Source of the DNA: Planctomycetota bacterium
GTDB taxonomy: Bacteria; Planctomycetota; Phycisphaerae; WQYP01
Length of the DNA stretch: 64,000 nucleotides
Assembly (NCBI GenBank): GCA_021808105.1
Contig: JAKBCC010000001.1
Span: 32,753-96,752, forward strand
Reading direction: 5' to 3'
Under the pieces are notes generated by a model that saw nothing but the letters and a program-made list of their open reading frames with translations, did not search any database and was not told the DNA's origin. Each line of letters begins with the position of its first letter. Position 1 is the stretch's first letter. The position numbers and the translations under genes are program-made. This document shows, piece by piece, positions 1 through 64,000 of the stretch.

Positions 1-232
1 CGGCCCCATGTGCGTTCACGAGTTTGAGTTCCTCGAAGCCATTGGCGGCGGAGGGAGAAGAATCGGGCGTCGGTAAAATTTCTGCCATTGCGTAATCCTC
101 CGGTCATTGATTTGCATTGCGGAATCCAGCCAACCGCTGTGCGGTCGACGACGTTCATATTTTCAACTCAAGCGGCAACTCGTGCAACCCCGCTGCACCG
201 AATTGTGCCAATTCCGTCTGCGGCCTGGGGAG

Positions 233-730
233 TTACGCGGTCCGGCGGTCGAGCACGAACTTGGCACGCTGGTTTCTCAACATTTGGTACGGACCGATAC
301 ATTTGATTTTCAGGCCAATGCAGACGGTTGGGATTTTGACGCGCTTTATACCATCACTGGCGATTTCGTGCGTCACCACCACGTGCTTGTGGGCTAGGGC
401 AAACGCTATCAGAAAATAATCTGTATCCTGCAGAAAGGCGTTAACAGCATCCGGCCGGTAATTCTGTTGTCGCACCCACTGGGCCGTGGTAGTCAGCGCA
501 GGAATCGTCGCGTCATCAGGCGGGAGAAAGAATTCTTTACCGTGCCGGCCGGCCCATAGCGCCAATTCGTCGTTACCGGCGAGCAGTTCGTCCCCGACTT
601 TTTCAACACTATAGAGTTCTCCGGCCTGGTTTGCGTCCGCCAGCCAATCCCAGAAGGCCGGGCAAAAGTCCATTCCATAGTGAAGATTCTTGGCTTGGAT
701 GAAAATATTTGCGTCCAGAAGATAAGCCAT
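233..730 (-). CDS. DUF4411-type PIN-like domain protein
   Basis: N-terminus MAYLLDANIFIQAKNLHYGMDFCPAFWDWL matches the DUF4411 signature (yLlDaNvfI...FWdWL). Its start overlaps the stop of the upstream ImmA/IrrE gene by 1 nt (ATGA). Confidence 0.7.
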   Translation of the reverse strand: MAYLLDANIFIQAKNLHYGMDFCPAFWDWLADANQAGELYSVEKVGDELLAGNDELALWAGRHGKEFFLPPDDATIPALTTTAQWVRQQNYRPDAVNAFLQDTDYFLIAFALAHKHVVVTHEIASDGIKRVKIPTVCIGLKIKCIGPYQMLRNQRAKFVLDRRTA

Positions 731-1872
731 CAGCCGACAACCTCCAGCTCCGCCCCAAGGGTGCGAAACGTCTGTTCTTTTTTGATCCCCAGCATCTGAA
801 AAGCGTCGCGATAAAGCGTTTGGCCTTCCAGCGTGCTGGTTACCACGGCGCGAGCGAATCGTCGGCTCAGGCGTGCCGCCTGGGTTAGATAGAAGTTGCC
901 GCCACCGGGTCGCTGTAGCTTCCTTAACCGCTCAACTTCGGCGTCGTATTTAATCTGAAATTGCCCGCGGCTGATGCACTCGGCATCCATAAGGCGGCGC
1001 AGGATGACCAGCGTACTGACCTTGAATACGCGAGCCAGGGCGTCCAACATGGAAAGAGCTTGTCCCGCACCGGTCACTTGCTTTCTCAATTCGACAAGCG
1101 GCACCAGCAGTTCGGCGGCGACTCTGTTACACCACACCTCAACGGCCTGCCCAGCCGGCACCGCCAAGCCTGCGTTGGAAACAGCCGATTCTCCCAGCCA
1201 CAGGTGGGCCAATTCATGCGCCAGCGTAAACATCTGGGCGGCTTTGGTGTCTGCTCCGTTGATGAATACCAGGGGCGCAAGCTTGTCCGCCAGGGCAAAG
1301 CCTCTAAATTCCTGCGGGTCAAGCTTCCGCGTGTTGTTGCTTCCCACGACACCGCTGACCATCACCAGGATGCCGGCGTCTTCGGCTCTCTGAATGAATA
1401 ACCGCAGGGCGTCGCTCCAAGTTGGACACTGCTTGCGGCTGCTGACTCCGAAGCCGAGGACATTTTCGATCTGGGAGGCGGCCTTTTCAGGAGCCGATCG
1501 CACCGTTAACGACCCGATGAAGTTCCGCGGCTCTTCCCCGTTTTCCTGGGCATATTCCTGATACCATGCTTGCCGCCGCTGGCAAAGGTAAACAGTATCC
1601 AGCAAATCCGGGCTGGGTATTGCTACGCCACGTCCCTGGAACGTCCGCAAGTCCGGGATGGGAAGATTTTCCTCAGGCGGTTCATTGAGAAACAGAAACC
1701 CCACGGGCACGCGCGATGCGCGGGCAAAATCCTCCAGTTGCCGAAGCGAAGGCGAAGCGTTTCCTGCCAGCCAGTCCTCCAGTCTTGCAAACTTTCGCTT
1801 AAGCGCGGAAGGATCGCCGGAGCGAATCAAAGCCCATTGCAGTACCTTCGGATTTATGGCGACGCTAGTCAC
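730..1872 (-). CDS. ImmA/IrrE family metallo-endopeptidase with N-terminal XRE-like HTH region
   Basis: HEXXH zinc motif in HELAHLWLGE. The N-terminal 70 aa resemble the HTH part of COG2856 proteins. Translationally coupled to the DUF4411 gene. Confidence 0.75.
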   Translation of the reverse strand: MTSVAINPKVLQWALIRSGDPSALKRKFARLEDWLAGNASPSLRQLEDFARASRVPVGFLFLNEPPEENLPIPDLRTFQGRGVAIPSPDLLDTVYLCQRRQAWYQEYAQENGEEPRNFIGSLTVRSAPEKAASQIENVLGFGVSSRKQCPTWSDALRLFIQRAEDAGILVMVSGVVGSNNTRKLDPQEFRGFALADKLAPLVFINGADTKAAQMFTLAHELAHLWLGESAVSNAGLAVPAGQAVEVWCNRVAAELLVPLVELRKQVTGAGQALSMLDALARVFKVSTLVILRRLMDAECISRGQFQIKYDAEVERLRKLQRPGGGNFYLTQAARLSRRFARAVVTSTLEGQTLYRDAFQMLGIKKEQTFRTLGAELEVVG

Positions 1873-2270
1873 GACGTTGCCCCTTTCAAGGGTTCGGGTT
1901 CAATCATTCTACGCGTTCCATATCGTCTGGGCCGCACTGCCGCGTTTCAATCATTTTTCGGCCTCGCCGATTCAATATGAGTTCAAGTTCAGATCTGGGA
2001 CTGGCCATAAGTGGAAATTGTACGGCAAATTTATTTTCCGGCTAGTGGCGGGAGGATCCCATTCGGGACTCGGCGAGTATCGGCGTATTTAAGGAACCAC
2101 CCGTATTTGTCGGTGCCACCGGCGACCTCAAGCCCAAGCTTGAGGCGTTCGTATTCCCGCCGTGCAAGGCCTAGGGCTTTGCCGACAAGCGGAATGTTAG
2201 CAGGCATAAGATCCGGTGTGGCTGGGCCGAGGTAGTCGATTGATTATCGGTAGATCGTCCACTGCGCGGA

Positions 2271-3197
2271 TTACACGGATGCAGATGCGTGGACGGTTCG
2301 GGCGGCTTGTTCGTCGGCGTGGTAGCTGGAGCGGACGAGGGGGCCGGATTCGACGACGGAGAAGCCGAGGTTAAGGGCTGTTGTTTTCCAGTCGGCGAAT
2401 TGTTCCGGGGTTACCCAGCGATCAATGGGCAGGTGTTCGCGGGTGGGTTGCAGATATTGCCCCAGGGTGAGGATGTCCACATTGACAGCGCGAATATCTT
2501 TCAGCGTTTGTTCGAGTTCCTCGTCGGTTTCGCCGATGCCGAGCATTAAGCCGGTTTTGGTGGTAAAGCCGCGATCCTTGGCACGGCACAGCAGTTCCAG
2601 GGAGCGGGCATATTTGGCCTGCGGGCGGACACGGAAATATTGGCTGGGAACCGTTTCTATGTTATGGTTCAGAATGTCCGGACGGGCGTCCAGTACGCGG
2701 TTCAGATCATCCCAGTGGCCGCAGAAATCTGGAATCAGCACTTCGATGGTGGTACCTGGCGAAGCTTCCCGCACGCCGAGGATGCTTTGCGCCCAGATGG
2801 TTGAGCCGCCGTCTTTGAGTTCATCGCGATTGACGGAGGTAATGACAATGTGCCGCAGTTTCATAATCGCTGCCGACTGGGCCACGCGGCGCGGTTCATC
2901 AAGGTCCAGGATGGGAGGTCGGCCGGTTTTAATATGACAGAATCCGCAACTGCGGGTGCAGACATCCCCTAAAATCATGATCGTGGCGGTGCCCCGGCCC
3001 CAGCATTCTCCCATGTTCGGGCACTTGGCGGATTCGCAAACGGTGTGCAGGCGATGCTCATCGATAATTTCCCGCACACGCGTGTAGCCGGGCCCGGCGG
3101 GGAGTTTCACTTTCAGCCAGGACGGCTTGCGGCCCGGCTGCATGTAATCGGGGCGGTTTTCCGCATTGGCTAACGGTAAAGAAAATGGAGCAGTCAC
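2271..3197 (-). CDS. lipA: lipoyl synthase
   Basis: Radical-SAM cluster CTRSCGFC plus auxiliary [13 protein letters not shown]; typical LipA length. Confidence 0.95.
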
Positions 3198-3263
3198 ACG
3201 CCTATCCTGTTCAAACCTATCCGGCAGCGGTACGGGCTGAACGGATACAAGTCGGCAATTATA

Positions 3264-3950
3264 TCACAGTCGAACAGCCCTGATAAATGCACGCATTCTG
3301 GTGTGATCTTTTATACCGGCTTGCCCCGCAACTTCCACGCCGCTGGAAACATCCACCGCCGCAGGATGCACCGTATTTATAACATGGGCGACATTTTCGG
3401 CGGTCAGGCCGCCGGCGAGGATTATGGGCGGAAGATTCCGTAATTCATCGGCTTTTTGCGCCTCAGAAAGCCAGGATAGATCAATTTGCTCACCGGTGCC
3501 GCCCTGGCCGCGCGTGGACCAGGCGTCCAGCAGGATGGTACTGGCGGAAACCGGAAGTTGCCGTAAGCCATCGTGAAGCGTGCGCAAATCCTCGCGTTGA
3601 GCGATGCGAAATACCGGCCAATACCGGGCGTCTTTGACAGATAGCGATTTTGCGGCGGCGAGGTTGCCATAGACCTGGAAGTTTCGCACGCCGAATTTCT
3701 CGGCCAACTGACTGGCAGTGGCAAAACCTTCAGGGCTGCTAAGGTCAACCAGTGCGACGACGTGGTGAATATTATTTATGCTGGGGAAAATTTCTGCCCC
3801 TTGCCGGATCGTCAGCTTCCGCGGACCGGCATAGAAGTTCAGACCGATAAAATCTGCCCCGTGTTCCAGCGCTGCCAGCGCGTCCTGGCGGCGCGTGATA
3901 CCGCATATTTTAATTTTTATCTCTGCTGCCTGTGTCATCAAATCTATCAC
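3264..3950 (-). CDS. trpF: phosphoribosylanthranilate isomerase
   Basis: KICGIT motif, GADFIG and ILAGGL...VDVSSGVE C-terminal motifs. Confidence 0.85.
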   Translation of the reverse strand: MIDLMTQAAEIKIKICGITRRQDALAALEHGADFIGLNFYAGPRKLTIRQGAEIFPSINNIHHVVALVDLSSPEGFATASQLAEKFGVRNFQVYGNLAAAKSLSVKDARYWPVFRIAQREDLRTLHDGLRQLPVSASTILLDAWSTRGQGGTGEQIDLSWLSEAQKADELRNLPPIILAGGLTAENVAHVINTVHPAAVDVSSGVEVAGQAGIKDHTRMRAFIRAVRL

Positions 3951-4047
3951 CGGAATTTTATCATACTACCCGGTGCATGGAGCTTCAATGCAATCGGGAC
4001 GATATAATAGAGAGTTAACTTATCGGAAGTGAAAGGAGGTACCTTAT

Positions 4048-4545
4048 ATGCACGCCAGACAGATCAAACGTATTTTCCCAGCGATGCTGCTTTGCATGGG
4101 GGCTATGGCCCTGGCCGGGTGCGACAGCTACTGGGCGGGCGGATACTGGCGGAGCGGGGTTGTCGTTGAGCAACCTGGTCCCTATGCCTATGAGTATTAT
4201 TATGACCCGCAGCTCCAGGCCTATTACTGCTATTACCCCAGCTACGGCTGGCGCTATTGCCCTTCGCCGCCACCGCCGGGTGCTGTGTTCTGGCGCGGTC
4301 CGGTGCCCCTGTATCTGCCCCGGCCGGCCCCAGTTATCGGATTCAATTATTATTTTGATCCTGATCGTCATGTTTACTATTACCGGGGTCCGGACGATCG
4401 GTGGCGCTATTATCCGGGACAGCCACCTCCGGAGGCGCGATTCTGGCATGGGGATCGTCCGGATGCTTTGCCCCGGCCGCCGCGCGATGCACCGGAATGG
4501 CACCCGCGCGGTGAGGATCGCGGACGGCGACGGGAGCGCCATTGA
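4048..4545 (+). CDS. Tyr/Pro/Arg-rich low-complexity lipoprotein
   Basis: Signal peptide with lipobox LAGC. AGGAGG ribosome-binding site 8 nt upstream. Body is dominated by Y, P, R and W runs. Confidence 0.6.
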   Translation: MHARQIKRIFPAMLLCMGAMALAGCDSYWAGGYWRSGVVVEQPGPYAYEYYYDPQLQAYYCYYPSYGWRYCPSPPPPGAVFWRGPVPLYLPRPAPVIGFNYYFDPDRHVYYYRGPDDRWRYYPGQPPPEARFWHGDRPDALPRPPRDAPEWHPRGEDRGRRRERH

Positions 4546-4565
4546 TCTGCAGGATCTGATTTAAC

Positions 4566-5798
4566 GTGTGTCCGAGGGCTGTAATGGCGGATTACGCACC
4601 GATACTTGCCTGGATTGACGCCCAGCAACCGCGCATGGAAAGTCTCGTGTCACGCTGGGCGGCCATTAACTCCGGCAGTTGCAACATCGCCGGTCTTGAC
4701 CGCATGGTGCAGGAACTCACCGATGCGTTCGCCGTATTGCGGCAACCCATCACGCGTATCCCACTGCCGCCCCGACAAATTATCAAGGCGGATGGGCGCA
4801 TGGCCGCAGAGCCGCTGGGGGTGGCGCTGTCGATAAAGGCGCGCCCGCAACTCCCGCGGCCGGTGTTGTTGGGGATTCATTTTGATACGGTGTACCCGGC
4901 GGATAGCACGTTTCAGCAGGCGCGCCGCATTGACCCGCAGACTCTCTGCGGCCCGGGTGTGGCGGATGCCAAGGGTGGATTGGCGGTTATGCTTATCGCG
5001 TTGGAGGCGCTGGAGCGGTCGCCGTATGCGGGCAATATCGGCTGGGAGGTGTTGCTGAATCCTGATGAGGAAATTGGTTCGCCCGGCTCGGCCCCGCTGT
5101 TTCTCTCCGCGGCCCAAGGCAAAATTCTAGGGTTGCTTTTTGAACCAGCGCTACCCGATGGCAGCCTGGTGGGGACACGGAAAGGCTCCGGGAATTTTGT
5201 TTTTGTCGTCAGGGGAAAAGCAGCGCACGCCGGCAGAGATTTCCACGCCGGCCGCAGTGCGATCGTTGCGTTGTCGCACATTATTCTGGCGTTAAATAAG
5301 CTCAACGACCGCGGGCCGGATATAACGGTGAACATTGGACGCATCGAAGGCGGCGGGGCATTAAACATTGTGCCGGATCTGGCGATAGCCCGCGTCAATA
5401 TCCGTTGTCGGTTGCCGGAACATCAGGGTCAAATTCACCGGGAGCTTGATGCCATTATCAAACAAGCCGCCCGAACGGACGGCATTACCGTTGAACTGCA
5501 TGGCGAATTTCATGCCCCACCCAGGATTTTTGATGAGGCCCATGCCCTGTGGTTTAAGCGCGCGGCCCAATGTTCAATGGAACTGGGTATACCCCTTACC
5601 TGGCGCGACAGCGGCGGAGCCTGTGATGGCAACCGCTTATCAGCTGCGGGCCTGCCGACCATTGACACATTGGGGCCGGTAGGCGTCGGCATTCACAGCT
5701 CAGCCGAGCAGATTTCGTTACCCACATTGGCGCAGCGCGCCAAACTGACCGCTTTATTGCTGTTGAAACTGGCTCATGGTGATCTTGGAAAACCTTAA
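4566..5798 (+). CDS. M20 family metallopeptidase (ArgE/DapE/CPG2-like hydrolase)
   Basis: GVADAKGGLAVMLIALEAL and NPDEEIGS metal-binding region typical of peptidase M20. Confidence 0.75.
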   Translation: MCPRAVMADYAPILAWIDAQQPRMESLVSRWAAINSGSCNIAGLDRMVQELTDAFAVLRQPITRIPLPPRQIIKADGRMAAEPLGVALSIKARPQLPRPVLLGIHFDTVYPADSTFQQARRIDPQTLCGPGVADAKGGLAVMLIALEALERSPYAGNIGWEVLLNPDEEIGSPGSAPLFLSAAQGKILGLLFEPALPDGSLVGTRKGSGNFVFVVRGKAAHAGRDFHAGRSAIVALSHIILALNKLNDRGPDITVNIGRIEGGGALNIVPDLAIARVNIRCRLPEHQGQIHRELDAIIKQAARTDGITVELHGEFHAPPRIFDEAHALWFKRAAQCSMELGIPLTWRDSGGACDGNRLSAAGLPTIDTLGPVGVGIHSSAEQISLPTLAQRAKLTALLLLKLAHGDLGKP

Positions 5799-6080
5799 TT
5801 CTCCATCACCCCCAGGGAGCCTGTCCAAGCCATGGCCGGGATTGCGATTACTCGGACGCGCGACTAAGCGCCTCCAACCGGTTGCGTTCCACCACCGGCA
5901 TAGCCGGCGGCTTGTGCGATATTTTTTCGGCCCGGTGTGGGGAGCGACCGGCGTGCCATGCCTGCTATCGTTATTTGCCAAGCTTATTTACTAAGCCGTG
6001 CTTTTTATTCGGGCGGTGGTTATTATACTACGCCGTGTCATCCATTGGGCGTCAATCGCCGGAATTCATGAGGAGCCATT

Positions 6081-8036
6081 ATGTCCGTTGGTGCAAATAT
6101 TGAATCGATCATGCATGAAAATCGCACGTTTGCTCCCCCGGCATCCTTTACTGCCAAAGCCAATATCAGCTCTCAGGAACAATATGAAAGCATGTACCGC
6201 AAGTCCATTGACCACCCCCAGGAATTCTGGGCGGAGATGGCGGGAGACCTGGCTTGGCTGACACCCTACAGCCATGTTCTTGATGACAGCAAGTCCCCTT
6301 TTGTGAAATGGTTCACCGGCGGGAAAATCAACATTGCGCAAAATTGTCTGGACCGGCATGTGGATGCGGGACGGGGCGACAAACCTGCCATTCTCTGGGA
6401 GGGCGAACCAGGTGATACCAAAACATTAACATATCTTGAATTGCTCAAGGAAGTCTGCCGCCTGGCCAATGCGCTGAAATCGCACGGCGTGCGGTCCGGC
6501 GATCGCGTAGCGATTTATATGCCCATGATTCCCCAGGCCGCCGTGGCCATGCTGGCTTGCGCCCGAATTGGAGCGGTACATACCGTTATTTTCGGCGGTT
6601 TTGCGGCTGAATCACTGGCGGATCGTATGAATGATGCGCAAGCTGTGGCATTAATCACAGCCGACGGCGGGTGGCGGCGCGGCAAAATTGTGGAACTGAA
6701 AAATAATGCCGATGCGGCGCTGGCCAAAGCCCCTTGTGTGCGACACTGTATTGTGGTTAAACGCACAGGCCAGAATATCACCATGCAGCCCGGAAGGGAT
6801 GTGTGGTACGAGGATTTTGTCTCGGGCAGCTCCGAACATTGCCCGCCCGCCGCACTGGACAGCGAGCACATGCTCTTTATTTTGTACACCAGCGGCACCA
6901 CCGGCAAGCCTAAGGGTGTGGTGCACACCACCGCCGGCTACTTGCTGGGCGCTTATCTGACATGTAAATATGTATTTGATTTAAGAAAAGAAGATATTTA
7001 CTGGTGTACCGCGGATATCGGCTGGGTAACGGGGCATACGTATATGGTCTACGGCCCGCTGGCCTGTGGGGCCAGTGTGGTTATGTATGAAGGCGCACCC
7101 AATCAGCCGGATATGGACCGGTTCTGGAGTATCGTTGAAAAGTACCGTGTGAGTGTGTTTTACACGGCCCCCACGGCCATCCGAGCCTTTGTAAAATGGG
7201 GTGATCAGTATCCGCAACGCCATGATTTATCAAGCCTCCGCTTGCTGGGAACCGTGGGCGAGCCGATCAACCCGGAAGCGTGGATGTGGTATTACCGCGT
7301 GATTGGTTCCCAGCGCTGCCCCATTGTGGATACCTGGTGGCAGACGGAAACCGGTTCTATTATGTGTACGCCCCTGCCGGGGATCACACCGGGCAAGCCG
7401 GGCAGTTGTGCCATCCCATTTTTTGGGGTGGATCTGGCTGTAGTAGATCGGGACGGGCAGGAAGTGGCCGCGGACACGGGGGGGTATCTGGTCATCCGCA
7501 AACCGTTGCCCAGCATGTTGCGCACGGTGTATGGAGACGATGAGCGTTTTAAGAAACAATATTACAGTGATATTCCCCCCTATTATTTCACGGGCGACGG
7601 AGCGCGGCGGGACAAAGACGGCTACTTCTGGGTCATGGGCCGCGTTGATGATGTGGTCAACGTTGCGGGCCATCGCTTGGGCACTATGGAAGTTGAAAGC
7701 GCGATTGTGGCCCACAGCAAAGTTGCGGAAGCTGCCGTGGTTGGCCGACCCGATGAGCTTAAAGGGCAGGCCCTGTGCGCGTTTGTAACTGTCAAGGCGG
7801 GAATTGCCACCGATGACGCGCTGAAACAGGAATTAAAAGCCTGGGTGACCAAGGAAATCGGTGCCATCGCGCGCCCGGATGAAGTGCGATTCACGGAAAT
7901 GCTGCCCAAAACCCGCTCGGGCAAGATCATGCGGCGCCTGCTGCGTGACATCGCCGCCGGGAAACAGGCCGTCGGGGACACCAGCACGCTGGAAGACTAT
8001 TCCGTTTTGGCCAAGTTGCGCGAAGATCAGGAGTGA
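6081..8036 (+). CDS. acs: acetyl-CoA synthetase (AMP-forming)
   Basis: 651 aa. [14 protein letters not shown]-binding motif, conserved Acs N-terminus, C-terminal [16 protein letters not shown] ribosome-binding site. Confidence 0.95.
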
Positions 8037-8076
8037 GGCGGGGGCCGGGATACGATCACAAACATTGTCCTGGTTA

Positions 8077-8616
8077 TTACTTGCGATTGCGGCGGTTTTT
8101 CCTTATACGATTTCGGACGTGCCATGAGGGAATATCCGAAATTTTCCTTCGTGGTTCGTACTCTAATTCGTCAAAATAGGGGCGAATTTTTTCGTGCAGG
8201 GGATGATGCCAGTTATTCACAACGTCCTTAAACATGGCGTAATGCCGCTCCAGTCGCTTGCAATAGTCGGAATCCATCAGGACCCGCTGCGTAAAAATAG
8301 CCAGCAGGTCTTCGGATAAATCAGACTGCCGATTCAGTGGATCAAGAAATGTCTGTTCCGAAACTGCGGATTTTTCTCCGGGGGGATCAAATGCGTGGCT
8401 GATGGTCGCGACATGCCGACCCAATCGCTTGGATACCACGTTGAACATTGCCCGTCGGCAGTCGCAGCTCGGCTCGGCGCAATATAATTCGAATAACGCA
8501 AATTCTTCTTCCTTCCCCTCACGCCGGTGCCAACGGCCGCCGGATTGCAAGATAATACATCGTGTCTCCGCGGCACCAAGTTCCGGGTACAAAACGGTAA
8601 ACATCACCATCGACAT
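8077..8616 (-). CDS. hypothetical protein (basic C-terminus)
   Basis: ORF only; convergent with acs; no recognisable motif. Confidence 0.35.
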   Translation of the reverse strand: MSMVMFTVLYPELGAAETRCIILQSGGRWHRREGKEEEFALFELYCAEPSCDCRRAMFNVVSKRLGRHVATISHAFDPPGEKSAVSEQTFLDPLNRQSDLSEDLLAIFTQRVLMDSDYCKRLERHYAMFKDVVNNWHHPLHEKIRPYFDELEYEPRRKISDIPSWHVRNRIRKNRRNRK

Positions 8617-9347
8617 TGCCGCACTCCAAAAGCCAGGACGATTATATGAAAGCTCGCCGTTGCGGGAAACCCGGAATCACGCTTGGATCTGCCGGTTGGT
8701 CCTGATTCTCTTGACGGTCATAATGATATTTTCCCGCGTTTGGACATTTTATTCGGCGTAAAAGTAGCTAACCTTATTTTCCGTGCCTGAGGAAAATGCT
8801 ATACCGTGAGACTGGACTGTCAAGTACACCGGCAATTCGTTTCCGCAATGCCCTTGCTTTGCAGATTGAACAATAAGGGAGAGAACCGCAGATTACGCGG
8901 ATAACGCGGATGCGGGGACGATTGGTTTGGGATCGTTGCGGTATTGGCGGCGGAAAAAAGTGGTTCTGATTGGCATGACAGGCGTCAAAACTGCGTTGTC
9001 AGCGGGGCATGTCGAGGTCCCGGAACACAGAAAACCAGCGTTGATCCGCGTAATCCCCGTAATCTGCGGTCTTTTTTACGGCCTATTTAGGCCGCCTACA
9101 GCGTGCCGAAATTTAAGACTGAATCCCCCTCAATCCGCAACGCCCTCTTGCCACGCGTTCTGATGACGTATCCTTGTTTACTGCAGTGGCAGAACACTCG
9201 ATCACTTTTATGGACGCACCAGAATTTTGGCGTAAAATTGCGTAAACACCAACTGGGTGCGGAACAGCGATTGGCCGTCCGCCCAGTTTGGAAATGCGAT
9301 CCGGAGTGGCGGTACATTCCTGGCGCGATTTTTACAACAGGTGCTTG

Positions 9348-9878
9348 ATGCTCATCAGTCTTATTTCCGCGATGACGCCGGAGCGTGTTATTGGCTGGAA
9401 AGGACAACTCCCATGGCATGTGCTTGAGGATCTTCAGCACTTCAAACGCCTAACCATGGGCCACTGTGTCTTGATGGGGCGAAAAACCTTTGACTCCATC
9501 GGCCGGCCGCTGCCCAGGCGTCGCAATCTGATACTTAGCCGCCGAATTCCAGATCCCACTCCTGCTGACACGCAGTGGTTTACGCAACTTCAGGAAGCTC
9601 TTGCGGCGGCCAAGCAAGCGGGCGAACAGGAACTATTTGTTGTGGGCGGCGCGGAAATTTACACCTTGGCGCTACCGCTGGCGGATCGCATGTATATCAG
9701 CATTATAAAGTGCCAGACCCAGGTCACAGGCGATACATGGTTTCCGAAATGGAATGAAGAAGACTGGCGGATAGCGGAAAGCCGCCAGTCACAGGGGGTA
9801 GACTTTTTGACGTATGATCGCATTTCGACGATCTCGCCGCACCACCGCATCTTGCCTGCGCATGAGCGAGGCCTTTGA
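9348..9878 (+). CDS. folA: dihydrofolate reductase
   Basis: MISLIAAM..RVIGWKGQLPW..DL..FK..T....VLMGRKTF.SIGRPLP.R.N.ILS. Start moved to the internal ATG at 9348 because the upstream 20 aa are not DHFR-like. Confidence 0.85.
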   Translation: MLISLISAMTPERVIGWKGQLPWHVLEDLQHFKRLTMGHCVLMGRKTFDSIGRPLPRRRNLILSRRIPDPTPADTQWFTQLQEALAAAKQAGEQELFVVGGAEIYTLALPLADRMYISIIKCQTQVTGDTWFPKWNEEDWRIAESRQSQGVDFLTYDRISTISPHHRILPAHERGL

Positions 9879-9905
9879 CCAATCCACGGGCACAGGCATA
9901 ATGGA

Positions 9906-11156
9906 GTGTCGGTCGGCAGGCCGCGGATCGTTGACCGGCGCGACGAACAGGAGATTCACATGGCCAGGGAATATTCACCTTTCACGCCGGGCGTGCCTGT
10001 TCCCATTGAATTTTTCGCAGGTCGAGAGCGGGAGATCACTGAAATTGTGGACCGCGTGGCAAAGTCCGCGTCAAAAAAAATGATCGAGCGTATCTTCATT
10101 TCCGGGGACCGCGGCATCGGCAAAAGCTCGCTATGCCGCATGGCATTGCGCATTGCGGAGGAGAAACATGAGGTGTTGGGTTTGCATGTATTTCTCGGCG
10201 GCGTGACGTCTTTAGAGGAAATGGTGCGCCGCATATTCGAGCGGCTCTTGCAGGTCAGTCAGGACCGGAGTTGGTTTGAGGGCGTCAAGAAATTTCTGGG
10301 CAATAATGTTCGTGAGGTCGGCCTGTTCGGCGTTTCGCTGGCTTTCGAGGCATCGCCGCGGGACCTGGCGCAAGCCGTAGGGACACTGGGGCCGACGCTG
10401 CAAAAGCTTCTGGCGCAGATCAGCTCTCATCGAAAAGGATTGATGATTGTATTGGATGACCTGAATGGTCTGGCGGCGGATAGAGCGTTCGCCAATTGGC
10501 TTAAAAGCTTTGTGGATGAATTGGCAACCGGCCGCGAGAATCTGCCCCTGACCCTGATACTGGCGGGTATGCCCGAGCGGCGGAGCCAGCTGATTCAGAA
10601 GCAGCCATCGCTCGATCGCGTATTTGATGTTATCAACATAACTGCCTTCAACGAAGCGGAGACGCGACAATTTTATCAACAGGCTCTGGCGAAGGTCAAT
10701 GTGCGTATTTTGCCCGGAGCGCTGGATTTGTTGTGGCGCTTTTCCGGCGGATACCCGGTGTTCCTCCACGAGATTGGTGACGCAGTATTCAAGACTGATA
10801 CCGACGGCGTCATTGACGAAAACGATGCCCTTGCCGGCATAGTCGCGGCGGCGAAGATCATCGGCGTAAAATACATCGAGCCGAAGGTGCTCGATGCCAT
10901 CTGGAGCAAGCGTTACCGGCGGATATTGAAACGGATGGTAATCGCGCCCTTGCAGTTGCATTTTTCCAAAGCTGAACTGGTGGACCGAGTCTCGTCCGAC
11001 GAAGCCAGAGTATTGGATAATTTTCTACAGAAGATGAAACAGTTGGGCGTGGTGCAGCAATCCTCGGAGATGGGACGTGGAAAATACCGCTTTGCCAGCC
11101 AAATTTATGCGTTGTATTTCTATTTGCAGTCAGCGCCCCATCCGACTGCGGACTAG
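9906..11156 (+). CDS. Arch_ATPase/ORC-Cdc6-like P-loop NTPase (orphan)
   Basis: FAGREREITEI followed by Walker A GDRGIGKSS and Walker B MIVLDDLNG. C-terminal alpha-helical region. Lies 28 nt downstream of folA. Confidence 0.65.
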   Translation: MSVGRPRIVDRRDEQEIHMAREYSPFTPGVPVPIEFFAGREREITEIVDRVAKSASKKMIERIFISGDRGIGKSSLCRMALRIAEEKHEVLGLHVFLGGVTSLEEMVRRIFERLLQVSQDRSWFEGVKKFLGNNVREVGLFGVSLAFEASPRDLAQAVGTLGPTLQKLLAQISSHRKGLMIVLDDLNGLAADRAFANWLKSFVDELATGRENLPLTLILAGMPERRSQLIQKQPSLDRVFDVINITAFNEAETRQFYQQALAKVNVRILPGALDLLWRFSGGYPVFLHEIGDAVFKTDTDGVIDENDALAGIVAAAKIIGVKYIEPKVLDAIWSKRYRRILKRMVIAPLQLHFSKAELVDRVSSDEARVLDNFLQKMKQLGVVQQSSEMGRGKYRFASQIYALYFYLQSAPHPTAD

Positions 11157-11218
11157 GCGGTGCTTGGAAGCCTGGCGATGCAGGATGCTCGCTATTATTT
11201 TAACTCGGAGATCATGCT

Positions 11219-12304
11219 TTGGTCCGAAGATTCGCTGCAAGCATACTGGTCGGCACAATCGTATGGAGTGTAACGGCGTTTGTATTAAACGTCAGCGGCA
11301 TGGGCAGCCCGCAGCGGCCGCTCACCCAGCGATTAGCACCGTTGCCGCCGCTGCATTATCCGATTTCCGGTGTGCCGCCCATCCGTGGTTTTTCAATGCA
11401 ATTGGATAATCCCCGCGGAATATCCGGATATCTGCGCTGCATCGTAAAGCTGCGAGCCATGGGTTGTACCTGGATTAACTTTGTCATCAACGCCCGGCAG
11501 CATGATGTCCATGCCGACAATATTCATATCGATCCGCAGGTTTCACTGACACCTCTGCAGATACATGAGGTACTTCTGGCGGCCCATCATCTGGGCATCC
11601 ACACGATGCTTATGCCTATCGTGTTATTGAATCATGCCACCGGCAACGATTGGCGCGGGGTCATAAAACCCAAAAGCTGGAGCCTCTGGTTTACCCGCTA
11701 CCGCGCCTACATTCTGGCGGCTGCCACCTGGGCGCAGCAAGCGCACGTGAATGTTTTCTGTGTGGGCAGCGAGTTGCTTTCCACCGAACCTTTTAACACA
11801 CAATGGCTGCGCATAATCCGACTGGTGCGGCTGCGCTTTACCGGCAAACTTACCTACAGCGCGAACTGGGATCATTATCAGTATGTTCATTTCTGGCCAC
11901 AGCTTAATTACATCGGTATGAATTCCTATTACGATCTTTCCGATTCCAAGGATCCTTCCGTCGCCGAAGTCGTCGCCCACTGGCAACGCATTAAAAATCG
12001 CATTTTGACGTTCGCCGCACGCGAACGAAAGCCGGTGCTGTTTACCGAAATCGGTTGGGATAATCTGGACAACACGTTGGCCAAGCCATGGGATTATGTT
12101 GGCACGGGGCTGATCAATCCGTCCAATCAGGCCATTGCCTATCAGGCGTTTGTACGCGTCTGGCGGAAATTGCCCGAAAGTTCTTTTGTGGGCGCTTTTA
12201 TCTGGGAATGGTATCCGGGCTGTAAACCAACCGACTACGGAGCCTACTCGCCACAAGGCGAACCCGTACTACCGCTGATCCGCCATTGGATTTCGGGCAA
12301 ATAA
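11219..12304 (+). CDS. putative TIM-barrel glycoside hydrolase (GH5/GH113-like), membrane-anchored
   Basis: Hydrophobic N-terminus. VLFTEIGWDN (candidate nucleophile Glu) and NWDHYQ/FWEWYPG motifs. TTG start in the ORF track; true start uncertain. Confidence 0.5.
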   Translation: MVRRFAASILVGTIVWSVTAFVLNVSGMGSPQRPLTQRLAPLPPLHYPISGVPPIRGFSMQLDNPRGISGYLRCIVKLRAMGCTWINFVINARQHDVHADNIHIDPQVSLTPLQIHEVLLAAHHLGIHTMLMPIVLLNHATGNDWRGVIKPKSWSLWFTRYRAYILAAATWAQQAHVNVFCVGSELLSTEPFNTQWLRIIRLVRLRFTGKLTYSANWDHYQYVHFWPQLNYIGMNSYYDLSDSKDPSVAEVVAHWQRIKNRILTFAARERKPVLFTEIGWDNLDNTLAKPWDYVGTGLINPSNQAIAYQAFVRVWRKLPESSFVGAFIWEWYPGCKPTDYGAYSPQGEPVLPLIRHWISGK

Positions 12305-13225
12305 GGCAACGGGCAGAACGCGGACGTTTTCGGGCAGATTGTGTCCAAGGGTTTCCGCTAAGGATTCGGCTTCGGCGGCTTGGTCGGACAGGATAAAAAA
12401 TGTTGAGCCGCTGCCGCTAAGATGCACGGGGCGATTGACTAACGCTGTGATTTTATCGCGTAAGGCGCGAAGAGCGGTCGTGACGGAAAATGCGGGGGCT
12501 TCAAGATCATTGCGAATCGCGGCACTGATTTCCGCAGCGCTCAAACGCGCTATTTCCTGCCAGCGGATTGGTGTGCTATCCACCGCTGCGGCTTGATGAT
12601 CAAATTCCTGATAGACATCGCGGGTGCTGGTACCGTAGGGGGGAATGATTAACACCGCAAATAAAGGGCGATGGAATGGCAACGGCTCGATAACTTCCCC
12701 GCGCCCGCGGCACACCGCCGACTGCCCATGAATAAAAAATGGCACATCACTGCCCAGCGACGCGGCGAGCTTTGACAATTCTGCCGTGGAAATCGGAAGA
12801 TTCCATAAGTGTTTCAATGCCAGCAAAGTCGTTGCGGCATCGGAACTTCCGCCCCCTAAACCACCTCCGGCGGGAATAAGCTTATGGAGATGAATCTGTG
12901 CGTGGGCGGCCACGCCGGCTGCGTCAGCCAACGCCAGCGCCGCGCGGCCCACGAGATTTTTTTCCGGCTCATCTGAAAGTTCCGCCGCCAAACCGGTGAG
13001 CTTCAGAGTCAGCGTTTCGGCCTTGCGGAATACCAGCGTGTCGCAGAGGGAAATGGGGACAAACCAGGATTCAATATCGTGAAATCCATCCGGGCGGCGT
13101 GGAAATATCCGCAGACCCAGATTTAATTTTGCCGGGGCATGAAATGTCAGCACATCCGCCGGGGCCGTTGCGGGCGTTACCGGCTGTTCGTTGCGCGGAT
13201 CAAGAGCCGAATTGTTGTGCACCAT
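12269..13225 (-). CDS. ispE: 4-diphosphocytidyl-2-C-methyl-D-erythritol kinase
   Basis: AKLNLGLRI N-terminus and GHMP kinase motif IPAGGGLGGGSSDAA. Confidence 0.9.
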   Translation of the reverse strand: MVHNNSALDPRNEQPVTPATAPADVLTFHAPAKLNLGLRIFPRRPDGFHDIESWFVPISLCDTLVFRKAETLTLKLTGLAAELSDEPEKNLVGRAALALADAAGVAAHAQIHLHKLIPAGGGLGGGSSDAATTLLALKHLWNLPISTAELSKLAASLGSDVPFFIHGQSAVCRGRGEVIEPLPFHRPLFAVLIIPPYGTSTRDVYQEFDHQAAAVDSTPIRWQEIARLSAAEISAAIRNDLEAPAFSVTTALRALRDKITALVNRPVHLSGSGSTFFILSDQAAEAESLAETLGHNLPENVRVLPVALFARNPMADQR

Positions 13226-13260
13226 CTTTTTAATTCCGTATTCCGTAACGCGTACCGATA

Positions 13261-14262
13261 TCAGCTTTCCAACGCATGATCAATAGCCTTCAACTCCTCG
13301 GCGGTAAAGGTGCGATTGCTAAGGGCTTTAACATTTTCCTGAATTTGCGACACCCGGCTGGCACCAATCAGTGCGGAGGTTACGCGCGCGTCGCGCAGCA
13401 CCCAGACCAGGGACATCTGGGCCAGGCTCTGGCCCCGGGCTAAGGCAATTTCATTGAGCGTTCGGATACGACTTTGCAATTGCGCGGTAATTCTGTCGGC
13501 CTTGAGAAAGCTGTACGATTTTGCAGCCCGCGAGTCTTCCGGAATATCCGTAAGATATTTATTGGTCAATAGCCCTTGCGCCAGCGGGCAGAACGCAATC
13601 GCTCCCACTCCTTGTTCCCCCAGCACATCCAGCAGTTCGCTTTCAACCCAGCGTTCAAGCATGGAATAGCGCGGCTGATGAATCAGACAGGGCGTACCGA
13701 GGGATTTCAAAATCGCAAACGCCCGTCGGGCCTCAGGGGGTTTATAGTTTGACAGCGCCACGTAAAGCGCTTTGCCCTGCCGCACGGCCGCGTCCAAAGC
13801 ACCCATGGTTTCTTCCAGGGGCGTTTCCGGATCGGGGCGATGGGAATAGAAAATATCCACATAATCCAGGCCCATGCGTTGCAGGCTCTGATCCAGGCTG
13901 GCCAGCAGATACTTGCGCGACCCCCAATCACCATACGGCCCGGACCACATCGTGTAACCGGCTTTGGTGGAGATAATCAGTTCATCCCGCCACGGATGCA
14001 GATCCTGCTGCAATAAGCGCCCGAAGTTTTCCTCGGCTGATCCGGGTGGTGGTCCATAATTATTAGCCAGATCGAAATGGGTAATGCCCAGGTCAAAGGC
14101 ACAACGCAGCATGGCGCGTTGATTTTCAAGCAGATCCACCCCGCCGAAGTTATGCCACAATCCCAAGGAAATTGCCGGCAGCTTAAGTCCGGATTTACCG
14201 CAGCGGTTGTATACCATTGCCTCATACCGGTTGGATGTCGGCACCCAGGGATTCATTTGCAT
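13261..14262 (-). CDS. aldo/keto reductase, L-glyceraldehyde-3-phosphate reductase (YghZ)-like
   Basis: YNRCGKSGLKLPAISLGLWHNFG closely matches the YghZ/Kv-beta AKR N-terminus. Confidence 0.85.
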   Translation of the reverse strand: MQMNPWVPTSNRYEAMVYNRCGKSGLKLPAISLGLWHNFGGVDLLENQRAMLRCAFDLGITHFDLANNYGPPPGSAEENFGRLLQQDLHPWRDELIISTKAGYTMWSGPYGDWGSRKYLLASLDQSLQRMGLDYVDIFYSHRPDPETPLEETMGALDAAVRQGKALYVALSNYKPPEARRAFAILKSLGTPCLIHQPRYSMLERWVESELLDVLGEQGVGAIAFCPLAQGLLTNKYLTDIPEDSRAAKSYSFLKADRITAQLQSRIRTLNEIALARGQSLAQMSLVWVLRDARVTSALIGASRVSQIQENVKALSNRTFTAEELKAIDHALES

Positions 14263-14408
14263 AAAAGCTCCAAAACAGTGTCACGTGGGCCGGCTCGTGC
14301 GGCCCACGGCAACCGCCATCACGACGAATTTATCCGTTCATGACCGGTTTGGGAAGTTCCAACCGGCACTCTGCTCCGCAACCTTGCAGTTCCAGTTCAA
14401 CGTCTAAG

Positions 14409-15767
14409 TTATGCAACAGGCGCAGCCGCCTGCCATTCGCGTGGTGTTTCCCAATGCCACATGGTAAATAATCCTACCGCCCAAAGTGCTAACGCGGAAT
14501 ACGTAACCAATCCCAGACCGCGAAGAATATAAAACGGCGGCGGCAGCACCGTCATAATGTGTGAGGCGGCAAAAAAAATCAGCACCCAGCCCAACGCCCC
14601 CCCCAGAGGAAGCATTCGGTCCTGTTCCCAGCGCGCCGCCAGAAGCGCTGTAATCAGGGGCAGCACCATACAGAAATAGTGCGGGTGACAAATGGGAATA
14701 ATCGGCATCATGATGGTGATCAGCACACCAAGGAACAGGTTGCGAAAAATCGGATCATCTTTTCGTCGCATAAATTCCACCAGCAGCGTGATGGCCACAA
14801 GGACAGCCGATATTCCCCAATGCGCCAATTTCATCCATTTTGCCGGGGCCGGGGCGTGGCGGCCAATGTAAAGCGTATGATCAATCATCGCTTCAAAGCT
14901 TGTTGAATCAGTCTTATTAATATCCAAAAGTTCCTTGTCACGGGAAGCGTTATGATTCAATCCAAACGCCGGCTCTAAAACCACTTGCGCAAAACGACGA
15001 TACCCGGCCACCATATGGTGCGGCCCCATGATAATCCCTGGGACAACCAGCAAGCCGGCAACCAACGCCGCCGCCATACCCAGAAGATAAGTTCCCCGCA
15101 GGCGCGATATTCCATAGAGAATTAAAAATCCGGGAAAAACTTTTAACGCTGCCGCCAGACCCGTGGCACATCCGGCCCAGAAGCGTTTTCGGGTGGCCAG
15201 AGCAGCCCCGGCAAAGCAAAACAGCATCAAAAGGACGCTATTGACCTGTCCGCGCACGACCGCCCGGCCAATGGCCGGAAGGCAGATCAATATAGGAATA
15301 ATACGAAGTGCCCACCACCTGCGGCAAAAGCGCGGCATGTTGCGCACGGCGGGATCGGTACACGTTTTTTCCAGGGCTTGCGCCAGCGCGTGGCTCCCCC
15401 ACCAGATACAGGCAATACTGATAAGAAACCAGACCGCCACGGAAACGGGATAGGGCAGTAACCCCGCGCGGCCGAATTTAGCCGGTGCGTCGGCCAGGGG
15501 ATACAAAAGCGTTGCCAGCAGAGGGGGATAATTGTAATGCCAGCCATTGGTATCGGTGACGTTGTAGGGATCTTTGTGCACACGCACGGCCCAGGCGGCG
15601 CGAAAATAGGTGTCAACATCCGTCATTCGTCGGCTAAGAAACGCGGACCGAACTTCCGTAACGCATCCGAAAGCCAGCACGCCGATCAGCAGCGCGATCA
15701 GACCCAAACGTTCAATTTTTGTCAGCGGGTCAAATGGGCCGATCTTCGTGGTGCTGGGTGTCTTCAC
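14409..15767 (-). CDS. DUF2029/GT87-like integral membrane glycosyltransferase
   Basis: About 11 predicted TM helices. An aromatic-rich cytoplasmic loop resembles mannosyltransferase-like GT-C enzymes. Family call is tentative. Confidence 0.45.
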   Translation of the reverse strand: MKTPSTTKIGPFDPLTKIERLGLIALLIGVLAFGCVTEVRSAFLSRRMTDVDTYFRAAWAVRVHKDPYNVTDTNGWHYNYPPLLATLLYPLADAPAKFGRAGLLPYPVSVAVWFLISIACIWWGSHALAQALEKTCTDPAVRNMPRFCRRWWALRIIPILICLPAIGRAVVRGQVNSVLLMLFCFAGAALATRKRFWAGCATGLAAALKVFPGFLILYGISRLRGTYLLGMAAALVAGLLVVPGIIMGPHHMVAGYRRFAQVVLEPAFGLNHNASRDKELLDINKTDSTSFEAMIDHTLYIGRHAPAPAKWMKLAHWGISAVLVAITLLVEFMRRKDDPIFRNLFLGVLITIMMPIIPICHPHYFCMVLPLITALLAARWEQDRMLPLGGALGWVLIFFAASHIMTVLPPPFYILRGLGLVTYSALALWAVGLFTMWHWETPREWQAAAPVA

Positions 15768-16375
15768 AACGGATCCTTATAGTGATTGAGCCGGTCGCTT
15801 CTGAAAAGCCGGCAAGTTTCCCGGCGCACGACACTGCGTGCGGCAACAGTTTTAGCTTGCCGGAGCCATTCCCGCAAATCTTAGAATTGCGCCCATGCGA
15901 TGTCAGGCGGAAGCAGGGCATTGCGTTGCGTATAAGCAGTCCAAGCTGCTACTGCACTAACTTTAGGCACGGGATTATCAGGATGTCGGCCCGCCGTACA
16001 TGCCTATTTTCAACGTCCTATTGATTCTTGAAGCGAGTCTGTCCAATAATCAGGCAAAACGTCCTGCTTTTTCCATATAAAATCCACTTCATAAAATTAT
16101 GGGCCGCAATTGTCCGGAGATTCTCCAAAAAAAATCCGCCGTATGTCGTACTGGCACGAGAGTTGCAATATATCTAACGTGCGGCAAGGACCGCGGGAGT
16201 GACAGAGAATGCAAGAACGTCGAGACCGAAAGAACGTGACGGTGCTCGAATGTGACAAGTAAATATGGATCGTGTATGGCGCAGGCCCGCCGCTTCCCGG
16301 GCACAACGTGGAGGTCTGTGCTGGTGAGATCTGCACCATACACTATCGCTTAAACTCGTTTCCTCCTCCGCCAGG

Positions 16376-16411
16376 CCGTGTGGACCTACCCTCCTCCACA
16401 CGGCTTTTTTA
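16376..16411 (+). terminator. intrinsic terminator-like hairpin (9 bp stem ccgtgtgga/tccacacgg, loop cctaccctcc, then CTTTTTTATT)
   Basis: Perfect 9 bp inverted repeat followed by a T-run on the + strand. No + strand CDS lies upstream within 600 nt. Confidence 0.5.
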
Positions 16412-16413
16412 TT

Positions 16414-16454
16414 GCGCTGAAAACTATTGTACTGAAAACGGCGCTGAAAACTAT
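16414..16454 (+). promoter_or_regulatory. direct repeats GCGCTGAAAACTAT x2 with a third CTGAAAAC, 60 nt upstream of citrate synthase
   Basis: Seen directly at 16414-16427, 16431-16439 and 16441-16454. Confidence 0.4.
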
Positions 16455-16513
16455 ACGATTCCACCCGCAGCGTGTATTATGAGCACCTCTGATGTGCGTT
16501 CAGGAGTAATCGT

Positions 16514-17653
16514 ATGACCCAGACCCCCCTGACTACCGTCGCCGCAACCAGCGGAGGCCTGCGCGACATCGTGGCGTTAAGCTCTTCGATTTGCTCAATT
16601 GAAAACGGCGTGCTCACCTATCGCGGTATTACCATCGACGAACTGGCGGAAAATTCCACGTTTGAAGAAGTGGTATTTTTGCTTTGGAACGCTCGGCTGC
16701 CCACGCGTGCGGAGCTGGACGATTTGCGACAATCGATCGCGGAGCAGGCACTCCTGCCTGAAGGTCTTCTGGCCATGATGAAGTCCTTTCCCCGTCGCAG
16801 CACACCGATGGAAGCTTTGCGCACCGCCGCCAGCGCCATGGCCATGTTTGACGCCGAATCAGAAGATATGTCCGCAGCGGCCAATCAGCGAAAATCCGTG
16901 CGGATTCTGGGCCAGATGGCCGGCGTCGTAGCGGCGTATGATCGTATCCGTAACGACCGCGAACCCCTGGCACCACGGCGCGACTTGAACCTGGCGGCCA
17001 ATTTTTTATACATGCTCACCGGACGTTCACCCGAACCATTGGCCACCCGTGCCCTGGACAAAGCCTATATTCTCCATGCCGATCACGAATTAAATGCCAG
17101 TACCTTCGCGGCGCGCGTCGCGGCGGGGACGCTGACCGATATGCACTCAGCACTGGTCGCCGCCATTTGCGCCTTAAAAGGCCCGCTGCACGGGGGAGCC
17201 AACGAGCAGGTCATGCGGATGCTTAATGAAATCGGCAACCCGGACACCGTGGACGCCTATATCCGGGCCAAGCTGGATAACCATGAAAAAATTATGGGTT
17301 TTGGACACGCGGTATATAAAAACGGTGATCCCCGCGCGCGGCACCTGAAGGAAATGTCACGCCAGCTCGGCACGCTGACCGGGCAGCAGCGCTGGTATGA
17401 AATGTCCGTGCGCATTGAAGACATGGTGGTACGAACCAAAAATCTAAAACCGAATGTCGATTTTTACAGCGCCTCGGTGTACCACTACCTGCACATACCG
17501 GCTGATCTTTTTACCCCGATTTTCGCCATCAGCCGCACCAGCGGATGGATTGCCCACATCCTGGAGCAATATTCGAATAACAAGCTTATCCGACCCCGCG
17601 CGGAATATATCGGGCCGCGCAATCAGCACTGGAAATCCTTTGAATCCCGCTGA
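16514..17653 (+). CDS. gltA: citrate synthase (or 2-methylcitrate synthase)
   Basis: GFGHAVYKNGDPRA and HEL active-site regions. AGGAG ribosome-binding site. Confidence 0.9.
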   Translation: MTQTPLTTVAATSGGLRDIVALSSSICSIENGVLTYRGITIDELAENSTFEEVVFLLWNARLPTRAELDDLRQSIAEQALLPEGLLAMMKSFPRRSTPMEALRTAASAMAMFDAESEDMSAAANQRKSVRILGQMAGVVAAYDRIRNDREPLAPRRDLNLAANFLYMLTGRSPEPLATRALDKAYILHADHELNASTFAARVAAGTLTDMHSALVAAICALKGPLHGGANEQVMRMLNEIGNPDTVDAYIRAKLDNHEKIMGFGHAVYKNGDPRARHLKEMSRQLGTLTGQQRWYEMSVRIEDMVVRTKNLKPNVDFYSASVYHYLHIPADLFTPIFAISRTSGWIAHILEQYSNNKLIRPRAEYIGPRNQHWKSFESR

Positions 17654-17698
17654 TGGGGTGCTTCTCACCAGGCCGCGAAATTAAATTCCGCAGCGCTT

Positions 17699-18403
17699 AT
17701 GGGGCTTGATGCTATGAACATTCTGGTAATTGGACCCCATCCCGACGATCAGGAACTCGCTATGGGCGCTACGATTGCACTGCTGACACGCCAGAAGCAT
17801 CACGTGACTTTGCTGGACATGACCAACGGGGAACCGACGCCTTTCGGTACGCCGGAAACGCGGGCCGCGGAATCCGCCGCGGCCGCCGGAATTTTGGGTG
17901 CCACGCGCCTGGCACTGGGCCTGAAAAATCGTGAAGTGACATGGAGCATTGCCGCCCGCCACGCGACCGCTTCGGTGTTTCGCCGCCTTCGACCGGATAT
18001 CGTATTTCTTCCCTACCCGAATGACGCTCATCCGGATCATCGTCAAGTGACGCAAATCGCGGAAGACGCGCGGTTTGACGCCAAGCTGACTAAATCCAAT
18101 ATTCCCGGTGAACCTTTTTATCCACCGCGATTAATCTACTATTTCTGTTCGCACCTGCGGTTTAATTTTCCGGCCTCTTTCTGCGTGGATGTTGCGGACA
18201 CCATGGATATAAAACGTCAGGCCGTGCGGTGTTACGCATCTCAGTTCAGTGCGGGAAGAGCCGTAGAAGCGCAATGGGAAATCCTCAAATACGTTGAGAA
18301 TATCAACGGATATTTCGGCGGGACCATTCGCCGCCCATTTGCGGAACCGTTTTTTGTACAGGAAACGCTGGGGTTAAAAACCCTGGATGGGCTGGCTTTT
18401 TAA
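17699..18403 (+). CDS. PIG-L/LmbE family deacetylase
   Basis: ILVIGPHPDDQELAMGATIA and HPDH motifs. Confidence 0.8.
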   Translation: MGLDAMNILVIGPHPDDQELAMGATIALLTRQKHHVTLLDMTNGEPTPFGTPETRAAESAAAAGILGATRLALGLKNREVTWSIAARHATASVFRRLRPDIVFLPYPNDAHPDHRQVTQIAEDARFDAKLTKSNIPGEPFYPPRLIYYFCSHLRFNFPASFCVDVADTMDIKRQAVRCYASQFSAGRAVEAQWEILKYVENINGYFGGTIRRPFAEPFFVQETLGLKTLDGLAF

Positions 18404-18452
18404 GTTAGGGTGTTGTAAGTTTTATTTTTTTAGCAACAAGGATAACGACCGC

Positions 18453-19586
18453 ATGACTAAAGAATCGCAAAGTGCAAAAGTAGAAGTCGCCGACTCCCCC
18501 CGCCGCGGAGGACCGCCGAAGATTCATAAATATTTTGAAGTTGTGACCAAGGTGGAGGGCAGCGATTTGCATATCAAGGCCGACGTACTGCCGCGGGTGC
18601 GCAAATCCGGACGTCTGGTTCCCACGACGGGCTCACCGATGACCAATGCGGAAATAGAAGCCATGGTCAAAGAAATGCTCACCGATGAGCAGTGGCATGA
18701 TTTCCTGCATCGCGGATCCCTGGATATCGCTTACGCTGTAACGCCCACCGAGCGATTCCGTGTCAACATTTTTCGCCAGCGCGGCATGGTCAGCATGGCG
18801 GCGCGGCGCATTAATCCGAAAATCCCCAATTTCGCGCAGTTGCACCTGCCCGAAGTTTTTGAAAAAATTGCGGAAAATGAACAGGGACTGGTCATGCTGG
18901 CGGGCATCACCGGCAGCGGCAAAAGCACCACGATTGCCGCAATGCTTCAACAGGTTAATGATCGGCGATCCTGCCATATTATCACCATTGAGGACCCCAT
19001 TGAATACACGTATGTAGATCAGAAGGCCTTCATTAACCAGCGCGAAGTCGGCCTGGATGTTGAAAGCTTTGAAATGGCGATTCGCTACATGATGCGTGAA
19101 GACCCCGATGTTATTCTGATCGGGGAAATGCGTGACCGCCTGACATTTCAGGCTGCGGTTCAGGCCACGGAAACCGGGCACATGGTTTTTTCCACCATTC
19201 ATGCCGCCAGCGCTCCGGGAGCGATCACACGCGTCCTGGAATTGTTTCCTCCGGATATGCACATGAACATGCGCCAGGCTATCGCCAACAATATGAAGGC
19301 GATTATTTTCCAGAAGCTTGTACCGGCCATTGATCCCGCCGTTGGCCGGGTACCGGTGGTGGAGGTCATGTTAAATTCACCTTCGGTCAGAAAATACATA
19401 CTTGAAGGCCGGGAAAATGAATTGACACAGGTCATCCGGTCGGAGCGCGGAGCCGGGATGATTGACTTTAATGATATGCTCTGCGAGCTGGTGGCCAGCG
19501 AAACCATTACCCATAAAGAGGCGTATATAGCCTCTCCCAATCCGGATGAATTGCGTATGCGCATGAAGGGTATTCGCACCAATTGA
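18453..19586 (+). CDS. pilT: type IV pilus retraction ATPase PilT/PilU family
   Basis: Walker A GITGSGKSTT, Asp box IEDPIE, Walker B ILIGEMRD, His box TGHMVFSTIHA. ATG at 18453 with AGGA ribosome-binding site. The longer ORF-track start adds a non-homologous extension. Confidence 0.9.
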   Translation: MTKESQSAKVEVADSPRRGGPPKIHKYFEVVTKVEGSDLHIKADVLPRVRKSGRLVPTTGSPMTNAEIEAMVKEMLTDEQWHDFLHRGSLDIAYAVTPTERFRVNIFRQRGMVSMAARRINPKIPNFAQLHLPEVFEKIAENEQGLVMLAGITGSGKSTTIAAMLQQVNDRRSCHIITIEDPIEYTYVDQKAFINQREVGLDVESFEMAIRYMMREDPDVILIGEMRDRLTFQAAVQATETGHMVFSTIHAASAPGAITRVLELFPPDMHMNMRQAIANNMKAIIFQKLVPAIDPAVGRVPVVEVMLNSPSVRKYILEGRENELTQVIRSERGAGMIDFNDMLCELVASETITHKEAYIASPNPDELRMRMKGIRTN

Positions 19587-19681
19587 CGCCCCCGGCGGAC
19601 TGGTTCCCGGGGATCAGGTACAGCGTCAAAGAGCATTCTGTATGGAAATCTCTGGCATAATTGGCCGGATCATGGTAAGTT

Positions 19682-21496
19682 TTGCATTTGGCGGCGCGCG
19701 GGATCAGTCCGATCCGGCGTGCGAAGGCAGGAATGATTGCTTTGATGTACGTAAATATAATTTATGTTGCGGCAGCGGTTGCGGTTCTGGTGCTGTGGGG
19801 CCGTTTTCTGGTCTGGATTGATAATGATCTTCCTAACATGCCCGAACAACCGGCGCAATTATGGAAAGGCGTGCTGCTGGCTTCGGTTGCCATCCTCCTG
19901 CTGATCTGGCTGCTGATTCCGAATTTCTGGTTTGCCCTGATATTAAACATATTTATTCCCGCAGCTTTGCTGGGTTATTATTGGCGGACGCGCGTGCAGG
20001 TGTTGGGATCCTCAGGGGACCTGCTGGGCGTTATATCCGGCCACATGGAGCAGTTTTCAGCCGGGCGGCAGGCAAAAAAATCTGTTTCACAACTGGGCTT
20101 GCGGTATGAAGGAAAGGGCGGACGGCCCCTGCCTCTGCCGGCGGTAGAAGACGCGGGCTACAACGGTGTCGTACTGCTGGATCAATTGCTGATACAGGGC
20201 CTGGAAAATCGGGCCCAGCGAATTGATCTGATGCCGTCGGATCAGGCTTATGAAATGTCGTTCAGCACCGACGGCGTGTCCTATCCACAATCCGGAATGC
20301 AGCGACCCAATGCCGAACCGCTGATTCAAGCCGTCAAACAGCTTACCGGCCTTTCGCTGGAAGAACGGCGGCGGCCGCAATCTGCGGTCTTTACCACCCG
20401 CGACGCGGACAATAATCCGGTACATTGGACCGCCAATACCAGCGGAACAACCGCCGGTGAACGGTTATGGCTTCAGATAAACGCCAAAGATAACTGGAAA
20501 ATGCCCCTGGATCATCTGGGCATGTCCTCCGAACAACTCACTGCGTTGCGTGAAGTGTTGCAGGGCAATGAAGGCCTGATTATCGTATCATCTCCCCCAC
20601 ACATGGGCCGAACAACCACGCTTTATTCCCTGCTGGCGAATCATGACGCGTATACCACCAGCATCAATACCTTTGAAATTAACCCCCGTGCAGATTTCGA
20701 ATCCATCTCCTTAACCCGATTCGACCCCGCGGCGGTCAATGCCAGTCACTCTAAAGCCTTGCAAAGCCTCATGCTGAAAGACCCGCATATTCTGATGGTG
20801 GCGCAATGCCCGGACGCGGCAACTGCGGAATTGATTGCGAAATATTCTCGTGAAGAGCATCGCGTTTACGTTGGCCTGCGAGCCAACGATGCCATTACCG
20901 CGCTGGAACTCTGGCGTAAGGTTTTGCCGGATAATCAGGTGGCGGCAGCGCCCTTGCGAGCGATCATCTCCCAGCGGTTGGTGCGGCTGCTTTGCCCGAC
21001 CTGTAAAATCGCCTATCAACCGGACGAGGCGATGCTGGCCAAGTTGAATTTACCAGTTGGCCGCGACCTCTCGGCATTTAAGGCCAATACGCAACCCGCG
21101 CGTGATCAAAAAGGGAACTTGATTAAGTGTCCGGATTGCGCCAGCCTGGGCTATCGCGGACAAAGCGGGATATTCGAAATCCTGGTAATCAATGACGAAA
21201 TCCGCAGGGCCATTGCCACCGGGCGGCCGGCTGAAGAACTCCGGACCTTGTCGCGTAAAAATAATATGATGTTCCTGGTGGAGCACGGATTCAGAAAATT
21301 TGCACTGGGGATTACCTCCATTCAGGAAGTGATTCGCGTATGCACCCCGGATAAAAAGCCGGCAGCCAGACCCAAAGCCGCTGGTTCAGGTGCTTCCCGC
21401 GCCGGTGCGGCGGGGAAGATGCCGGGGCAAAGCCAGGCCGGTGCCAGCAGTGCCGGTAATTCACGGGCCGGCGGATCGTCCGCTGGAAACAGTTAA
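19682..21496 (+). CDS. membrane-anchored GspE/PilB-like pseudo-ATPase (catalytic motifs degenerate)
   Basis: Three N-terminal TM helices. The GspE-like core has its Walker A replaced by SSPPHMGRTTT, Walker B by MVAQCPD and His box by EEHRVYVGL. The C-terminal CPTC...CPDC zinc motif is retained. Gly/Ala/Ser-rich tail. Confidence 0.7.
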   Translation: MHLAARGISPIRRAKAGMIALMYVNIIYVAAAVAVLVLWGRFLVWIDNDLPNMPEQPAQLWKGVLLASVAILLLIWLLIPNFWFALILNIFIPAALLGYYWRTRVQVLGSSGDLLGVISGHMEQFSAGRQAKKSVSQLGLRYEGKGGRPLPLPAVEDAGYNGVVLLDQLLIQGLENRAQRIDLMPSDQAYEMSFSTDGVSYPQSGMQRPNAEPLIQAVKQLTGLSLEERRRPQSAVFTTRDADNNPVHWTANTSGTTAGERLWLQINAKDNWKMPLDHLGMSSEQLTALREVLQGNEGLIIVSSPPHMGRTTTLYSLLANHDAYTTSINTFEINPRADFESISLTRFDPAAVNASHSKALQSLMLKDPHILMVAQCPDAATAELIAKYSREEHRVYVGLRANDAITALELWRKVLPDNQVAAAPLRAIISQRLVRLLCPTCKIAYQPDEAMLAKLNLPVGRDLSAFKANTQPARDQKGNLIKCPDCASLGYRGQSGIFEILVINDEIRRAIATGRPAEELRTLSRKNNMMFLVEHGFRKFALGITSIQEVIRVCTPDKKPAARPKAAGSGASRAGAAGKMPGQSQAGASSAGNSRAGGSSAGNS

Positions 21497-21564
21497 GTGA
21501 CACAGGTGTACGAATTGCTTGCCGGATTGCGATTCAAACGCCATAGCACATTGGAAGATCCTAG

Positions 21565-23199
21565 ATGATTCTTCAATTCATCGTACTGTTGTTCATCATC
21601 CTGTTTGCGCTTTATATGGCCAATGAGGGGCCGCTGTCCGCATTGCTCCTGTTGTGCGCCAGCTTCTTTGCTTCTACGTTGGCGATGGGTGTTTATCAGG
21701 CGTGGGCGAATCCGATTCTGAATCATCGTCCTGATTTTGCCTATGGTGTTACCTTTTTACTGGTGTTTTTTCTGGCGTTTTCGCTCATTCGAACGGCCTT
21801 TGACTACCTGATTCGCGGCGATGTGGAATTACCGCTCTGGCCCGGGCGAATCGTCGGGGGCGCGTTTGGCTTTTTTACGGCCATGATTTTAGTTGGCACG
21901 GTCATGGCGGGCGTGCAGATGCTGCCGCTGCCCAGCAGTATTCTGGGATACTCCCGGTACGACACCGCCGCAGATTTGGCCAGTAATTCCCCCAGTGGAC
22001 TGTGGCTGGACCCGGATGGCTTTGTGACCAGCTTGTGGGGCATGGTCAGCGGCCGCAGTATGGGCGGACATTCATTCAGCAAGTATAACCCGCAACCGTT
22101 GCGGCAATGGTTTGGCGACCGCTATACCGTTCAATACGCCGGTGCCAAAGCCCTTCCACCGAGTCTGTTGCATGTTCCTTTTGCCGGGCCGCTGCCGGCC
22201 GCAATGATTACGCGCTACGGCATTCCCGCCGCTGGAAAGCAGGCTATTTTGGTCCGCACGGAAGTCAATCATGGCAGCGCGCAGCCTGATGTAAGCTCCG
22301 ATCAGGGCTATTTTCGCCTGACACCTGCAGAGGTGCAGTTGGTCACATCCGGCGGAATGTATTTTCCCAGCGGTTATCTTGTAGATGGCCGCCGCTACGC
22401 GCCTCTGAAGCCGAATACCGCCCTGGTCGATGACTTCCGAACCGTGCATGGTCATCGGCGCGTGGTGCAAGACTGGATTTTCCTTATTCCCGCCAACGAC
22501 CAGCCCGTGGCATTGCACATGAAGCAGACGGCTACGGTGGACCTCACGGGCATGACCAGTGAAAAACTTGAGCCTCTGCGAGCCTCGGCTTATCCGCAAC
22601 TGCCTTACAACAACTCTTCTCTGACCGTGCACTTAGCCGCAGGGAATCTTTCATCCGCTCCGGTCGATATGTGGATTATTCCCGCCGGTACTCGCATGGC
22701 CGATGTTCGGTTTGTCATGCAACCCGCTTCCTCCAGACTCGGACGAATTCGCCGCGCCATTAGAGCCGGCAAACCGCCCTGGTCATCAGCCAATATCACC
22801 GGGACACCCAATACGTCCATGACCACCATGTATCACCAAAATGCCTTGAATCTCCGGCTGCAACATGATGCGGCGTGGGCGCAGATATTACCGGTATTAT
22901 TTGCATCGCAGGTTGGCACCAACACCAATAATTCACTCACACGCATGCGCAGCTACTTCCGCAGCAGCATCAAGCCGCTGCTGGCCGGTCAGCGCGTGGC
23001 GGCTAGGACGCTCAACGCACAGGGTTCGCTGAATAAGGCCATTAAAATTGGACCGGGCCAATATGACGTTATCATCTGGACGCACACCGCCGCACAAATG
23101 CGCGTCTGGCTCAAATCCGTCACTGTGCATGAGGGTGGCAAAGCCGCCGTACAGGTTTCATCAGGTGACAAAATTGTGAACTATTCAATAGCGCAATAA
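21565..23199 (+). CDS. CvpA-like membrane domain protein with large C-terminal extracytoplasmic domain
   Basis: The N-terminal 4 TM region resembles the colicin V production protein CvpA. The remaining 400 aa have no recognisable motif. Confidence 0.5.
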   Translation: MILQFIVLLFIILFALYMANEGPLSALLLLCASFFASTLAMGVYQAWANPILNHRPDFAYGVTFLLVFFLAFSLIRTAFDYLIRGDVELPLWPGRIVGGAFGFFTAMILVGTVMAGVQMLPLPSSILGYSRYDTAADLASNSPSGLWLDPDGFVTSLWGMVSGRSMGGHSFSKYNPQPLRQWFGDRYTVQYAGAKALPPSLLHVPFAGPLPAAMITRYGIPAAGKQAILVRTEVNHGSAQPDVSSDQGYFRLTPAEVQLVTSGGMYFPSGYLVDGRRYAPLKPNTALVDDFRTVHGHRRVVQDWIFLIPANDQPVALHMKQTATVDLTGMTSEKLEPLRASAYPQLPYNNSSLTVHLAAGNLSSAPVDMWIIPAGTRMADVRFVMQPASSRLGRIRRAIRAGKPPWSSANITGTPNTSMTTMYHQNALNLRLQHDAAWAQILPVLFASQVGTNTNNSLTRMRSYFRSSIKPLLAGQRVAARTLNAQGSLNKAIKIGPGQYDVIIWTHTAAQMRVWLKSVTVHEGGKAAVQVSSGDKIVNYSIAQ

Positions 23200-23218
23200 G
23201 TGTTACGGCATCAGGGTC

Positions 23219-23245
23219 TTGACCTGTGCGGAATTGTGCTACAAT
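23219..23245 (+). promoter_or_regulatory. candidate sigma70 promoter of sod (TTGACC-N15-TGcTACAAT)
   Basis: -35 TTGACC at 23219; extended -10 TGCTACAAT ending at 23245; about 70 nt upstream of the sod ATG. Confidence 0.35.
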
Positions 23246-23316
23246 AACAATACTGAACTGGCTGCCGCAGGTAAGTGGCTCATTGAATGGGTAAATTGTT
23301 TTTCAGGAGTACCGTC

Positions 23317-23952
23317 ATGGCTTTTCAACTTCCTTCGTTACCGTATGATTTCAGCGCTCTGGAACCTGTTATTGATACGCAAACCATGCAGATTCACCAT
23401 GGCAAGCATCACGGCGCGTATGTGACCAATCTTAACAATGCCATCGCCGGCAAGCCCGCATTAGAAGCCAAAAGCCTGGACGCGCTTATCGAAGATATCG
23501 CTTCGGTGCCCGAAGATATCCGCACAGTAGTGCGTAACAATGGCGGCGGCCATGCCAATCACAGCATGTTCTGGCAAATCCTGGCACCCAAGGGCAAAGG
23601 CGGCGGCGGCGAGCCGACCGGCGACCTTGCCGCCGCAATTAACTCCGCCTTTGGATCCTTCGCGGATTTCAAGACCCGCTTCGGGGAAGCCGCGACCAAG
23701 CGCTTTGGCTCCGGCTGGTCTTGGCTGGTTGTGAAGAATGGCAAACTGGCCATTGGTTCAACCGCCAATCAAGATAATCCACTGATGGGCGAAGCGGTTT
23801 GCGGCCTGTCCGGCAAGCCGATTCTGGGGCTGGATGTATGGGAACACGCCTATTACCTCAAATATCAAAATCGCAGGCCTGAGTACATCACCAATTGGTG
23901 GGAAGTGGTCAACTGGGCTAAAGTTGCCGAGCTGTATCAGGCCGCTAAATAG
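23317..23952 (+). CDS. sodA: Fe/Mn superoxide dismutase
   Basis: LPYDF..LEP, HHGKHH and DVWEHAYY motifs. AGGAG ribosome-binding site. Confidence 0.95.
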
Positions 23953-24305
23953 TCGCGGGGGACACAAGCACTTGACAGCTTTTTCATTACCTTTTTCCTA
24001 CCGCCTCCAGCTTGCGGCTGTGCTGGTTGTTTACATACTCTGTGCGGCATGTTTCCTGTGCATACTGCCGACGTCTGGGTCTATCCAATATCCCGGTTGC
24101 GGAAGAGCGGCAACGCAAATGCCGCCCCGAACGGACTCCAGAATTGACGCCACCAGTGTCGGCTTTGCATGGAACGGCGGCGGCTGCGATGGGAAGACGG
24201 ATATAAAAGTATTTAACCGGCAAGCTCCTGGCGACAGGCGCTCTTCTGTCAACAACCCGTAACTGGAACCTGCCCAACCTCCCCTTGTTTTTGGCTATGG
24301 AGGCC

Positions 24306-24314
24306 TGCTATAAT
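24306..24314 (+). promoter_or_regulatory. extended -10 element TGCTATAAT upstream of the GT2 gene
   Basis: Perfect TGnTATAAT at 24306-24314. Confidence 0.3.
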
Positions 24315-24430
24315 AGGTGGGGCTTGACGTGGAACACAGCAATCAGGTCGGCACCGTTTGGTTTCTTCCGAACAGTGCGGCACTGCGATTGCTCGCATAG
24401 GCGACGGTAGTCGGTGGTTGTCAGGCGTGT

Positions 24431-25480
24431 TTGCGGGAGTATTTCGTGGGACCGCGTATATCGGTTTGTATCCCGACGCATAACCGTTCGGGTTTACTGC
24501 AGAAGACGCTGAAGAGTCTGGCTGCGGTGGAACCGTGCCCTGATATAACTTGGGAAATCATTGTCGTCGCGAATTGCTGCACAGATGATACGCTGCACGT
24601 CGTCGATGCACTCAAAGAGCACGTACCTGTTAAGTTGTTGATAATCGAAGAAGCGGACCTTGGTGTGGTGGCAGCGCGAAACCGGGCGTTGCGACATGCA
24701 CGCGGCGAGATCATCGCCTTTTTGGATGATGATGTGCTCGTTCGTCCGCTGTGGTTGTGTGAACTTGTAAAAGCTTTTGACTCCCAACCTGATATGCTTG
24801 TGGGCCGGGTTTATCTGGACTGGCATACATTGTCCCGTCCTACTTGGTTTGATGCCGGTATGGGCCAGTATCTCGCGCAGGTTGATCTCGGTGATGTCCC
24901 CATGCTTTTGCAGAATCCATTGGGGGCGGGGGCTAATCTGGCGATTACCCGGGACATGCTGCAACGTATTGGAGGATTCTGCTGTCCGTTGGAGCGCACG
25001 GGTAAACGCACGGCCGGGGAAGATACTGACTTGATAGCTCGAGCGATGCGCGCCAAGGGGCGTGTGCTGTATGCCCCAACCGTGACGGTGGATCACTATG
25101 TAGCGGCGGCAAGATTGACAGTCCGATATCTGAGAGGGGTCGCGTTTGATGTGGGCATGGCGGAGTACCTGATCGCGCCGAGTATCAGCGCAGGTGAACT
25201 GGCGGCAAATCTGGGCAAGAAAATTCCGCGTTTGCTTCAACGATCGGTCCGCTGGCTGCTGGTAGTGCCATTTAATCAGCGGGCGGCGGCTTGTTTGCGC
25301 GTCAGCTTGGCAAAAACACGCGGAAATATTGGGGGAATCATGCTTTGTGCCTGGCGTAGTATGTTGGGGCGCTCGGTGAGGCCGCCCGTTTTCGGAGACT
25401 TGCCCGAGTTGTCGGCCACCATTGCTTCCGGAAATTCAGCGGCTCCGGCGGACCAATTAATGGCCGGTACGCATGGTTAA
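24431..25480 (+). CDS. family 2 glycosyltransferase
   Basis: SVCIPTHNRSG..L..L.S....P......EIIVV.N...D.T and FLDDDVL (DXD). Confidence 0.85.
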   Translation: MREYFVGPRISVCIPTHNRSGLLQKTLKSLAAVEPCPDITWEIIVVANCCTDDTLHVVDALKEHVPVKLLIIEEADLGVVAARNRALRHARGEIIAFLDDDVLVRPLWLCELVKAFDSQPDMLVGRVYLDWHTLSRPTWFDAGMGQYLAQVDLGDVPMLLQNPLGAGANLAITRDMLQRIGGFCCPLERTGKRTAGEDTDLIARAMRAKGRVLYAPTVTVDHYVAAARLTVRYLRGVAFDVGMAEYLIAPSISAGELAANLGKKIPRLLQRSVRWLLVVPFNQRAAACLRVSLAKTRGNIGGIMLCAWRSMLGRSVRPPVFGDLPELSATIASGNSAAPADQLMAGTHG

Positions 25481-25583
25481 TTCGGACGCGGCCGCTTGAG
25501 AATTACCAATGGTTCCGGGAAAATGAGGTTCTGCTCGATACAGCGGCCAACGCCGCACGGTCAGAAATGCCTGGAATTCTTTT

Positions 25584-27887
25584 ATGACCTCAACAACCTG
25601 CACCGGTCATTGTAGTTTGCCCGTCCCAATTGGCGGGGCGTATGGTAAGGCGCGAGTGTGTATCGCATCACCCGATATTTCCGGCCCGATTAAAAACGGT
25701 GGGATTGGCAGCGCTTACACCGCACTGGCAATGGCACTGTCCCGCGGCGGACACGACGTAACTATTTTGTATCCGCATGGCACGCATAGCGAAGATGGCC
25801 CGATTACTCAATGGGTTGAATTTTATGCCGCGCATGGAATAAGATTTATCCCGCTTTCCTTACCGACCTGTACCACACTGGCAGGCAGCAAAGCCATGAT
25901 ACTTAGTTACACCGTTTTTGAGCATTTTCGCACGTGTGCTGCGCGCTATGATGTTATTCATTTTCCGGAATGGCTGGCTTTGGGTTACTACAGTATTCTG
26001 GGAAAAAAGCAGGGGCTGATCCTGCAAAACAGCACGATTGTCCTGGGCTTGCACAGCCCGCACCTGTGGAATATGCGGTACAACAATGAACCCGTACTCG
26101 ATGCAAATATCTTAACTCTGGATTTTATGGAACGCCAATGCGCAGCGTTGGCTGATGTGGTCGTCAGCCCCAGCGCATACATGATTCAGTGGTGCCAGGG
26201 GCAGGGGTGGACGTTTCCGCCTGATACGTATGTACAACCTTATGTGGTGCCTGTGGCGAAAGGGGCAACGAATCCAAACGCGGCGGCTCAAAATAAAATC
26301 ACGGAAATGGTCTTTTTTGGACGCCTGGATATCCGCAAGGGGTTGCACCTGTTCTGCGACGCGGTGGATCAATCCCGGCTATGCGACAGGCAGGATGTTG
26401 CCATCGTATTTCTGGGCCGGTCTGTGGACGTCAACGGATTAAACTCTACCGAGGTCATTCGCCGGAGAAGTAAAAACTGGCGGTGCCCGGTGAAGCTGAT
26501 AACGGACTTTGGCCGCGATGAGGCGGTAGAGTATTTGCGCCAGCCGGGGCGGTTGGCGGTTATTGCATCCTTGGCGGACAACTCCCCCAATACCGTTTAT
26601 GAATGTCTTTCCAACAGGATTGCCTTTATTGCCGTGCGTACCGGCGGCATTCCGGAAGTTATCGCACGCGAGGATTGGCCGCACGTGCTTTGCGATCCGG
26701 ACGTTTCCGCGTTGGCCACGCATCTGGAACATGCAGTGGAAAATCCCCCCGCTTGCGCGCATCCCGCCATGGACTTTGCGGCCAATGAACAGACTTGGAA
26801 TCGGTGGCACGCGCATTTTGCGGAGGCGGACACCGTGCGTGAAAAAGCGGTGGCCAGCGGTGCCTACATCGCTGCCGGCTCTGCCGGCGGTGGGGCGCGT
26901 CGAGCATCCGCAGGGCACGTGCCCGACCGCAGCGAAATGGGCGATGGCGATCCAGCCGCGGAAACATCTGCGCAAGCTCCGCTGCTAACCGTGTGCTTGG
27001 TGCAACAAGGTACGGGGACCCAGACCCTGCGCGCCATCCACAGCCTCCAAACCCAGGATTATTCCTCCACGCAGGTTATTCTGCTGCTTAAATCAACCGG
27101 TGGGGCCGATACGGGCAGCCTGCCGCCGCAAGAGAAAATGCAACTCATTAACCGCGGTTGGAAAATTATTTGCTTTGCCGGGTCGGATGGCAAATCTCCC
27201 TATGATTCAGCAGTGCAATATGCTCAAGGCACGGTGCTGCTGCTGATGGATGACAGCGGCAGTCTGGTGCCCCATGCGGTGCGCACGCTGGTAAACGCGA
27301 TGCGGGCAAGTGCCGTGGATATTCTGACCGGTGCCCAGGGCCTGTTTGATGAGGCCCCCACACCGGATTACAGTTCTGCACCGCGGAAAATTCAGTTATT
27401 TTCCGGCTGTCCGGCGGCGGGATTGTTCAGAAATGTTTTCGGCGGCCATGCGGTATTAATAACATCGGCAGCATTTAAGGAGCTGGGCGGATTTAGCGCG
27501 ACAACACAGGAATCGCAGGAAATTTCAAATTCTGCCGCCTGGTGGGCGTTCTACGCGCGGGCAGCCCTGTCCCCCTTGAGGATGCAGTGTTTGCCGATGC
27601 CGGTGCTGTGGGCTTGCGTGGCGGAACAGCCCGATACGGGGGCACCGGGGATTGACTATTTATTGGCGGATATTTACCGGGAACAACTGGATCCGAAAAT
27701 CTCTCTTCTGGCGCTGTTTGCCCGTGGTGTGAAGCTCAAGGCCGATATCGCCCTGCCCCATTGGAAGGGAGATGGGCCTGTGCGTATCGGGTTGTTGCGG
27801 GAGATAGCCCAGACAATGAAGGACCTTCGCAGAAAAACCCGGCGAATTCGCTATATGTTCAAGGGAAAATCGCCGCCTGGGAATTAA
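25584..27887 (+). CDS. two-domain glycosyltransferase (GT4-like N-terminal, GT2-like C-terminal)
   Basis: GGIGSAYTALAMALSRGGHDVTIL (GT4 N-terminal subdomain) and a later LLTVCLVQQ...LLMDDSG GT2-like region. Confidence 0.7.
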   Translation: MTSTTCTGHCSLPVPIGGAYGKARVCIASPDISGPIKNGGIGSAYTALAMALSRGGHDVTILYPHGTHSEDGPITQWVEFYAAHGIRFIPLSLPTCTTLAGSKAMILSYTVFEHFRTCAARYDVIHFPEWLALGYYSILGKKQGLILQNSTIVLGLHSPHLWNMRYNNEPVLDANILTLDFMERQCAALADVVVSPSAYMIQWCQGQGWTFPPDTYVQPYVVPVAKGATNPNAAAQNKITEMVFFGRLDIRKGLHLFCDAVDQSRLCDRQDVAIVFLGRSVDVNGLNSTEVIRRRSKNWRCPVKLITDFGRDEAVEYLRQPGRLAVIASLADNSPNTVYECLSNRIAFIAVRTGGIPEVIAREDWPHVLCDPDVSALATHLEHAVENPPACAHPAMDFAANEQTWNRWHAHFAEADTVREKAVASGAYIAAGSAGGGARRASAGHVPDRSEMGDGDPAAETSAQAPLLTVCLVQQGTGTQTLRAIHSLQTQDYSSTQVILLLKSTGGADTGSLPPQEKMQLINRGWKIICFAGSDGKSPYDSAVQYAQGTVLLLMDDSGSLVPHAVRTLVNAMRASAVDILTGAQGLFDEAPTPDYSSAPRKIQLFSGCPAAGLFRNVFGGHAVLITSAAFKELGGFSATTQESQEISNSAAWWAFYARAALSPLRMQCLPMPVLWACVAEQPDTGAPGIDYLLADIYREQLDPKISLLALFARGVKLKADIALPHWKGDGPVRIGLLREIAQTMKDLRRKTRRIRYMFKGKSPPGN

Positions 27888-27952
27888 TTATCCGCCTTGT
27901 GAACCGGGCCAACGCAATGTATACTACTGGTGTATACATTGGAGGTCGCGCG

Positions 27953-28186
27953 ATGGTGCGAACGCAACTCTATCTGACACGGCAGGAACGCCAGGGTTTG
28001 GCTGAGCTGTCACGAGCAACGGGGCGGAACCAAAGTGATTTAATGCGGGAGGCTGTAGATCGCCTGATCGAGCAATTTGGCGCACAGCGGAAGACAATGG
28101 TATTGGATCAAGCTGCTGGGATATGGGCAAAACGCAGAGATTTGCCGAACCTTCGCCGCCTGCGTTCCCAATGGGACCGGGGTTGA
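27953..28186 (+). CDS. ribbon-helix-helix (CopG/RHH) antitoxin-like protein
   Basis: MVRTQLYLTRQERQGLAELSRATGRNQSDLMREAVDRLIE is a typical RHH fold signature. GGAGG ribosome-binding site 7 nt upstream of the ATG at 27953. Confidence 0.7.
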   Translation: MVRTQLYLTRQERQGLAELSRATGRNQSDLMREAVDRLIEQFGAQRKTMVLDQAAGIWAKRRDLPNLRRLRSQWDRG

Positions 28187-28190
28187 AGCT

Positions 28191-28277
28191 GTGACCGAGC
28201 GGATTCTTGTCGATACTGATGTGATGGTTATTCATCCCACGGTGGCGGGGATCAGACCCGCCTATATCAAGAAATAG
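28191..28277 (+). pseudogene. truncated PIN-domain (VapC-like) toxin remnant, 28 codons
   Basis: GTG start 4 nt after the RHH stop. VTERILVDTDVMVI matches the VapC N-terminal strand and catalytic Asp region, then stops. Confidence 0.5.
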
Positions 28278-28380
28278 CGCAACCGTTTCCGTCTACTTTA
28301 ATCAATGCCTGCCGTGTTCACGAAGATGGACCCGTAACGTTTCTGATCTCTGCCGCCTGCTTACCAGAGGGGCATAACTT

Positions 28381-28389
28381 TGCTATAAT
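28381..28389 (+). promoter_or_regulatory. extended -10 element TGCTATAAT upstream of the ABC exporter gene
   Basis: Perfect TGnTATAAT, 34 nt before the ATG at 28423. Confidence 0.35.
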
Positions 28390-28422
28390 CCGGTATTATT
28401 GGATGGTAATCGGGAAACCTTA

Positions 28423-30588
28423 ATGAAACCATTTTGGCGATTAATGCGGGGCGCATGGCCCTACCGGTGGCAGATCGTATTCTCGTTTTTGTGTGCCATC
28501 GGCGTGAGCTTGTCTTACGCCTCGGGGGTAGCCACGCTTTATCCCGTCATGAAAATATTCATGGGGGCCGAGGGGGTGCATGGCTGGCGGGATCAGACCA
28601 TTGCCCAGCAACGCCTGCATATTCAAACATTGGGGCTAAACGCCAGCGCGCGCAAGGGAAAACTCGCCATCAGCATTCTTGGCGTTGGTGCCAAGGCCCA
28701 GACGCCTTTGCATAGCATTCAAATTGGCGATCAAATTCGTAGCGTGCAAATTGTGTCTCCTACCGGGCAGACAATGGGGTCAGCTGATTCCTGGCTCAAA
28801 ATGATGTCTCTATTAGCCAACGCCAAGCCCGGCAGCACCGCGCAATTAACCGTAACCGCCAATGATGGCGCTGCACCGCGAACCCTGGCCGCCACACTTC
28901 CGCCGCTGAAATGGAATACACGCCTCTGGGCGTCCGCGGTGGCGGCTATGCCGCATCGCCGAATCTGGAGCCTGTTTTGGGTGGTGATGGTCTTTATCGG
29001 TTTGTGCATTGTGGGCAGCACGTTCCGGTATCTTCAGAGTTTCATAAGCGGTGTGGTCGCCAATAAAGTCATTATTGATTTGCGCCGCAGGCTCTTTAAT
29101 CACATCCTGGACTTGCCACTGTCTTATACCGCCAACCGAGGCACGCATGACCTAGTTAGCCGGGTTACCCTTGATACAGAGTTTGTCGCTGGTGGGCTGG
29201 GGACGGTGCTGGGAAAAGCGATTTTGGAGCCAACAAAATCGCTTGGCGTCGCGATTCTGGCGGTCATGGTGGATTGGCAGATGTTTCTGGCCATGCTGAT
29301 TGTATTGCCCACGATGGGCGTGGTGATCCGCAAATATGGCAAAAAAATGATGACCATGGGGGGCATGCAACTGCTGGGCTGGTCGGGAGTGGTGGATATC
29401 AGCAGCGAAGCCTTGGGTTCCATTCGGGTGGTCAAGGCGTATTCCGGCACCGGCTACGAGCGGCGCCGCTTTGCCACGGTGAACCGGGATCTGTTTCGGC
29501 ACATTCGGTATATTCAACATTACACGTCTCTTTCGCGTCCGCTGTTTGAGACACTTTCCATTATTCTCGTAAGCATTCCTCTGATGTGGGCGGCGGAACT
29601 GACATTCCATCATTTCATTGGGCGGGAGCAGTTCTTCCTTATGCTCGCTTGCCTCATTGCCATTTTCGAGCCCATGCGCAAACTCAACGATATCAACAGC
29701 CAAGTGCAAATGGCCAACGCGGGTGCTAGCCGCTGCTTTGAAATTTTGGATTTGCCTAAGGAACCGAATCTTTCCCCGAATTTGCCGAAGCTCGCGAGGC
29801 ACAGCCAGACCGTTCAATTTGAGCATGTCTCGTTTAAATATCCTGGCCACGATGAATGGGTCTTGCAAGATATTGACCTGAACGTCGTACGCGGAAAAAT
29901 GGTGGCGGTGGTTGGGAGCAATGGTTCGGGTAAAACCACGCTGCTTTCGCTTTTGCCGCGGCTGTATATTCCCACCGAAGGGCGAATTCGCATTGATGGC
30001 GTGGATACGGCCACGGTATCAGTAAATTCTCTGCGCCGGCAGATTGGCCTGGTCACCCAAGAAGCAGTTTTATTTTCCGATACCATCTATAACAACATCG
30101 TGTACGGGATGAGGCAGGCCACCAATGAGCAGGTCATGGAAGCCGCCCGGCGCAGTTATACCGATGAATTTGTCCGCGACTTGCCGCAGGGCTATCAGAC
30201 GCAGGTGGGGCAGGGCGGCACCCGGCTTTCGGGCGGGCAGCGGCAGCGGGTTGTGCTGGCACGAGCGATCCTGCGTAATCCATCAATTCTGATTTTGGAT
30301 GAAGCCATGAGCCAGGTGGATTCGGACAGCGAAGCGAAAATTGCCTCAGCGCTGGAGGACTTTATGCAAGATCGCACGACGTTTATTATCGCCCATCGTT
30401 TCAGCACAGTGATGTCGGCGCATGTGGTGGTATGTCTGGAAGCCGGCCGGATCGTGGGCTATGGCACGCATCAGGAACTCTTTGCGAGCTGCGTGCCTTA
30501 TCGGCGGTTGTATGATACGCAGCTTCTGGTTCGCGATGGCGCGCCGCTTGAAAAAGCACTACCGTATGCCGTTGGCGCACTGGAATAG
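28423..30588 (+). CDS. ABC exporter, fused TMD-NBD (MsbA/PglK-like) with a large TM1-TM2 loop insertion
   Basis: Six TM helices then an NBD with Walker A GSNGSGKTT, signature LSGGQRQR and Walker B ILILDE. About 130 aa inserted between TM1 and TM2. Confidence 0.85.
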   Translation: MKPFWRLMRGAWPYRWQIVFSFLCAIGVSLSYASGVATLYPVMKIFMGAEGVHGWRDQTIAQQRLHIQTLGLNASARKGKLAISILGVGAKAQTPLHSIQIGDQIRSVQIVSPTGQTMGSADSWLKMMSLLANAKPGSTAQLTVTANDGAAPRTLAATLPPLKWNTRLWASAVAAMPHRRIWSLFWVVMVFIGLCIVGSTFRYLQSFISGVVANKVIIDLRRRLFNHILDLPLSYTANRGTHDLVSRVTLDTEFVAGGLGTVLGKAILEPTKSLGVAILAVMVDWQMFLAMLIVLPTMGVVIRKYGKKMMTMGGMQLLGWSGVVDISSEALGSIRVVKAYSGTGYERRRFATVNRDLFRHIRYIQHYTSLSRPLFETLSIILVSIPLMWAAELTFHHFIGREQFFLMLACLIAIFEPMRKLNDINSQVQMANAGASRCFEILDLPKEPNLSPNLPKLARHSQTVQFEHVSFKYPGHDEWVLQDIDLNVVRGKMVAVVGSNGSGKTTLLSLLPRLYIPTEGRIRIDGVDTATVSVNSLRRQIGLVTQEAVLFSDTIYNNIVYGMRQATNEQVMEAARRSYTDEFVRDLPQGYQTQVGQGGTRLSGGQRQRVVLARAILRNPSILILDEAMSQVDSDSEAKIASALEDFMQDRTTFIIAHRFSTVMSAHVVVCLEAGRIVGYGTHQELFASCVPYRRLYDTQLLVRDGAPLEKALPYAVGALE

Positions 30589-30688
30589 AACTGACGTGTC
30601 CGTTGGAAATCCTGTGTCGGCTCTGGCAGCTTGCGTTTCTGTGTATTCGGGGAAATTATTAACTTGCAACACCTTTGGAGAATCGTTC

Positions 30689-33600
30689 ATGGCCGGCAAT
30701 ACTGAACTACCGTTCACCGGAGAGCGCTACGTCCCGAGTCTTCATGGTTATGTCGAACTTGAACACCGCCACCGATACCACCTCGCCAGCCGATTGGCTG
30801 CCGGAAAGCGCGTGCTCGATATTGCCTGCGGGGAAGGCTACGGCTCTGCAATATTGGCTCAAACGGCCCGACATGTGGTGGGAGTTGACATAGAAGAATC
30901 AGTGGTCGCCCACGCGCATGCTAAATACGCCAGCGAAAACACAATGTTTCGCGTTGGGAGATGCGAGAATATCCCCGTTCCGGATCATTCAATTGATTTG
31001 GCGGTGAGTTTTGAAACGCTTGAGCACACCCGCGACCAGGACCAGATGCTCGCAGAGTTTCGACGTGTGCTCGAGCCGGGAGGTGTATTGATTCTATCCA
31101 GTCCAAACCGATCTTATTTCCTCAATGCCAACGCGCCACCAAATCCTTTTCACGTGAAGGAACTTGGATTATTCGAGCTGGATAGTCTCATGCGAAATAA
31201 CTTTAAACATGTGCGAATTCTCGGCCAGCGCGTGGCTTACGGTTCCGTGGTTGCTCCACTGCAGGAGAAACTCACCCAGATTGAGTTGTTTGACACCAAC
31301 GGACGTCCGATCTACGAGCACGAGAGTATGGAGCATTGGTGGATATATTTTATTGTGATTGCTTCCGATGGCGTACTTCCGGAATCGGTTTCGGGAATGC
31401 TCGGTTCCGCACTCCGCGAGGAATATTTCGACGGGCTCATCGGCCAACTGCAACGCGAGGTTGCTGAAAGTCATGCGTCGATTGCGACACTGCAGGCGGA
31501 ACCTGGACGGATGACCGACGATCGCGATTCGGCCATTAAATCCCTTGAAGGGCAGGTAGCATTATCCAGATCAAACGAGCAGCAGCGAGCGGCCGAGCTT
31601 GAAACTGCGCGGTCAGAGCTTGCTGACATCAAACGCCATTTGGCCGCTTCGCAGACTTTGGCCTCCGATCGCGATTCGGCCGTTAAATCTCTGGAAGCAC
31701 AGTTGGCATTATCCAGATCAAATGAGCAGCAGCGAGCGGCTGAGCTTGAGACTGCGCGGTCAATGTTTGCTGAACTCAATCGCCAGTTGACCGCTGCGCA
31801 GGCGCTGTCCGGCCAGCGTAATTCGGTGATCAAGTCCCTGGAGGCATTATTGACCGCCTCGGAAAAGCTGTCATCCGATCGTGATTCGGCGATCAAATCT
31901 CTGGATGCGCTTTTAGGTGCCTCTAAGGCCAATGAGGAGAGGCAAAAGGCCGAAATCCATGCGTTGAATTCACGGTTCGCTGACCTTGCGGGGCAGTTGG
32001 CTGTGTCCAATCTAAATGGGGAGCAATATGCCAGGGAACTCGCAAAAATTAATCGGCGATGGACCGAGAAATTGCGACTGCGAATCAGGGCCTTGCGGAA
32101 GCAAACAAAGCCTTTACGTTATTTCCTGATGGGAAAACAGTTTCTAGCAGACGGGTCGCGTGATTCTTGGTATACCCCTGCCGCTTCCCAAAAGACCGAA
32201 GTGCGGTCGGTCGTAGGGTTCATCAAAGCCATCCGCCGGAAGACCCGGCCGGTGCGGCACCTGCTGATGGGAAAACCAGTTAAGTTGAAAAATGCCCGGT
32301 CGAATATTACTCCACCACAATTTAACATCGAAGATAGAATTGCGACGCAACCGACGTCCGAAATAATAAAGCACCCAGTGCCATCGACCTTGATAGGTCG
32401 GCGGCGTGCTGCCCTTGCAAGCGATGTTGAGCGCCGGATTAAAGATGCCCAGAAGCCCGTGCCGATTGGCACGAGAAGCGTCGTCGGCCCCACGATATCT
32501 ATCGTCATGCCGGTTTACAATACGCCTCCGGCTCTGCTGGATCTGACAATTCTTTCAGTACGCGCTCAGGAGTACCCTAACTGGGAGTTATGTATTTGCG
32601 ACGACGGGTCCAATTCCGGAGATGTCGCGGACACTGTTGAGCGACACGCGAAACAAGACCGGCGTATCAGGTTCCTACGCCAGGAAGTAAATAAGGGAAT
32701 AAGCGCGGCCAGCAACACGGCACTGGCATTGGCCAGCGGTGAGTTTGTCGGCCTCCTGGATCATGACGATGTTCTCTTACCCGATGCAATGGCACAGGTG
32801 CAAGCCGCCATTGCCGAATTTCCCGACGCCGATATGCTCTACACCGATGAGGCCATTATTAATGAGGATGGCTCGGTCCAGCGTGTATTTATCAAGCCGG
32901 ACTGGAGTCCGGCGCTCTTGACCTCCGTCATGTATACGGGCCATTTCTCGGTGTATCGAAAATCCCTTTTGGAGGGGGTCGGCGCATTTCGTTCCCGGTT
33001 CGACTTCTCCCAGGATTATGATCTCGCACTCCGGGCCAGCGAGGCGGCGCACCACATCGTACACGTGCCTCATATCGCTTATGCCTGGCGGGCGATCAGT
33101 GGATCGGCGGCGGCTGGGGGGAAGCCCTTTGCCAGAGCGACAAATATTGCAGCCCTTACCGACGCCCTGCAGCGACGTTCATTGCCAGCGCACGGCGACG
33201 CGTTGCCATACTCAAACCGCGCCTTCTTTGATAGAAAATCTCTCTCGGATTTCCTATCCATTATTATCCCTTCGGACAACGACCAGATGATAATCGAAAC
33301 CCTGGATCTGATTCGGGGCCTTTCAACTTATAAAAATTATGAAATACTTGTGGTTACCAAATCCGCGATAGTCGGCCGCATACAGTCACCTGGCGGCGGC
33401 CCAAATATTCGGTATGTGAAGTATGATAAACCGTTCAACTTTTCCGACAAATGCAATGCTGGAGCCGCTCAAGCGCGAGGCAATGTTTTGGTCTTCTTTA
33501 ACGACGATGTGCGAGTGATAACCCCGGACTGGATTGAAACGCTTTTGGAGTGTCTGCACCTTGGAGGCGTGGGAGCAGCGAGTCCCAAGATGATTTATGA

Positions 33601-35182
33601 CAACGGCCTGATTCAGCATGCCGGAATGGTTGCCGGCGTACGCCGGCTTGTCGGTACCGCATTCCACTGTCTGCCCAGCGATAGCGGCGAATATTTTAAT
33701 ATGGCACAATCGACACGGGAGGTCTCCCTGCTCTCGGGTGCGTGTCTGGCAATTCCAGCCGATGTATTCCGTGATGTTGGCGGCTTTGACGCAAAAAACA
33801 CGCCCGTAGCCCATTCGGACGTTGACTTATGCTTACGCATACGTGCTCGGGGGCTGCGATGCGTATACACACCTCACGCAACCCTGCGGCATACCGGGCA
33901 CGTATCCATCGGTTCGGTTGAGAAAGCGGCAACCAGGAAACACGTGCGGGATAAAGCGGACATCTTTCTGCTTCGCCGCTGGTGCCGTGAAATCAGCTAC
34001 GATCCGTTCTTTACAAAGCATATGCGGGACCTTGTTTACCTTGATTCGCCGGAGAACTACCAGGTTCACGCGCCCCTGATCGCTGCCGAGCATGGCGGAA
34101 CTGATATCTTGCTTATCGCTCACGATCTCTCGCAAAGTGGCGCTCCCCGGGCACTGGTAGATATGGCCCGGATATTGAAGGAGGCTGGAAATTTCGTTGT
34201 GGTCACCTCTCCGACGGATGGTCCCCACCGAGATACTCTTCTGGGTATGGGGATTCCCGTAATCATCGATGCGCACGTATTAACCGGCCACGATACGGTG
34301 GTCGATTTCGGAAAAAATTTTGATATTGTGATTGGCAATACCGTGCTGAGCTGGCGGGATATTAAGCGTTTATCTGAATATACCCGCACATATCTCTATA
34401 GCCTGGAGTCTAATTTGATTCCCCAACAATTCTTGCCACTTCCGGGTTTCACCGACGCGATACGGGGGGCCAGTGGGGTCTGGTCGGTAACTGAGCGGAC
34501 CGCACGGCATCTGCGTACGTCTCGTGATGATATCGATATCCTGCCCAATCCGGCAGCAGTGATAGGATCTATCAAGGGCGACCGGCCTCCGGGCTACAGG
34601 GAACAAGTTCGAATTGTGTTGATTGGGTCGCTGGAGTCACGAAAGGGACAGGATATAGCAGTAGAGGCGATAATGCGAATGAGTGAGCAACAGCGCCGGC
34701 AAATGACCTTGGCGATGTTCGGGCGGCGGCATGACCCAGATTTTGTTGCAAGTCTGATGCAGAGGATTGAAGGGGTTTCAGGTATTGAATTGGGGCCCGA
34801 ACTCGCCCCTTCAGATTGCCTGAAAGAAATCCGACAAGCGGATATTGTCTTACTTGCATCACGTGACGACACCCTGCCACTTGTATCACTGGACTGTCTC
34901 GCTCTGGGGCGGGTATTGGTATGCACGCGCGAGACTGGAACAAGCGAATTTTTAGAGGACGGACTATCAGGTTTCATTGCTGAAAATGCTTCCCCTGAGG
35001 CTATTGCGGACGCCCTCACAAGGGCGTTGGCCCAGCGACAGCACTGGGCGGATATCGGCCGGCGAGGTCGTGAGATTTGTGAGCGAAATTTTACATACGA
35101 GATATTCCAAAAACGATTGCTTGGCTACATTGGCTGCCCCGATGCTCTGTCAAGCCTGCAAACGGGGGTTGATCGGCCATAA
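30689..35182 (+). CDS. giant multidomain glycan synthase: class I SAM methyltransferase, coiled coil, 2x RKxTRPxRYxxMxK motif, GT2, GT2, GT4
   Basis: The ATG at 30689 has a GGAGA ribosome-binding site; the upstream in-frame stretch overlaps the ABC gene. MT motif I VLDIACGEGYGS. GT2 domains start at ISIVMPVYNTP and LSIIIPSDND. GT4-like C-terminus. Confidence 0.8.
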   Translation: MAGNTELPFTGERYVPSLHGYVELEHRHRYHLASRLAAGKRVLDIACGEGYGSAILAQTARHVVGVDIEESVVAHAHAKYASENTMFRVGRCENIPVPDHSIDLAVSFETLEHTRDQDQMLAEFRRVLEPGGVLILSSPNRSYFLNANAPPNPFHVKELGLFELDSLMRNNFKHVRILGQRVAYGSVVAPLQEKLTQIELFDTNGRPIYEHESMEHWWIYFIVIASDGVLPESVSGMLGSALREEYFDGLIGQLQREVAESHASIATLQAEPGRMTDDRDSAIKSLEGQVALSRSNEQQRAAELETARSELADIKRHLAASQTLASDRDSAVKSLEAQLALSRSNEQQRAAELETARSMFAELNRQLTAAQALSGQRNSVIKSLEALLTASEKLSSDRDSAIKSLDALLGASKANEERQKAEIHALNSRFADLAGQLAVSNLNGEQYARELAKINRRWTEKLRLRIRALRKQTKPLRYFLMGKQFLADGSRDSWYTPAASQKTEVRSVVGFIKAIRRKTRPVRHLLMGKPVKLKNARSNITPPQFNIEDRIATQPTSEIIKHPVPSTLIGRRRAALASDVERRIKDAQKPVPIGTRSVVGPTISIVMPVYNTPPALLDLTILSVRAQEYPNWELCICDDGSNSGDVADTVERHAKQDRRIRFLRQEVNKGISAASNTALALASGEFVGLLDHDDVLLPDAMAQVQAAIAEFPDADMLYTDEAIINEDGSVQRVFIKPDWSPALLTSVMYTGHFSVYRKSLLEGVGAFRSRFDFSQDYDLALRASEAAHHIVHVPHIAYAWRAISGSAAAGGKPFARATNIAALTDALQRRSLPAHGDALPYSNRAFFDRKSLSDFLSIIIPSDNDQMIIETLDLIRGLSTYKNYEILVVTKSAIVGRIQSPGGGPNIRYVKYDKPFNFSDKCNAGAAQARGNVLVFFNDDVRVITPDWIETLLECLHLGGVGAASPKMIYDNGLIQHAGMVAGVRRLVGTAFHCLPSDSGEYFNMAQSTREVSLLSGACLAIPADVFRDVGGFDAKNTPVAHSDVDLCLRIRARGLRCVYTPHATLRHTGHVSIGSVEKAATRKHVRDKADIFLLRRWCREISYDPFFTKHMRDLVYLDSPENYQVHAPLIAAEHGGTDILLIAHDLSQSGAPRALVDMARILKEAGNFVVVTSPTDGPHRDTLLGMGIPVIIDAHVLTGHDTVVDFGKNFDIVIGNTVLSWRDIKRLSEYTRTYLYSLESNLIPQQFLPLPGFTDAIRGASGVWSVTERTARHLRTSRDDIDILPNPAAVIGSIKGDRPPGYREQVRIVLIGSLESRKGQDIAVEAIMRMSEQQRRQMTLAMFGRRHDPDFVASLMQRIEGVSGIELGPELAPSDCLKEIRQADIVLLASRDDTLPLVSLDCLALGRVLVCTRETGTSEFLEDGLSGFIAENASPEAIADALTRALAQRQHWADIGRRGREICERNFTYEIFQKRLLGYIGCPDALSSLQTGVDRP
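31517..31990 (+). repeat. in-frame tandem repeats, period 147 nt (49 aa), encoding the coiled coil
   Basis: Copies at 31520-31666 and 31667-31813 are about 90% identical over the first 100 nt. Further degenerate copies reach about 31990. Peptide unit DRDSA[IV]KSLE.Q.ALSRSNEQQRAAELETARS. Confidence 0.8.
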
Positions 35183-35411
35183 AAGAGCCGAAGGGTCGGT
35201 TGCATATTTTCCGAATTGAGCCGATACAATCAATTTTTTAACCGCCCTCTGGCGCGGTAATAAATGTTGTAATGCTAGGGTTTGGAATTGATGGTTTGGA
35301 ATTGATGGCAACGCAGTTTGGGATTAAGTTGGTAGTTTCGGTTGTTGCCGCGTCCAATTATCGCGGGTGTTCCGAAATTAAATTTCGTGCCGGCCGCTTG
35401 GATTTAATCGG

Positions 35412-36170
35412 TTGCGGGGTCTTGAACTTAGGATGCGTATTGACATGATTACCTGTTCGGTCGGCGGCGGCGACAAATTTACTGAAACAGTTGTGCTGTG
35501 GGATTCTCTGGCATCTCAATGGCAGCTGGCTCCAAACGAGGGGGCATACGTCGACAGGCAGCAGGGTACGTCGTGCGCCAATTGCGGATCAAACCTGCGT
35601 TCAATCGCATTGGCTGACGCCATTCGCAGCGCAGTAGGAACGGATTTGACGCTGCAGGCCTATGTAACGCAACCCGAGGCACGCACCTTGTCCGTTCTGG
35701 AAATCAACGAGGCGGGGCACCTAAGCCCGACGCTACGGCAACTGACTGGGCATGTGTTGGCCGCGTACCCCGCTGTCGACACGCACGCACTGCCAGTAAC
35801 ACCTTTGATATCGTGGTTCATTCTGACACTTTAGAGCATGTAACAAACCCGGTACATGCCCTTATGGAGTGCCACCGGGTGCTCCGCCCGTGCGGCTGGC
35901 TGTGCTTCACAGTGCCAACGATCATTGGACGCCTTTCCCGCAGCCGCAGCGGCTTGGCGAAAACTTTTCATGGCACCCCCCCATACAGCGACCGATGATT
36001 TCGTGGTTCATACCGAATTTGGTTCCGACATGTGGACGTATGTTCTTCAGGCGGCCTTTTCTTCCGTCACCGTCAACACCGTTGACTTTCCCGCAGCCCT
36101 CGCCCTGTCCGCACGAAAAAGCGGCCCCCAGTGTTGTTCGGATGCCGCGTCATGGCTGTGGCCGCAATAA
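35412..36170 (+). pseudogene. frameshifted Zn-ribbon class I methyltransferase (decayed paralog of the 46679 gene)
   Basis: The motifs FDIVVHSDTLEHV..RVLRPCGWLCFTVP are split across at least two reading frames (35412-35834, 35813-35998, 35856-36170). Confidence 0.5.
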
Positions 36171-36189
36171 GTTATGATATACTCTTGGC

Positions 36190-36330
36190 ATGGCTAAAGT
36201 TTACGTTGAGACAAGTTTTTTCAGCGCGTGCGTCACCGATCGGTCAAGTGAAAAGATTATCGGATGGCGAGCTTCGAGCAACGAATGGTGGATGACACGT
36301 TATTACGCCAGATATGTTACAGGAGTTTGA
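36190..36330 (+). pseudogene. N-terminal fragment of a PIN-domain protein (46 codons)
   Basis: MAKVYVETSFFSACVTDRSSEKIIGW resembles the VapC/PIN N-terminus; it ends after 46 aa. Confidence 0.35.
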
Positions 36331-36332
36331 AG

Positions 36333-36611
36333 ATGCCCCGGATTAAAAACATCAATGTTGTTTCGGAAAAAACGCCGGTTGACGATGTCCGCGCTGTCCG
36401 CGAGCGATTGAACCGCGAAGCAGGCGGTGATATTCATTTATTGATACAACAGTCACGTGCGGCTACCGAGAAATTTAGTGCCAGGCTTGGGCTTAAAATG
36501 ACATCGGCGGCGGCTCGCCCGGCTCGCTACCAGCGGGCCTGCCGGACCAACCGTATTATTTCATCGCGTGTTCGCACGCGCAGACCTGGCCGGACATCGG
36601 CCAAGCCGTAA
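36333..36611 (+). CDS. small hypothetical protein with Arg-rich C-terminus
   Basis: ATG with AGGAG ribosome-binding site 8 nt upstream; no family recognised. Confidence 0.35.
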   Translation: MPRIKNINVVSEKTPVDDVRAVRERLNREAGGDIHLLIQQSRAATEKFSARLGLKMTSAAARPARYQRACRTNRIISSRVRTRRPGRTSAKP

Positions 36612-36877
36612 GCCGCAAAAGCTGGGAGAAGCGAAACGGGGACGCAGCTAGTTTTTGAGGATAGCAAGACAAAACGGCCGCCCGAATTTGGCATTGGCAG
36701 CATCCGAAGCAGCGTCCGAAGCTTGAGACCATTGGTTATAGCTTCTACACTTTCACGAATTATTTTGGCTTCAACTACGCCATATTTTTTAGCGGTGGTT
36801 AAAAACAATCCGTTCAATGGCTGAAATTCCACCACACAGTGGTTGATATTCAACCGGTTAACGGATATAATTCCAGC

Positions 36878-38125
36878 ATGTTGGTTCAACGATACATAAC
36901 ACCGCTTGTCGAAATCGCACTGCTTGATACACCTGCCGTTTATATCCAAGGGCCTCGGCAGGCCGGCAAAAGTACGCTTGTGCAAATGCTTTCGGAAAAG
37001 ACGGGGCGGCGTTATCTGTCGCTTGATGATGCTGCCACGCTCGCCGCTGCCCGTACTGATCCGGGCGGCTTTCTCGCACGATTTGACGGGCCGATCGCGA
37101 TTGACGAAGTGCAGGCGGCACCCGAACTGGGCCGCGCGATTAAAGCCGCTATAGACCGGGACCGCAAACCGGGGAAATTTTTGCTGACCGGCTCTGCCGG
37201 CATCATGGTTATTCCTGAGCTGGCTTTACAGCTTGTGGGGCGGATGGAACTGCTTACTCTCTGGCCGTTGGCGCAACGCGAAATCACCGGCACGCACGGT
37301 TCGATGATTGATGAACTATTGGCCGAAGCGTTTGTCGGTCTGCCCATTAACAGCGAAGGGCGGCAAAAGTTGCTTTCACGCCTGATCGCCGGCGGTTATC
37401 CCGAGCCGCTGCAACGCACAACTCCGGAATCAAAATCGCGGTGGTTTGATTCCTATGAAACCACCATTCTCCAGCGCGATGTGCGTGACTTGGCCAATGT
37501 GGAAAACCTGGGCATATTTCCCAACCTGCTGCGACTGCTGGCAGGCCGCGACATGTCCATTCTGAATGTTGCCGATGTGGCGCGAACGCTTTCACTTCCA
37601 CAAACTACGGTGAAGCGATATTTGGCGGTACTGTCCGGTTTGTTTTTGACCGGTTCGCTTCCCGCCTGGCACCGCAATGCCACAGCACGGCTGGCCAAAG
37701 CCCCGAAGGCCATGCTGGTAGATACCGGCTTGGCCTGTCACCTTATGGATTTGGATATGGATCGGCTGGAGGCCAATTCGACCATGGCCGGTCACCTGGT
37801 GGAAAATCTGGCGGCCATGGAACTGATCAAGCAGGCGGGATGGGCAAAAACAAGATCTGAATTTTTTCATTTTCGCACGCTTTCAGGGGCAGAAGTGGAC
37901 CTCGTGCTGGAAGATCGCCGGGGAAGGGTTGTCGGCATAGAGGTAAAATTTTCCCAGACCCTTTCCAAAACAGATTTGCGCGGTATGGAGGTACTTCGCC
38001 AAGCCGCCGGCCAAAATTTTTTACGCGGCATTATTTTTTACAGCGGTCATGAAACGCTTCCCTTCGGTCCGGATTGCTGGGCGGTTCCGATAGATGCACT
38101 TTGGAACGGCGTTAAATCATCCTGA
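36878..38125 (+). CDS. AAA_14/DUF4143-type ATPase
   Basis: Walker A GPRQAGKSTL and C-terminal SGAEVDLVLE..VVGIEVKFS motif. Paralog of 47683-48954. Confidence 0.8.
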   Translation: MLVQRYITPLVEIALLDTPAVYIQGPRQAGKSTLVQMLSEKTGRRYLSLDDAATLAAARTDPGGFLARFDGPIAIDEVQAAPELGRAIKAAIDRDRKPGKFLLTGSAGIMVIPELALQLVGRMELLTLWPLAQREITGTHGSMIDELLAEAFVGLPINSEGRQKLLSRLIAGGYPEPLQRTTPESKSRWFDSYETTILQRDVRDLANVENLGIFPNLLRLLAGRDMSILNVADVARTLSLPQTTVKRYLAVLSGLFLTGSLPAWHRNATARLAKAPKAMLVDTGLACHLMDLDMDRLEANSTMAGHLVENLAAMELIKQAGWAKTRSEFFHFRTLSGAEVDLVLEDRRGRVVGIEVKFSQTLSKTDLRGMEVLRQAAGQNFLRGIIFYSGHETLPFGPDCWAVPIDALWNGVKSS

Positions 38126-38167
38126 TCGGGAATGTTTTTGGCGCGGTAATTAAGTTCGCACGCATCC

Positions 38168-38515
38168 CTATTGATCAAGAATTACGACGATCGCGTCAAG
38201 GAGTCGCTGCGCGTGAATCGACGCGACCTGCCAGAGAACATCCGGATTCACGCTTCCATAGTCGTGGGCGAGGATATGGCGAGTTGCAATAATTTTTCGC
38301 CATTCAATTTCAGGGTGGACTTTCTGGAATTGGGGCGACACCGCTCTGGCGGCTTCGCCGATCGTTTCGATCCAGCGCTCAACTGCGGCGCGGAATACCT
38401 CATCATCATCCAAAGCCACTCTTTCTCGTCCCACAGCGTTACGAATAAGCTGCGTGACCGCGTGCCGCATGTCTTCGAGTCGAGCGCGATCATAAACATC
38501 AGGACTCATAGACAA
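38168..38515 (-). CDS. hepT: HepT (HEPN/DUF86) toxin
   Basis: Rx4HxY HEPN motif in RHILAHDY. Overlaps the mntA stop by 17 nt. Confidence 0.8.
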   Translation of the reverse strand: MSMSPDVYDRARLEDMRHAVTQLIRNAVGRERVALDDDEVFRAAVERWIETIGEAARAVSPQFQKVHPEIEWRKIIATRHILAHDYGSVNPDVLWQVASIHAQRLLDAIVVILDQ

Positions 38516-38807
38516 CCCTTTGTGTCCTTAGAATTTCCTGGCGGCGATAGGGATTGGTAATAAACCTGTCCTCCACAAGATCAACCGCACGACCCGCGAA
38601 AACCGCGGATGCCTCCTCCATCATTTCAGGAAGATTGTCAAAGGTCATGGCTCCGCCATGATCAAATTCCAATAACAGATCCACATCGCTGGTCGGCGAG
38701 AAGTCGTTGCGTAATATCGACCCGAAAACAGACAATTTACGAATCTTCCAGTGCCGACAATAGGTTGCAATCTTTTGCGTATCCACCGGTATTGCAAATG
38801 TCTCCAC
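38499..38807 (-). CDS. mntA: MntA minimal nucleotidyltransferase antitoxin
   Basis: GSx9DxD motif in GSILRNDFSPTSDVDLLLEF. Confidence 0.8.
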   Translation of the reverse strand: METFAIPVDTQKIATYCRHWKIRKLSVFGSILRNDFSPTSDVDLLLEFDHGGAMTFDNLPEMMEEASAVFAGRAVDLVEDRFITNPYRRQEILRTQRVVYES

Positions 38808-38990
38808 GGTTCACCTCTTCAACTGGTCGGACCCTTGCTTGAAACAAAGACCCAACGATACAATTATGGCAGAGATTATAACCGCCCCGCGTTCAGGAGC
38901 GAAGCACCCACAAAGCGAAACCGGCGTGCCGGTTATTCGCCAGCCTGCAGGGCCGAAAATGTTTTATGCGGTGCTATTTTCCACCATCCA

Positions 38991-41900
38991 TCATGCCCCG
39001 GCATGCATCAACCCCAGGGCTGGAATTTTGGATTTATGGGCACTGCCGTTGTCTGCATTATGTCGGTGGGGAGGCTCAAGGACATCGGCCAGATCAGGGT
39101 GCCGGCGGTAGTCAGGGTAATCACCCGTGTGAAGGGATAACATCTGGTAGGTTGACTGGCGCACCATCTCTATCATGGATTGCGTGTGCGCATCCACGGG
39201 AAGTTTTTGAAGCCAGAACATTTGCACTTTCAGAACCTCACGAAATAGATTGATCGCCCTGGCTTTAAGCGTCACGCTTTGGCTGTGACGGCGGTGATGA
39301 TTCAGCGGATCGGGCACGAAACAAATCCAGCCGTCCTGCAGGAGATTCAGATAAAACATCCAATCGCCGGCATGCCGGAGGTCCTGCATCATCGGACGTA
39401 ATTCCGCAGTGATGGGTTTGCGGAACAACACCGCGCTGGCGTTAGGAATGGTGTTTTTGATAATCAGCGAATCCATGATTTCCAGAGGTCCGGGGCGTAA
39501 ATAGGCGCTTTGCCATTTATCCGCATGAACCTCCCGCGTGTACTGAAGATAGTCATTGCCCAGGATGGCACCCCGCTCATCCATCATCTTTGATTGTGCG
39601 TAACTCAACACGGCGTCGGGATGACGGAACCCGTCTACCAGGCGGCCCAACAATGTCGGCTCACACAGATCATCCGCTTCCGCTATCCAGATAAGTTCCG
39701 ATGCGCATTCATCAATTCCGCGCAGCCATTGTGCAAAGACCCCCTGGTTTTGACGGTTTTCAATAATACGGAAAGGAACAGTGCCGCGGGAAAGAATCTC
39801 GCGCGCCACTTCCACGCTGTTATCTTCCGAGGCATCATCGAGAAAAATAATTTCCGCCGGGCGATAGGTCTGCTGCAGAATGCTTTCCAGGCGTTGGGGA
39901 AGGTAATGGGCGTAATTATAGTTAGGCACTACTACGCTGACGGCTGGAAATGTGCAACCCAGTTCTTTTGCCAGGTCACAGGCATAGATAGTGTGGTCAA
40001 AATGCTCCTTAATTAAAAGCGGACCCGCCTGGGCCACGTAGCGTCGGCCTGCGGAATCAGCCAGGAAGTCAATAACGGCCCGACCCATGGTGCGGGTATC
40101 CTCATAGGGCACCAGACGTCCCAGCCGGGGTGTGACGATTTGCGTAAATCCGCCCGCGGAAGCAAATCCAATCACCGGCAGGCCCGCATGAAATGCTTCC
40201 AGGACCACACTGGGAAAAGGATCTTCACGCGAGGTCATCAAGTACAGATCAGCCGCGGCAAAATACCGGCTGACATCGCGCGTGCGCGGAACAAAATGAA
40301 AATGCTCCGGAGTGGGTGCCGCGCGAAGCAGTCGTTTCACGATAATCTCAAAATCCTGGTGCAGGTCGCCTACCCATACCAGATGAATAGCGGGATTCCC
40401 CGCCAGAGCGGCATTACCGGCCTGGATGAATAAATCCGGTCCCTTGCGCCGGTCTCCAAAACCGGCGGCCAGCACCAGAGGGGCATCTGCCGGAATGCCC
40501 AGTTCTGCCCGTACATCTTGGCGAATCGTATGGCGGTCCTTCAGAAATTCATTGGGCGTATACATTCCCTGCGCCTTGATGAGCACTTTTTCCGGCGGAA
40601 TTTCCGACAGCGACAGAAAAGAGTCGCGCACAATCGTGGAGGCGAAAACCACGCGATCCACAGCCTTGGCCGTTATGCCTAAATTCTCGGCCTCGCCAAA
40701 TTGCCGAATCACTCCGGCCATTTCATGCACCAGCCAGAGTACTTTAAATCCGTGCCCCTTTAAGTCACGGGCGATTTCGCCGGACACCACCGTGTTACAA
40801 ATGGCTCCGAAGTAAGATTGCGATTTCAGTTCTGCCAAGAGCGCCGTACGCTGCTGGCTGGATAGCTGCCACCAGCGATAAATTTCTCCGCATTGGGCGA
40901 ACTGGTCTTCCAGATCACCTTCACCCAGCGTGATGATCGCAAGAGTGCAACCCAGTTGTCGGGAAAGATCTCGGCATACATTAAGAATGATAAGTTGCGC
41001 ACCATGCGGATGACAGTCGTGCGTCACCACCACGAGTTTGCGCGGCAGTTGCCCGGCGGGGAATTGTTGCAACGCCTCAGCGGTGGCCTGCAGCCAAGCA
41101 TACCCATAGCGCCGATCCGGCTCAAGATACGCACCTTCCGCCCATTCATTCCAGGCGTTGATAAAAACAAATTGTTCCCCGGCTGGAAGGTTTTTGGAAG
41201 TATATTCGCACGCACTATTGAGCCATTGGCGGTACAGGGCAGGTGTTGCGCCGGCATAGGTTACGCCATGGCCTGGTTTGCGGGATTCATTATCCCATCC
41301 CGGGCAAACGCCGCGGAACAGACGATAAGGTGGCTGAGGCAGCTCCTGACATTTTTCGATCAGATTAGGGTAGTCGTATACCGTTCCGGCATAGTTTGAA
41401 TTCAGGCCCTGAATGTCGGATGTGATAATCCGCGTGTCAATATTGTTGGGGGGAAATTCAATGGCATAATCAAAACCGATGGCAGCGGGATCGATGCGGT
41501 CAAAGGACTGGGTATAGGCGATAACTATTTCACCTATGCCGCAGTCCCGGCAATATTGCCGCCAGCGCCGCGCCGTGGCCGCCGGATCAGGCAGAAGGGA
41601 GGGGCGATAAACAACCAGCAAGGGACGCCCCTCAACGCGGATGTAACGGGAATCTGTAAAAAGCGAAGTAACTTCGTGGATAAACGCGAGGTCATCTTCG
41701 GCGCTGTGCTGCTGTTGGATCAGAACGTCGTTCTCCAGGCCATCCCAGCACCGCGACCAGGATTCATTGGCCCAGCAGATACAGAACGGAAAATCCAATT
41801 CCGGACGCCTAAGCATTTGCTCCAGTGGATGTTCCAACAGTTTTCGTCCATTAAACCAATAATAGTAGTAACAGAAGCCCTGGATGCCGTATTGCCGCGC

Positions 41901-43790
41901 CAGTTCAATCTGCCGCTTCTGAACATCCAGCACACGCAGATCATAAAATCCCAATTCCCCGGGCAGGTGCGGCTGATAATGCCCCGCAAACTGCGGCTGG
42001 GTTTTAGATACGTTGGTCCATTCTGTAAATCCTTTTCCCCACCAGACATCGTTTTCGTGAATGGGATGAAACTGCGGCAAATAAAAGGCGATGGCCCGGA
42101 TGCGCGTATCAACGGCCATCCATTGGGATTCATTCACATAGTCCGCGGTGGCCCCGGACATTCTGGTCGGTGCCACCGTGCCTGTTGGGCGCATCCGGGC
42201 AGGCGCTTCGGGAGCAGCGGCAAAGGAAGAGGATCGCGGCAGTTCGGTGTGCGGAAGCGGCTTTCTCATGATCCAGTAACGCAAGGGGCGGGTTTTTTTA
42301 CGCAGTTGTCGTAGCGATTCAAGGAACGTCAGAGTTTTCCGTGCTGGGAAATTACTGGCTTGATCGCATTGCTCCATGCGTGCCGCCGCCAGGGATTTGT
42401 TCATGAAGAAATAACGTATCGGGCGCGTTCTTTGGCGCAATATTTTGAGCCGCCCGCGCAAGGTTCGAGCTTCGCGCACGCGAACCAGCTCGGCGATCCG
42501 CAGTTGACGCTCTGTCAACGCCGCCTGGAGTCCGGCGATCGTTTCGTCGCGGTGTGACAACTGTGCGGCGATTTCTGACACCTGCGTTTGCAACATGGCA
42601 ATACGATTGTTGCGTTCGGTTAAATCCTGTGTGAGCGCTGCGGCAGATTGCCGGGTGCCGGCGAGAAGATCGGTGAGTTCAACGATATGATGCGATCCAT
42701 CCGCTACCGCCGCGTTCAGGCTGCCGAGGGCCTCCTCGCACTGGGCCAGGTTTTCGGTGCTTTCAGCCACCTGTTTTTGCAACGTGGAAAGATCGTGTTC
42801 GCGCTGGGCCACCTGGCCGGCAAGCACGGCGGCGATCTGATCCCGCTGGGCAACCTCCAGTCGAAAATGAGTGGCTTGTGTGTCCGAAACATCCAAGGCT
42901 CGCCGCACGTTCATAAACCGTTGATTGCGTCCACGGATCATTTGGGCGGCTTTAAGTGCGGTATCGATGTGCCCGCGCTCAAGGCTCACATTTTCCGCGG
43001 GCAGCCCAAAAGGATAGTCGAAGGCCATGAAATCGACGGCGTAAAGTTTGCGAAGAAGCTCGATGCTGCGGGCGGAAAAAAATAGGGGGGAATAGGGGAG
43101 CAGACTCTCGTTGTATTTCTGCTGTGCGGGATTCCTAAAGGCCGCCGGGCCGATACGATCAGCGAGATTTTTCCAGAGGCTTTCCGGGTCTTCCATTTTG
43201 GCAATTTGTGAGTAACGCACCTTGCCAATGCGGAGAACGTGGCTCTGGGGTGTCCAATGCGGGTCAATAATATCAGGCCATTGTGTCGCATGCAGATATT
43301 CCAGAAAGCTCTGAATATTGTGTGCAATATCGTCAACGGATTGAATTTCCTGACGATAAAAATCAGCGTTGATGAATGGATCTGCCTGCAAGGGCTCGCG
43401 CAACAGAATTTTAGATTGCCAGGCGGAAAAGATTCTTGTATAGGGATTACGCACCAGAGCAAAGCGAAAAAAATCCGGTGAAAGCACTATTTTTTTCAGG
43501 TCCACAGGGTCCAGGCCGGTCACGTTTGGACAGGCTTTATAAAAACTGTCATGAATGGTCAGACGGGGGTCGGTTTCATAACTGCGCAGACTGTCGTAAT
43601 TGAAAAATTCCGGCGCATCAAGCTCCGCAAACCACCATTTCAGGGATGTACAGGCCACCTTTGGGGTGGAAACATAATGCAGCAGATACCGGTAAGATAC
43701 CAGAGATCCCACCGACAAACTGGTCCAATCCGTATCGGTCATGGTATCAAATAATTCGCTATGAAAATTATCCATCTGAACACGCCCCAT
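38991..43790 (-). CDS. giant multidomain glycan synthase: sulfotransferase-like domain, coiled coil, 2x RKxTRPxRYxxMxK motif, WbsX-like GT, GT4, GT2
   Basis: N-terminal RNPYTRIFSAWQSK (sulfotransferase-like). Coiled coil at about aa 300-440. Motifs LRQRTRPIRYFFMNK and LRKKTRPLRYWIMRK. WbsX-like GFCYYYYWFNG. GT2 VSVVVPNYNYAHYL...FLDD. Confidence 0.75.
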   Translation of the reverse strand: MGRVQMDNFHSELFDTMTDTDWTSLSVGSLVSYRYLLHYVSTPKVACTSLKWWFAELDAPEFFNYDSLRSYETDPRLTIHDSFYKACPNVTGLDPVDLKKIVLSPDFFRFALVRNPYTRIFSAWQSKILLREPLQADPFINADFYRQEIQSVDDIAHNIQSFLEYLHATQWPDIIDPHWTPQSHVLRIGKVRYSQIAKMEDPESLWKNLADRIGPAAFRNPAQQKYNESLLPYSPLFFSARSIELLRKLYAVDFMAFDYPFGLPAENVSLERGHIDTALKAAQMIRGRNQRFMNVRRALDVSDTQATHFRLEVAQRDQIAAVLAGQVAQREHDLSTLQKQVAESTENLAQCEEALGSLNAAVADGSHHIVELTDLLAGTRQSAAALTQDLTERNNRIAMLQTQVSEIAAQLSHRDETIAGLQAALTERQLRIAELVRVREARTLRGRLKILRQRTRPIRYFFMNKSLAAARMEQCDQASNFPARKTLTFLESLRQLRKKTRPLRYWIMRKPLPHTELPRSSSFAAAPEAPARMRPTGTVAPTRMSGATADYVNESQWMAVDTRIRAIAFYLPQFHPIHENDVWWGKGFTEWTNVSKTQPQFAGHYQPHLPGELGFYDLRVLDVQKRQIELARQYGIQGFCYYYYWFNGRKLLEHPLEQMLRRPELDFPFCICWANESWSRCWDGLENDVLIQQQHSAEDDLAFIHEVTSLFTDSRYIRVEGRPLLVVYRPSLLPDPAATARRWRQYCRDCGIGEIVIAYTQSFDRIDPAAIGFDYAIEFPPNNIDTRIITSDIQGLNSNYAGTVYDYPNLIEKCQELPQPPYRLFRGVCPGWDNESRKPGHGVTYAGATPALYRQWLNSACEYTSKNLPAGEQFVFINAWNEWAEGAYLEPDRRYGYAWLQATAEALQQFPAGQLPRKLVVVTHDCHPHGAQLIILNVCRDLSRQLGCTLAIITLGEGDLEDQFAQCGEIYRWWQLSSQQRTALLAELKSQSYFGAICNTVVSGEIARDLKGHGFKVLWLVHEMAGVIRQFGEAENLGITAKAVDRVVFASTIVRDSFLSLSEIPPEKVLIKAQGMYTPNEFLKDRHTIRQDVRAELGIPADAPLVLAAGFGDRRKGPDLFIQAGNAALAGNPAIHLVWVGDLHQDFEIIVKRLLRAAPTPEHFHFVPRTRDVSRYFAAADLYLMTSREDPFPSVVLEAFHAGLPVIGFASAGGFTQIVTPRLGRLVPYEDTRTMGRAVIDFLADSAGRRYVAQAGPLLIKEHFDHTIYACDLAKELGCTFPAVSVVVPNYNYAHYLPQRLESILQQTYRPAEIIFLDDASEDNSVEVAREILSRGTVPFRIIENRQNQGVFAQWLRGIDECASELIWIAEADDLCEPTLLGRLVDGFRHPDAVLSYAQSKMMDERGAILGNDYLQYTREVHADKWQSAYLRPGPLEIMDSLIIKNTIPNASAVLFRKPITAELRPMMQDLRHAGDWMFYLNLLQDGWICFVPDPLNHHRRHSQSVTLKARAINLFREVLKVQMFWLQKLPVDAHTQSMIEMVRQSTYQMLSLHTGDYPDYRRHPDLADVLEPPHRHNADNGSAHKSKIPALGLMHAGA

Positions 43791-44117
43791 TCAAAAATTC
43801 AGATTCCTGCCGACAGAGCGGCAAGCTGGTGTCGCACTGCACTGTAACAGTTCGGCAAGTGGTGGGATGCGAAGCTAAAAGCCGCTTCATTCCCGGTTTA
43901 TCAACGTATGCGAATGGGGGCCACCACTTATGCCTCACGGCATCTACTGTTATTTTAGCCCATGTTGCCCCTCGGGTCAAATTGTCAAAGTATTTTTTGA
44001 CCTTTGGTTTTTACCGGCCTAAGATGCAGCAGGGGACACAACGTTTTTCGCATTTGGCAGGTGCCTTTGGCGCCGGATTCGGTGGCGCTGATGTCTTTCT
44101 AACATAGTGGGGTCATC

Positions 44118-46547
44118 ATGTATAAGTGTGCGCCAACATTTTCTTCAGCGCGGCGTGGTAAAGCCAAGGTAGTGCTCTTGTTGCTTTCAGCCTTCGGAGT
44201 CATCAGTGCTGGGGGGCAATCGGGTTTGGTCATTGCCAATACCGTAACAGTAAATGGGTCACCGGGCACCAGCACAACCACGAGCGGTGGCCAAGCCATC
44301 GCCGTTGCCAACGCGACTACCGACGCTAGCCATACCGCCCACGCGTATGGCGGTAGCGCTTTCGATTCGGGCGCTGGCGGTTACGCCCATGCCACAGCGA
44401 CCGATGGAGCCACCGGCAGTTTCTCGCCCAGTGCCGGTTCCTATACTGTGTCGCTGGGCGGCGCTGCCGGCATTGATGCCAGTAATACCGGTGCCTCGGC
44501 GGTAAGCACATCCAGCACCAGCAATAGTGCGGGTAAGGCCACTGCCACAGGTTATTCTCGTGGCGGAAGCGGATCGGCCAGTTACGGTCCGTCGAATGTA
44601 TCGGCAGCCAACGGCGGCAATGGCGGTTCGAGTAATACCAGTGCCACGGCCAGCACGTCCGGCGCCAATGGCGCTTATGCCACGGCGGTGGCGCAAGGCG
44701 GTGCAGGCGGTCTGTTTGATTCCATCTTCACACCGCCGGCCAATAGCGGACTCGGTGGCAGTTCACAAGCGTCGGCCAGCGCAACGGCTGCCGGCAGTGG
44801 AACCGCACAAGTGTACGGCATATCTTACGGCGGTTCGGGCGGCACGTTTGCCGGTTCTAATGGTAATGGTGTCGGTGGCAACGGCGGAGCGGGTTCCCTG
44901 GGAACGGTTTCAGCGAGTTCCAATGGTGGTTATGTGTTTGTCGAAGGCGCGGAAATCGGTGGTGCCGGTGGCGGCTTTTCACACGGGGGCGGCACCGTTA
45001 CCGGCGGCGGTGGTGCCGACGTCAGCCTCACCAACGCGGTCAGTGGGACCACGTCAGGACATTCGGAACTCATCCAAATTTCTGAGGGGGGTGCCGGCGG
45101 CGGCGGATCAGGTTCAGGTACCGCCGGGGCGGCGGGGGCGGGGTATTCTTCGCTTACCAGCAATATCACCAGCGGCGCAGTGAACAACGCCGGCATTGAA
45201 GCTTACGCCTCCGGCGGTGCCGGTGGATACTTTGATGCGCTAAGCGGAACACACGGTACCGGTTCCACCGGAGGTGCGGCAACCTCGGTGGGCACGGGAG
45301 CCAATAATACTGGAGCTTCAGGGGTAGCGGCGTATTCGATCGCCGGTATCGGGGGTCTGGGCGTGACGGGAGCTACCAGCGGCATGGGCGGCGCGGCCAA
45401 CGCCACGGCCACATCAAGCACCACGCTGGTCGGCGGCGCGGTTACCGCTATTGGTTATGCCGTAGGCGGCAATGGCGGAGGGACAGCCGCTACATCCAGC
45501 GATGCGGCCGGCGGAAGTGCGATCGCTAAAGCCACCGCCAATCTTGCCGGCGGTTATGTCAACGCTTACGCCCAGGCCGTCGGTGGTACACCCGGTAATG
45601 GCACCGCGGGCGTAGATAATTCCGCTACCGCTCTGGCGGACGCTTATGCCAAGGGGGCCGGGGCCGGGGCGGTCAACGCCCAAGCCGGCATGATGGATAG
45701 CTACAATGGCCAGAGTGCTAATATTCAATCCAATTTTCCGGTTACCCTTGACGGCCCGCAACTGCACACCGAATCCTATATCAATGCCGGACAGGCCCCT
45801 CGTGCTATTTCCGCTGCGGCTGGTGCCAACGTTGCCACGCTGTTAACGCAGGATCCCACCAATGCCCTGGTCACCAGTGTGTTGGCGGCCAATCCACAGG
45901 CCGCACAGAACTGGAACATCGGCGGTGCCAATACCTCACAACCTGCCAGCAGCGTCGCGGATTATAATCAGATTTCATTTATCTCCGCAGGCACATCCTC
46001 CGGTACTTCACAGTATCACAGTTCCCTGACGGTCACGACAGCCAACGTTAATCTCAGTACCTCCCATGATGCCATCATGAGCTTTCTGGGCGGTACATCC
46101 ACGGGTAGCGGCTCGGTGATCATTCAGGTCACCAATCTGGAGAATCACAATACGCTGTTACTGAATAACGGCTACGGAACCTTAGCCCTGGCAGATGCGG
46201 CCACCTCCAACACCACCTTTGATCTGGGCAGCATTTCCAGTCTGGTAAGCTCCAGTAATGCTCTAAGCCTCCAATTTGACATGTATCTATTTACCACCGA
46301 CGCCAGCGCGGGCTTCCAGACCAGCTTTATCTTCGGCAGCAGCGTGATGGGATCAGGCCCCTCGGGCGGCCCCTTGCTGTCAACGACGAATTTCATGCGT
46401 TCCTCCGCCACGCGGTTCAGGGCCATGGAGGCGATACGCAGCGCGCCTGTTCCGGAGCCTGCAGCGCTGGTGCTTTTGGCCTTGGGTACTCTGGGATTGC
46501 TGCTAAAACCACGGCGCAGCGCGGCCCGCGTTAGAACACCATGGTGA
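44118..46547 (+). CDS. PEP-CTERM sorting domain secreted protein, Gly/Ser/Ala/Thr-rich
   Basis: N-terminal signal peptide. About 600 aa of low-complexity GGxG/SGS repeats. C-terminal VPEPAALVLLALGTLGLLLKPRRSA (PEP motif, TM helix, basic cluster). Confidence 0.85.
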   Translation: MYKCAPTFSSARRGKAKVVLLLLSAFGVISAGGQSGLVIANTVTVNGSPGTSTTTSGGQAIAVANATTDASHTAHAYGGSAFDSGAGGYAHATATDGATGSFSPSAGSYTVSLGGAAGIDASNTGASAVSTSSTSNSAGKATATGYSRGGSGSASYGPSNVSAANGGNGGSSNTSATASTSGANGAYATAVAQGGAGGLFDSIFTPPANSGLGGSSQASASATAAGSGTAQVYGISYGGSGGTFAGSNGNGVGGNGGAGSLGTVSASSNGGYVFVEGAEIGGAGGGFSHGGGTVTGGGGADVSLTNAVSGTTSGHSELIQISEGGAGGGGSGSGTAGAAGAGYSSLTSNITSGAVNNAGIEAYASGGAGGYFDALSGTHGTGSTGGAATSVGTGANNTGASGVAAYSIAGIGGLGVTGATSGMGGAANATATSSTTLVGGAVTAIGYAVGGNGGGTAATSSDAAGGSAIAKATANLAGGYVNAYAQAVGGTPGNGTAGVDNSATALADAYAKGAGAGAVNAQAGMMDSYNGQSANIQSNFPVTLDGPQLHTESYINAGQAPRAISAAAGANVATLLTQDPTNALVTSVLAANPQAAQNWNIGGANTSQPASSVADYNQISFISAGTSSGTSQYHSSLTVTTANVNLSTSHDAIMSFLGGTSTGSGSVIIQVTNLENHNTLLLNNGYGTLALADAATSNTTFDLGSISSLVSSSNALSLQFDMYLFTTDASAGFQTSFIFGSSVMGSGPSGGPLLSTTNFMRSSATRFRAMEAIRSAPVPEPAALVLLALGTLGLLLKPRRSAARVRTPW

Positions 46548-46613
46548 TAGCCCGGTGATGGGTTGGCGATACTGGATCAACCACCGGATTAACCATCCGG
46601 TGCGCGCGGAGGA
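46544..46613 (+). repeat. intergenic structured repeat, copy 1 (GGTGATARCCCGGTG...ATCAACCACCGGATTAAYCATCCGGTG)
   Basis: About 88% identical to 47520-47589. Contains a conserved CCGGAT-N5-ATCCGG hairpin. Starts at the stop codon of the PEP-CTERM gene. Confidence 0.75.
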
Positions 46614-46678
46614 ATTATTTTAGGAATTATTTTTGTGCTGTTCTTAAACGGAACTCACGTTAGGATAAGCCGTATTAT

Positions 46679-47422
46679 GTGCAGTGGAGGCAACGTATGG
46701 CGTTATTCAGCAATCCGGGATATTGCAACATTTGCATGGAAGACACCACATTTACCGCTGAGCAGACGTGGTTGCGCGATCACTATTTCTGTCAGCGTTG
46801 CCGCACGATTCCGCGTCAACGGGCACTCGTTGAAGTATTAACAACTTTGCGCCCGGCCTGGCGGACACTGACCATTCACGAAAGTTCGCCGTCGATCGGC
46901 TTTTTTTTCAAACAGTGCCCCGCCTACAGCGCGTCCCAGTTCTTCGAGGATGTTCGACCAGGCGAGTATCGCAATGGATTCCGCTGCGAAAATCTTGAGC
47001 ACATGACCATCGCTTCCGAATCGTTTGATATTTTCATCACACAAGATGTTTTTGAGCATGTATTCAATCCCGAACTGGCCATGCCGGAGATCATGCGCGT
47101 GCTGCGCCCGGGCGGCATTCATATTTTCACAGCACCGAAACACAAAACGCTGCTTAAGTCCGTTCGTCGCGCGCGCCTGAACAACGGTGCCGTTGAGCAT
47201 CTCCTGGAACCTGCCTACCATGGCAATCCCATTGGCGATGGGCGCAGCCTGGTCACATTTGATTATGGCGCGGATTTTGACGATCTCATTCAGTTGTGGT
47301 CCGCCTACCGGACCAGCAATTACATGATCCGCAACCGCCATCTGGGCATTGACGGCGAATTTCTTGATGTGTTTGTCACGATCAAAGACACGGCCAATTA
47401 TGTCCCCGGCGAAAATTGCTGA
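46679..47422 (+). CDS. class I SAM-dependent methyltransferase with N-terminal Zn-ribbon
   Basis: CNIC...CQRC zinc ribbon. FDIFITQDVFEHV and RVLRPGGIHIF motifs. Confidence 0.8.
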   Translation: MQWRQRMALFSNPGYCNICMEDTTFTAEQTWLRDHYFCQRCRTIPRQRALVEVLTTLRPAWRTLTIHESSPSIGFFFKQCPAYSASQFFEDVRPGEYRNGFRCENLEHMTIASESFDIFITQDVFEHVFNPELAMPEIMRVLRPGGIHIFTAPKHKTLLKSVRRARLNNGAVEHLLEPAYHGNPIGDGRSLVTFDYGADFDDLIQLWSAYRTSNYMIRNRHLGIDGEFLDVFVTIKDTANYVPGENC

Positions 47423-47519
47423 CTTCTTCTCCCATTCACGTCGGAAAGGCTCCTCGGGTGCATGGTATCATTGTGTGTTGCGGGATCCATTCGGCTGGCG
47501 GGCGACAGGCCGCTTTTGC

Positions 47520-47589
47520 GGTGATAACCCGGTGGTTGGTTGGCGGCACTGGATCAACCACCGGATTAATCATCCGGTGCTCGCGGGGA
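47520..47589 (+). repeat. intergenic structured repeat, copy 2, with a partial third copy at 47607-47629
   Basis: Includes a 10 bp inverted repeat CCGGTGGTTG/CAACCACCGG plus the CCGGATTAATCATCCGG hairpin. Confidence 0.75.
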
Positions 47590-47682
47590 GTGTCGCGTAG
47601 AAAACCGTGGCGATAAGCCGGTGGTGAGGCTCATTTTATTGCGGTTGTGGGCGGCAGCGGAGTGCCGGCATAATTACGTTAC

Positions 47683-48954
47683 CTAAACACTGTCCCATGG
47701 CAGGCAGTAATCATTTTCGGATACCTGCTCCATGCGTTCCACCGGTGCAATAATTAATCCGGGGGCAATTTTTAGATCAGGATAGTTTTCGCGAAAGGAG
47801 GCGATCCCCCTTGTATCCTTCCGCGATGGCTGTGAAGATAATTTGACCTCGATCGGATAAAACCTGCCGTCACGCTCCAGCAACACATCAACTTCAGCAC
47901 CGCTGTGGCTTCGCCAATGGTAGATGTTCGGCGGGGTTGAGAGCGTGGCGGAAAGTTTTCGAATTTCACCCGCGACGGCGGTTTCAAAAAGCGCCCCCGT
48001 CAACGGATGGCCGGATAATGTCGATGCGGCTGAAATTTTCTGGAGACTGCAGGCGAATCCGGTATCGGCGAGGTATCCTTTGGGTTTGCCGCTGATTCTT
48101 TTGATCGTGTTGCCGTGATAAGCCGGCGTCTCAAAACATTGGAATGTCGCGCGCAGTGTCGCCAGCCAGCGCTGGGCGGTCTGCGGCGTCATGCCCAGAT
48201 CACGTCCAAGCTGCGAGTGATTGATCTCCTGGGCGGTTAATGCGGCGGCAAGTTGGACAAACCGTCCGAATTGCTGCCAGTCGGCTAAGTCTGTTAATAA
48301 GCGAACATCTCGTTCTATATAGGTTCGCAGATAGGCGCGGTAAAACTCAGGTATCCACGTGTGCTCCAAAGTATCGGCCTCAGGCAAAAATCCGCGCCAT
48401 AACTGCTCATTGACGGTTCTGACCATCCCAAGCCGGTTTGGTTGTGCGGCAACAAATCGCTCCGGATCATTCAGATAACGCTGCACCCAATGGTCTTCGA
48501 CTCCGGCGTCGGCGATTTCGGCAAGACAAAAACCTTCCATATCCAGAAACGCCGCACGCCCGGCCAGAGACTCGCTGGCGGATTTCAGAACAGACCACTG
48601 CTGCGATCCGGTAAGAACGTACATCCCCGCATTTTCATTGGCTGATGTGCTATTGGAATTAGCAGATGCCCGGGCCAGATCAACGCGACGCTTTATGGCT
48701 CCCACAAGTTCCGGAGCGTATTGGATTTCGTCCAAGATTAACGGCGGGGGATGATTATTTAAAAATAAATCCGGGTCACGCCGCGCATTGCCGACATCCA
48801 CCGCCGGATCGAATACCACCGTATCCCAACCGGCCAATTCGTTACGCAAAAGCGTGCTTTTTCCCACCTGGCGGCTGCCGCTGACGATAACCACGGAAAA
48901 GCGATGAATCATTCGCTGGAGCTTGGAGGCGAGGATGCGACGTTTATAGATCAT
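47683..48954 (-). CDS. AAA_14/DUF4143-type ATPase (paralog)
   Basis: Walker A GSRQVGKSTL. C-terminal SGAEVDVLLERDGRFYPIEVKLS. Confidence 0.8.
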   Translation of the reverse strand: MIYKRRILASKLQRMIHRFSVVIVSGSRQVGKSTLLRNELAGWDTVVFDPAVDVGNARRDPDLFLNNHPPPLILDEIQYAPELVGAIKRRVDLARASANSNSTSANENAGMYVLTGSQQWSVLKSASESLAGRAAFLDMEGFCLAEIADAGVEDHWVQRYLNDPERFVAAQPNRLGMVRTVNEQLWRGFLPEADTLEHTWIPEFYRAYLRTYIERDVRLLTDLADWQQFGRFVQLAAALTAQEINHSQLGRDLGMTPQTAQRWLATLRATFQCFETPAYHGNTIKRISGKPKGYLADTGFACSLQKISAASTLSGHPLTGALFETAVAGEIRKLSATLSTPPNIYHWRSHSGAEVDVLLERDGRFYPIEVKLSSQPSRKDTRGIASFRENYPDLKIAPGLIIAPVERMEQVSENDYCLPWDSV

Positions 48955-49061
48955 CCTTGAATTTTAATGACATAATCATTAAAAATCAAGTAAATAACGA
49001 TTCCTGTTCGACTTGTTTTTTGCTGATACGTATTTTTATGCTTAACTGAATTTTACCCCCA

Positions 49062-51281
49062 TCACGCCCGCGGGCAGCGGCGACGGGGAGGAATTGCGCC
49101 CGTGGCGCACTGGGCGTCGGCGACGGTTTGCACAACTATCGGCGGCTCGCCGGCCCGGCCACGAAACCAGCGGTTTAATAGGCGAATGTTGCGCCAGCGG
49201 CTGGCCGCTCTTTTTGCCGCCACGCCGGTATACAGGCGTTGATTTTCCAGCATCACCGGGATCAAATCCCGCAGTTCGGGATGTATTGCATTGAGGTAGG
49301 GCTGAATACTGCAGGCGCGGTTGGCGTTCCAGTTTTGATCCGTGCTGCGTGAAACGCTGGTTTTGCTGATGCGGTAAAACAGCAGCGATTGGGGAATCAG
49401 TTCCAGCTTATGCCCGGCCAGAACCGCCCGCGCAAAAAATTCCCAGTCTTCCTGATACCCGCTGAAGCGCTCTGCAAAACCGCCCAGCGATTCAAACATA
49501 CTTCTCTTCATCAGGCAGTGCACATCGCCAAAGACGTTGATAAATGCCCCAGCCGCAGCCGCCGGTCCCAAGGGCACCCACATGGGAAAAGGTACGCTGG
49601 GAGCAGGCGGGGACTGGCCTTCAAAAAGTGTCATTGTGGAAGTTACCACGTCGGCATGGGTTCTTTGCGCCACTTGCATGGCGCAGGCCAGCCAGTGCGG
49701 TGTTGCAATATTATCATCATCCATAAAGGCCAGATAATCGCCGCGGGCCACTCGGGCGGCGTTATTTCGCGCCCGCCACATGTATTGATTGTCCTGCCGG
49801 ATAATGCGCCACCCGCGCGAGGCAAATTCCTTTTCCAATGTTTTTAAAAGTGCCTGGGCCTCCGGTGATGGGCTGCCGTCATCAATCAGGATAACTTCAT
49901 AATTCCGGTAGCTTTGCGATTTAAGAGAATCCACAGCCTGCCGCAGTGTTTCCGGGCGATTGTAATGCACCAGACATACGCTGATCATGGGCATTGCGGC
50001 ATCGGCGGGAGGCGTATCGTCTGCGCCAAGCGGAATCACCGCGTTCCCGCTTGGTGGTGGTTTTGCACATACGAGGGCCTTGATCAGGAGTTGCCACTGT
50101 TCTGCGGTATTGGATGCCTCCAGGTGATAGGCCAATGGACTAATGCCATTTTGAATTGCGGATTGGATCTTCTGCGATAATGCCGGTGCGGTGGGGGTGA
50201 AGCAGAGTTTCTCACACACTTCATTTGTAACAAAATCCCGAATACCGCAGTGCTCCGGAATCAAAACCGGAATGTTGTCCGCCACACAATTTATAAGTAA
50301 TTGCGGTAGGCTTCCGGATCCTGGAGCAAAAATGGCAATGCGACCGGCACCGCGCAGATAGGCCAATTGCCGCTCCAGGTCCGCCTCCGCCAGAATGCTG
50401 AATCTACAGTCTGATCGGCGCAGTGTCTTGCGAACATACCAGTCGCCGGCCAGTTGCCTGACTTCCCCGATTGCACCGATAAAGGTGATCTTTAATTTTT
50501 TACAAAGCGGGGCGGGCAGCATTTTGATGGCATGGCAAAATAATTCCACGCCCTCGGCGGAATCCATTGCACCGGCAAAAACCAGCTCTGCCAGCGGTTG
50601 GGCGGCAGGGCCGGCCGGCAGGGGGGGCAGTGTTGCCTTTGCATCTTCAGATGGGCTGTATGAGATGGCCCGGGGCGTCGGCAATGGCGGAAGCACGGAA
50701 GTGTTGGCCGGCAAGATCCATCCATCGCTTTTAAGCCAGTCGCGTAATCCGGAGGTGCACACCACGGCCGCATCAGCCCGACGCACCATGTCGCGTTCCA
50801 TAAACATGACTTCAAGGGTCTCAACACTTGTGGGCATGGATTGCCGGGCGTGGTAGCGCCATTGCGTGGGAGCGGTTAAATACGTGACAAATTGTGTTTT
50901 TTCAAAGGCGATTCCCTGCTGCCGCGCAAGAACTGCGTAATAGGCTATGCCCTGCCAGGCGGGTGAAATCACGCAGTCATACGCAGTGGGGTGAAATTTA
51001 AGCCAGCGGAAAAATTCATAGCTGCGTCTGCGAAACCAGCCCCCGATAACCTGCGTTTCTGTAAGCCAGTCAAGCGTTATGACGTGCACGCCGGGCGGCG
51101 TGACCACTCCGGTGCGATGACCATGATCTGATTTTAAGGCCCCATCCCCGGAGATACACAAGGTAACGTCATGGCCGCCCGCAGCTAATACGCTGGCGGC
51201 ATTGATGCACGCCTGTGGGGCGTCATCGGAGTTGGCTCCCGCCGACACTGCGGGTATTGCGATGCAAATTTTTAAGTTCAT
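49062..51281 (-). CDS. two-domain glycosyltransferase (GT4-like N-terminal, GT2 C-terminal)
   Basis: Same architecture as 25584-27887. The GT2 region starts at ISVCLVHYNRPE with DD motifs. Confidence 0.75.
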   Translation of the reverse strand: MNLKICIAIPAVSAGANSDDAPQACINAASVLAAGGHDVTLCISGDGALKSDHGHRTGVVTPPGVHVITLDWLTETQVIGGWFRRRSYEFFRWLKFHPTAYDCVISPAWQGIAYYAVLARQQGIAFEKTQFVTYLTAPTQWRYHARQSMPTSVETLEVMFMERDMVRRADAAVVCTSGLRDWLKSDGWILPANTSVLPPLPTPRAISYSPSEDAKATLPPLPAGPAAQPLAELVFAGAMDSAEGVELFCHAIKMLPAPLCKKLKITFIGAIGEVRQLAGDWYVRKTLRRSDCRFSILAEADLERQLAYLRGAGRIAIFAPGSGSLPQLLINCVADNIPVLIPEHCGIRDFVTNEVCEKLCFTPTAPALSQKIQSAIQNGISPLAYHLEASNTAEQWQLLIKALVCAKPPPSGNAVIPLGADDTPPADAAMPMISVCLVHYNRPETLRQAVDSLKSQSYRNYEVILIDDGSPSPEAQALLKTLEKEFASRGWRIIRQDNQYMWRARNNAARVARGDYLAFMDDDNIATPHWLACAMQVAQRTHADVVTSTMTLFEGQSPPAPSVPFPMWVPLGPAAAAGAFINVFGDVHCLMKRSMFESLGGFAERFSGYQEDWEFFARAVLAGHKLELIPQSLLFYRISKTSVSRSTDQNWNANRACSIQPYLNAIHPELRDLIPVMLENQRLYTGVAAKRAASRWRNIRLLNRWFRGRAGEPPIVVQTVADAQCATGAIPPRRRCPRA

Positions 51282-51708
51282 TATCCTGTCCCCGTTTTCA
51301 GGAAATCTCTTCTCCCCCCGATACTATACCGCCCGCATGACGGTTAGGGTAACAGCGCAGCAATCCACACCGCATGTTAGCGGGCGTGGCAATATTTCCG
51401 GGCCACGCGCCGTGCGGGAAAACTTCACAAAGCCGCCGGCTCTGCCGGTGGTGGAACACCGGATAAAAGAATCTCTGGCGGGATCTTGGCGCGCCGGTAA
51501 ATAATGGTGTGCTTTCCGCCTGATTTGGCGTTAATGCGACCATGCCCGGAAAAATTGCAACCCCCATGTTAGCCGGCACAGTCATGTGCCGATGGAACGT
51601 GCCCGCTGTCACAGTAAGAAATAAGTGTTGATTGGCGAATCCTTGCTTTTCAGCGATAGTTGAAGATAATGTTAAATTCGTCAATGGAGCCGGGAAGCAC
51701 ATTGACAT

Positions 51709-51782
<74 letters not shown>

Positions 51783-52235
51783 TTTTTGCCGCAGGCAAAA
51801 ATAGAGCAGATGTTTGGAGAGTGAGTACAGAGTAGAGCACATAAGGCTGGGGCAAAAGGGTAGCTGTCGCTGAAACACAAACCCAGCTGGGGTCTACAGT
51901 CTATTTTGACAGTCTATTTTTATTGGCACGTCCCGGGGCTTCGATGAGGCCGGTATCCGGATGAGGCGTCGGCTCAAAGCATCCGCGAAATGCGATTCGA
52001 TGACACGATGTGTACAAGGAATCTTGCTTAGCGGCGCGTGCGTCCGCGATGGCTCCTGCCGACGGCGCTTTCCGGAATCATGTCGCGTGGCAGTCCGTGA
52101 CGCCCGGCCCTGCGGGATAATCAATTGAAATCAGGCCGTGTTGGCGCAACGCCTGAAGCAGTCCGCACGCCAGGAAATTGCGGCAGCGAGCGGAACCGAT
52201 TATGGCTTAAACTGTCCGGTAAAAGACCCGGCCTG

Positions 52236-52763
52236 TTATTCCGAAGCTGGTTCGCCACTATCGGCGGCCGGTGTCGCTGCGGACGATTCGTCGGAAGCGG
52301 CGGCTTGGCCTTCGGCGGATTTTTCGCGGACGACCCAAATCTTGATTTGGCATTTCAGGTCGCCGGCTAATTGAACGGGAACCTGGAAGGTGTCAATGCG
52401 GCGTAATGGCTCATCCAATCGCACGTCATCCGCTTGTACTGCGTGTCCAAGCTTCTGAAGTTCCTCGGCAATATCGCGGCGGGAAACGGATCCAAAAAGA
52501 TGTCCCTCTTCATTGGAGGCGCGGGCAATGGTGATTTCCAGGCCTTCCATGGCCAGAACCAGTTTTTCCTTCTGTTCGCGCAACAGCTTGAGCTTGGCGT
52601 CGTATTCTTTACGGGCGGCTTCATAGCGTTTGATGTTGCCGTCAGTCGGAGCCAGAGCCAGGTTGCGGGGCAACAGATAGTTGCGGGCATAGCCGTCGCG
52701 GACGTCCACGACTTCGCCAACGGTGCCGATGTTGTTAATGGTGTCGGTTAATAAAACTTTCAT
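52236..52763 (-). CDS. rplI: 50S ribosomal protein L9 with acidic C-terminal extension
   Basis: MKVLL..I..G..GEVV.V..GYARNYLLP N-terminus. Confidence 0.9.
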   Translation of the reverse strand: MKVLLTDTINNIGTVGEVVDVRDGYARNYLLPRNLALAPTDGNIKRYEAARKEYDAKLKLLREQKEKLVLAMEGLEITIARASNEEGHLFGSVSRRDIAEELQKLGHAVQADDVRLDEPLRRIDTFQVPVQLAGDLKCQIKIWVVREKSAEGQAAASDESSAATPAADSGEPASE

Positions 52764-52824
52764 AGTGTACCTCGATTATTTTAAATTTCTCTAACTTCTT
52801 GCAATTCCAAAATCATTCCTATGG

Positions 52825-53328
52825 TCAAAACGGGATGTCATCATCCCGAATGGGCGGAGCATCAACTTCCGGCGGCGGTTCGTCCGCTGGGGCGGGCCGG
52901 GCCGGTGCGGTGCGAGCTGCCGGGCGATAGGGCGGCCGAGGGGCCGGGGCACCACCGGATTCATCATCCGGGGCGGCGGAATCACCACCTCCGGCGGGAC
53001 GGCTGTCGATAAATTGGAATCCCTCGATGATCACCCGCATTCGGCTGCGTTTGGTGCCATCCTGGGCTTCCCATTGGTCGAGCTTCAGGCGTCCCTCGAT
53101 GAATACAGGTTTACCCTTGCGGAGGTATTTAGAAAGTGTTTCCGCCTGTCGGCCATAGGAAACACAATCGACAAAGGTGACTTCTTCGCGCGGCTGACCG
53201 TCCTGGCCGTTCCAGCGGCGATTGACGGCCAGGCCCATTTCACAAACGGGCGTCTGGCTGGGGAGAAAGCTTAACTGCGGATCGCGCGTTAAATTACCCA
53301 TCAGAAACACTTTGTTTAAGTTGGCCAT
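52825..53328 (-). CDS. ssb: single-stranded DNA-binding protein
   Basis: OB-fold N-terminus, Gly/Pro-rich linker, C-terminal DDDIPF tail. Confidence 0.9.
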   Translation of the reverse strand: MANLNKVFLMGNLTRDPQLSFLPSQTPVCEMGLAVNRRWNGQDGQPREEVTFVDCVSYGRQAETLSKYLRKGKPVFIEGRLKLDQWEAQDGTKRSRMRVIIEGFQFIDSRPAGGGDSAAPDDESGGAPAPRPPYRPAARTAPARPAPADEPPPEVDAPPIRDDDIPF

Positions 53329-53416
53329 ACCTGCTCCTGCTTATGCACCCGCGCCCGGGCGAGTGATTTTAGGATCACGTTCATACCGCCGTAATACCGC
53401 CGTGCAGCATAAGATG

Positions 53417-53890
53417 TTACTTGCCATCCGCAATATCAACGACCGTGTCTTCGATCGCATCGACGACCGGTTCTGCCGCCTCAGCGTGAGGCGCACGATC
53501 CCGATCGGGCCGGCGCGGCGACGTGTGGCGTCCGAAGTGATCTTCGATAATCGGTTGCTGGGGCACCATGGCCTCAACGTCCTTCAACGCCAGGTGTTCA
53601 GCCTTGATCACCAGTACCCGGAGAATATTTTCCGATAACTGGGAATCACGTTCAATGCCGGCGATCTTCGGGCCTTCGGCCTTGAAAAATACCAGAACAT
53701 ACACGCCGCGCTTGTTGCCCTTTACGGGAAAAGCCAGCCGCCGTTCATCCCATTTTTTAAGGTGTAAAATTTCAGCATTGGCACGGTGAAGAATATGTTC
53801 CACCTCTGCTTTTGCCGCATCCCAATTCCCGCTGGCGTAGCCCGCGTTGAGAAGAAACATTGCCTCGTACTGCCGGATATGCGTAGCCAT
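53417..53890 (-). CDS. rpsF: 30S ribosomal protein S6
   Basis: YEAMFLL and LAFPV S6 motifs. Start trimmed to the internal ATG (the ORF track adds a 23 aa non-homologous extension). Confidence 0.8.
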   Translation of the reverse strand: MATHIRQYEAMFLLNAGYASGNWDAAKAEVEHILHRANAEILHLKKWDERRLAFPVKGNKRGVYVLVFFKAEGPKIAGIERDSQLSENILRVLVIKAEHLALKDVEAMVPQQPIIEDHFGRHTSPRRPDRDRAPHAEAAEPVVDAIEDTVVDIADGK

Positions 53891-53974
53891 AAACGCTCCA
53901 AATCGCTCCAGACGGCGAGCAGCGCAACACGCGCCGCCATGGGTTTCACCGCCGGGCACAAAAATTCACTTCTC

Positions 53975-54565
53975 TCAGCCCTCGTTGCCGACGTTAAAGC
54001 GACGCATCGCTTTTTCCACGCCATGCAAAGCCCAATATTGTACCGCGTCCGCAGCCTGGCTCAAAGCGGTCTGCATCTCCGCCCATTGCCCGGGTGAAAA
54101 TGCCGACAGCACATAGGCCTCCAGCGGCACGCGGCCCGGCTCACCAACGCCGATTCGCAGGCGGGCATATTGCGTCGGCGGCTGGGCTGCGGCATCCGCA
54201 AACTGCCCCATGTGTCGTTGCACATCCGACAGGCCGTTATGTCCGCCGCTTGAGCCGCCGGCCCGCATACGAATCTTGCCGCAGGGCAGATATATATCAT
54301 CCACCACCACCAGCAGATCGGCCATGCTCAACGCATGAAATCGCATGGCCGCCGCCACCGATTGCCCACTGCGGTTCATAAACGTCGCGGGCTTCAGCAG
54401 CAGTATTTTCTCTTCGCCGACCATCTGGCAGCATAATCCGTCAAAGCCTGATTTCCAGCGCTGGCCGGCCTGCTGGGCCAGAATATCCAGCACCATAAAG
54501 CCCGCGTTATGCCGGGTGCGGGCATATTCCGCACCCGGATTCCCTAAACCGGCAACCAGTTTCAT
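53975..54565 (-). CDS. pth: peptidyl-tRNA hydrolase
   Basis: MKLVAGLGNPGAEYARTRHNAGF N-terminus. Confidence 0.9.
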   Translation of the reverse strand: MKLVAGLGNPGAEYARTRHNAGFMVLDILAQQAGQRWKSGFDGLCCQMVGEEKILLLKPATFMNRSGQSVAAAMRFHALSMADLLVVVDDIYLPCGKIRMRAGGSSGGHNGLSDVQRHMGQFADAAAQPPTQYARLRIGVGEPGRVPLEAYVLSAFSPGQWAEMQTALSQAADAVQYWALHGVEKAMRRFNVGNEG

Positions 54566-54685
54566 GCCGTCCTGCCTGTTGTTGTTTACCGGACTATTTC
54601 CGTATCTGGTATCCGCACCAGGTGCCGGCAAATCATGCGGCCAAGCCGGACACAATTAACCGGTACCTTGCGTATGTTCCAACAC

Positions 54686-55393
54686 TTATTTTTTCGCCGG
54701 TGCGTCCTTTTTGGCGGCCGGTGCGGCCTTCCCGCCGGCGGCTGCAGGCGCGGCGCCTTCTTCCGCCGGTTTCTTGCCAATAACTTCCGGTTCCGCCACA
54801 CCGGCAGCCACGGTGACTTCCGGTGTGACTTCCTTGACGGTCCGCACCTGACAGAGAATCTGGTCCGCCGGGTTCAGCAATCGGACGCCTGCGGGCAAGG
54901 GAATTTCTTTGGCATGGACCAAGCCGTGAATTTCCAGATGCTCCACATCAAAGCGAATCTTATCGGGAATTTCCAGCGGCAGAACTTCCACTTCCAGTTC
55001 GGAAATCTGCACTTCCAGGATGCCGCCTTCTTTGGCACCTTTGGGGGTGCCGCGGAATTCCACCGGCACTTTAACCCGGACCTTATGAGTAGGATCAATG
55101 CGCATGAAATCAACATGCTCAATAACCGACTGCAGATAATCATATTGCACATCCTGAATCAGGACGTGTTCAACCGATCCATTGAGTTTAATATCCACCA
55201 GATGCGCACCGGAGTGAATGGCGCGTTCGGCTTCCTTAGCGCCAAGTTCGATGGGCAGGTTCTCTTTGGCCAGTCCATAAACCACGCCGGGAATTTTTCC
55301 ATTTTCCCGCAAGTGCACAGCACCCTTGCGCCCCGGGGCGCTGCGGATATTGACTTCCAGTGTATGACGTTTGTGTTCAGTTGCTGCCACCAT
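54686..55393 (-). CDS. rplY: 50S ribosomal protein L25/general stress protein Ctc
   Basis: L25 N-terminal beta-barrel region, C-terminal Ala/Lys-rich tail. Gene order prs-ctc-pth as in Bacillus subtilis. Confidence 0.8.
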   Translation of the reverse strand: MVAATEHKRHTLEVNIRSAPGRKGAVHLRENGKIPGVVYGLAKENLPIELGAKEAERAIHSGAHLVDIKLNGSVEHVLIQDVQYDYLQSVIEHVDFMRIDPTHKVRVKVPVEFRGTPKGAKEGGILEVQISELEVEVLPLEIPDKIRFDVEHLEIHGLVHAKEIPLPAGVRLLNPADQILCQVRTVKEVTPEVTVAAGVAEPEVIGKKPAEEGAAPAAAGGKAAPAAKKDAPAKK

Positions 55394-55458
55394 GGCTGAT
55401 TCTCCTGATAAATGAGTAGTTGTTAACAAAACTTTCCGTTACATTCATTGAGCTATTT

Positions 55459-56442
55459 TTACCGCTTCCCGCCGTTACCGCCGTTATCAAACAATATGGA
55501 CACCGACTGATTCAGGTGAATGCGCTTAATCGCTTCACCCAGTAAATCCGCAACCGACAGCACCACCAGACGGTCACGTATGGGATCCAGTCGTGAATCC
55601 AGCGGAACCGTATCCGTGATAACAATTTTTTCGATGGAGCTTTTGGCCAGGCGTTCGATGGCGTTGCCCGCAAAGATGCCGTGCGTCGCGGCAATGTGCA
55701 CGGCCCGGGCACCGTGATCCTTGAGTATTTTGCTGGCTTCCGATACGGTTCCACCGGTGGTGATCATGTCATCAAACATCAGCACGGTTTTATCTTTTAC
55801 GTCGCCGACAATGGCGGACATCGTCACTTTGGTGCTCGAGTGCCGGCGCTTATCAATAAAGGCCAGATCGCCGCCGAGGACTTCCGCGTAATAACTGGCG
55901 GCTTTCAGATTTCCCGGATCAGGCGAGACAATCGCAATGCGCCCGAGCTCGGGCAGTTGTTTTCTATACCAGGCTACAAACACCGGCGAGGCCAGCAGAT
56001 GATCCACCGGCAGATCAAAAAATCCCTGTACCTGCGCCGCATGAAGATCCATGGCAATCACCCGGTCTACTCCGGCGGCGGTGATAATGTTGGAGACCAT
56101 CTTCGCGGTAATCGGTGTGCGCCCCTCACTTTTGCGATCCTGCCGGGCATAACCAAAATAAGGCACCACCGCGGTGATCCGCATGGCCGAGGCCCGCATC
56201 AGGCAGTCCACCCAGATCAGCAATTCAATAAGTGTGTCATTGACCGGCTGGCAGGTGGGCTGAACGATAAAACAATCGCGCCCGCGCACGTCTTCATCAA
56301 GTTTGACGATCAACTCGCCGTCGGGAAAACTTTCCGTGCGGGCTTTGCCCAGCGGAATGCCGATATGATCGCAAATGTTTTTCGTCAGGACCGGATTGGA
56401 CCGGCCGGCGAAAATTTTCAGCCCATGTTGCAGATCACTCAT
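55459..56442 (-). CDS. prs: ribose-phosphate pyrophosphokinase
   Basis: KIFAGRSNP..L...I....G.......FPDGE and the PRPP-binding loop DDMITTGGT. Confidence 0.95.
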   Translation of the reverse strand: MSDLQHGLKIFAGRSNPVLTKNICDHIGIPLGKARTESFPDGELIVKLDEDVRGRDCFIVQPTCQPVNDTLIELLIWVDCLMRASAMRITAVVPYFGYARQDRKSEGRTPITAKMVSNIITAAGVDRVIAMDLHAAQVQGFFDLPVDHLLASPVFVAWYRKQLPELGRIAIVSPDPGNLKAASYYAEVLGGDLAFIDKRRHSSTKVTMSAIVGDVKDKTVLMFDDMITTGGTVSEASKILKDHGARAVHIAATHGIFAGNAIERLAKSSIEKIVITDTVPLDSRLDPIRDRLVVLSVADLLGEAIKRIHLNQSVSILFDNGGNGGKR

Positions 56443-56599
56443 TGACAAACACCCGGGCGAATTATTTTTCGCCGTTCTCAAAACAAAACTTCCCCGGTGG
56501 CGCGTCGCCGCGCCATACCGAGTTTTTCTTCCATGACGCAAGGGCCTGTCGCACAGACACTTGAAATCCTTCGCGAATTTATGCGCTCAAATCCGCCCG

Positions 56600-57529
56600 T
56601 TACTCCGCAGGAAATTTCCCGCCACGGCCAATTACCGTCGAGGCCGCCACATGGCTGGCGGGTTCAATTTCCGCCCCGGCGCCGACCCATGCAAACGCCT
56701 CGAGCACAGTATCTTGACCGATTTTCGCCCCAAATTCAATCCAAGTGTTGTCCGGACTGACAATTGTTACGCCCGACTCCATCACGGACGCCTGAATTCG
56801 CCTCTGCATGACCCGGCTTACCAGGGCCAATTCCAGCCGCGAATTGATGCTTAAAATGTCCTCCGCAGGCACCGCCGCCAAGGCTGTGACCGTTCGGCCC
56901 GCGTGGCGCAAAATGGCCAATGTATCCGTCAAATAATATTCGCCTTTCTGATTATTGGGCTTAATATCATCTAATGACCTGAAAAGCGCGGTCGAATCAA
57001 ACAAATAATAGGACGGATTTACTTCATGGATTTCGCGTTGCTCAACAGATGCATCTTTTTCTTCCACAATGCCCAGAATTTCACCTGCACCATCACGGAT
57101 AATCCGCCCATAACCCTGTGGGTTATCAATCACGCTGGTGGCCAACGTCATGGCAGCGTTTTTGGCACGATGCGCTTCCAGGATTTGCGTTAGAGTCTGG
57201 GCACGAATCAGCGGACCGTCACCGGCGAGCACAAATACTTCGCCAACAAAATCATGAAACGCCGCCCGGCACATTTGCACAGCGTGTCCCGTGCCTTTCT
57301 GTTCCGACTGATGAACCCACACAATATCGCTTTGCCCCGCAAATTCCCGCATGACCGATTCCCGATCATGGCCCACCACCACAACGATTCGCTGCACACC
57401 GGATTGCCGTGCGGCATCCAACACATACGCCAGCATGGGTCGCCCGCATATTTCATGCAGGACCTTGACCCGTTGACTTTTCATACGCGTAGATTTACCG
57501 GCAGCGAGGATAATAGCGGCTAAGGGCAT
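56600..57529 (-). CDS. glmU: GlmU-like sugar nucleotidyltransferase, truncated LbetaH region
   Basis: AIILAAGKSTRMKS..PKVLH..G.PML N-terminus of the pyrophosphorylase domain. Only about 70 aa of the hexapeptide-repeat domain are present before the stop. Confidence 0.7.
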   Translation of the reverse strand: MPLAAIILAAGKSTRMKSQRVKVLHEICGRPMLAYVLDAARQSGVQRIVVVVGHDRESVMREFAGQSDIVWVHQSEQKGTGHAVQMCRAAFHDFVGEVFVLAGDGPLIRAQTLTQILEAHRAKNAAMTLATSVIDNPQGYGRIIRDGAGEILGIVEEKDASVEQREIHEVNPSYYLFDSTALFRSLDDIKPNNQKGEYYLTDTLAILRHAGRTVTALAAVPAEDILSINSRLELALVSRVMQRRIQASVMESGVTIVSPDNTWIEFGAKIGQDTVLEAFAWVGAGAEIEPASHVAASTVIGRGGKFPAE

Positions 57530-57613
57530 TCAGCACCAACAAGTAGTCATGAACAGTACGGCTGTTTTACCGATTGGGATATCCAGTAATGTACGGTTAA
57601 AAGATCGCATGAT

Positions 57614-58045
57614 TTAATTTGAAGTAGCACCCTTGTTTTCCGAGTGTCGCTCAAACAGGTTGGGCACCGGGGGTTCGATAGCAACGACGTATTCACCGAG
57701 GCTCTCTTCCCTCGGAGTTTCCAGGGAAAACCTTAGTTCGCCATGGGTGGCCAATACAAGATTTCCCAGATCCGCCACGATACGCGCCATGCGCTGCCCG
57801 GCGAAGCTAACCGATCCCGGCGATGACGCCAGAACAGCGCCATTCAATCGCACCGTTACATTCGCTGGAAAAGTATCCTCGTCGCCATTTCGCTTCTCAA
57901 GCACTGCCAGGACCATCAGACCCGGTAAAACCGCAGGCACACTGGCCAGTGTGAGCGAGTCTAATATCCCGATTGCAGAAGCGGCGTTGGAAAACGTATC
58001 CACAAGAACCTGTCGGCAAGCGACCAATAAGCGTACATCAGGCAT
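57614..58045 (-). CDS. hypothetical protein (third gene of the NlpC/P60-led operon)
   Basis: Start overlaps the upstream stop by 8 nt. Confidence 0.4.
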   Translation of the reverse strand: MPDVRLLVACRQVLVDTFSNAASAIGILDSLTLASVPAVLPGLMVLAVLEKRNGDEDTFPANVTVRLNGAVLASSPGSVSFAGQRMARIVADLGNLVLATHGELRFSLETPREESLGEYVVAIEPPVPNLFERHSENKGATSN

Positions 58046-58463
58046 TCGCCGCTCCCCAATGGCTGGCTGGCAATTGTGTTGCCACGATCTGCGGAGAGTG
58101 GAGCAATTCTTGAGGACTCCGCGTCTGTGATGACGGCACTATTCGGCTAAGCATGTAACCTTTGACAGCGCCAACCCAATGTAGGTCATCCGGTCCGCAG
58201 CGCCGGAGGGCACGGACGGCATCGGGGGTCTGCTTAATCCATAACGCAGCCATGATCAGGTAGAGCTTCGCGAGGTCGATTGGCTGGTCGGTGGTGCGGA
58301 TAGCCTCAAATTGGCCAATCAATGCCTCTACCGATTGCTCGTGCGCAAGCCTTTGAACCAATGCCAACGGTCGCAGGTACCGTGCAATGTAGCCCGGCGT
58401 ATTGGCATGAAGCACAATACTTCGCGCGTGCCCTAATTCCTCGGATTCATCAAGTACTTTCAT
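58038..58463 (-). CDS. hypothetical protein (second gene of the operon)
   Basis: Start overlaps the stop of 58450-59013 by 14 nt. Confidence 0.4.
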   Translation of the reverse strand: MKVLDESEELGHARSIVLHANTPGYIARYLRPLALVQRLAHEQSVEALIGQFEAIRTTDQPIDLAKLYLIMAALWIKQTPDAVRALRRCGPDDLHWVGAVKGYMLSRIVPSSQTRSPQELLHSPQIVATQLPASHWGAANA

Positions 58464-59013
58464 CTTTCACCCTGAAGAATTTCACCTTCGATTGGTTGTA
58501 TGGGCAGTCGTAAACACGGTGCAAAGCCTCCGAACCGGCTCCCCATTTACTGAATATCCATATTTCCGCCAAACGGCCCTGGCCATTCGCGGGTTTCACG
58601 TCAGCAACGACGCCGGAATGTTCCGCCTCGCCTTCAGCCGTTAAGTATAGTATGACATCACCGGGAAGTATATCCGGAAAAGGTATTTCGTGGAATCCAT
58701 CATCTTTCAATATCGTTGTTATCGACGCCGAATCACTCACGTTCGTGCGCCGCCCCGCAAATGTAAGGCCATGGCAATTATAAACCGGCGATCCCTGGGT
58801 GGTCCGCCATCGCACGTTGACCCATTTTTTATCGGCAATTACTTGACGGTTTTGACTCGCGATAAAAGGGGATAGATGCCAATCCTGCTGGTTTGGAATA
58901 TCCGTACCCTTCCGCGTGTGCAGCGTAATTCTCGAGCATGGCGGATTTCCAGATTGGTTAAGGATTATTGACACAGCCCGGTATTTCTCCCAAAATTCTC
59001 TTTGTTGAGCCAC
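58450..59013 (-). CDS. NlpC/P60 (papain-fold) cysteine hydrolase-like protein, no signal peptide
   Basis: Order and spacing YNCHGLTFAG (Cys), PGDVILY, HSGVVADV (His) match NlpC/P60/CHAP-like enzymes. Confidence 0.5.
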   Translation of the reverse strand: MAQQREFWEKYRAVSIILNQSGNPPCSRITLHTRKGTDIPNQQDWHLSPFIASQNRQVIADKKWVNVRWRTTQGSPVYNCHGLTFAGRRTNVSDSASITTILKDDGFHEIPFPDILPGDVILYLTAEGEAEHSGVVADVKPANGQGRLAEIWIFSKWGAGSEALHRVYDCPYNQSKVKFFRVKDEST

Positions 59014-59143
59014 CGCAAAGGCACGGCTCCCGCCGGTATCTCGGATGTCTGATCAACTGGAATCGAGTAGGCTCCGCTCCCGTCAACGCCAGAAAAATCC
59101 GATGGGACGACAGGTAACGCAGAGCAGTAGACCGCAGGAGGAA

Positions 59144-59420
59144 TTTTCCCGCTTCGGCGACAGCCACGCTTATGTCCCGGCCTTATGTGCTCTACTCTCT
59201 ACTTTCTCCTGTCTCCTGCTCTATCGGGCCGCCGCCCGATTCTCCTGCTCTGTTTTGGCCTTCGGCCAAAACTGCGTTGAACAGGTGATCAGGTGAACAG
59301 GTGACCGCAGGTGGGATTTTCACGCTCCGGCGACAGCCACTCTTACGACCCAACCTTATGTGCTCTACTTCTCACCTGCTCTAAATTCACCTGCTCTGTT
59401 CTGGCTTTTAGCCAAAACTG
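59144..59420 (-). repeat. two tandem ~130 nt units downstream of tRNA-Gln, each ending in a hairpin
   Basis: Units 59144-59274 and 59315-59420 share CGGCGACAGCCAC, CCTTATGTGCTCTACT, CCTGCTCTGTT and terminal GGCC-loop-GGCCAAAACTG hairpins. CAGGTGA x3 lies between them. Confidence 0.7.
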
Positions 59421-59488
59421 GGGGATCTGGATTCGAACCAGAACAAGCAGAACCAAAATCTGCTGTGCTACCGTTACACCATCCCCCA
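59418..59488 (-). tRNA. tRNA-Gln (anticodon TTG)
   Basis: Hand-folded on the minus strand: acceptor TGGGGGA/TCCCCCA, U8, short D arm, anticodon stem GCAGA/TCTGC with loop TTTTGGT, T-loop TTCGAAT, discriminator G. CCA is not encoded. Confidence 0.75.
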
Positions 59489-59619
59489 AAAAGGGCTTTG
59501 CCACCTGTGATTCGCCCGTGCTCTTCGGCGTAGGCAATCGACCGCGACAAGTCCATTAGTTTATCCGACACGCCCGCTTGGGGTCAAACCGCAACTTCCG
59601 CCGACGAACCCAGGTCGTG

Positions 59620-61212
59620 CTAAGGCAGAAGCCGCCAGAGTGAGGACCAGAATCCGTGAGCAGCTTCGTAACGTTCGGCCAGTACGGTTTTTGCGTCCGC
59701 ATTTCCTTCCGCCGCTGCTTTATGCCACCAAATAAAGGCAAGTCGTCGGCTCCGGTGGACGCCCTTGCCGTTATCATAAAGATACCCAAGCCCGTACATC
59801 GCCTCACTGTCTCCGGCGGCTGCGCCTCTTTTCCACCATGCTGCAGCCGTCTGATATTTCTTGGCAACGCCCCATCCATTCTGATAGAGCAATCCAATAG
59901 CGTACATCGCGGAGGGGCTCCCGGCTGCCGCGGCCTTCGTGTACCACTTCATTGCCTTCGCATAGCTTCGGGGTATACCCCGGCCGCTCCGGTACGAGGA
60001 GCCAACGGCGTACATTCCATCAGCGCTTCCCGCGTATGCAGCTTTTCGTGCCCAAGCCAGCGTTTTTCTTCGACTCTTCGGGACGCCCCAGCCGTGGTGG
60101 AAAAGGAACGAGATGGCATACATCGCGTCGCTGTTGCCGGATGAGGCTGCCATTCGATACCACGTCATCGCCTTCTGGTAACTCGTTTTTGCGCCCCATC
60201 CACGCAGATACAGGTTTCCCATAATGTACATTGCGGCGGCGTCGCCCGCCGCCGCCGCACGCCGGCATCGCTGCTTAGCCTTTCGATACCAGAACATTGC
60301 CTTGCTGCGGCTCTTCGCCACGCCCAATCCCTTCAGGTGGAGATACCCTACAACGACTGGAGCTTCGGGACTGCCCACGGCGCTCGCCTTCCGGCACCAC
60401 GTCATTGCCTTCTGGTAATTTTTGGGGACACCCCAGCCACGCTGATAGCACACGCCAATCATGCACATTCCAGTCCCACTTCCCGCCTCCGCTGCCCGAC
60501 GGTACCACCCCATCGCCTCGTGGGGATTCCGCGCCACGCCTAACCCTTTTTGATAAAGATGGCCGATGTAATTCAGCCCGTTGAGGCTGCCTCCCCTCGC
60601 CGCTTTTTTATACCAGAACATCGCCACGTGATAGTTGCGGGCAACGCCCCACCCCCGCTGGTAAAGAAATCCTACCGCGCACATCGCGTTAGCACTTCCC
60701 GCGTCAGCCGCATGCCGAAAGTACACCATTGCTTTTTTGTAATCCCGCGGCACACCCCATCCCATCGCGTAAACGGTACCCTTTGCCATTCCATCTCCCG
60801 CCGCCGATGATTTCTGCCACCACGCCCTCATTTTCCGATAGCTTAGCGGCACGCCCCAGCCGCGACGGTAAAGTGCGCCGAGGTGCCACATCGCCGCAGC
60901 ATTTCCAGCCGTAGCGGCTTTCCGTAAGAGCTTTGCCGCCCTACTGTAATTGTGGCCACGCAGGGCGGAAAGGGCCGCCATGTAGTCGCGCCTATCGACG
61001 GAATCGATGGGTTTTTCCAGGGTTGCGCCCGGGGCGATTCCCATAGCGGGCATCGCCCACAATGTGGCGATAAGAGAACAAGCTAAGGCCAGCACCAAAA
61101 GCGACCGGCTGTTACGGAAATATCCCAAAGGGGTATCCGTTTGTCGCGCGTGCCCGTTGTACACCGTGATGCGGCTAGTTGAGAAAGAGTCTGCCAATTT
61201 TTCAACCTCCAT
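59620..61212 (-). CDS. Sel1-like repeat (SLR) protein with N-terminal signal/anchor
   Basis: More than 12 repeats of A..W...AA.QG.A.AQ..LG..Y..G.GV..D. Hydrophobic N-terminus. Confidence 0.85.
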   Translation of the reverse strand: MEVEKLADSFSTSRITVYNGHARQTDTPLGYFRNSRSLLVLALACSLIATLWAMPAMGIAPGATLEKPIDSVDRRDYMAALSALRGHNYSRAAKLLRKAATAGNAAAMWHLGALYRRGWGVPLSYRKMRAWWQKSSAAGDGMAKGTVYAMGWGVPRDYKKAMVYFRHAADAGSANAMCAVGFLYQRGWGVARNYHVAMFWYKKAARGGSLNGLNYIGHLYQKGLGVARNPHEAMGWYRRAAEAGSGTGMCMIGVCYQRGWGVPKNYQKAMTWCRKASAVGSPEAPVVVGYLHLKGLGVAKSRSKAMFWYRKAKQRCRRAAAAGDAAAMYIMGNLYLRGWGAKTSYQKAMTWYRMAASSGNSDAMYAISFLFHHGWGVPKSRRKTLAWARKAAYAGSADGMYAVGSSYRSGRGIPRSYAKAMKWYTKAAAAGSPSAMYAIGLLYQNGWGVAKKYQTAAAWWKRGAAAGDSEAMYGLGYLYDNGKGVHRSRRLAFIWWHKAAAEGNADAKTVLAERYEAAHGFWSSLWRLLP

Positions 61213-61477
61213 CGGAAGGGGGTACGAATGATTGAATGATCCACGTGCCTGCGCCTATCGGAAGAATTTTTCGGCGAGGCGAGATCTAATTTGCCCCTCG
61301 TTCTCGTGCGCGAAATTCGCCTCGCTTGAGGTGGCAGATCCCGCCCGCTTCGTCCGAAATCGCTTGTACTGGGATGAGTATAAGCGGTTGCCCGCACCAT
61401 AGCAAAAGGTTTTGCTGGATCGCTGCTGTGCTTAAACGCTGCCGCATTGAGCTATTTACGTGTGCGCGGTATGTGCG

Positions 61478-62992
61478 TCACACGCCGGCGGCCCGTTGCC
61501 GCACGGTGTGCCAAAGCGCCAGAAGCTCTGTATTATAAAACCATATAGATAAAGCTGTGTAAATCAGTAAGAACGAAACGGTCCCGCATACGATATTCTC
61601 CCATACGGGAAGCGTAATGGGGGCCGCCAGAAGCCTTACACCGATCCACGGTGCGGCCGCGGCCATCGCCATGGCCGCCGGACGCAGAAATAATGCCGCC
61701 ACATCGCCCCAAGTTCCGCCGCCCGGCCCAATGGCTTGTCGCACCAGCAGGGGGGCGGCAACGGCCCAGAAAATACTCACCGCAAGGGCGAGAATCACGG
61801 CACCCCCGGCCCACGCGGCAAACAACGCCAGCGGTAGATACACCAGGGCACTGCCTGTGGCCCAGGCGAGTTGGAATCTGAAGCGGCCTTGCGCCAAAAT
61901 GAAATTCAACGATGGCTCCACCAGTAGCATAAACGCTGCGCCTAACGACAGGACTTCCAGCGGCAGAATCGCCGCGTGCCATTTGTTGCCATAAACCAAT
62001 GTCAGCAGAGGCCGGGCCAGCAGTGATTCCAGCACGCACAGCGGCATACCGGCCAATGCCACAAGGTTGGCAGCCCGGAGAAACGCGGCGGTCTGCCGAT
62101 TGATCTGATTCTCCATGGACGTAAGAGCCGGATACAGCACTCCGGCAACATTGGTCGAAAATACCTGACTGATCTGCGTGGATAAATTGGACGCGAAAAA
62201 ATAATCGCCGACGATTGTCACGGAAGCAAAGGCCCGCAGACACGACATTTCGGCAATTCGGCTTACAGTTTGAAATACTACCGCGCCCATCAGCAGGCCC
62301 GACTTTTCAATCAGGTAAGGCCAGCGGCGAAAGTGTGCATGGAGCTTAATGCGCGTAGGAGCCGCCATCCACAGGGCAATCGCCCGCAGCGCTCCCACCA
62401 CGGGCAGGGGAATGACAAAACTGTAGACTCCCCAGCCCAGCGCCGCCAGCACAATGCTAAGTACCATGGCGATGATGTTATAACCCAGGCCAATCATGGC
62501 CAATTCGCGGAATCGCATATCCTGCATGAGCCGTGCGGTGGGCACCGCGAATAACGCGGTGATGGCGACGCCGGGCGCAATGATGTCCATAATGGGAATT
62601 AACTGCGGCGCGTGAAAGGCCGCCGCTGCGTAGGGTGCCGCCAGCAGCATCAGCAAGCCGGCGGCCATTCCCAGCGCGATTTCCATCCAGAATGCTGGTG
62701 TAGCCCAACGTTTGAAACTTCGCCGCTTTTGCACCAGGATTTGCGGCATGCCGGATTGCCGAAGAATATTAGGAATCGCTGCGGCCGCATACGCCAGCCC
62801 GACCAGCCCGAAATCGTGCGGCACCAGCAGACGCGCCAGAATAATCTGGCCGATGAAACCAAAGCTTTTGGATGCCAGCGTCTGAAAAATCATCCATGCC
62901 ACGCCGCCGAGGCTGCGTCGCGCAATGGGCGAAGCCGTTGCCGGACCGTCGCCAGCGGGGGACTGTGCCTTGTTTTCAGGTGTGTGCATCAC
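61478..62992 (-). CDS. MOP-superfamily polysaccharide flippase (Wzx-like)
   Basis: About 12 to 14 TM helices. N-terminal GFIGQIILARLL resembles PST/Wzx family proteins. Confidence 0.6.
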   Translation of the reverse strand: MMHTPENKAQSPAGDGPATASPIARRSLGGVAWMIFQTLASKSFGFIGQIILARLLVPHDFGLVGLAYAAAAIPNILRQSGMPQILVQKRRSFKRWATPAFWMEIALGMAAGLLMLLAAPYAAAAFHAPQLIPIMDIIAPGVAITALFAVPTARLMQDMRFRELAMIGLGYNIIAMVLSIVLAALGWGVYSFVIPLPVVGALRAIALWMAAPTRIKLHAHFRRWPYLIEKSGLLMGAVVFQTVSRIAEMSCLRAFASVTIVGDYFFASNLSTQISQVFSTNVAGVLYPALTSMENQINRQTAAFLRAANLVALAGMPLCVLESLLARPLLTLVYGNKWHAAILPLEVLSLGAAFMLLVEPSLNFILAQGRFRFQLAWATGSALVYLPLALFAAWAGGAVILALAVSIFWAVAAPLLVRQAIGPGGGTWGDVAALFLRPAAMAMAAAAPWIGVRLLAAPITLPVWENIVCGTVSFLLIYTALSIWFYNTELLALWHTVRQRAAGV

Positions 62993-63113
62993 ATTTCAGA
63001 CCCATCGCAATCCCGGCCATCACTCGGACAGGCTTTTAGTGCTCGCATCGGATAGTATCATAAACCAGTCCGGTTGGCTTGGGGAATTTCCGTGGTATCC
63101 TGCCGATGAAATC

Positions 63114-64000
63114 ATGGAGTGTTTTGGTGTGAAAGCGGCGACGTATTTCTTTCGGCAGATGACAGGCTGGCTTTTGGCCCTGGCGCTGATCGTTGCGCCC
63201 TGGGCGTGGGGAACCGTAAAGCCTGCCGGATTATTCATCGCGGAGGTGATTCTCTCGCTGGCGTGCGGTTGCTGGTTGTTGGCCATGTTGACTCCCGCGT
63301 TTCGTCCCAAGTTGCCGCGATTGTTGGTGGTGTGTGTCGTGCTGTTGCTGGTGCAAGGGTGGTTCATGACGATCAATGCCCATCGCACGTACAACACCGT
63401 TACGCATCGTTTTTCCCCAGTGCATCCGCCAATGCCGCTGTTGCCCGGTGCGACAGACCAAATCATGGCCGCCGGGGCTATGGTGCATGTGACAGCGGTT
63501 TTGCTGGCGTTATTAATGATGTGTGATTTTGCCCAATTTCCCCCATGGCGCATGGGGCTGTGGAAGGCCCTGGCCATCACCGGTGCATCCATTGCGGGCT
63601 ATGGTTTGGGAGCCAAGGCAGGAATATTTTCTCCGATGTTCACTGTGCCTGGAGACCAGGCGAGCGTGTTTGGTTCGTTTGTCTACCACGGCGTTGCCGG
63701 CGCGTATTTAAATTTAGCGATTCCCGCGCAAATTGGTTTGGCGCTGCTGTATTTTGGCCAATCGCGACGCAAGGCTGGCGGGCTGTTTTGGGCGGCCACA
63801 GCGATCATCACAATCATTGGCGTGATGGTGAACATTTCGCGCGGGGCGGCCCTGATTTTCGTCGGGGAGCTGACCGTGCTGACGGTTCTGGTGATCTGGA
63901 ATTTTCGGCATGATGCGCGATTCCGCGCCGCATTAACGGGGTGGAAATGGGTGCTATTAACGGCGGCATGTTTGCTGCTTCTGGGCGTGGAATATGCGGT
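63114..64000 (+). CDS. O-antigen ligase/polymerase-like membrane protein (partial; runs off the window)
   Basis: ATG at 63114, open to the end of the window (absent from the ORF track, presumably for lack of a stop). Multi-TM, with NISRGAALIFVGE resembling the Wzy_C/WaaL loop. Confidence 0.45.
   Translation, partial: MECFGVKAATYFFRQMTGWLLALALIVAPWAWGTVKPAGLFIAEVILSLACGCWLLAMLTPAFRPKLPRLLVVCVVLLLVQGWFMTINAHRTYNTVTHRFSPVHPPMPLLPGATDQIMAAGAMVHVTAVLLALLMMCDFAQFPPWRMGLWKALAITGASIAGYGLGAKAGIFSPMFTVPGDQASVFGSFVYHGVAGAYLNLAIPAQIGLALLYFGQSRRKAGGLFWAATAIITIIGVMVNISRGAALIFVGELTVLTVLVIWNFRHDARFRAALTGWKWVLLTAACLLLLGVEYA

Follow-up and report, generated by a model that had tools for sequence, protein, structure and literature searches.

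Two giant fused proteins of a Planctomycetota glycan locus have the layout of cap-and-ruler polysaccharide synthases, one with a putative sulfotransferase terminator, near an MsbA-type ABC exporter

Cap-and-ruler assembly is the best understood way in which bacteria set the length of their surface polysaccharides. To our knowledge, every cap that has been characterised is methyl, methyl-phosphate or Kdo, and we know of no ruler-type terminator for which sulfate has so far been demonstrated as the chain-terminating cap. The mechanism itself is experimentally established for WbdD/WbdA, WbbB and O7 ORF6 (PMC11231755), as is methyl capping for WsaE (PMC2943079). In Escherichia coli O9a and Klebsiella O3, the terminator WbdD is a kinase/methyltransferase, and the length of its coiled-coil ruler sets chain length (PMC3482155, PMC11231755). 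WbbB of Klebsiella pneumoniae O12 joins a GT99 Kdo-transferase terminator, a coiled coil and two polymerase glycosyltransferases (GTs); here a glycosyltransferase adds a sugar, beta-Kdo, as the cap instead of sulfate or methyl, and export proceeds via cap recognition by Wzt-CBM (PMC11231755). ORF6 of K. pneumoniae O7 carries a methyltransferase-kinase, a coiled coil and two GT2 modules in one protein of approximately 1400 aa, with a methyl-phosphate cap, a hidden kinase domain, a CBM-like domain and a Wzm/Wzt-CBM partner (PMC11231755). WsaE of Geobacillus stearothermophilus combines an N-terminal O-methyltransferase, which provides a 2-O-methyl cap, with two rhamnosyltransferase domains; its gene directly follows wzm-wzt and export is by Wzm/Wzt, but it serves the glycan of a Gram-positive S-layer protein, and the review of this system describes no ruler and a methylation that is length-independent in vitro (PMC2943079).

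The window analysed here, a 64-kb stretch of Planctomycetota DNA, holds two giant open reading frames, at 30422/30689-35182 on the plus strand and 38991-43790 on the minus strand, neither with an internal stop codon (Table 1). Start 30689 is that of the public gene call, and the public 1497-aa protein is 100% identical to the plus-strand product. An earlier note on this DNA had seen in both genes one common architecture, and the open frames, the Pfam domain order and recovery in independent assemblies bear this out. Its term "convergent pair" is right as to opposite strands, but 3.8 kb with a split methyltransferase gene, a DUF4143 ATPase and a HepT/MNT toxin-antitoxin pair lies between the two, and a sister metagenome-assembled genome (MAG) has both giants in the same direction. 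The metagenomic source, together with the toxin-antitoxin genes, DUF4143 ATPases and frameshifted small methyltransferase between the giants, could be read as a sign of assembly chimeras or decaying pseudogenes, an explanation to which we give practically no credence: 7 contigs carry the identical plus-strand protein, and the gene order agrees among the three assemblies shown; full-length homologues with unchanged domain order occur at 66-88% identity in independent MAGs; and the catalytic and cofactor motifs are invariant. An origin by chimeric assembly is already contradicted by the independent assemblies and the full-length homologues.

Table 1. Features of the locus, in order along the window
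Feature	Position	Strand	Details
GT2 glycosyltransferase, 349 aa, cassette gene 1; candidate primer/adaptor transferase	24431..25480	+	NCBIfam/Pfam GT2
GT4 glycosyltransferase, 767 aa, cassette gene 2	25584..27887	+	Pfam Glyco_transf_4 + Glycos_transf_1
Type-I MsbA/PglK-like half-size ABC exporter, 721 aa; candidate glycan exporter	28423..30588	+	ABC_membrane E 1.5e-33, ABC_tran E 1.1e-32
PDZ domain, ~128 aa, between TM1 and TM2 of the ABC (periplasmic loop)	28567..28962	+	AF2 pLDDT 80-89
MT-rod-twin motif-GT2-GT2-GT4 protein, 1497 aa; proposed methyl-capping terminator, ruler, polymerase	30689..35182	+	
Class I SAM methyltransferase head	30773..31153	+	Methyltransf_11/25/31/23/12, five profiles above cut-offs
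Predicted helical rod, plus-strand protein	31418..32104	+	229 aa, EEYFDG anchor to first motif; one proline
Tandem repeat within the plus-strand rod	31519..31846	+	TRF: 147 bp = 49 aa = exactly 7 heptads, 2.2 copies
Motif copy 1, plus-strand protein, LRKQTKPLRYFLMGK	32093..32137	+	
Motif copy 2, plus-strand protein, IRRKTRPVRHLLMGK	32231..32275	+	helical hydrophobic moment 0.61-0.68; net charge +6/+7
GT2 domain 1	32489..33103	+	Pfam Glycos_transf_2 aa 604-762, best stretch, E 4.1e-37
GT2 domain 2	33413..33940	+	second Glycos_transf_2 stretch; Glyco_trans_2_3 aa 973-1071; GT-A region ~909-1084
GT4 (GT-B) domain, plus-strand protein	34103..35101	+	Glyco_trans_4_5 aa 1139-1232; Glycos_transf_1 aa 1306-1462
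Small methyltransferase gene, frameshift-split	35412..35998	+	intact, 228 aa, in sister MAG L005
Sulfotransferase-rod-twin motif-WbsX-GT4-GT2 protein, 1599 aa; proposed sulfate-capping terminator, ruler, polymerase	38991..43790	-	
GT2 domain, minus-strand protein	39234..39947	-	Glycos_transf_2 aa 1285-1396; Glyco_tranf_2_3 aa 1282-1519
GT4 (GT-B) domain, minus-strand protein	39981..41048	-	Glycos_transf_1 aa 1091-1256; PDB GT4 matches; N-terminal boundary estimated
Glyco_tran_WbsX domain (NCBI label 'GH99-like')	41082..42092	-	PF14307 aa 567-903, E 7e-135
Motif copy 2, minus-strand protein, LRKKTRPLRYWIMRK	42261..42305	-	
Motif copy 1, minus-strand protein, LRQRTRPIRYFFMNK	42396..42440	-	C-terminal end of rod helix
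Helical rod, minus-strand protein	42405..42977	-	AF2 helices aa 272-362 + 369-462
Sulfotransfer_2 (PF03567) head	43011..43703	-	aa 30-260; 66 bits vs cut-off 22; E 7e-18
Gly/Ala/Ser/Thr-rich secreted protein, 809 aa, PEP-CTERM tail VPEPAALVLLALGTLGLLLKPRRSA	44118..46547	+	neighbour of the minus-strand giant gene
Small class I methyltransferase, 247 aa; possible sugar O-methyltransferase	46679..47422	+	Pfam
GT4-GT2 two-domain glycosyltransferase, 739 aa, far end of glycan locus	49062..51281	-	Pfam

Pfam searches, whose scores for the domains of both giants lie far above the curated thresholds, place the N-terminal domains of the two giants in the methyltransferase (MT) and sulfotransferase (ST) families, as had been proposed. 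In the plus-strand protein, the Methyltransf_11 match covers aa 43-136 (E 1.2e-23), the glycine-rich motif I VLDIACGEGYG lies at aa 42-52 (30812-30844), and PDB searches return O- and N-methyltransferases as matches to the head. The GT2, GT2, GT4 order read earlier for this gene agrees with the Pfam profiles; specifically, GT2 domain 1 matches a PDB chondroitin synthase (E 1.2e-25, aa 601-805), and the GT4 region spans aa 1139-1471 with Glycos_transf_1 at E 4.8e-18. In the minus-strand protein, where Pfam likewise agrees with the WbsX-like, GT4, GT2 order, the Sulfotransfer_2 match covers positions 4-252 of the 252 profile positions. This head contains the motifs PKVACTS (43644-43664), RNPYTRIFS (43425-43451) and DPHW (43242-43265), the first two of which (PKxGxT-like and RxPxxRxxS-like) we take to be the 5'-phosphosulfate- and 3'-phosphate-binding motifs of PAPS. 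Across 19 sequences, with identities down to 30%, residues P43, K44, T48, R114, N115, P116, R119, S122, H178 and W179 do not vary. Additionally, the head is modelled by AF2 at pLDDT 80-95, and its top Foldseek matches are PAPS sulfotransferases, at a non-significant E > 0.2; the head alone gave no match to PDB sequences.

Each head is followed by a spacer of the kind that the earlier note had described as a coiled coil of 150-250 aa. In the minus-strand protein the spacer, counted from the IRGRNQR anchor up to the first motif, is 170 aa long and free of proline. AF2 models it as helical, though not as one unbroken helix: the model interrupts the rod near its midpoint, at aa 363-368, and the rod may fold back on itself as an intramolecular hairpin instead of extending. 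A crude heptad score marks just part of the plus-strand rod; among relatives, rod lengths range from 191 to 267 aa, with 9/10 of them in two heptad phases. The same periodicity is found in ST-headed homologues. Measured between the end of the head and the post-rod motif, their spacers come in 35 different lengths of 58-295 aa, of which 26 belong to just two heptad phases (chi-square p 6.5e-7), with length steps of 14 and 35 aa within the window's own ST-headed clade. As a control, the downstream linker shows a uniform distribution of lengths over the heptad phases. Taken together, the spacers are genuine heptad rods, the minus-strand one being proline-free and helical in the AF2 model and the plus-strand one a predicted helical rod.

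At the base of each rod lies a cationic motif. The six frames of the 64-kb window contain exactly four copies of its core, T-[KR]-P-x-R-[YH], all of them inside the giants, with two copies per gene approximately 45 aa apart. Helical hydrophobic moments of the motifs range from 0.56 to 0.68, against 95th and 99th percentiles of 0.48 and 0.58 for the protein background, and their net charges are +6 to +8. The best mutual similarity of the two giants resides in the rod base and this twin motif (E 7e-12), not in the enzyme domains. The twin-motif module is rare and is also found with MT_23/MT_24 heads and RgpF bodies. The twin RKxTRPxRYxxMxK motif, cationic and amphipathic, is rare and lineage-specific, and derives from SWRxTxPLR, which is widespread as a post-rod motif; the duplication noticed earlier is present in each giant but is not a general feature of rulers. 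In WbdD, a membrane-associated amphipathic helix occupies the equivalent position (PMC11231755).

The layout of the minus-strand giant is not uncommon. The ST-headed architecture is found in 119 of the best 120 matches to it, and carriers include cultured Pseudomonas, Aeromonas and Mesorhizobium. The proteins of Pseudomonas farris (P0017), Aeromonas caviae (P0051) and Gallionella (P0018) are true homologues at 35-44% identity, and P0017 and P0018 share the head-rod-WbsX-GT4-GT2 order. The ST-headed giants of Proteobacteria share the rod heptad phase of the minus-strand protein and, in those aligned (including P0017 and P0018), its invariant sulfotransferase motifs. Unlike the window, they reside in classical loci (rml, Wzm, Wzt_C, sometimes PAPS genes), and they carry a single SWRxTxPLR in place of the twin motif. 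In all five loci inspected (Proteobacteria and one Bacteroidota MAG), the ST-headed giant lies directly behind Wzm-Wzt; rml genes are present in 4/5 and PAPS-synthesis genes in 3/5, and the A. caviae locus has cysD/cysN, a sulfate permease and APS kinase. In A. caviae, a GT2/GT4 protein resembling the product of 49062..51281 comes after the ST giant. The proteobacterial giants are annotated solely as "GH99-like domain-containing protein" or "rhamnan synthesis F family protein". Searchable literature yielded neither a description of this architecture nor chemical evidence for a sulfate-capped glycan; the view that a sulfotransferase-capped ruler polymerase is undescribed thus stands as to descriptions, but the architecture is common in public genomes. 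In one protein (P0126), the rod and GTs of the plus-strand giant (74% identity) sit under a weak Sulfotransfer_3-like head, which, with the varied partners of the twin motif, indicates at the sequence level that heads are exchangeable on the same body.

Both giants thus have a chain-modifying N-terminal domain, a rod and, C-terminal to the rod, three GT domains with a putative polymerase role. Compared by description, O7 ORF6 has the closest layout to the plus-strand protein (PMC11231755), which differs from it in its plain Methyltransf_11 head, its twin cationic motif and its MsbA-type neighbour; in O7 further GTs come from separate proteins (PMC11231755), whereas the plus-strand protein has an extra GT4 built in. 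Likewise, the terminator and polymerase that are separate proteins in WbdD/WbdA are fused in both giants. A phmmer search against all PDB chains returned generic MT, GT2 and GT4 proteins, with no WbdD or WbbB among the matches listed, and the likeness of the giants to WbdD/WbbB appears to be one of architecture, not orthology. The analogy to terminators of the WbdD/WbbB/WsaE type is nevertheless reasonable, given the position of the ST-headed homologues behind Wzm-Wzt. Terminator, ruler and polymerase are indeed present in one polypeptide, but not as a new kind of fusion, since WbbB, O7 ORF6 and WsaE precede it; the variation here lies in the putative sulfate cap and the unusual MsbA-type exporter nearby.

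In Campylobacter and Helicobacter, exporters of the PglK/Wzk type transport whole undecaprenyl-PP-linked glycans; they are MsbA-like half transporters without a CBM and offer a precedent for the export proposed here. The earlier note correctly placed an ABC exporter of the MsbA/PglK type directly upstream of the plus-strand giant gene. This protein fuses an ABC_membrane six-helix domain to an ABC_tran nucleotide-binding domain, and its best NCBIfam match is MsbA_lipidA (435 bits against a cut-off of 602), ahead of HepA (367/725) and PglK (167/1000); no equivalog cut-off is reached, and the PglK match spans the nucleotide-binding domain only. Unlike PglK/Wzk, it carries a 128-aa PDZ insertion between TM1 and TM2, which matches the PDZ domains of DegQ/DegS/MucD/CtpA at a Foldseek probability of 1.00 and is kept in Planctomycetota homologues of the ABC, lineage-wide rather than specific to this locus. 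The cassette of GT2, GT4, ABC and MT-headed giant has the same four-gene order in L085/L086 and, differently flanked, in L095/L096, and the ABC adjoins the MT-headed giant in the window and in L085-87, L088, L089 and L095/96. In the 64-kb window, ORFs of 180 aa or longer gave no match to ABC2_membrane or Wzt_C, and no CBM was found anywhere; tblastn with Wzm/Wzt against the closest loci also found nothing. The export checkpoint that defines the prototypes, Wzm/Wzt with a cap-binding CBM, is therefore missing in the window, in contrast to four of the five homologous loci elsewhere, which carry the Wzt_C cap-binding module. Also absent from the window are an initiating phosphoglycosyltransferase, a ligase and PAPS genes. 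Hence the locus departs from the prototype in having, in place of Wzm/Wzt-CBM, an MsbA-type exporter with a PDZ insertion in a conserved cassette, and this ABC is a plausible exporter of the glycans.

On the observed domain identities, intact cofactor motifs, heptad rod with phase-conserving length variation, cassette and genomic contexts, we consider it rather probable that each giant is, on its own, a complete cap-and-ruler synthase for polysaccharide assembly of the ABC-transporter-dependent type. In the mechanism that we propose, the three C-terminal GT domains would act at the cytoplasmic face of the inner membrane, where a lipid-linked glycan grows sugar by sugar, and the two cationic amphipathic motif helices at the rod base would anchor the GT end to the membrane. 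The N-terminal head (SAM methyltransferase in the plus-strand, PAPS-type sulfotransferase in the minus-strand protein) would be held at the far end of a rigid heptad coiled coil, whose length from residue counts would be approximately 25 nm in the minus-strand and up to approximately 34 nm in the plus-strand protein. Methyl or sulfate would be added only to the growing end of chains that extend as far as the head; this terminal modification would stop elongation and so set chain length. The MsbA-type ABC of the cassette would be the best candidate to carry the completed lipid-linked chain through the membrane, as PglK/Wzk do, with no cap-reading CBM, for delivery to lipid A-core or another final acceptor.

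It is possible, though in our judgement unlikely, that the heads are ordinary decorating enzymes that act along the chain or on another substrate, that the coiled coil solely oligomerises or scaffolds, and that length is set otherwise. Marine bacterial polysaccharides commonly have sulfated repeat units, the terminal pyruvate of Klebsiella O1 diversifies its glycan without length control (PMC11231755), and no exporter with a CBM for cap reading is present in the window. Against this, a head that sits beyond a 58-295-residue rod of conserved heptad phase is hard to explain if it acts on every repeat, the family is tightly coupled to Wzt_C transporters in other phyla, and all characterised proteins of this layout are terminators (PMC11231755). 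A stronger contender, which falls somewhat short of an even chance, accepts the giants as cap-and-ruler synthases but takes the adjacent ABC to be the housekeeping lipid A/LPS flippase of Planctomycetota, export being by a Wzm/Wzt, possibly with CBM, encoded elsewhere in the genome. The ABC family is Planctomycetota-wide and elsewhere stands among housekeeping genes, so that the window ABC may simply be the lineage's MsbA: its homologues form a continuous identity series from 90% to 32% (Phycisphaerae, Planctomycetia, Gemmataceae), whereas the giants fall from 70% to 36%; those at 53% and 48% identity lie in unrelated housekeeping surroundings without a giant GT nearby; MsbA is the top NCBIfam match; and the PDZ insertion is shared across the lineage. 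However, in four loci whose flanks differ or that have been rearranged, the ABC stays beside the MT-headed giant, with ABC identity as low as 67%, the glycan locus has no other exporter, and PglK/Wzk set the precedent for export of whole lipid-linked glycans.

That the glycans instead serve protein glycosylation, for example of the Ser/Thr-rich PEP-CTERM neighbour, and not LPS or free polysaccharide, seems to us quite improbable. The 809-aa neighbour is secreted and Ser/Thr/Gly-rich, its tail is present with a PEP-CTERM Pfam score of 19.4, just below the cut-off of 20.7, and WsaE-type capped glycans do go onto the S-layer protein in Geobacillus (PMC2943079). The gene, reported earlier as downstream, is in fact divergent from the 5' end of the minus-strand giant gene. 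It adjoins the ST-headed giant in two to three related MAGs of approximately 80% identity, and this adjacency carries no weight because it is seen solely among such genomes; the MT cassette in L095/L096 lacks the PEP-CTERM protein. Moreover, the 64-kb window contains no exosortase, oligosaccharyltransferase or Wzy_C/PglL-type ligase, so that the suggested decoration of the PEP-CTERM protein finds no support. Small methyltransferases similar to that at 46679..47422 also follow giant genes in L001, L003 and L004. To return to the reading that we prefer, cap-and-ruler synthesis by each giant, a bolder extension of it would have sulfate as a genuine chain-terminating cap and both synthases docking via their shared twin RKxTRPxRYxxMxK helices at one PDZ-bearing MsbA-type exporter, which would replace Wzm/Wzt-CBM and couple chain completion to export by an undescribed mechanism; this remains speculative, and we would not expect it to hold in full.

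A sulfotransferase head on the cap-and-ruler chassis, if true, would represent a new, strongly charged cap chemistry, which would alter antigenicity and the recognition by phage and complement, and would also alter what the binding module of the transporter has to read. Since the ST-headed family has members in cultured bacteria (Pseudomonas, Aeromonas caviae, rhizobia), where Wzt_C and at some loci PAPS genes accompany it, the sulfate-cap idea is directly testable at the bench. The heptad-phase rule, under which nearly all changes in rod length preserve the register between head and base, offers a simple signature at the sequence level that could help to recognise true rulers in genomes. The Planctomycetota copy, in turn, raises the question of whether capping-based length control can work without a CBM checkpoint, via an MsbA-type exporter, and the answer bears on the modularity of these pathways and on glycoengineering.

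The + protein (MT giant, 1497 aa), in which a methyltransferase (MT) head is followed by a coiled-coil rod, a duplicated RKxTRPxRYxxMxK motif (twin motif) and three glycosyltransferase (GT) domains, and the - protein (ST giant, 1599 aa), which carries a sulfotransferase (ST) head, are each encoded by an ORF that runs uninterrupted from end to end in the translated window. The domain identities and order proposed for both giants in the earlier note are right, because Pfam places the same domains in the same order. The start of the + gene most likely lies at 30689, because public data call a 100% identical 1497-aa protein from this position and an ORF beginning at 30422 would run into the ABC gene upstream. 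Additionally, an identical + protein is present on seven contigs, with the same neighbours in the three assemblies compared, and both giants have full-length homologues of 66-88% identity in independent MAGs; the assembly chimera that the earlier note named as a possible refutation is thereby ruled out.

Features of the two giant proteins, of the glycan locus and of related or nearby loci (window positions or residues)
Feature	Position	Strand	Evidence or remark
Class I SAM methyltransferase head, + protein	aa 43-136	+	Pfam, E 1.2e-23
Two GT2 regions, + protein	aa 604-762 and about 909-1084	+	Pfam
GT4/GT-B domain, + protein	aa 1139-1471	+	Pfam
Sulfotransfer_2 head, - protein	aa 30-260	-	Pfam, whole profile covered, 66 bits vs cut-off 22
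Glyco_tran_WbsX domain, - protein	aa 567-903	-	Pfam, E 7e-135, very strong
GT4 domain, - protein	aa 1091-1256	-	Pfam
GT2 domain, - protein	aa 1285-1519	-	Pfam
128-aa PDZ insertion, periplasmic loop TM1-TM2 of ABC exporter	28567-28962	+	AF2 pLDDT 80-89; Foldseek
Small class I methyltransferase, frameshift-split into 140-aa and 61-aa ORFs	35412-35998	+	
DUF4143/AAA_14 ATPase	36839-38125	+	within glycan locus
HepT/MNT toxin-antitoxin pair	38168-38807	-	within glycan locus
DUF4143/AAA_14 ATPase	47683-48954	-	within glycan locus
GH113 hydrolase	11219-12304	+	outside glycan locus
GT87-family membrane glycosyltransferase	14409-15767	-	outside glycan locus
Wzx-type flippase (Polysacc_synt_3)	61478-62992	-	outside glycan locus
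cysD-like, cysN-like, sulfate permease, APS kinase	L090 16888-21499 (Aeromonas caviae)		directly downstream of O-antigen-type locus with ST giant

An alignment of 19 homologues of the ST head, which are 30-76% identical to the - protein, shows no variation in the segments PKxACT (aa 43-48), RNPxxRxxS (aa 114-122) and HW (aa 178-179). We take these to be the 5'-phosphosulfate loop, the 3'-phosphate loop and the catalytic histidine region of PAPS-dependent sulfotransferases, respectively, and from their invariance the heads look active. The head is modelled by AlphaFold2 (AF2) with pLDDT 80-95, and six of the eight top Foldseek matches to the whole head-plus-rod model are heparan-sulfate or cytosolic sulfotransferases, but with E > 0.2 they are not significant. 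Searched by sequence against solved structures, the ST head has no detectable match, the listed matches of the - protein include neither WbdD nor WbbB, and no kinship of the giants to WbdD/WbbB or to any solved sulfotransferase was detected.

The ST-headed architecture is widespread. PF03567 together with GT domains is found in 119 of the 120 best database matches to the - protein, among which are proteins of Pseudomonas, Aeromonas caviae, Mesorhizobium, Rhizobium, Paraburkholderia, Variovorax and Rhodanobacter; the database labels of these proteins go no further than 'GH99-like domain', 'rhamnan synthesis F' or 'glycosyltransferase'. In a survey of five ST-headed loci from other phyla, genes for Wzm and Wzt directly precede the ST-headed gene in all five, Wzt carries Wzt_C, the CBM that recognises glycan caps in the prototypes, in four, rml genes are present in four and an APS kinase in three. 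In particular, the cys and APS kinase genes of Aeromonas caviae look like a dedicated PAPS supply, and an APS kinase flanks the two Pseudomonas loci (L001 and L091) as well. As judged from gene content, this Wzm-Wzt/Wzt_C/rml context marks capped O-polysaccharide systems of the ABC-transporter-dependent type, here provided with PAPS locally, and it is mainly because of the Wzm-Wzt_C and PAPS genes in other phyla that the ST head is read as a putative sulfate-adding terminator.

MT-headed relatives, for which some sources have the label 'O-antigen biosynthesis protein', far outnumber the ST-headed ones. The heads are exchangeable on a common body, because homologue P0126, which shares 74% identity with the + protein over the rod and GTs and conserves the rod-motif-GT2-GT2-GT4 body, has in place of the methyltransferase a head that matches Sulfotransfer_3 over its full length, but weakly (E 0.03, below threshold), and because the rare twin-motif module also links MT_23/MT_24 heads to RgpF bodies. 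Between Wzt and the ST giant, the loci of Pseudomonas farris (L001 9267-9932) and Gallionella (L004 9287-9964) encode a 221-225-aa protein, 58% identical between the two, which has no Pfam family and a faint SGNH-like match. The equivalent place in Aeromonas salmonicida, between wzt and a WbbB homologue, holds a 216-aa ORF that is described as 'sulfotransferase-domain' and left unexplained, and the authors detected no sulfate in the O-antigen, a case that serves as both a caution and a lead (PMC4483657). A relative of the rod-WbsX-GT4-GT2 part (40% identical, match at 10001-13588) lies downstream of Wzm/Wzt-like genes in a Candidatus Methanoperedenaceae archaeon MAG (L007), which may reflect inter-domain transfer or else a binning error.

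The coiled-coil spacers claimed in the earlier note are borne out by a helical AF2 model of the - protein and by heptad-phased lengths in both families. The rod of the - protein is modelled as two long helices (aa 272-362 and 369-462). Measured from the I-R-G-R-H/N-Q-R anchor at the head end to the conserved post-rod motif, ST-headed rods take 35 distinct lengths of 58-295 residues, nearly all without proline, and 26 of these 35 lengths fall into residue classes 2 and 6 modulo 7 (chi-square p 6.5e-7); the control, the post-motif linker, has lengths uniform modulo 7, but only 10 distinct ones. Within the - protein's own clade, the lengths are 170, 170, 156, 156, 156 and 135, which gives steps of 14 and 35. 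In the + protein, 229 aa with one proline separate the EEYFDG anchor from the first motif; this distance ranges from 191 to 267 aa in relatives, nine of ten of which keep to two heptad phases, and a 147-bp tandem repeat within the rod corresponds to exactly seven heptads. A crude heptad scorer flags aa 310-438 in the - protein and only aa 298-341 in the + protein, whose rod is read as a coiled coil from its composition, the tandem repeat and phase conservation. Across the ST-headed homologues P0001-P0120, rod length (window positions 42405-42977 in the - protein) varies five-fold, mostly within two heptad phases.

Rod length thus evolves freely, nearly always in steps that hold head and base in register. 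This length pattern suits a rigid coiled-coil spacer better than it does a flexible tether or an obligate hairpin. The AF2 model interrupts the - rod near its midpoint, and a folded-back hairpin form may yet occur; the argument for a straight rod comes from unbalanced indels and the modulo-7 rule. With the standard helix geometry of ~0.15 nm per residue, straight rods would span roughly 25 nm in the - protein and up to 34 nm in the + protein, as reckoned from residue counts. The confinement of rod lengths modulo 7 is possibly usable as a sequence signature for rigid molecular rulers.

The duplicated motif described in the earlier note is present in both giants: the six frames of the window hold its core, T-[KR]-P-x-R-[YH], four times, always within the two giant genes. 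As a general hallmark of ruler proteins it is ruled out, since just 19 of 240 homologues have the strict form, and out of 1.84 billion representative proteins no more than six clusters match a profile of the twin-motif module. The general feature is a related motif, S-W-[RK]-x-T-x-P-[LV]-R (SWR motif), which 136 of the 240 homologues, ST- and MT-headed, carry where the rod ends on its C-terminal side, and because several Planctomycetota proteins (P0007, P0133, P0144-146) have both forms in tandem, we read the window motif as a probable lineage-specific, duplicated derivative of it. Pfam places no curated domain over the rod or the SWR motif in four distant homologues. The motif segments are the best-conserved stretch between the + and - giants (E 7e-12), with a helical hydrophobic moment of 0.56-0.68 (95th and 99th percentiles in these proteins, 0.48 and 0.58) and a net charge of +6 to +8. 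They sit where WbdD has, at its base, an amphipathic helix associated with the membrane (PMC11231755). By this analogy we infer a role as membrane anchors, and they may also dock to a shared partner. The strict motif co-occurs with an MsbA-type exporter, which raises the hypothesis that the exporter is that partner, and all cases are Planctomycetota, so that lineage and function are confounded.

The nearest relatives of the window are Planctomycetota MAGs (79-80% identity), one close homologue being labelled Phycisphaerae. The glycan locus extends from about 24.4 to 51.9 kb, with housekeeping genes on either side, and profile searches of it found no Wzm/Wzt, CBM, initiating transferase, ligase/oligosaccharyltransferase, exosortase or PAPS genes; the window therefore departs from the prototypes, which are marked by Wzm/Wzt and a CBM. 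The + gene closes a four-gene cassette of GT2, GT4 (767 aa), ABC exporter and MT giant (24431-35182). This cassette, with a GT4 of about 760 aa, recurs between unrelated flanking genes and without the ST giant in two Planctomycetota MAG loci (L095/L096; L095 1790-12260), is present in rearranged form in L088 (10001-20942), and is represented by the ABC-giant pair alone in L089 (ABC identity 67%). The two giant genes, described in the earlier note as a convergent pair, do face each other in the window, but they are not a tight pair: they lie 3.8 kb apart, separated by a frameshifted small methyltransferase, a DUF4143 ATPase and the toxin-antitoxin pair, and are in tandem orientation in a sister MAG. 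The split methyltransferase is intact in the sister MAG L005 (228 aa, 16194-16880), there upstream, not downstream, of the MT giant, and the DUF4143 copies coincide with gene-order breakpoints between the window and the MAGs L005/L006. Promoter and terminator matches between the genes are no more frequent than in shuffled sequence. The PEP-CTERM neighbour is likewise real but not downstream, being divergent from the - gene and adjacent to it only among very close genomes. The GT87, GH113 and Wzx-type genes outside the locus point to at least one more, Wzx-dependent polysaccharide pathway nearby.

The ABC exporter (28423-30588, +) is an MsbA-like half transporter of type I. A cytoplasmic, CBM-like domain at the N-terminus does not account for its extra length, as the 128 aa sit between TM1 and TM2 and adopt a PDZ fold in the model. 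Foldseek relates the insertion to the PDZ domains of DegS/DegQ/MucD/CtpA with probability 1.00 (by Pfam alone, PDZ_2 E 0.16 and BACON E 0.015), and it is kept in Planctomycetota homologues down to about 32% identity. We know of no described PDZ-bearing type-I ABC exporter.

We infer that the GT domains at the membrane would polymerise a lipid-linked glycan while the cationic amphipathic motifs keep the rod base there, and that the head, sitting at the rod's far end, would modify only chains that extend to it, the modification stopping elongation. Two glycans of set length would result, the one with a methyl cap and the other with a sulfate cap. PglK and Wzk export lipid-linked glycans, and export through the MsbA-type transporter of the cassette is plausible, with about an even chance of being right. 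ABC homologues at 48-53% identity have housekeeping neighbours and no giant GT nearby, which weakens the claim of a dedicated exporter from wider synteny, and because of these contexts the transporter may instead be the general MsbA of the lineage. Alternatively, a Wzm/Wzt with its genes in another part of the genome may carry out the export.

The cap-and-ruler mechanism is established for WbdD/WbdA, for WbbB and Klebsiella O7 ORF6, both of which are single-polypeptide terminator-ruler-polymerases (PMC11231755), and for the methyl-capping WsaE (PMC2943079). The fusion pointed out in the earlier note was thus already known in WbbB and O7 ORF6 (PMC11231755), and by analogy the + protein is a member of this known class. 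The - protein would work like WbdD, WbbB, O7 ORF6 and WsaE, but it is an orthologue of none, and its head belongs to a different enzyme class. Searches of full-text literature outside the Mann, Kimber & Whitfield census (Glycobiology 2019) found no ruler described with a sulfotransferase terminator; that census is the likeliest to have catalogued one, and its abstract reportedly predicts new termination chemistries. Taken together, the capping concept and the fusion are already established, and the sulfate cap, widespread in predicted form, is easy to test, whereas any true departure could lie in the Planctomycetota wiring, with no CBM, a PDZ-bearing MsbA-type exporter and the twin motif.

Follow-up and report, generated by a model that had tools for sequence, protein, structure and literature searches.

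The window, the whole 64,000-nt stretch of DNA analysed, encodes a glycan synthase in which a methyltransferase, a helical spacer and three glycosyltransferase (GT) modules follow one another in a single polypeptide. The mechanically delimited open reading frame begins at 30422 (1586 aa). The true gene start is most likely the ATG at 30689, because 30588 is the last position of the upstream ABC exporter gene and the product predicted by gene callers has 1497 aa; this identical product was called in 8 contigs. The gene, its domains and its upstream neighbours are laid out as follows:

24431-25480 (+): upstream GT2 gene of the same cluster (Pfam)
25584-27887 (+): upstream GT4 gene of the same cluster (Pfam)
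28399-30588 (+): fused TMD-NBD ABC exporter, MsbA/HepA-like (Pfam ABC_membrane and ABC_tran; NCBIfam MsbA and HepA matches below cut-off)
30689-35182 (+): host gene, single-polypeptide glycan synthase with methyltransferase, helical spacer, GT2, GT2 and GT4, 1497 aa (ORF list, translation, Pfam)
30773-31153 (+): class I SAM-dependent methyltransferase domain, putative chain terminator (Pfam Methyltransf_11/25/31/23, E 1e-16 to 1e-24)
32084-32143 (+): basic motif 1 (IRALRKQTKPLRYFLMGKQF), directly 3' of the predicted coiled coil, near-invariant in orthologs (AF2 helix 444-481)
32222-32281 (+): basic motif 2 (IKAIRRKTRPVRHLLMGKPV) (ortholog alignment; AF2 helix 508-526)
32498-33097 (+): first GT2 (GT-A) glycosyltransferase module (Pfam Glycos_transf_2, E 4.8e-37; PDB chondroitin synthase, E 1e-25)
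33413-33940 (+): second GT2-like module (second stretches of Pfam Glycos_transf_2, Glyco_trans_2_3 and Glyco_tranf_2_5)
34103-35074 (+): C-terminal GT4 (GT-B) module (Pfam Glyco_trans_4_5, Glycos_transf_1 and Glyco_trans_1_4)

The methyltransferase domain, whose Pfam span covers residues 118-244 in the numbering of the 1586-aa ORF, gave generic methyltransferase matches against the PDB, with WbdD about 37th (E about 5e-4 to 1e-3, ~21 bits). Judging from the architecture of the protein, it would be a terminator that caps the non-reducing end of the glycan from the membrane-distal end of the spacer. The GT2, GT2 and GT4 modules all lie C-terminal to the coil and are predicted to act as the polymerase. 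Basic motif 1 may be a membrane-proximal amphipathic element comparable with the C-terminal region of WbdD (PMC11231755). The ABC exporter adjoins the synthase and is a conserved neighbour in the orthologous loci L081-L086, L090 and L091; the locus of ortholog P0005 (L090) also keeps the gene order of the upstream GT2 and GT4 genes. No Wzt_C (cap-binding) match was found in the window's exporter with Pfam or NCBIfam. As the exporter is not a canonical Wzm/Wzt pair with Wzt_C, capping may be coupled to export in another way. A stand-alone methyltransferase is encoded in the cluster as well, at 46679-47422.

Between the methyltransferase and the basic motifs lies a linker assembled from repeat units:

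31418-31519 (+): lead helix (EEYFDGL...) and truncated leading unit (ESHASIATLQAE-PGRMTD) (unit maps)
31520-31666 (+): repeat unit U1, 49 aa, 7 heptads (Tandem Repeats Finder, unit dissection)
31595-31622 (+): two GAGCTTG microhomologies with 21 nt spacing, within U1 (window sequence, P0002 junction DNA)
31667-31813 (+): repeat unit U2, 49 aa (Tandem Repeats Finder, unit dissection)
31814-31876 (+): partial unit U3, 63 nt, 21 aa, 3 heptads (unit map)
31877-32023 (+): degenerate unit U4, 147 nt, 49 aa (unit dissection)

Tandem Repeats Finder places an array of period 147 at 31519-31846 (1.9-2.2 copies, 79-86% matches, 0 indels, scores 433 and 403), in frame 0 of the ORF 30422-35182 (+). At an offset of 49 residues, 31/40 residues are identical, versus 10.7 +/- 0.7 in shuffles; the repeat exceeds chance by far. 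The original prediction held that two near-identical 147-nt copies stand here. Both copies are where it put them and in frame, but they are not near-identical: U1 and U2 agree at 83% of DNA positions (122/147, with 25/147 differing) and at 71% in protein, and the longest exact run that they share is 17 nt. Its further statements, that the unit amounts to 49 aa or seven heptads in frame and that degenerate copies follow, were borne out, the latter by the 63-nt partial U3 and the degenerate 147-nt U4. U4 has 54% nucleotide and 41-43% amino acid identity to U1 and U2 and is the most conserved unit across orthologs. The truncated leading unit ESHASIATLQAEPGRMTD sits 5' of U1 in the unit map; its P-G is a predicted helix break (AF2 helix 247-269, break 270-276), and ortholog P0004 has the unit in full (49 aa). 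An antisense ORF of 179 aa (31471-32010, -) runs over the repeats and in all likelihood exists as a side effect of the coding repeat, because the + frame is protein-conserved in six lineages.

The 169-aa core of the linker contains no proline. Periods of 7.0, 3.5 and 2.33 stand out in its hydrophobicity spectrum, and only 46 of 2000 shuffles attain the observed power at 3.5. The heptad core has one column with 71% LIVMF and a partner column with 33%; the second core position is weakly hydrophobic. AF2 returns one unbroken helix of 162 residues (277-438) that matches U1-U4 at pLDDT 61-70, in a model of low confidence overall (mean pLDDT 49, 9-sequence alignment, methyltransferase domain pLDDT 24-56) that describes a monomer, with oligomeric state and helix orientation outside its scope. 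The spacer is thus predicted to be a continuous, heptad-periodic alpha-helix of about 160-200 residues, in keeping with the coiled-coil character first proposed for the region. For the spacer as a whole, the likeliest form is a parallel coiled coil that extends over about 24-30 nm. The earlier conversion of 49 residues into about 7 nm is arithmetically correct.

Linker length differs among the orthologs P0001-P0005, at 209, 202, 195, 247 and 199 aa, respectively. The heptad phase is undisturbed by the three simple indels (7, 14 and 14 aa), two of which sit between 6-7-bp microhomologies (GAGCTTG, CTGCGC) with 21 and 42 nt spacing; ortholog P0002 is without exactly 21 nt (7 aa, ETARSEL) between the two GAGCTTG copies of U1. 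Net changes fall off heptad multiples in two lineages, P0004 (+38) and P0005 (-10), the latter with a phase shift. Chimeric units are present in P0004 and P0005, and two unit heads of P0003 are 94% alike, which indicates local gene conversion. The aligned units thus record, between species-level lineages, the loss of 21 and 42 nt at microhomologies, the formation of chimeric units and local gene conversion.

Unit heads share 91-93% identity with their orthologous counterparts and 88-89% with paralogous ones, and on this comparison the U1/U2 duplication is older than the split of the ortholog lineages, which are 84-88% identical. The linker DNA (31418-32023) is base-for-base identical in six independently assembled contigs from two sources. 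Cluster 1 contains the 1497-aa form only, and within the six ortholog lineages (90% clusters) we found no linker-length variant, and hence none of 49 aa; the strains compared are few, and minority length variants do not show in consensus assemblies. Nor did the six assemblies and six ortholog clusters show any entire 147-nt unit added or missing, and with units 83% identical and no length polymorphism in this material, the array does not behave as a contingency or phase-variable locus. An exact run of 17 nt combined with 25 differences in 147 positions is a poor substrate for whole-unit homologous recombination or slippage. The repeats at this locus are too diverged for a frequent length switch. 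The original prediction had suggested that they could be a built-in mechanism of variation and proposed comparing copy number among related strains. That comparison gave one length in the six assemblies and one within each of the six ortholog clusters, and together with the diverged copies, the identical linker DNA and the old duplication it speaks against such a mechanism here. What stands of the expected length variation is variation among relatives, mostly in heptad multiples; gain or loss of 147 nt within lineages is not supported.

In the wider family, 46 of 98 linkers contain internal repeats, with periods that are multiples of 7 in 31 of these 46. P0142 and P0060 are distant members (E about 1e-79) that have a methyltransferase domain, a coil built of repeats, GT2 and further domains, and in which a T-x-P-L-R motif follows the coil. 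They form a 99% identical pair whose sole difference is one 14-aa unit. Their units are 95% identical in DNA and number four in P0060 and five in P0142; the P0142 cluster encodes Wzm and a Wzt with Wzt_C. This pair shows that units are indeed gained or lost in the family. The window synthase, with 49-aa units that are 83% identical, is unlike these proteins and their canonical Wzm/Wzt setting. A further member, P0025, has three 147-nt units and equal length in 5/5 cluster members. A scan of genome contigs with the ortholog alignment returned distant matches of at most 41% identity (L001-L080), the alignment being drawn to generic GT2 motifs, and metagenome scans with the linker protein and the linker alignment found no relatives.

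Could the array nevertheless be an active switch, with 49 residues often gained or lost through slipped-strand events or homologous recombination involving U1 and U2, and with chain length varying between populations as a result? We consider this improbable. In its favour, the units stand in tandem, keep the frame and fit the heptad; against it, they share 83% identity and at most 17 exact nucleotides, and their duplication predates the split of orthologs that are 84-88% identical. Over evolutionary time units have recombined, as the chimeras of P0004 and P0005 and the gene conversion in P0003 show, and a true single-unit polymorphism is found where copies are 95% identical (P0060/P0142); in contrast, the linker DNA is the same in all six assemblies, the six ortholog clusters hold no 49-aa variants, and even the three 147-nt units of P0025 are constant among its cluster members. 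The window appears to be metagenome-assembled, and repeats collapsed or expanded in assembly would give a wrong unit number. The chance of this is negligible and we rejected it, since units that differ at 17% of positions are resolved by short reads and the same DNA was recovered base for base from six independent assemblies of two sources.

The ruler reading of the coil itself has two competitors. If the repeat region were a single alpha-helix or an antiparallel helical hairpin and not a parallel coiled coil, the length-per-residue argument would fail. The low confidence and monomeric nature of the AF2 model and the heptad core column with 33% LIVMF leave some room for this, but a single register of hydrophobic positions spans all units, the core has neither proline nor a turn-like break, and the AF2 helix is uninterrupted over 162 residues, so that we give such folds little credence. 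A single-alpha-helix domain was rejected on composition: charged E/K/R account for 38/169 residues of the linker core, and such domains are typically far richer in them. Somewhat more weight, though still in the range of the unlikely, goes to a coil that is scaffold only, one that serves to oligomerise the enzyme or to anchor partner GTs or the exporter, with a length that does not set chain length and a methyltransferase that acts on internal sugars or another substrate. It would suit a methyltransferase of generic class I without specific relation to WbdD, an exporter without a recognisable cap-binding module and the presence of the stand-alone methyltransferase in the cluster. It sits less well with the order of modifying enzyme, long coil and polymerase GTs, which is the signature of ruler enzymes (PMC11231755). 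In ortholog P0006, moreover, linker and polymerase are kept while the N-terminal domain is sulfotransferase-like, so one modifying domain has been exchanged for another while coil and polymerase were conserved. The simple indels hold heptad phase, and in sequence the linker has changed more rapidly than the catalytic domains, yet its length stays within 195-247 aa.

We therefore favour, as the probable account, an old in-frame duplication within a ruler spacer whose length is tuned slowly and in heptad quanta, with no frequent switch at this locus. The 147-nt repeat would be an old in-frame tandem duplication that, together with truncated, partial and degenerate units, builds the helical spacer and so holds the N-terminal SAM methyltransferase of this Phycisphaerae-like bacterium apart from the three C-terminal GT modules. 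These modules would polymerise a lipid-linked glycan at the membrane, and the twin basic motifs after the coil may mark its membrane-proximal end. The methyltransferase at the far end of the coil would cap the chain as soon as growth had brought the chain within its reach, and the length of the coil would thereby set the modal chain length. The repeats would then be both an evolutionary record and the raw material for slow tuning in heptad steps.

More tentatively, glycan-synthase rulers in general may be built of tandem heptad-multiple units, with slippage or recombination as a widespread natural mechanism of quantised length difference between strains, and U1 and U2 could occasionally recombine; this wider proposition is possible, though we would not count on it. 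If it is true, the one-unit difference between P0060 and P0142 and the 7- and 14-aa steps among orthologs would be examples of quantised change in glycan length. Coiled-coil rulers are an accepted means of chain-length control in ABC-transporter-dependent pathways. To our knowledge, they have been studied almost solely in Enterobacteriaceae, with engineered insertions and deletions. The relatives of the window synthase offer a natural series of ruler lengths: orthologs of 195-247 aa, four versus five units in a 99% identical pair, and swapped cap-adding domains. Such a series could test ruler length against chain length, and heptad-quantised repeat change as a driver of natural variation.

The combination of terminator, coiled-coil ruler and polymerase is documented for WbbB, K. 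pneumoniae O7 ORF6 and WbdD (PMC11231755). The domains found by Pfam, with the predicted coil between them, give the host protein this layout, in support of the ruler enzyme that the original prediction had read in it. In WbdD, insertions in the coil raise the modal chain length and truncations lower it (PMC5082667; PMC11231755). A link from coil length to modal chain length is established for WbdD and WbbB alone (PMC11231755; PMC5082667), and it is by analogy with them that the coil of the window organism would act as a ruler and its methyltransferase as a terminator. WbdD (E. coli O9a/O8, K. pneumoniae O3/O5) carries a methyltransferase terminator, with a kinase in O9a, on a coiled coil about 20 nm from the membrane, and a membrane-binding and polymerase-recruiting region after the coil that may be compared with the basic motifs of the window protein (PMC5082667; PMC11231755). 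Unlike the window synthase, WbdD has a C-terminal, trimeric coil, and its polymerase, WbdA, is a separate protein. The resemblance does not extend to specific homology, as the window protein has no kinase and its match to WbdD is a weak, generic one to the methyltransferase domain (E 5e-4 to 1e-3); in the literature searched, no internal tandem repeat of WbdD is reported.

WbbB (K. pneumoniae O12, Raoultella terrigena) likewise unites terminator, coiled-coil ruler and polymerase in a single protein, and its terminator is also N-terminal and membrane-distal (PMC11231755). The terminator of WbbB is a beta-Kdo glycosyltransferase (GT99), whereas the putative one of the window protein is a methyltransferase, and no WbbB chain was among the PDB sequence matches to the window protein. 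By comparison of described architectures, K. pneumoniae O7 ORF6 is likewise a single polypeptide, with a terminator that includes a methyltransferase at its N-terminal end, a coiled coil in the middle and GT2 polymerase modules at its C-terminal end, and its pathway is ABC-transporter-dependent with extra stand-alone GTs (PMC11231755); the window synthase has an ABC exporter and separate GT genes as neighbours. O7 ORF6 differs in having, ahead of its coil, a kinase and a CBM-like domain, and in its two GT modules and Wzm/Wzt exporter; the window protein has no Pfam kinase, three GT modules and an MsbA/HepA-like fused exporter. With its putative methyltransferase terminator, coil and predicted polymerase GTs, the window synthase belongs to the WbbB/O7 ORF6 type. 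Here this known class occurs in a phylum that has been little studied and beside a non-canonical exporter, and the repeat is one of the stable blocks from which such a recognisable enzyme is built.

The 147-nt repeats are genuine and make up the spacer of a glycan synthase whose design can be recognised as ruler-type. Tandem Repeats Finder placed a period-147 array at 31519-31846 (1.9-2.2 copies, 79-86% matches, 0 indels), in frame with the long plus-strand ORF 30422-35182, and a truncated leading unit (ESHASIATLQAEPGRMTD) lies ahead of the first full one, U1. Translation most likely begins at the ATG at 30689, since the ABC gene upstream stops at 30588 and gene calls made independently agree on a 1497-aa product.

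Synthase gene, its modules (Pfam; residues of the 1586-aa ORF), repeat units U1-U4 and the upstream exporter
28399-30588, +, fused TMD-NBD ABC exporter, an MsbA/HepA-type half-transporter
30422-35182, +, synthase ORF, 1586 aa as an open frame, likely product 1497 aa
residues 118-244, +, class I SAM methyltransferase
residues 690-892, +, GT2 module
residues about 998-1173, +, second GT2-like module
residues 1228-1551, +, GT4 module
31520-31666, +, U1, DRDSAIKSLEGQVALSRSNEQQRAAELETARSELADIKRHLAASQTLAS
31667-31813, +, U2 (units cut at the original prediction's coordinates)
31814-31876, +, U3, partial unit of 21 aa
31877-32023, +, U4, degenerate unit of 49 aa

The offset-49 self-comparison gave 31 identical residues of 40, against 10.7 ± 0.7 in shuffles, a repeat far above chance level. 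The original prediction had its place, period and frame right but overstated the copies as near-identical, because U1 and U2 agree at 83% of DNA positions and 71% of residues, with no common exact run longer than 17 nt. Their 20 codon differences comprise 14 non-synonymous and 6 synonymous changes. The entire linker DNA is base-for-base the same in six independent assemblies. A 179-aa antisense ORF (31471-32010, -) across the region is probably incidental to the repetitive plus-strand coding sequence.

The best reading of U1-U4 is a predicted heptad coiled coil. The 169-aa core is free of proline and rich in A, L, S, E, R and Q; LIVMF residues fill 71% of one heptad column and 33% of the column three residues further. 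Hydrophobicity power peaks at periods 7.0, 3.5 and 2.33, and only 46 of 2000 shuffles matched the observed period-3.5 power. The AlphaFold2 model, built on a shallow alignment of 9 sequences and poor overall (mean pLDDT 49), contains a single unbroken helix at 277-438 (1497-aa numbering, pLDDT 61-70) coincident with U1-U4, preceded by a shorter helix at 247-269, with the break at the P-G of EPGRMTD. A single-alpha-helix domain is disfavoured, as E, K and R make up just 22% of the core. The proposal that the repeats build a coiled-coil spacer is supported by the proline-free, heptad-periodic core and its one predicted helix, and the arithmetic of 49 residues (about 7 nm) per unit is sound.

Directly after the coil, a basic motif occurs in two copies, IRALRKQTKPLRYFLMGK and IKAIRRKTRPVRHLLMGK (32084-32143 and 32222-32281), which are nearly invariant across orthologs and are both modelled as helical. 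The consensus, [RK]-x-T-[RK]-P-x-R-[YF]-x-x-M-x-K, is also found in the family members P0013, P0024-26, P0041 and others, its strict form in 33 of 137 proteins examined; other members carry a related form, S-W-R-[LI]-T-x-P-L-R-F. A search for annotation of this motif found none. It is possibly a docking element for the membrane or exporter, and the architecture is consistent with a membrane role.

The original prediction also proposed the 147-nt units as a built-in mechanism for varying ruler length, to be checked by copy number among relatives. Five full-length orthologs were found (70-88% aa and 79-88% nt identity), together with a sixth, P0006, whose N-terminal domain is replaced; one member of the ortholog clusters is labelled 'Phycisphaerae bacterium'. 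The window protein's cluster has the 1497-aa form as its sole member form, read on 8 contigs. In the other five clusters linker length is constant across all full-length members, which differ only in point substitutions and start-codon calls. Between lineages the linker is altered, with the catalytic domains still colinear, and measures 209, 202, 195, 247 and 199 aa from EEYFDGL to KINRR. The three lineages with the window's unit order show simple deletions (P0002, 7 aa in U1; P0003, 14 aa in U2; P0006, 14 aa in U1), all heptad multiples that leave the hydrophobic register unbroken. The 21-nt deletion is bounded by two GAGCTTG copies 21 nt apart (31595-31622) and the 42-nt deletion by two CTGCGC copies with a spacing of 42 nt, a pattern that fits microhomology slippage rather than whole-unit recombination. 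Elsewhere units have been shuffled: in P0004 the first unit is full length and there is a 77-aa chimera (head U4-like, tail U1/U2-like), and in P0005 a U4-like/U3-like chimera with a net loss of 10 aa and a phase shift.

The age of the duplication was judged from the first 81 nt, or head, of each unit. Orthologous heads of the first two lineages (U1 with U1, U2 with U2) are 91-93% identical and thus closer than paralogous heads inside one genome (88-89%), so the U1/U2 duplication is older than these lineages, with no homogenisation since. The P0003 heads match each other (94%) better than their orthologs (85-88%), which indicates one local gene-conversion event.

Whole-unit gain or loss was seen neither among orthologs nor within clusters; what did change between species-level lineages is limited to short deletions at microhomologies and infrequent shuffling of units. 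As the copies are also old and diverged, the proposal fails the available tests, and the window's 147-nt units do not resemble a built-in device for variation. Comparative data do support the broader idea of a ruler whose length can shift in frame by way of repeats. About 115 homologs have a methyltransferase followed by GT2, with a methyltransferase-to-GT2 distance of typically 150-500 aa. Strong internal repeats occur in 46 of 98 linkers, and 31 of the 46 have a period divisible by 7 (14, 21, 28, 35, 42, 49, 56, 70 or 77; about 7 linkers expected by chance). The family member P0025 has three 49-aa units only 63-80% identical in DNA, and 5/5 members of its cluster have the same length. By contrast, P0060 (1739 aa) and P0142 (1753 aa), whose gene has a canonical Wzm/Wzt(+Wzt_C) cluster around it, show 99.2% identity, and the one thing that sets them apart is a single 14-aa unit, ERDTQIAGLSQSVQ (4 versus 5 copies), whose DNA matches the adjoining unit at 40/42 positions; the gene outside it is 98.7-99.96% identical. 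Units of heptad-multiple length are therefore gained or lost in frame within this family when copies are short and nearly identical.

The putative capping end also varies among relatives. P0006 (L091:753-5408) keeps the coiled coil and three GT modules at 74% identity to window 30689-35182, with a sulfotransferase-like domain in place of the methyltransferase (HRSGTS motif; Sulfotransfer_3 E 1e-3, below cut-off), so that the cap domain has been exchanged and the ruler and polymerase conserved. In one 90% cluster, P0144 has linkers identical to those of P0056 and P0143 and a different N-terminal region with another SAM-MTase-like sequence, which may be another terminator swap between very close relatives.

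Upstream of the synthase lie GT2, GT4 and exporter genes. The exporter resembles MsbA and HepA, yet is under all NCBIfam cut-offs, and has an N-terminal extension of ~190 aa without annotation; no Wzt_C-like cap-binding module was detected in it. The exporter-synthase pairing is kept in orthologous loci, where a small RHH-like ORF lies immediately upstream of the exporter. Further upstream, two successive T2SSE-family secretion/pilus ATPase genes (18387-21496, +) follow citrate synthase and a PIG-L deacetylase. A second giant enzyme (38991-43790, -; 1599 aa) combines an N-terminal Sulfotransfer_2 domain, a ~150-aa helical linker with weak SMC-like matches, the twin basic motif again (LKILRQRTRPIRYFFMNK / LRQLRKKTRPLRYWIMRK), WbsX, GT4 and GT2; it has the look of another terminator-ruler-polymerase in this region, one whose cap would be sulfate and whose ruler is shorter. 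It is flanked by AAA_14/DUF4143 ATPase genes (36839-38125, +; 47683-48954, -), and PIN and HepT-like toxin genes lie nearby on orthologous contigs, which suggests that the gene neighbourhood separating the two synthases is mobile or variable. The 809-aa ORF 44118-46547 (+) had zero Pfam or NCBIfam matches.

A terminator, coiled coil and polymerase form a documented strategy of ABC-transporter-dependent glycan assembly (PMC11231755). In WbdD (E. coli O9a, K. pneumoniae O3/O5) a coiled coil bears a methyltransferase, in some cases together with a kinase, and the region after the coil binds the membrane and recruits the polymerase; WbbB (O12) is a single protein made of terminator, coil and two GTs, and in ORF6 of K. 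pneumoniae O7 a methyltransferase(-kinase) at the N-terminus is followed by a coiled coil in the middle and by two GT2 modules at the C-terminus (PMC11231755). The trimeric WbdD coil keeps the catalytic domains about 20 nm off the membrane, and its insertions and truncations raise and lower modal chain length (PMC5082667). By sequence, the window protein gave a weak generic MTase match (E about 5e-4) rather than WbdD family membership, and PDB sequence searches gave no WbbB match. It also differs from WbbB and O7 ORF6 in having three GT modules instead of two, and from the known ruler systems in an exporter that is not Wzm/Wzt. Its architecture nevertheless suggests that it would work like WbdD, WbbB and O7 ORF6, with the coil as putative ruler and the methyltransferase as putative cap.

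Follow-up and report, generated by a model that had tools for sequence, protein, structure and literature searches.

In the window, i.e. the whole 64-kb stretch of Planctomycetota DNA that was analyzed, the genes for a PEP-CTERM protein, a methyltransferase (MT) and a convergently oriented ATPase are accompanied by copies of a short palindromic repeat. The features of this locus, in window coordinates, are as follows.

44118..46547, plus strand: gene for a secreted PEP-CTERM protein (809 aa; Gly/Ser/Thr/Ala-rich, with a C-terminal sorting motif).
46528..46609, plus strand: copy 1 of the repeat, a full-length but decayed palindromic unit (family HMM match, E 7e-24).
46582..46602, plus strand: right-arm stem-loop of copy 1, CACCGGAT-TAACC-ATCCGGTG (stem 8 bp, loop 5 nt).
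46697..47422, plus strand: gene for a class-I SAM methyltransferase, MT (Methyltransf_11, E 1.9e-11).
47469..47671, no strand assigned: presence/absence block of 203 nt with copy 2, a partial unit and unique flanks.
47515..47586, plus strand: copy 2 of the repeat, a near-master unit (HMM match, E 5e-24).
47587..47627, plus strand: G-rich linker CGCGGGGAGTGTCGCGTAGAA, then the left arm of a truncated next unit (alignment, left-arm HMM).
47683..48954, minus strand: AAA_14 / DUF4143 ATPase gene, convergent with MT.

Residues 777-800 of the PEP-CTERM protein match PF07589 with 19.4 bits, just under the cut-off of 20.7, and its ortholog has 807 aa. MT, a bystander lying between two repeat sites, is annotated in public assemblies as a protein of 241 aa; its longest ORF begins at 46679. 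Homologs at E<=1e-20 number 2420, and their usual setting is a polysaccharide locus. The block carrying copy 2 sits between the 3' ends of MT and the AAA_14 / DUF4143 gene. The latter gene is absent from the sister species, where a DUF302 gene takes its place. Two DUF4143 ATPases of the window, from the 34-39 kb and 45.5-49.5 kb regions, are 33% identical to each other, and a HepT/MNT toxin-antitoxin pair lies 9 kb from the repeats.

The near-identical repeat copies and the partial third copy reported in the first-pass annotation were confirmed. A 67-nt direct repeat (46543-46609 versus 47520-47586) is identical in 60/67 positions (90%), the third copy is a left arm alone at about 47596-47627 (left-arm HMM match at 47597-47626, E 2.5e-4), and the profile search of the 64-kb window, which delimits copy 2 as 47515-47585, yields 2.3 family copies in total. 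As had been noticed, both copies retain the hairpin CACCGGAT-N5-ATCCGGTG with a conserved stem and differing loops, TAACC in copy 1 and TAATC in copy 2. With at most two mismatches allowed, this motif has three matches in the window against 0.02 expected by chance, which, together with the 90% direct repeat, rules out a chance repeat. Measured against the family consensus, the 5' boundary of copy 1 lies ~17 nt upstream of the PEP-CTERM stop codon, and thus the last ~6 codons and the TGA stop are inside the element and form its first ~20 nt; copy 1 was rightly placed at the stop codon, but it does not begin there. It is 87% identical to the consensus, and its long hairpin has lost stability (DNA fold z -0.7). 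Copy 2 matches the consensus at 96.8% identity; over 63 nt it shares 98.4% identity with a copy in locus L058 of the related MAG JA4.bin8. Its inner 12-bp stem and right-arm stem-loop are intact, its outermost 5' arm GAGCACCG is missing, and the 10-bp inverted repeat described earlier is present as CCGGTGGTTG/CAACCACCGG, with 10-14 bp. The fold z of copy 2 is -2.6 as RNA and -2.05 as DNA. The linker and truncated unit that follow copy 2 indicate that it is the start of a short tandem (BIME-like) cluster; in particular, positions 47517-47625 align at 82-87% across the unit junctions of the tandem array in JA4.bin8 locus L041.

The first pattern used to collect further copies, CAACCACCGGAT-N5-ATCCGGTG, mostly retrieved tRNA-Arg(TCT), tRNA-Asp(GTC) and tRNA-Trp(CCA) genes of Acidobacteriota and Planctomycetota, and in this way the tRNA likeness of the repeat was noticed. 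An exact-pattern scan of JA4.bin8 gave at least 15 matches on at least 13 contigs. Sequence and profile searches in 15 loci of this MAG, 8 kb each and chosen by the presence of the motif itself, identified at least 20 copies of an imperfect palindrome of ~75-90 nt. They include a tandem array of 5.7 units (L041, 3800-4313), a solo copy (L042) and seven copies nested inside an amplified MITE of 375 nt with ~32-bp terminal inverted repeats. In addition, the metagenome contig L110 carries five family copies in 14.5 kb. All non-nested copies sit between ORFs, and both orientations relative to the flanking genes occur. The repeat is thus not confined to this locus, since the same palindrome is found in the JA4.bin8 loci and in L110. 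A viral origin was rejected after two pattern scans of viral contigs found nothing.

One unit of ~75 nt consists of two inverted stem-loop modules around a ~12-nt center, GGCGRCACTGGAT. The left module reads (A/G)TAG-AGCACCGTGG-TGATAA-CCCGGTGGTTGG, and the right, inverted module reads CAACCACCGGAT-N5-ATCCGGTGCT-C(TAC). Clustered units are joined head to tail by a G-rich linker of ~18 nt, with a period of ~90 nt. The whole unit is predicted to fold, as single-stranded DNA or RNA, into a ~27-bp hairpin (as DNA, the consensus reaches -24.9 kcal/mol and z -6.4 whichever strand is folded); the 27 pairs connect alignment columns 9-38 and 51-80 and are 92% paired across 20 copies. The left-arm stem (7 bp, one bulge) is 93% paired. 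The right-arm stem (8 bp, 5-nt loop) is paired in 20 of the 20 aligned copies and its loop varies, an invariance partly forced, since many copies were selected with a pattern containing this stem. Covariation among the 20 aligned copies, which are too similar to inform, was no higher than in shuffle controls under either the long-hairpin or the two-hairpin model; the pairing therefore reflects the youth of the consensus and does not speak for selection. The family shows the canonical 5' GT(A/G)G tag at the foot of REP stems only in part: the tag on the left arm is mostly ATAG (GTAG in 1/20; CAG, TTAG or TTG in others). On the minus strand of the right arm it is GTAG or GTGG in MITE-borne copies, and the array and window copies have CCGGGAG or CGCGAG there (GGGAG / GCGAG).

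The two window copies were compared with related genomes. Copy 1 occupies the orthologous site, adjoining the PEP-CTERM stop, in the sister-species loci L112-L115 (~80% nucleotide identity), where the spacer next to it is 66% identical to that of the window. Loci L105-L109 are 99.7-99.9% identical to the window, except for a 550-nt stretch of L106 upstream of the gap (98.2%). The 203-nt block is present in the window, L105, L107 and L108 and absent from L106 and L109, two independent assemblies, in which the empty allele reads GGGTGCATGGTAT joined directly to AATTACG. Inside the block, ~50 nt of unique sequence on each side of the repeat have no match elsewhere in the sampled loci, and neither terminal inverted repeats nor pairing of the block ends were found. 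The sister-species sequence agrees with the empty allele only ~2 nt past the junction, and the gene downstream differs. A second empty site is provided by an eighth copy of the 375-nt MITE, which is devoid of the ~100-nt repeat module; it differs by a 7-nt replacement, and the missing segment does not take in all of the extended palindrome. Neither of these empty sites is a clean insertion. Copy 2 is 97-98% identical to the JA4.bin8 copies, whereas homologous coding DNA of the two genomes is just 87% identical; this closeness, like the low identity (66%) of the spacer beside copy 1, is a sign of a maintained master sequence.

We conclude that the repeat likely represents a lineage-specific REP/BIME-like (REPIN-like) palindromic family of uncultured Planctomycetota, its host lineage probably belonging to the class Phycisphaerae and the repeat itself probably being a selfish DNA element. 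The original assignment to REP/MITE-like elements is supported by the existence of a dispersed, intergenic, hairpin-forming family in several related genomes. Members of the family multiply within genomes and come to lie in intergenic DNA. The two copies around MT reflect separate events at neighboring intergenic sites: copy 1 an old one, common to the sister species and now decaying, and copy 2 a near-master copy in a block that is present or absent among strains. Spread would most likely proceed via a single-stranded hairpin intermediate and an HUH Y1 transposase acting in trans, candidates being RAYT or the 'class 3' TnpA-Y1 enzymes reported mainly from Planctomycetes and Acidobacteria, and slippage or unequal recombination probably lengthens and shortens the clusters. 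No Y1/RAYT gene was detected by tblastn in the window, L001-L109 or L110-L111 using a Y1 query that scores 63 bits against PF01797, and a scan of the window and the family-lineage loci for the HUH...Y motif gave no match; the family-lineage DNA covered amounts to ~270 kb.

REPs are hairpins of 21-65 nt, single or clustered, with an inverted pair as the basic cluster unit (PMC6006769). The REP/BIME elements of Enterobacteria and the REPINs of Pseudomonas are mobilized by RAYT (TnpA-REP) Y1 transposases. Like them, the family consists of short imperfect palindromes found only in intergenic DNA, in which two inverted stem-loops fold into one long hairpin. Solo copies occur along with tandem clusters with short linkers, the dispersed copies share a conserved 'master' sequence, some copies are kept at orthologous sites while others are polymorphic, and on the left arm of most copies a purine-TAG motif stands 2 nt 5' of the stem. 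Unlike in those systems, no RAYT was detected in the family-lineage DNA sampled, and the tag is mostly ATAG on one arm, many copies having none on the other. Conservation in the 12-nt center and in TGGATCAAC, which flanks the right stem on its 5' side, is as strong as in the stems. The arms are tRNA-like, and the hosts are Planctomycetota, not Proteobacteria.

REPs carrying a GTAG tag have been described in the PVC superphylum, Planctomycetes included (PMC3733652, Di Nocera et al. 2013). Class 3 Y1 genes, known mainly from Planctomycetes, have atypical high-copy hairpins on their flanks (PMC6006769, Quentin et al. 2018), with ~600 copies in the acidobacterium Solibacter usitatus and the foot CnGA (PMC6006769). 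Compared by description and not by sequence, our family resembles both groups: the host range is the same at the level of the phylum, the stem-loops have a tetranucleotide as their 5' foot, and dimers and clusters occur, the high copy numbers being described for the class 3 hairpins. It differs from the class 3 foot in that the tetranucleotide preceding the left stem is usually TAGA, and just 4 of 20 copies have CAGA or CGGA. Similarly to MITEs and to nested or composite small repeats (Correia/NEMIS, RPE, ERIC, RUP), the family is non-autonomous and intergenic with inverted ends (~70-400 nt), and, as such elements can supply stop codons or extend ORFs, so does copy 1. It is also physically nested in a true MITE, the 375-nt element of JA4.bin8. 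On the other hand, no target-site duplication was identified when empty and filled sites were compared in the two cases, cut-and-paste MITEs seldom form head-to-tail arrays, and no parent IS is known.

The alternative that fares best against a mobile repeat is a host cis-acting RNA element, whose hairpin would be kept at gene ends to terminate transcription, to protect mRNA 3' ends or, where it adjoins the stop codon, to damp translation of the upstream gene. We consider this unlikely. Copy 1 does abut or overlap the PEP-CTERM stop in two species ~80% identical, several other copies start 0-30 nt past stop codons (L110 at 11205; 29 nt for the L041 array), the hairpin is stable, and the family sequence is better conserved than neighboring intergenic DNA. 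However, other copies are antisense to both neighbors (L110 6035-6143), lie upstream of genes, form arrays or reside in the MITE; copy 1 of the window has lost its long stem, the block with copy 2 is dispensable among strains, and no compensatory changes above controls were seen. Rfam searches of 44000-50000 found no match at permissive or gathering thresholds, only chance-level snoRNA matches (E 0.5-5.6), and searches of the L041 array, the L051 MITE, L110 and L115 found nothing beyond true tRNAs. In particular, the proposal of terminator repeats is not upheld: the hairpins are followed by GCGCGCGG and GCTCGCGG, without a T-run, none of the six terminator-like sites called in 46300-47900 falls at either copy, and the family occurs in both orientations to genes and in tandem arrays. 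Nevertheless, an RNA-level effect is compatible with the mobile-repeat reading as a side effect, in that transcribed hairpins may incidentally influence the PEP-CTERM and MT transcripts at their 3' ends; an RNA element leaves the spread of the family unexplained.

Each arm of the unit is identical in 27 of 30 positions to a segment of the host tRNA-Asp that begins with the 3' strand of the D-stem, includes the anticodon arm and ends with the variable loop. For the right arm and positions 20-49 of the tRNA-Asp(GTC) of JA4.bin8 itself, all three differences fall in the anticodon loop, and the local alignment score is 24 compared with 7.6 +/- 1.3 for shuffles. Judging from this likeness, each arm looks copied from the host tRNA-Asp gene, and the palindromic family could have arisen from a host tRNA gene, each arm being a copy of tRNA-Asp(GTC), a suggestion that we make tentatively. 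HUH Y1 transposases recognize in REPs the shape '(G/A/T)TAG + 2 nt + stem-loop', which the tRNA segment offers by itself. In this respect the family resembles the tRNA-derived SINEs of eukaryotes, dispersed non-autonomous repeats with a core apparently copied from a host tRNA gene. The likeness concerns origin and not mechanism, as the family has just the 30 nt of D-stem, anticodon arm and variable loop, duplicated in inverted orientation, and lacks Pol III promoter logic as well as a poly(A) or LINE tail, and its movement presumably occurs at the DNA level. A tRNA gene or pseudogene with a full cloverleaf was rejected, neither ARAGORN nor Rfam calling a tRNA at the copies and the likeness being confined to positions 20-49. 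In a bolder version, transcribed units would be mimics of the tRNA-Asp anticodon arm, that is, a tRNA-like RNA gene or a decoy that titrates, for example, a tRNA-modifying enzyme or an anticodon nuclease. The 27/30 identity, the arrays of structured units and the toxin-antitoxin pair nearby speak for it, but we regard it as very improbable: the acceptor and T arms are absent, ARAGORN and Rfam call no tRNA at the copies, the loop varies freely and lacks U33, no promoter was detected, and the second arm is simply the inverted partner.

The location of MT between two direct repeats had suggested that these mediated the duplication of an MT cassette, with a decayed paralog of the same MT at 35412-36170. 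That region indeed contains a frameshifted class-I methyltransferase remnant, but it shares only 37% amino acid identity with MT over 83 residues (E 5e-10) and no nucleotide similarity; it is a distant homolog and not a recent copy. The profile search of the window found no family repeat near 35-36 kb. The 34-39 kb and 45.5-49.5 kb regions have no nucleotide similarity, which also rules out that they arose by segmental duplication. The sister species retains MT and copy 1 without copy 2, strains that lack the copy-2 block still carry MT, and MT homologs with 76-80% identity occur in other polysaccharide loci without any repeat copy. Because of this distant second MT, MT without copy 2 and MT homologs without a repeat, the duplication reading is not supported. 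The same two observations on MT without copy 2 make it scarcely credible that the repeats are att-like sites bounding a mobile MT cassette, at which a site-specific recombinase acts on the anticodon-arm-like core in the manner of integrases at tRNA genes or an integron at attC. In favor of such sites, one gene is flanked by two direct repeats, and the conserved core (8-bp inverted arms around a variable spacer of 5 nt) is similar to the core site of a tyrosine recombinase and differs little from a tRNA anticodon arm. Against them, no MT-less variant occurs among the retrieved contigs, no integrase lies within ±10 kb (gene/Pfam table of L105), most family copies flank no cassette, being in arrays or MITE-nested, the ends are GAGCACC...GGTGCTC against RYYYAAC...GTTRRRY of attC, the inner repeat GGTTG...CAACC has the polarity opposite to that of an integron attC, and the tRNA-like part runs from D-stem to variable loop, while integrase att sites duplicate the 3' half.

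The REP-like family described here is thus an ordinary kind of element, the unusual detail of which is the resemblance of its arms to the host tRNA-Asp gene. It adds a REP/BIME-like family to the scant descriptions of such repeats in this phylum, and corrects the tempting but wrong reading of repeats bounding a mobile or duplicated MT cassette. The old orthologous copy, the strain-polymorphic near-master copy, the tandem arrays and the capture by a MITE form a natural time series, and the family could allow REPIN-like population dynamics to be followed outside Proteobacteria. It could also lead to the mobilizing enzyme, possibly one of the poorly understood class 3 Y1 transposases. Finally, with arms that nearly match the host tRNA-Asp, the family is relevant to the question of how REP families originate; if the tRNA origin is true, derivation from a tRNA would be shown here for the first time in a bacterial REP/REPIN-type element, and this would provide a concrete route for the birth of new REP families.

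The repeats lie within a polysaccharide/PEP-CTERM locus. A 67-nt direct repeat with 90% identity (46543-46609 and 47520-47586) surrounds the class-I SAM methyltransferase (MT) gene, as the first-pass annotation had proposed, and blastn with both units as queries found only these two full copies in the whole window. The hairpin CACCGGAT-N5-ATCCGGTG, described there as a constant stem with a differing loop, is indeed exact in each copy, the loop being TAACC in copy 1 and TAATC in copy 2; the motif has three matches in the window, compared with 0.02 expected by chance. Copy 2 also contains the inverted repeat claimed for it, of 10-14 bp (CCGGTGGTTG/CAACCACCGG). The copies were placed with a family profile built from 20 members.

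Features of the repeat locus in the window
44118-46547, plus strand: low-complexity protein of 809 aa with a C-terminal PEP-CTERM motif
46528-46609: copy 1 (family profile)
46697-47422, plus strand: class-I SAM methyltransferase (MT)
47515-47585: copy 2 (family profile)
47596-47627: left-arm fragment, the partial third copy (family profile)
47683-48954, minus strand: AAA_14/DUF4143 ATPase, convergent with the MT gene
Both sides of the locus: very large multi-domain glycosyltransferases

According to the profile, copy 1 starts approximately 17 nt upstream of the PEP-CTERM stop codon, so that the last codons and the TGA of this ORF come from the repeat, which does not start exactly at the stop as had been reported. 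The partial third copy is recovered as a left-arm fragment. Positions 47517-47625 align over the unit junctions of a 5.7-unit tandem array located between convergent genes in L041 (3800-4313), a contig of the related genome JA4.bin8, and therefore copy 2 and the partial third copy are the remnant of a tandem cluster. In such clusters a G-rich linker of about 18 nt (sCGGGGmG..CGyG) gives a period of about 90 nt. A 12-nt sequence, AGGAATTATTTT, is perfectly duplicated in tandem at 46610-46633, directly 3' of copy 1 and 5' of the MT gene; the sister-species contig L115 has a single GCGAATTATTTTAG at this position. The third motif match (52951-52973, CACCACCGGATTCATCATCCGGGGC; HMM E 1e-5) closely resembles the right-arm stem-loop over 23 nt, has the same loop as the copy in locus L022, and lies inside ssb (52825-53328, minus strand). 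It is in frame and encodes AAPDDESG within the disordered Gly/Pro linker of the SSB protein; it may be a REP singlet that a coding region tolerates, or a chance match.

The first pattern scan (CAACCACCGGAT-N5-ATCCGGTG, one genome per species) found at least 104 loci, and among the matches listed the majority are tRNA genes (Arg-TCT, Asp-GTC, and Trp-CCA), which carry the motif on their reverse strand. The whole unit is shared with the window by at least 15 matches on at least 13 contigs of the Planctomycetota bacterium JA4.bin8, and by at least one match in Phycisphaerae bacterium KM4311-08. Judging from 87% nucleotide identity over 363 nt near rplI (ribosomal protein L9), the window organism is a relative of JA4.bin8; homologs of its MT are labelled Phycisphaerae. 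A more specific pattern detected two contigs of metagenome Ga0080006, one with five copies in 14.5 kb, and the pattern scans found no family copies in viral contigs. The repeats thus belong, as had been suggested, to a REP/MITE-like family that is dispersed, intergenic, and hairpin-forming, occurs as solo, clustered, and nested copies, and has a conserved master sequence and strain-level turnover.

The consensus of 20 aligned copies, CATAGAGCACCGTGGTGATAACCCGGTGGTTGGTTGGCGRCACTGGATCAACCACCGGATTAAYCATCCGGTGCTC, is an imperfect palindrome with 27 pairs (92% paired, alignment columns 9-38 with 51-80), and as DNA each of its strands folds into a single long hairpin (-24.9 and -25.6 kcal/mol, z about -6.3). 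Alone, the left arm forms a 7-bp stem with a bulge, and the right arm an 8-bp stem with a 5-nt loop, paired in 20 of 20 copies, an invariance largely forced by the search pattern, which contains this arm. Besides the long hairpin and the two-arm fold, RNAalifold favours a third arrangement, and for the structures examined the 20-copy alignment has no covariation over shuffle controls; the pairing reflects a young consensus and is no evidence of a selected RNA fold. Copies found by profile only, in L041 and in the metagenome contig L110, vary in the right stem, even to its deletion or replacement. Of two L110 variants (11205-11289 and 7951-8011), one has the right-arm stem CAACCACCGG swapped for the unrelated palindrome CCCGGCGCGCCGGG, and the other has lost the stem; since the left arm, centre, and 3' end survive in both, constraint seems to be stronger on the left half and centre of the unit than on the right stem. 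The suggestion that the repeats are terminators is not supported: the hairpins have no T-run after them, and the copies received no call in the terminator scan. Putative effects of the copies on neighbouring transcripts are possible.

The family resembles REP/BIME/REPIN elements in the inverted-doublet layout, the purine-TAG two nucleotides 5' of the stem, and the tandem clusters, although the GTAG tag is inconsistent among the 20 aligned copies. Y1 HUH transposases are described as acting on such elements in the form of single-stranded hairpins (PMC6006769; PMC3337134), and GTAG-type REPs were reported in the PVC superphylum (PMC3733652). By this likeness, the family would spread via a single-stranded hairpin handled by a Y1 HUH transposase. 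Planctomycetes and Acidobacteria are the main hosts of a class 3 Y1 family that is flanked by atypical hairpins, which can number up to ~600 copies (PMC6006769). A tblastn search had no Y1 transposase match in the window or the fetched loci, using a query whose validation against PF01797 gave 63 bits, and the HUH...Y motif had no match in the window and family-lineage loci, the search covering approximately 270 kb of family-lineage DNA. By analogy, we class the element as REP/BIME-like; it would work like a REPIN and is at most a putative member of a RAYT system.

The first-pass annotation also regarded the region 35412-36170 as a decayed paralog of the same MT, and the repeats as mediators of a duplication of the MT cassette. 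This region, directly 3' of a 1586-aa MT-GT fusion gene, indeed contains a frameshifted class-I SAM methyltransferase remnant in at least three frames with a Cys-rich N-terminus, and is probably dead. It is, however, no near kin of the intact MT, being 37% identical to it across 83 amino acids. The 34-39 kb and 45.5-49.5 kb regions lack nucleotide similarity, and the family profile detected no repeat copy near 35-36 kb in the window, all of which lends no support to a recent repeat-mediated duplication. Two insertion sites of unequal age flank the MT gene, which is itself a bystander. The same polysaccharide locus carries two AAA_14/DUF4143 ATPase genes (36839-38125, plus strand, and 47683-48954, minus strand; 33% identity). 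Between the first of them and a 1599-aa glycosyltransferase, an MNT (NTP_transf_2/Polbeta) and HepT-like toxin-antitoxin pair is located at ~38168-38807 (minus strand), as annotated in the Pfam results for the identical contig L105.

In a sister species (L112-L115, GCA_021798635.1), the orthologous locus shows ~80% nucleotide identity and an unchanged gene order of GT, PEP-CTERM, MT, and GT. There, a unit occupies the exact site of copy 1 from the stop codon on (GCTAATAGAGCACCG...), and no family unit is present 3' of MT. The second ATPase is missing and a DUF302 gene stands at its position, which implies that the locus is variable there independently of the repeat. Among strains, positions 47469-47671 (203 nt), holding copy 2 and the partial unit, are missing in L106 and L109, contigs from two independent samples with 99.7-99.9% identity to the window; at the empty junction GGTAT is directly followed by AATTACG, and in L106 a 550-nt stretch upstream of the gap is only 98.2% identical. 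As copy 2 has a near-master sequence and is absent from the sister species, a gain of the block may be more likely than a deletion. The block also has unique flanks of ~50 nt on either side, which may be decayed units and are odd for unit-length transposition.

In JA4.bin8, seven copies are nested in a 375-nt MITE with terminal inverted repeats of ~32 bp (GGAGCCTGTCCGAGTAATCGCCGGG...). This MITE has at least eight copies with 91-97% identity and terminal inverted repeats GGAGCCTGTCCGAGTAATCGCCGGGTTGCGA (full copies in L051 7297-7666, L046, L060, L035, L075, L028, L032, and L041 1737-2017). An eighth MITE copy lacks the palindrome module of ~100 nt; the palindrome was thus captured by another mobile element and multiplied with it. 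Comparison of the MITE with and without the module gave no clean insertion. The MITE possibly has a TA/CTAG target duplication. The window has only two solo MITE end fragments (62991-63040, plus strand; 5815-5858, minus strand), one of which adjoins the start of gene 61478-62992 on the minus strand.

Copy 2 is 96.8% identical to the family consensus and 98.4% to the JA4.bin8 copy in L058, whereas copy 1 is 87% identical to the consensus and 78.6% to its ortholog in L115, where the adjoining spacer is 66% identical; the fold of copy 1 is no better than that of shuffled sequence (z -0.7). The pattern is one of a master sequence kept across species while single old copies drift, which a replicating repeat population yields and a site-specific regulatory element does not.

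The right arm on the minus strand, TAGAGCACCGGATGGTTAATCCGGTGGTTG, is identical in 27 of 30 positions to positions 20-49 of the JA4.bin8 tRNA-Asp(GTC) (L098), comprising the D-stem 3' strand, anticodon arm, and variable loop, and the anticodon loop holds all three mismatches. Local alignment gave a score of 24, compared with 7.6 +/- 1.3 (maximum 14) for shuffled elements and 7-11 for unrelated tRNAs; the left arm matches in 23 of 30 positions. By our own estimate, which allows for both being hairpins and for post hoc notice, the chance probability is roughly 1e-3 to 1e-6. The same tRNA arm is present in tRNA-Asp of several other Planctomycetota and in tRNA-Arg(TCT) of Planctomycetota and Acidobacteriota. 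Among the matches listed (L001-L104), one identical 25-nt anticodon-arm sequence, CACCGGAT-N5-ATCCGGTGGTTG, recurs across three tRNA types: Arg(TCT) of many Acidobacteriota and Planctomycetota, Asp(GTC) of Planctomycetota and Lentisphaerae, and Trp(CCA) of Aerophobetes. The likeness ends at the variable loop, the unit has no acceptor or T arm, no tRNA was called at the copies, and the family loops vary and lack U33, which points to arms descended from a tRNA without tRNA function. The tRNA D-loop/anticodon region naturally offers an 'xTAG + AG + stem-loop', which is how a REP and its guide tetranucleotide are shaped, and this is a plausible reason for its recruitment. A limited literature search found no report of a tRNA-derived REP.

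The element is thus a new family of an already known kind of bacterial repeat; what merits further attention is the putative tRNA origin of its arms and a possible connection with class 3 Y1 transposases.
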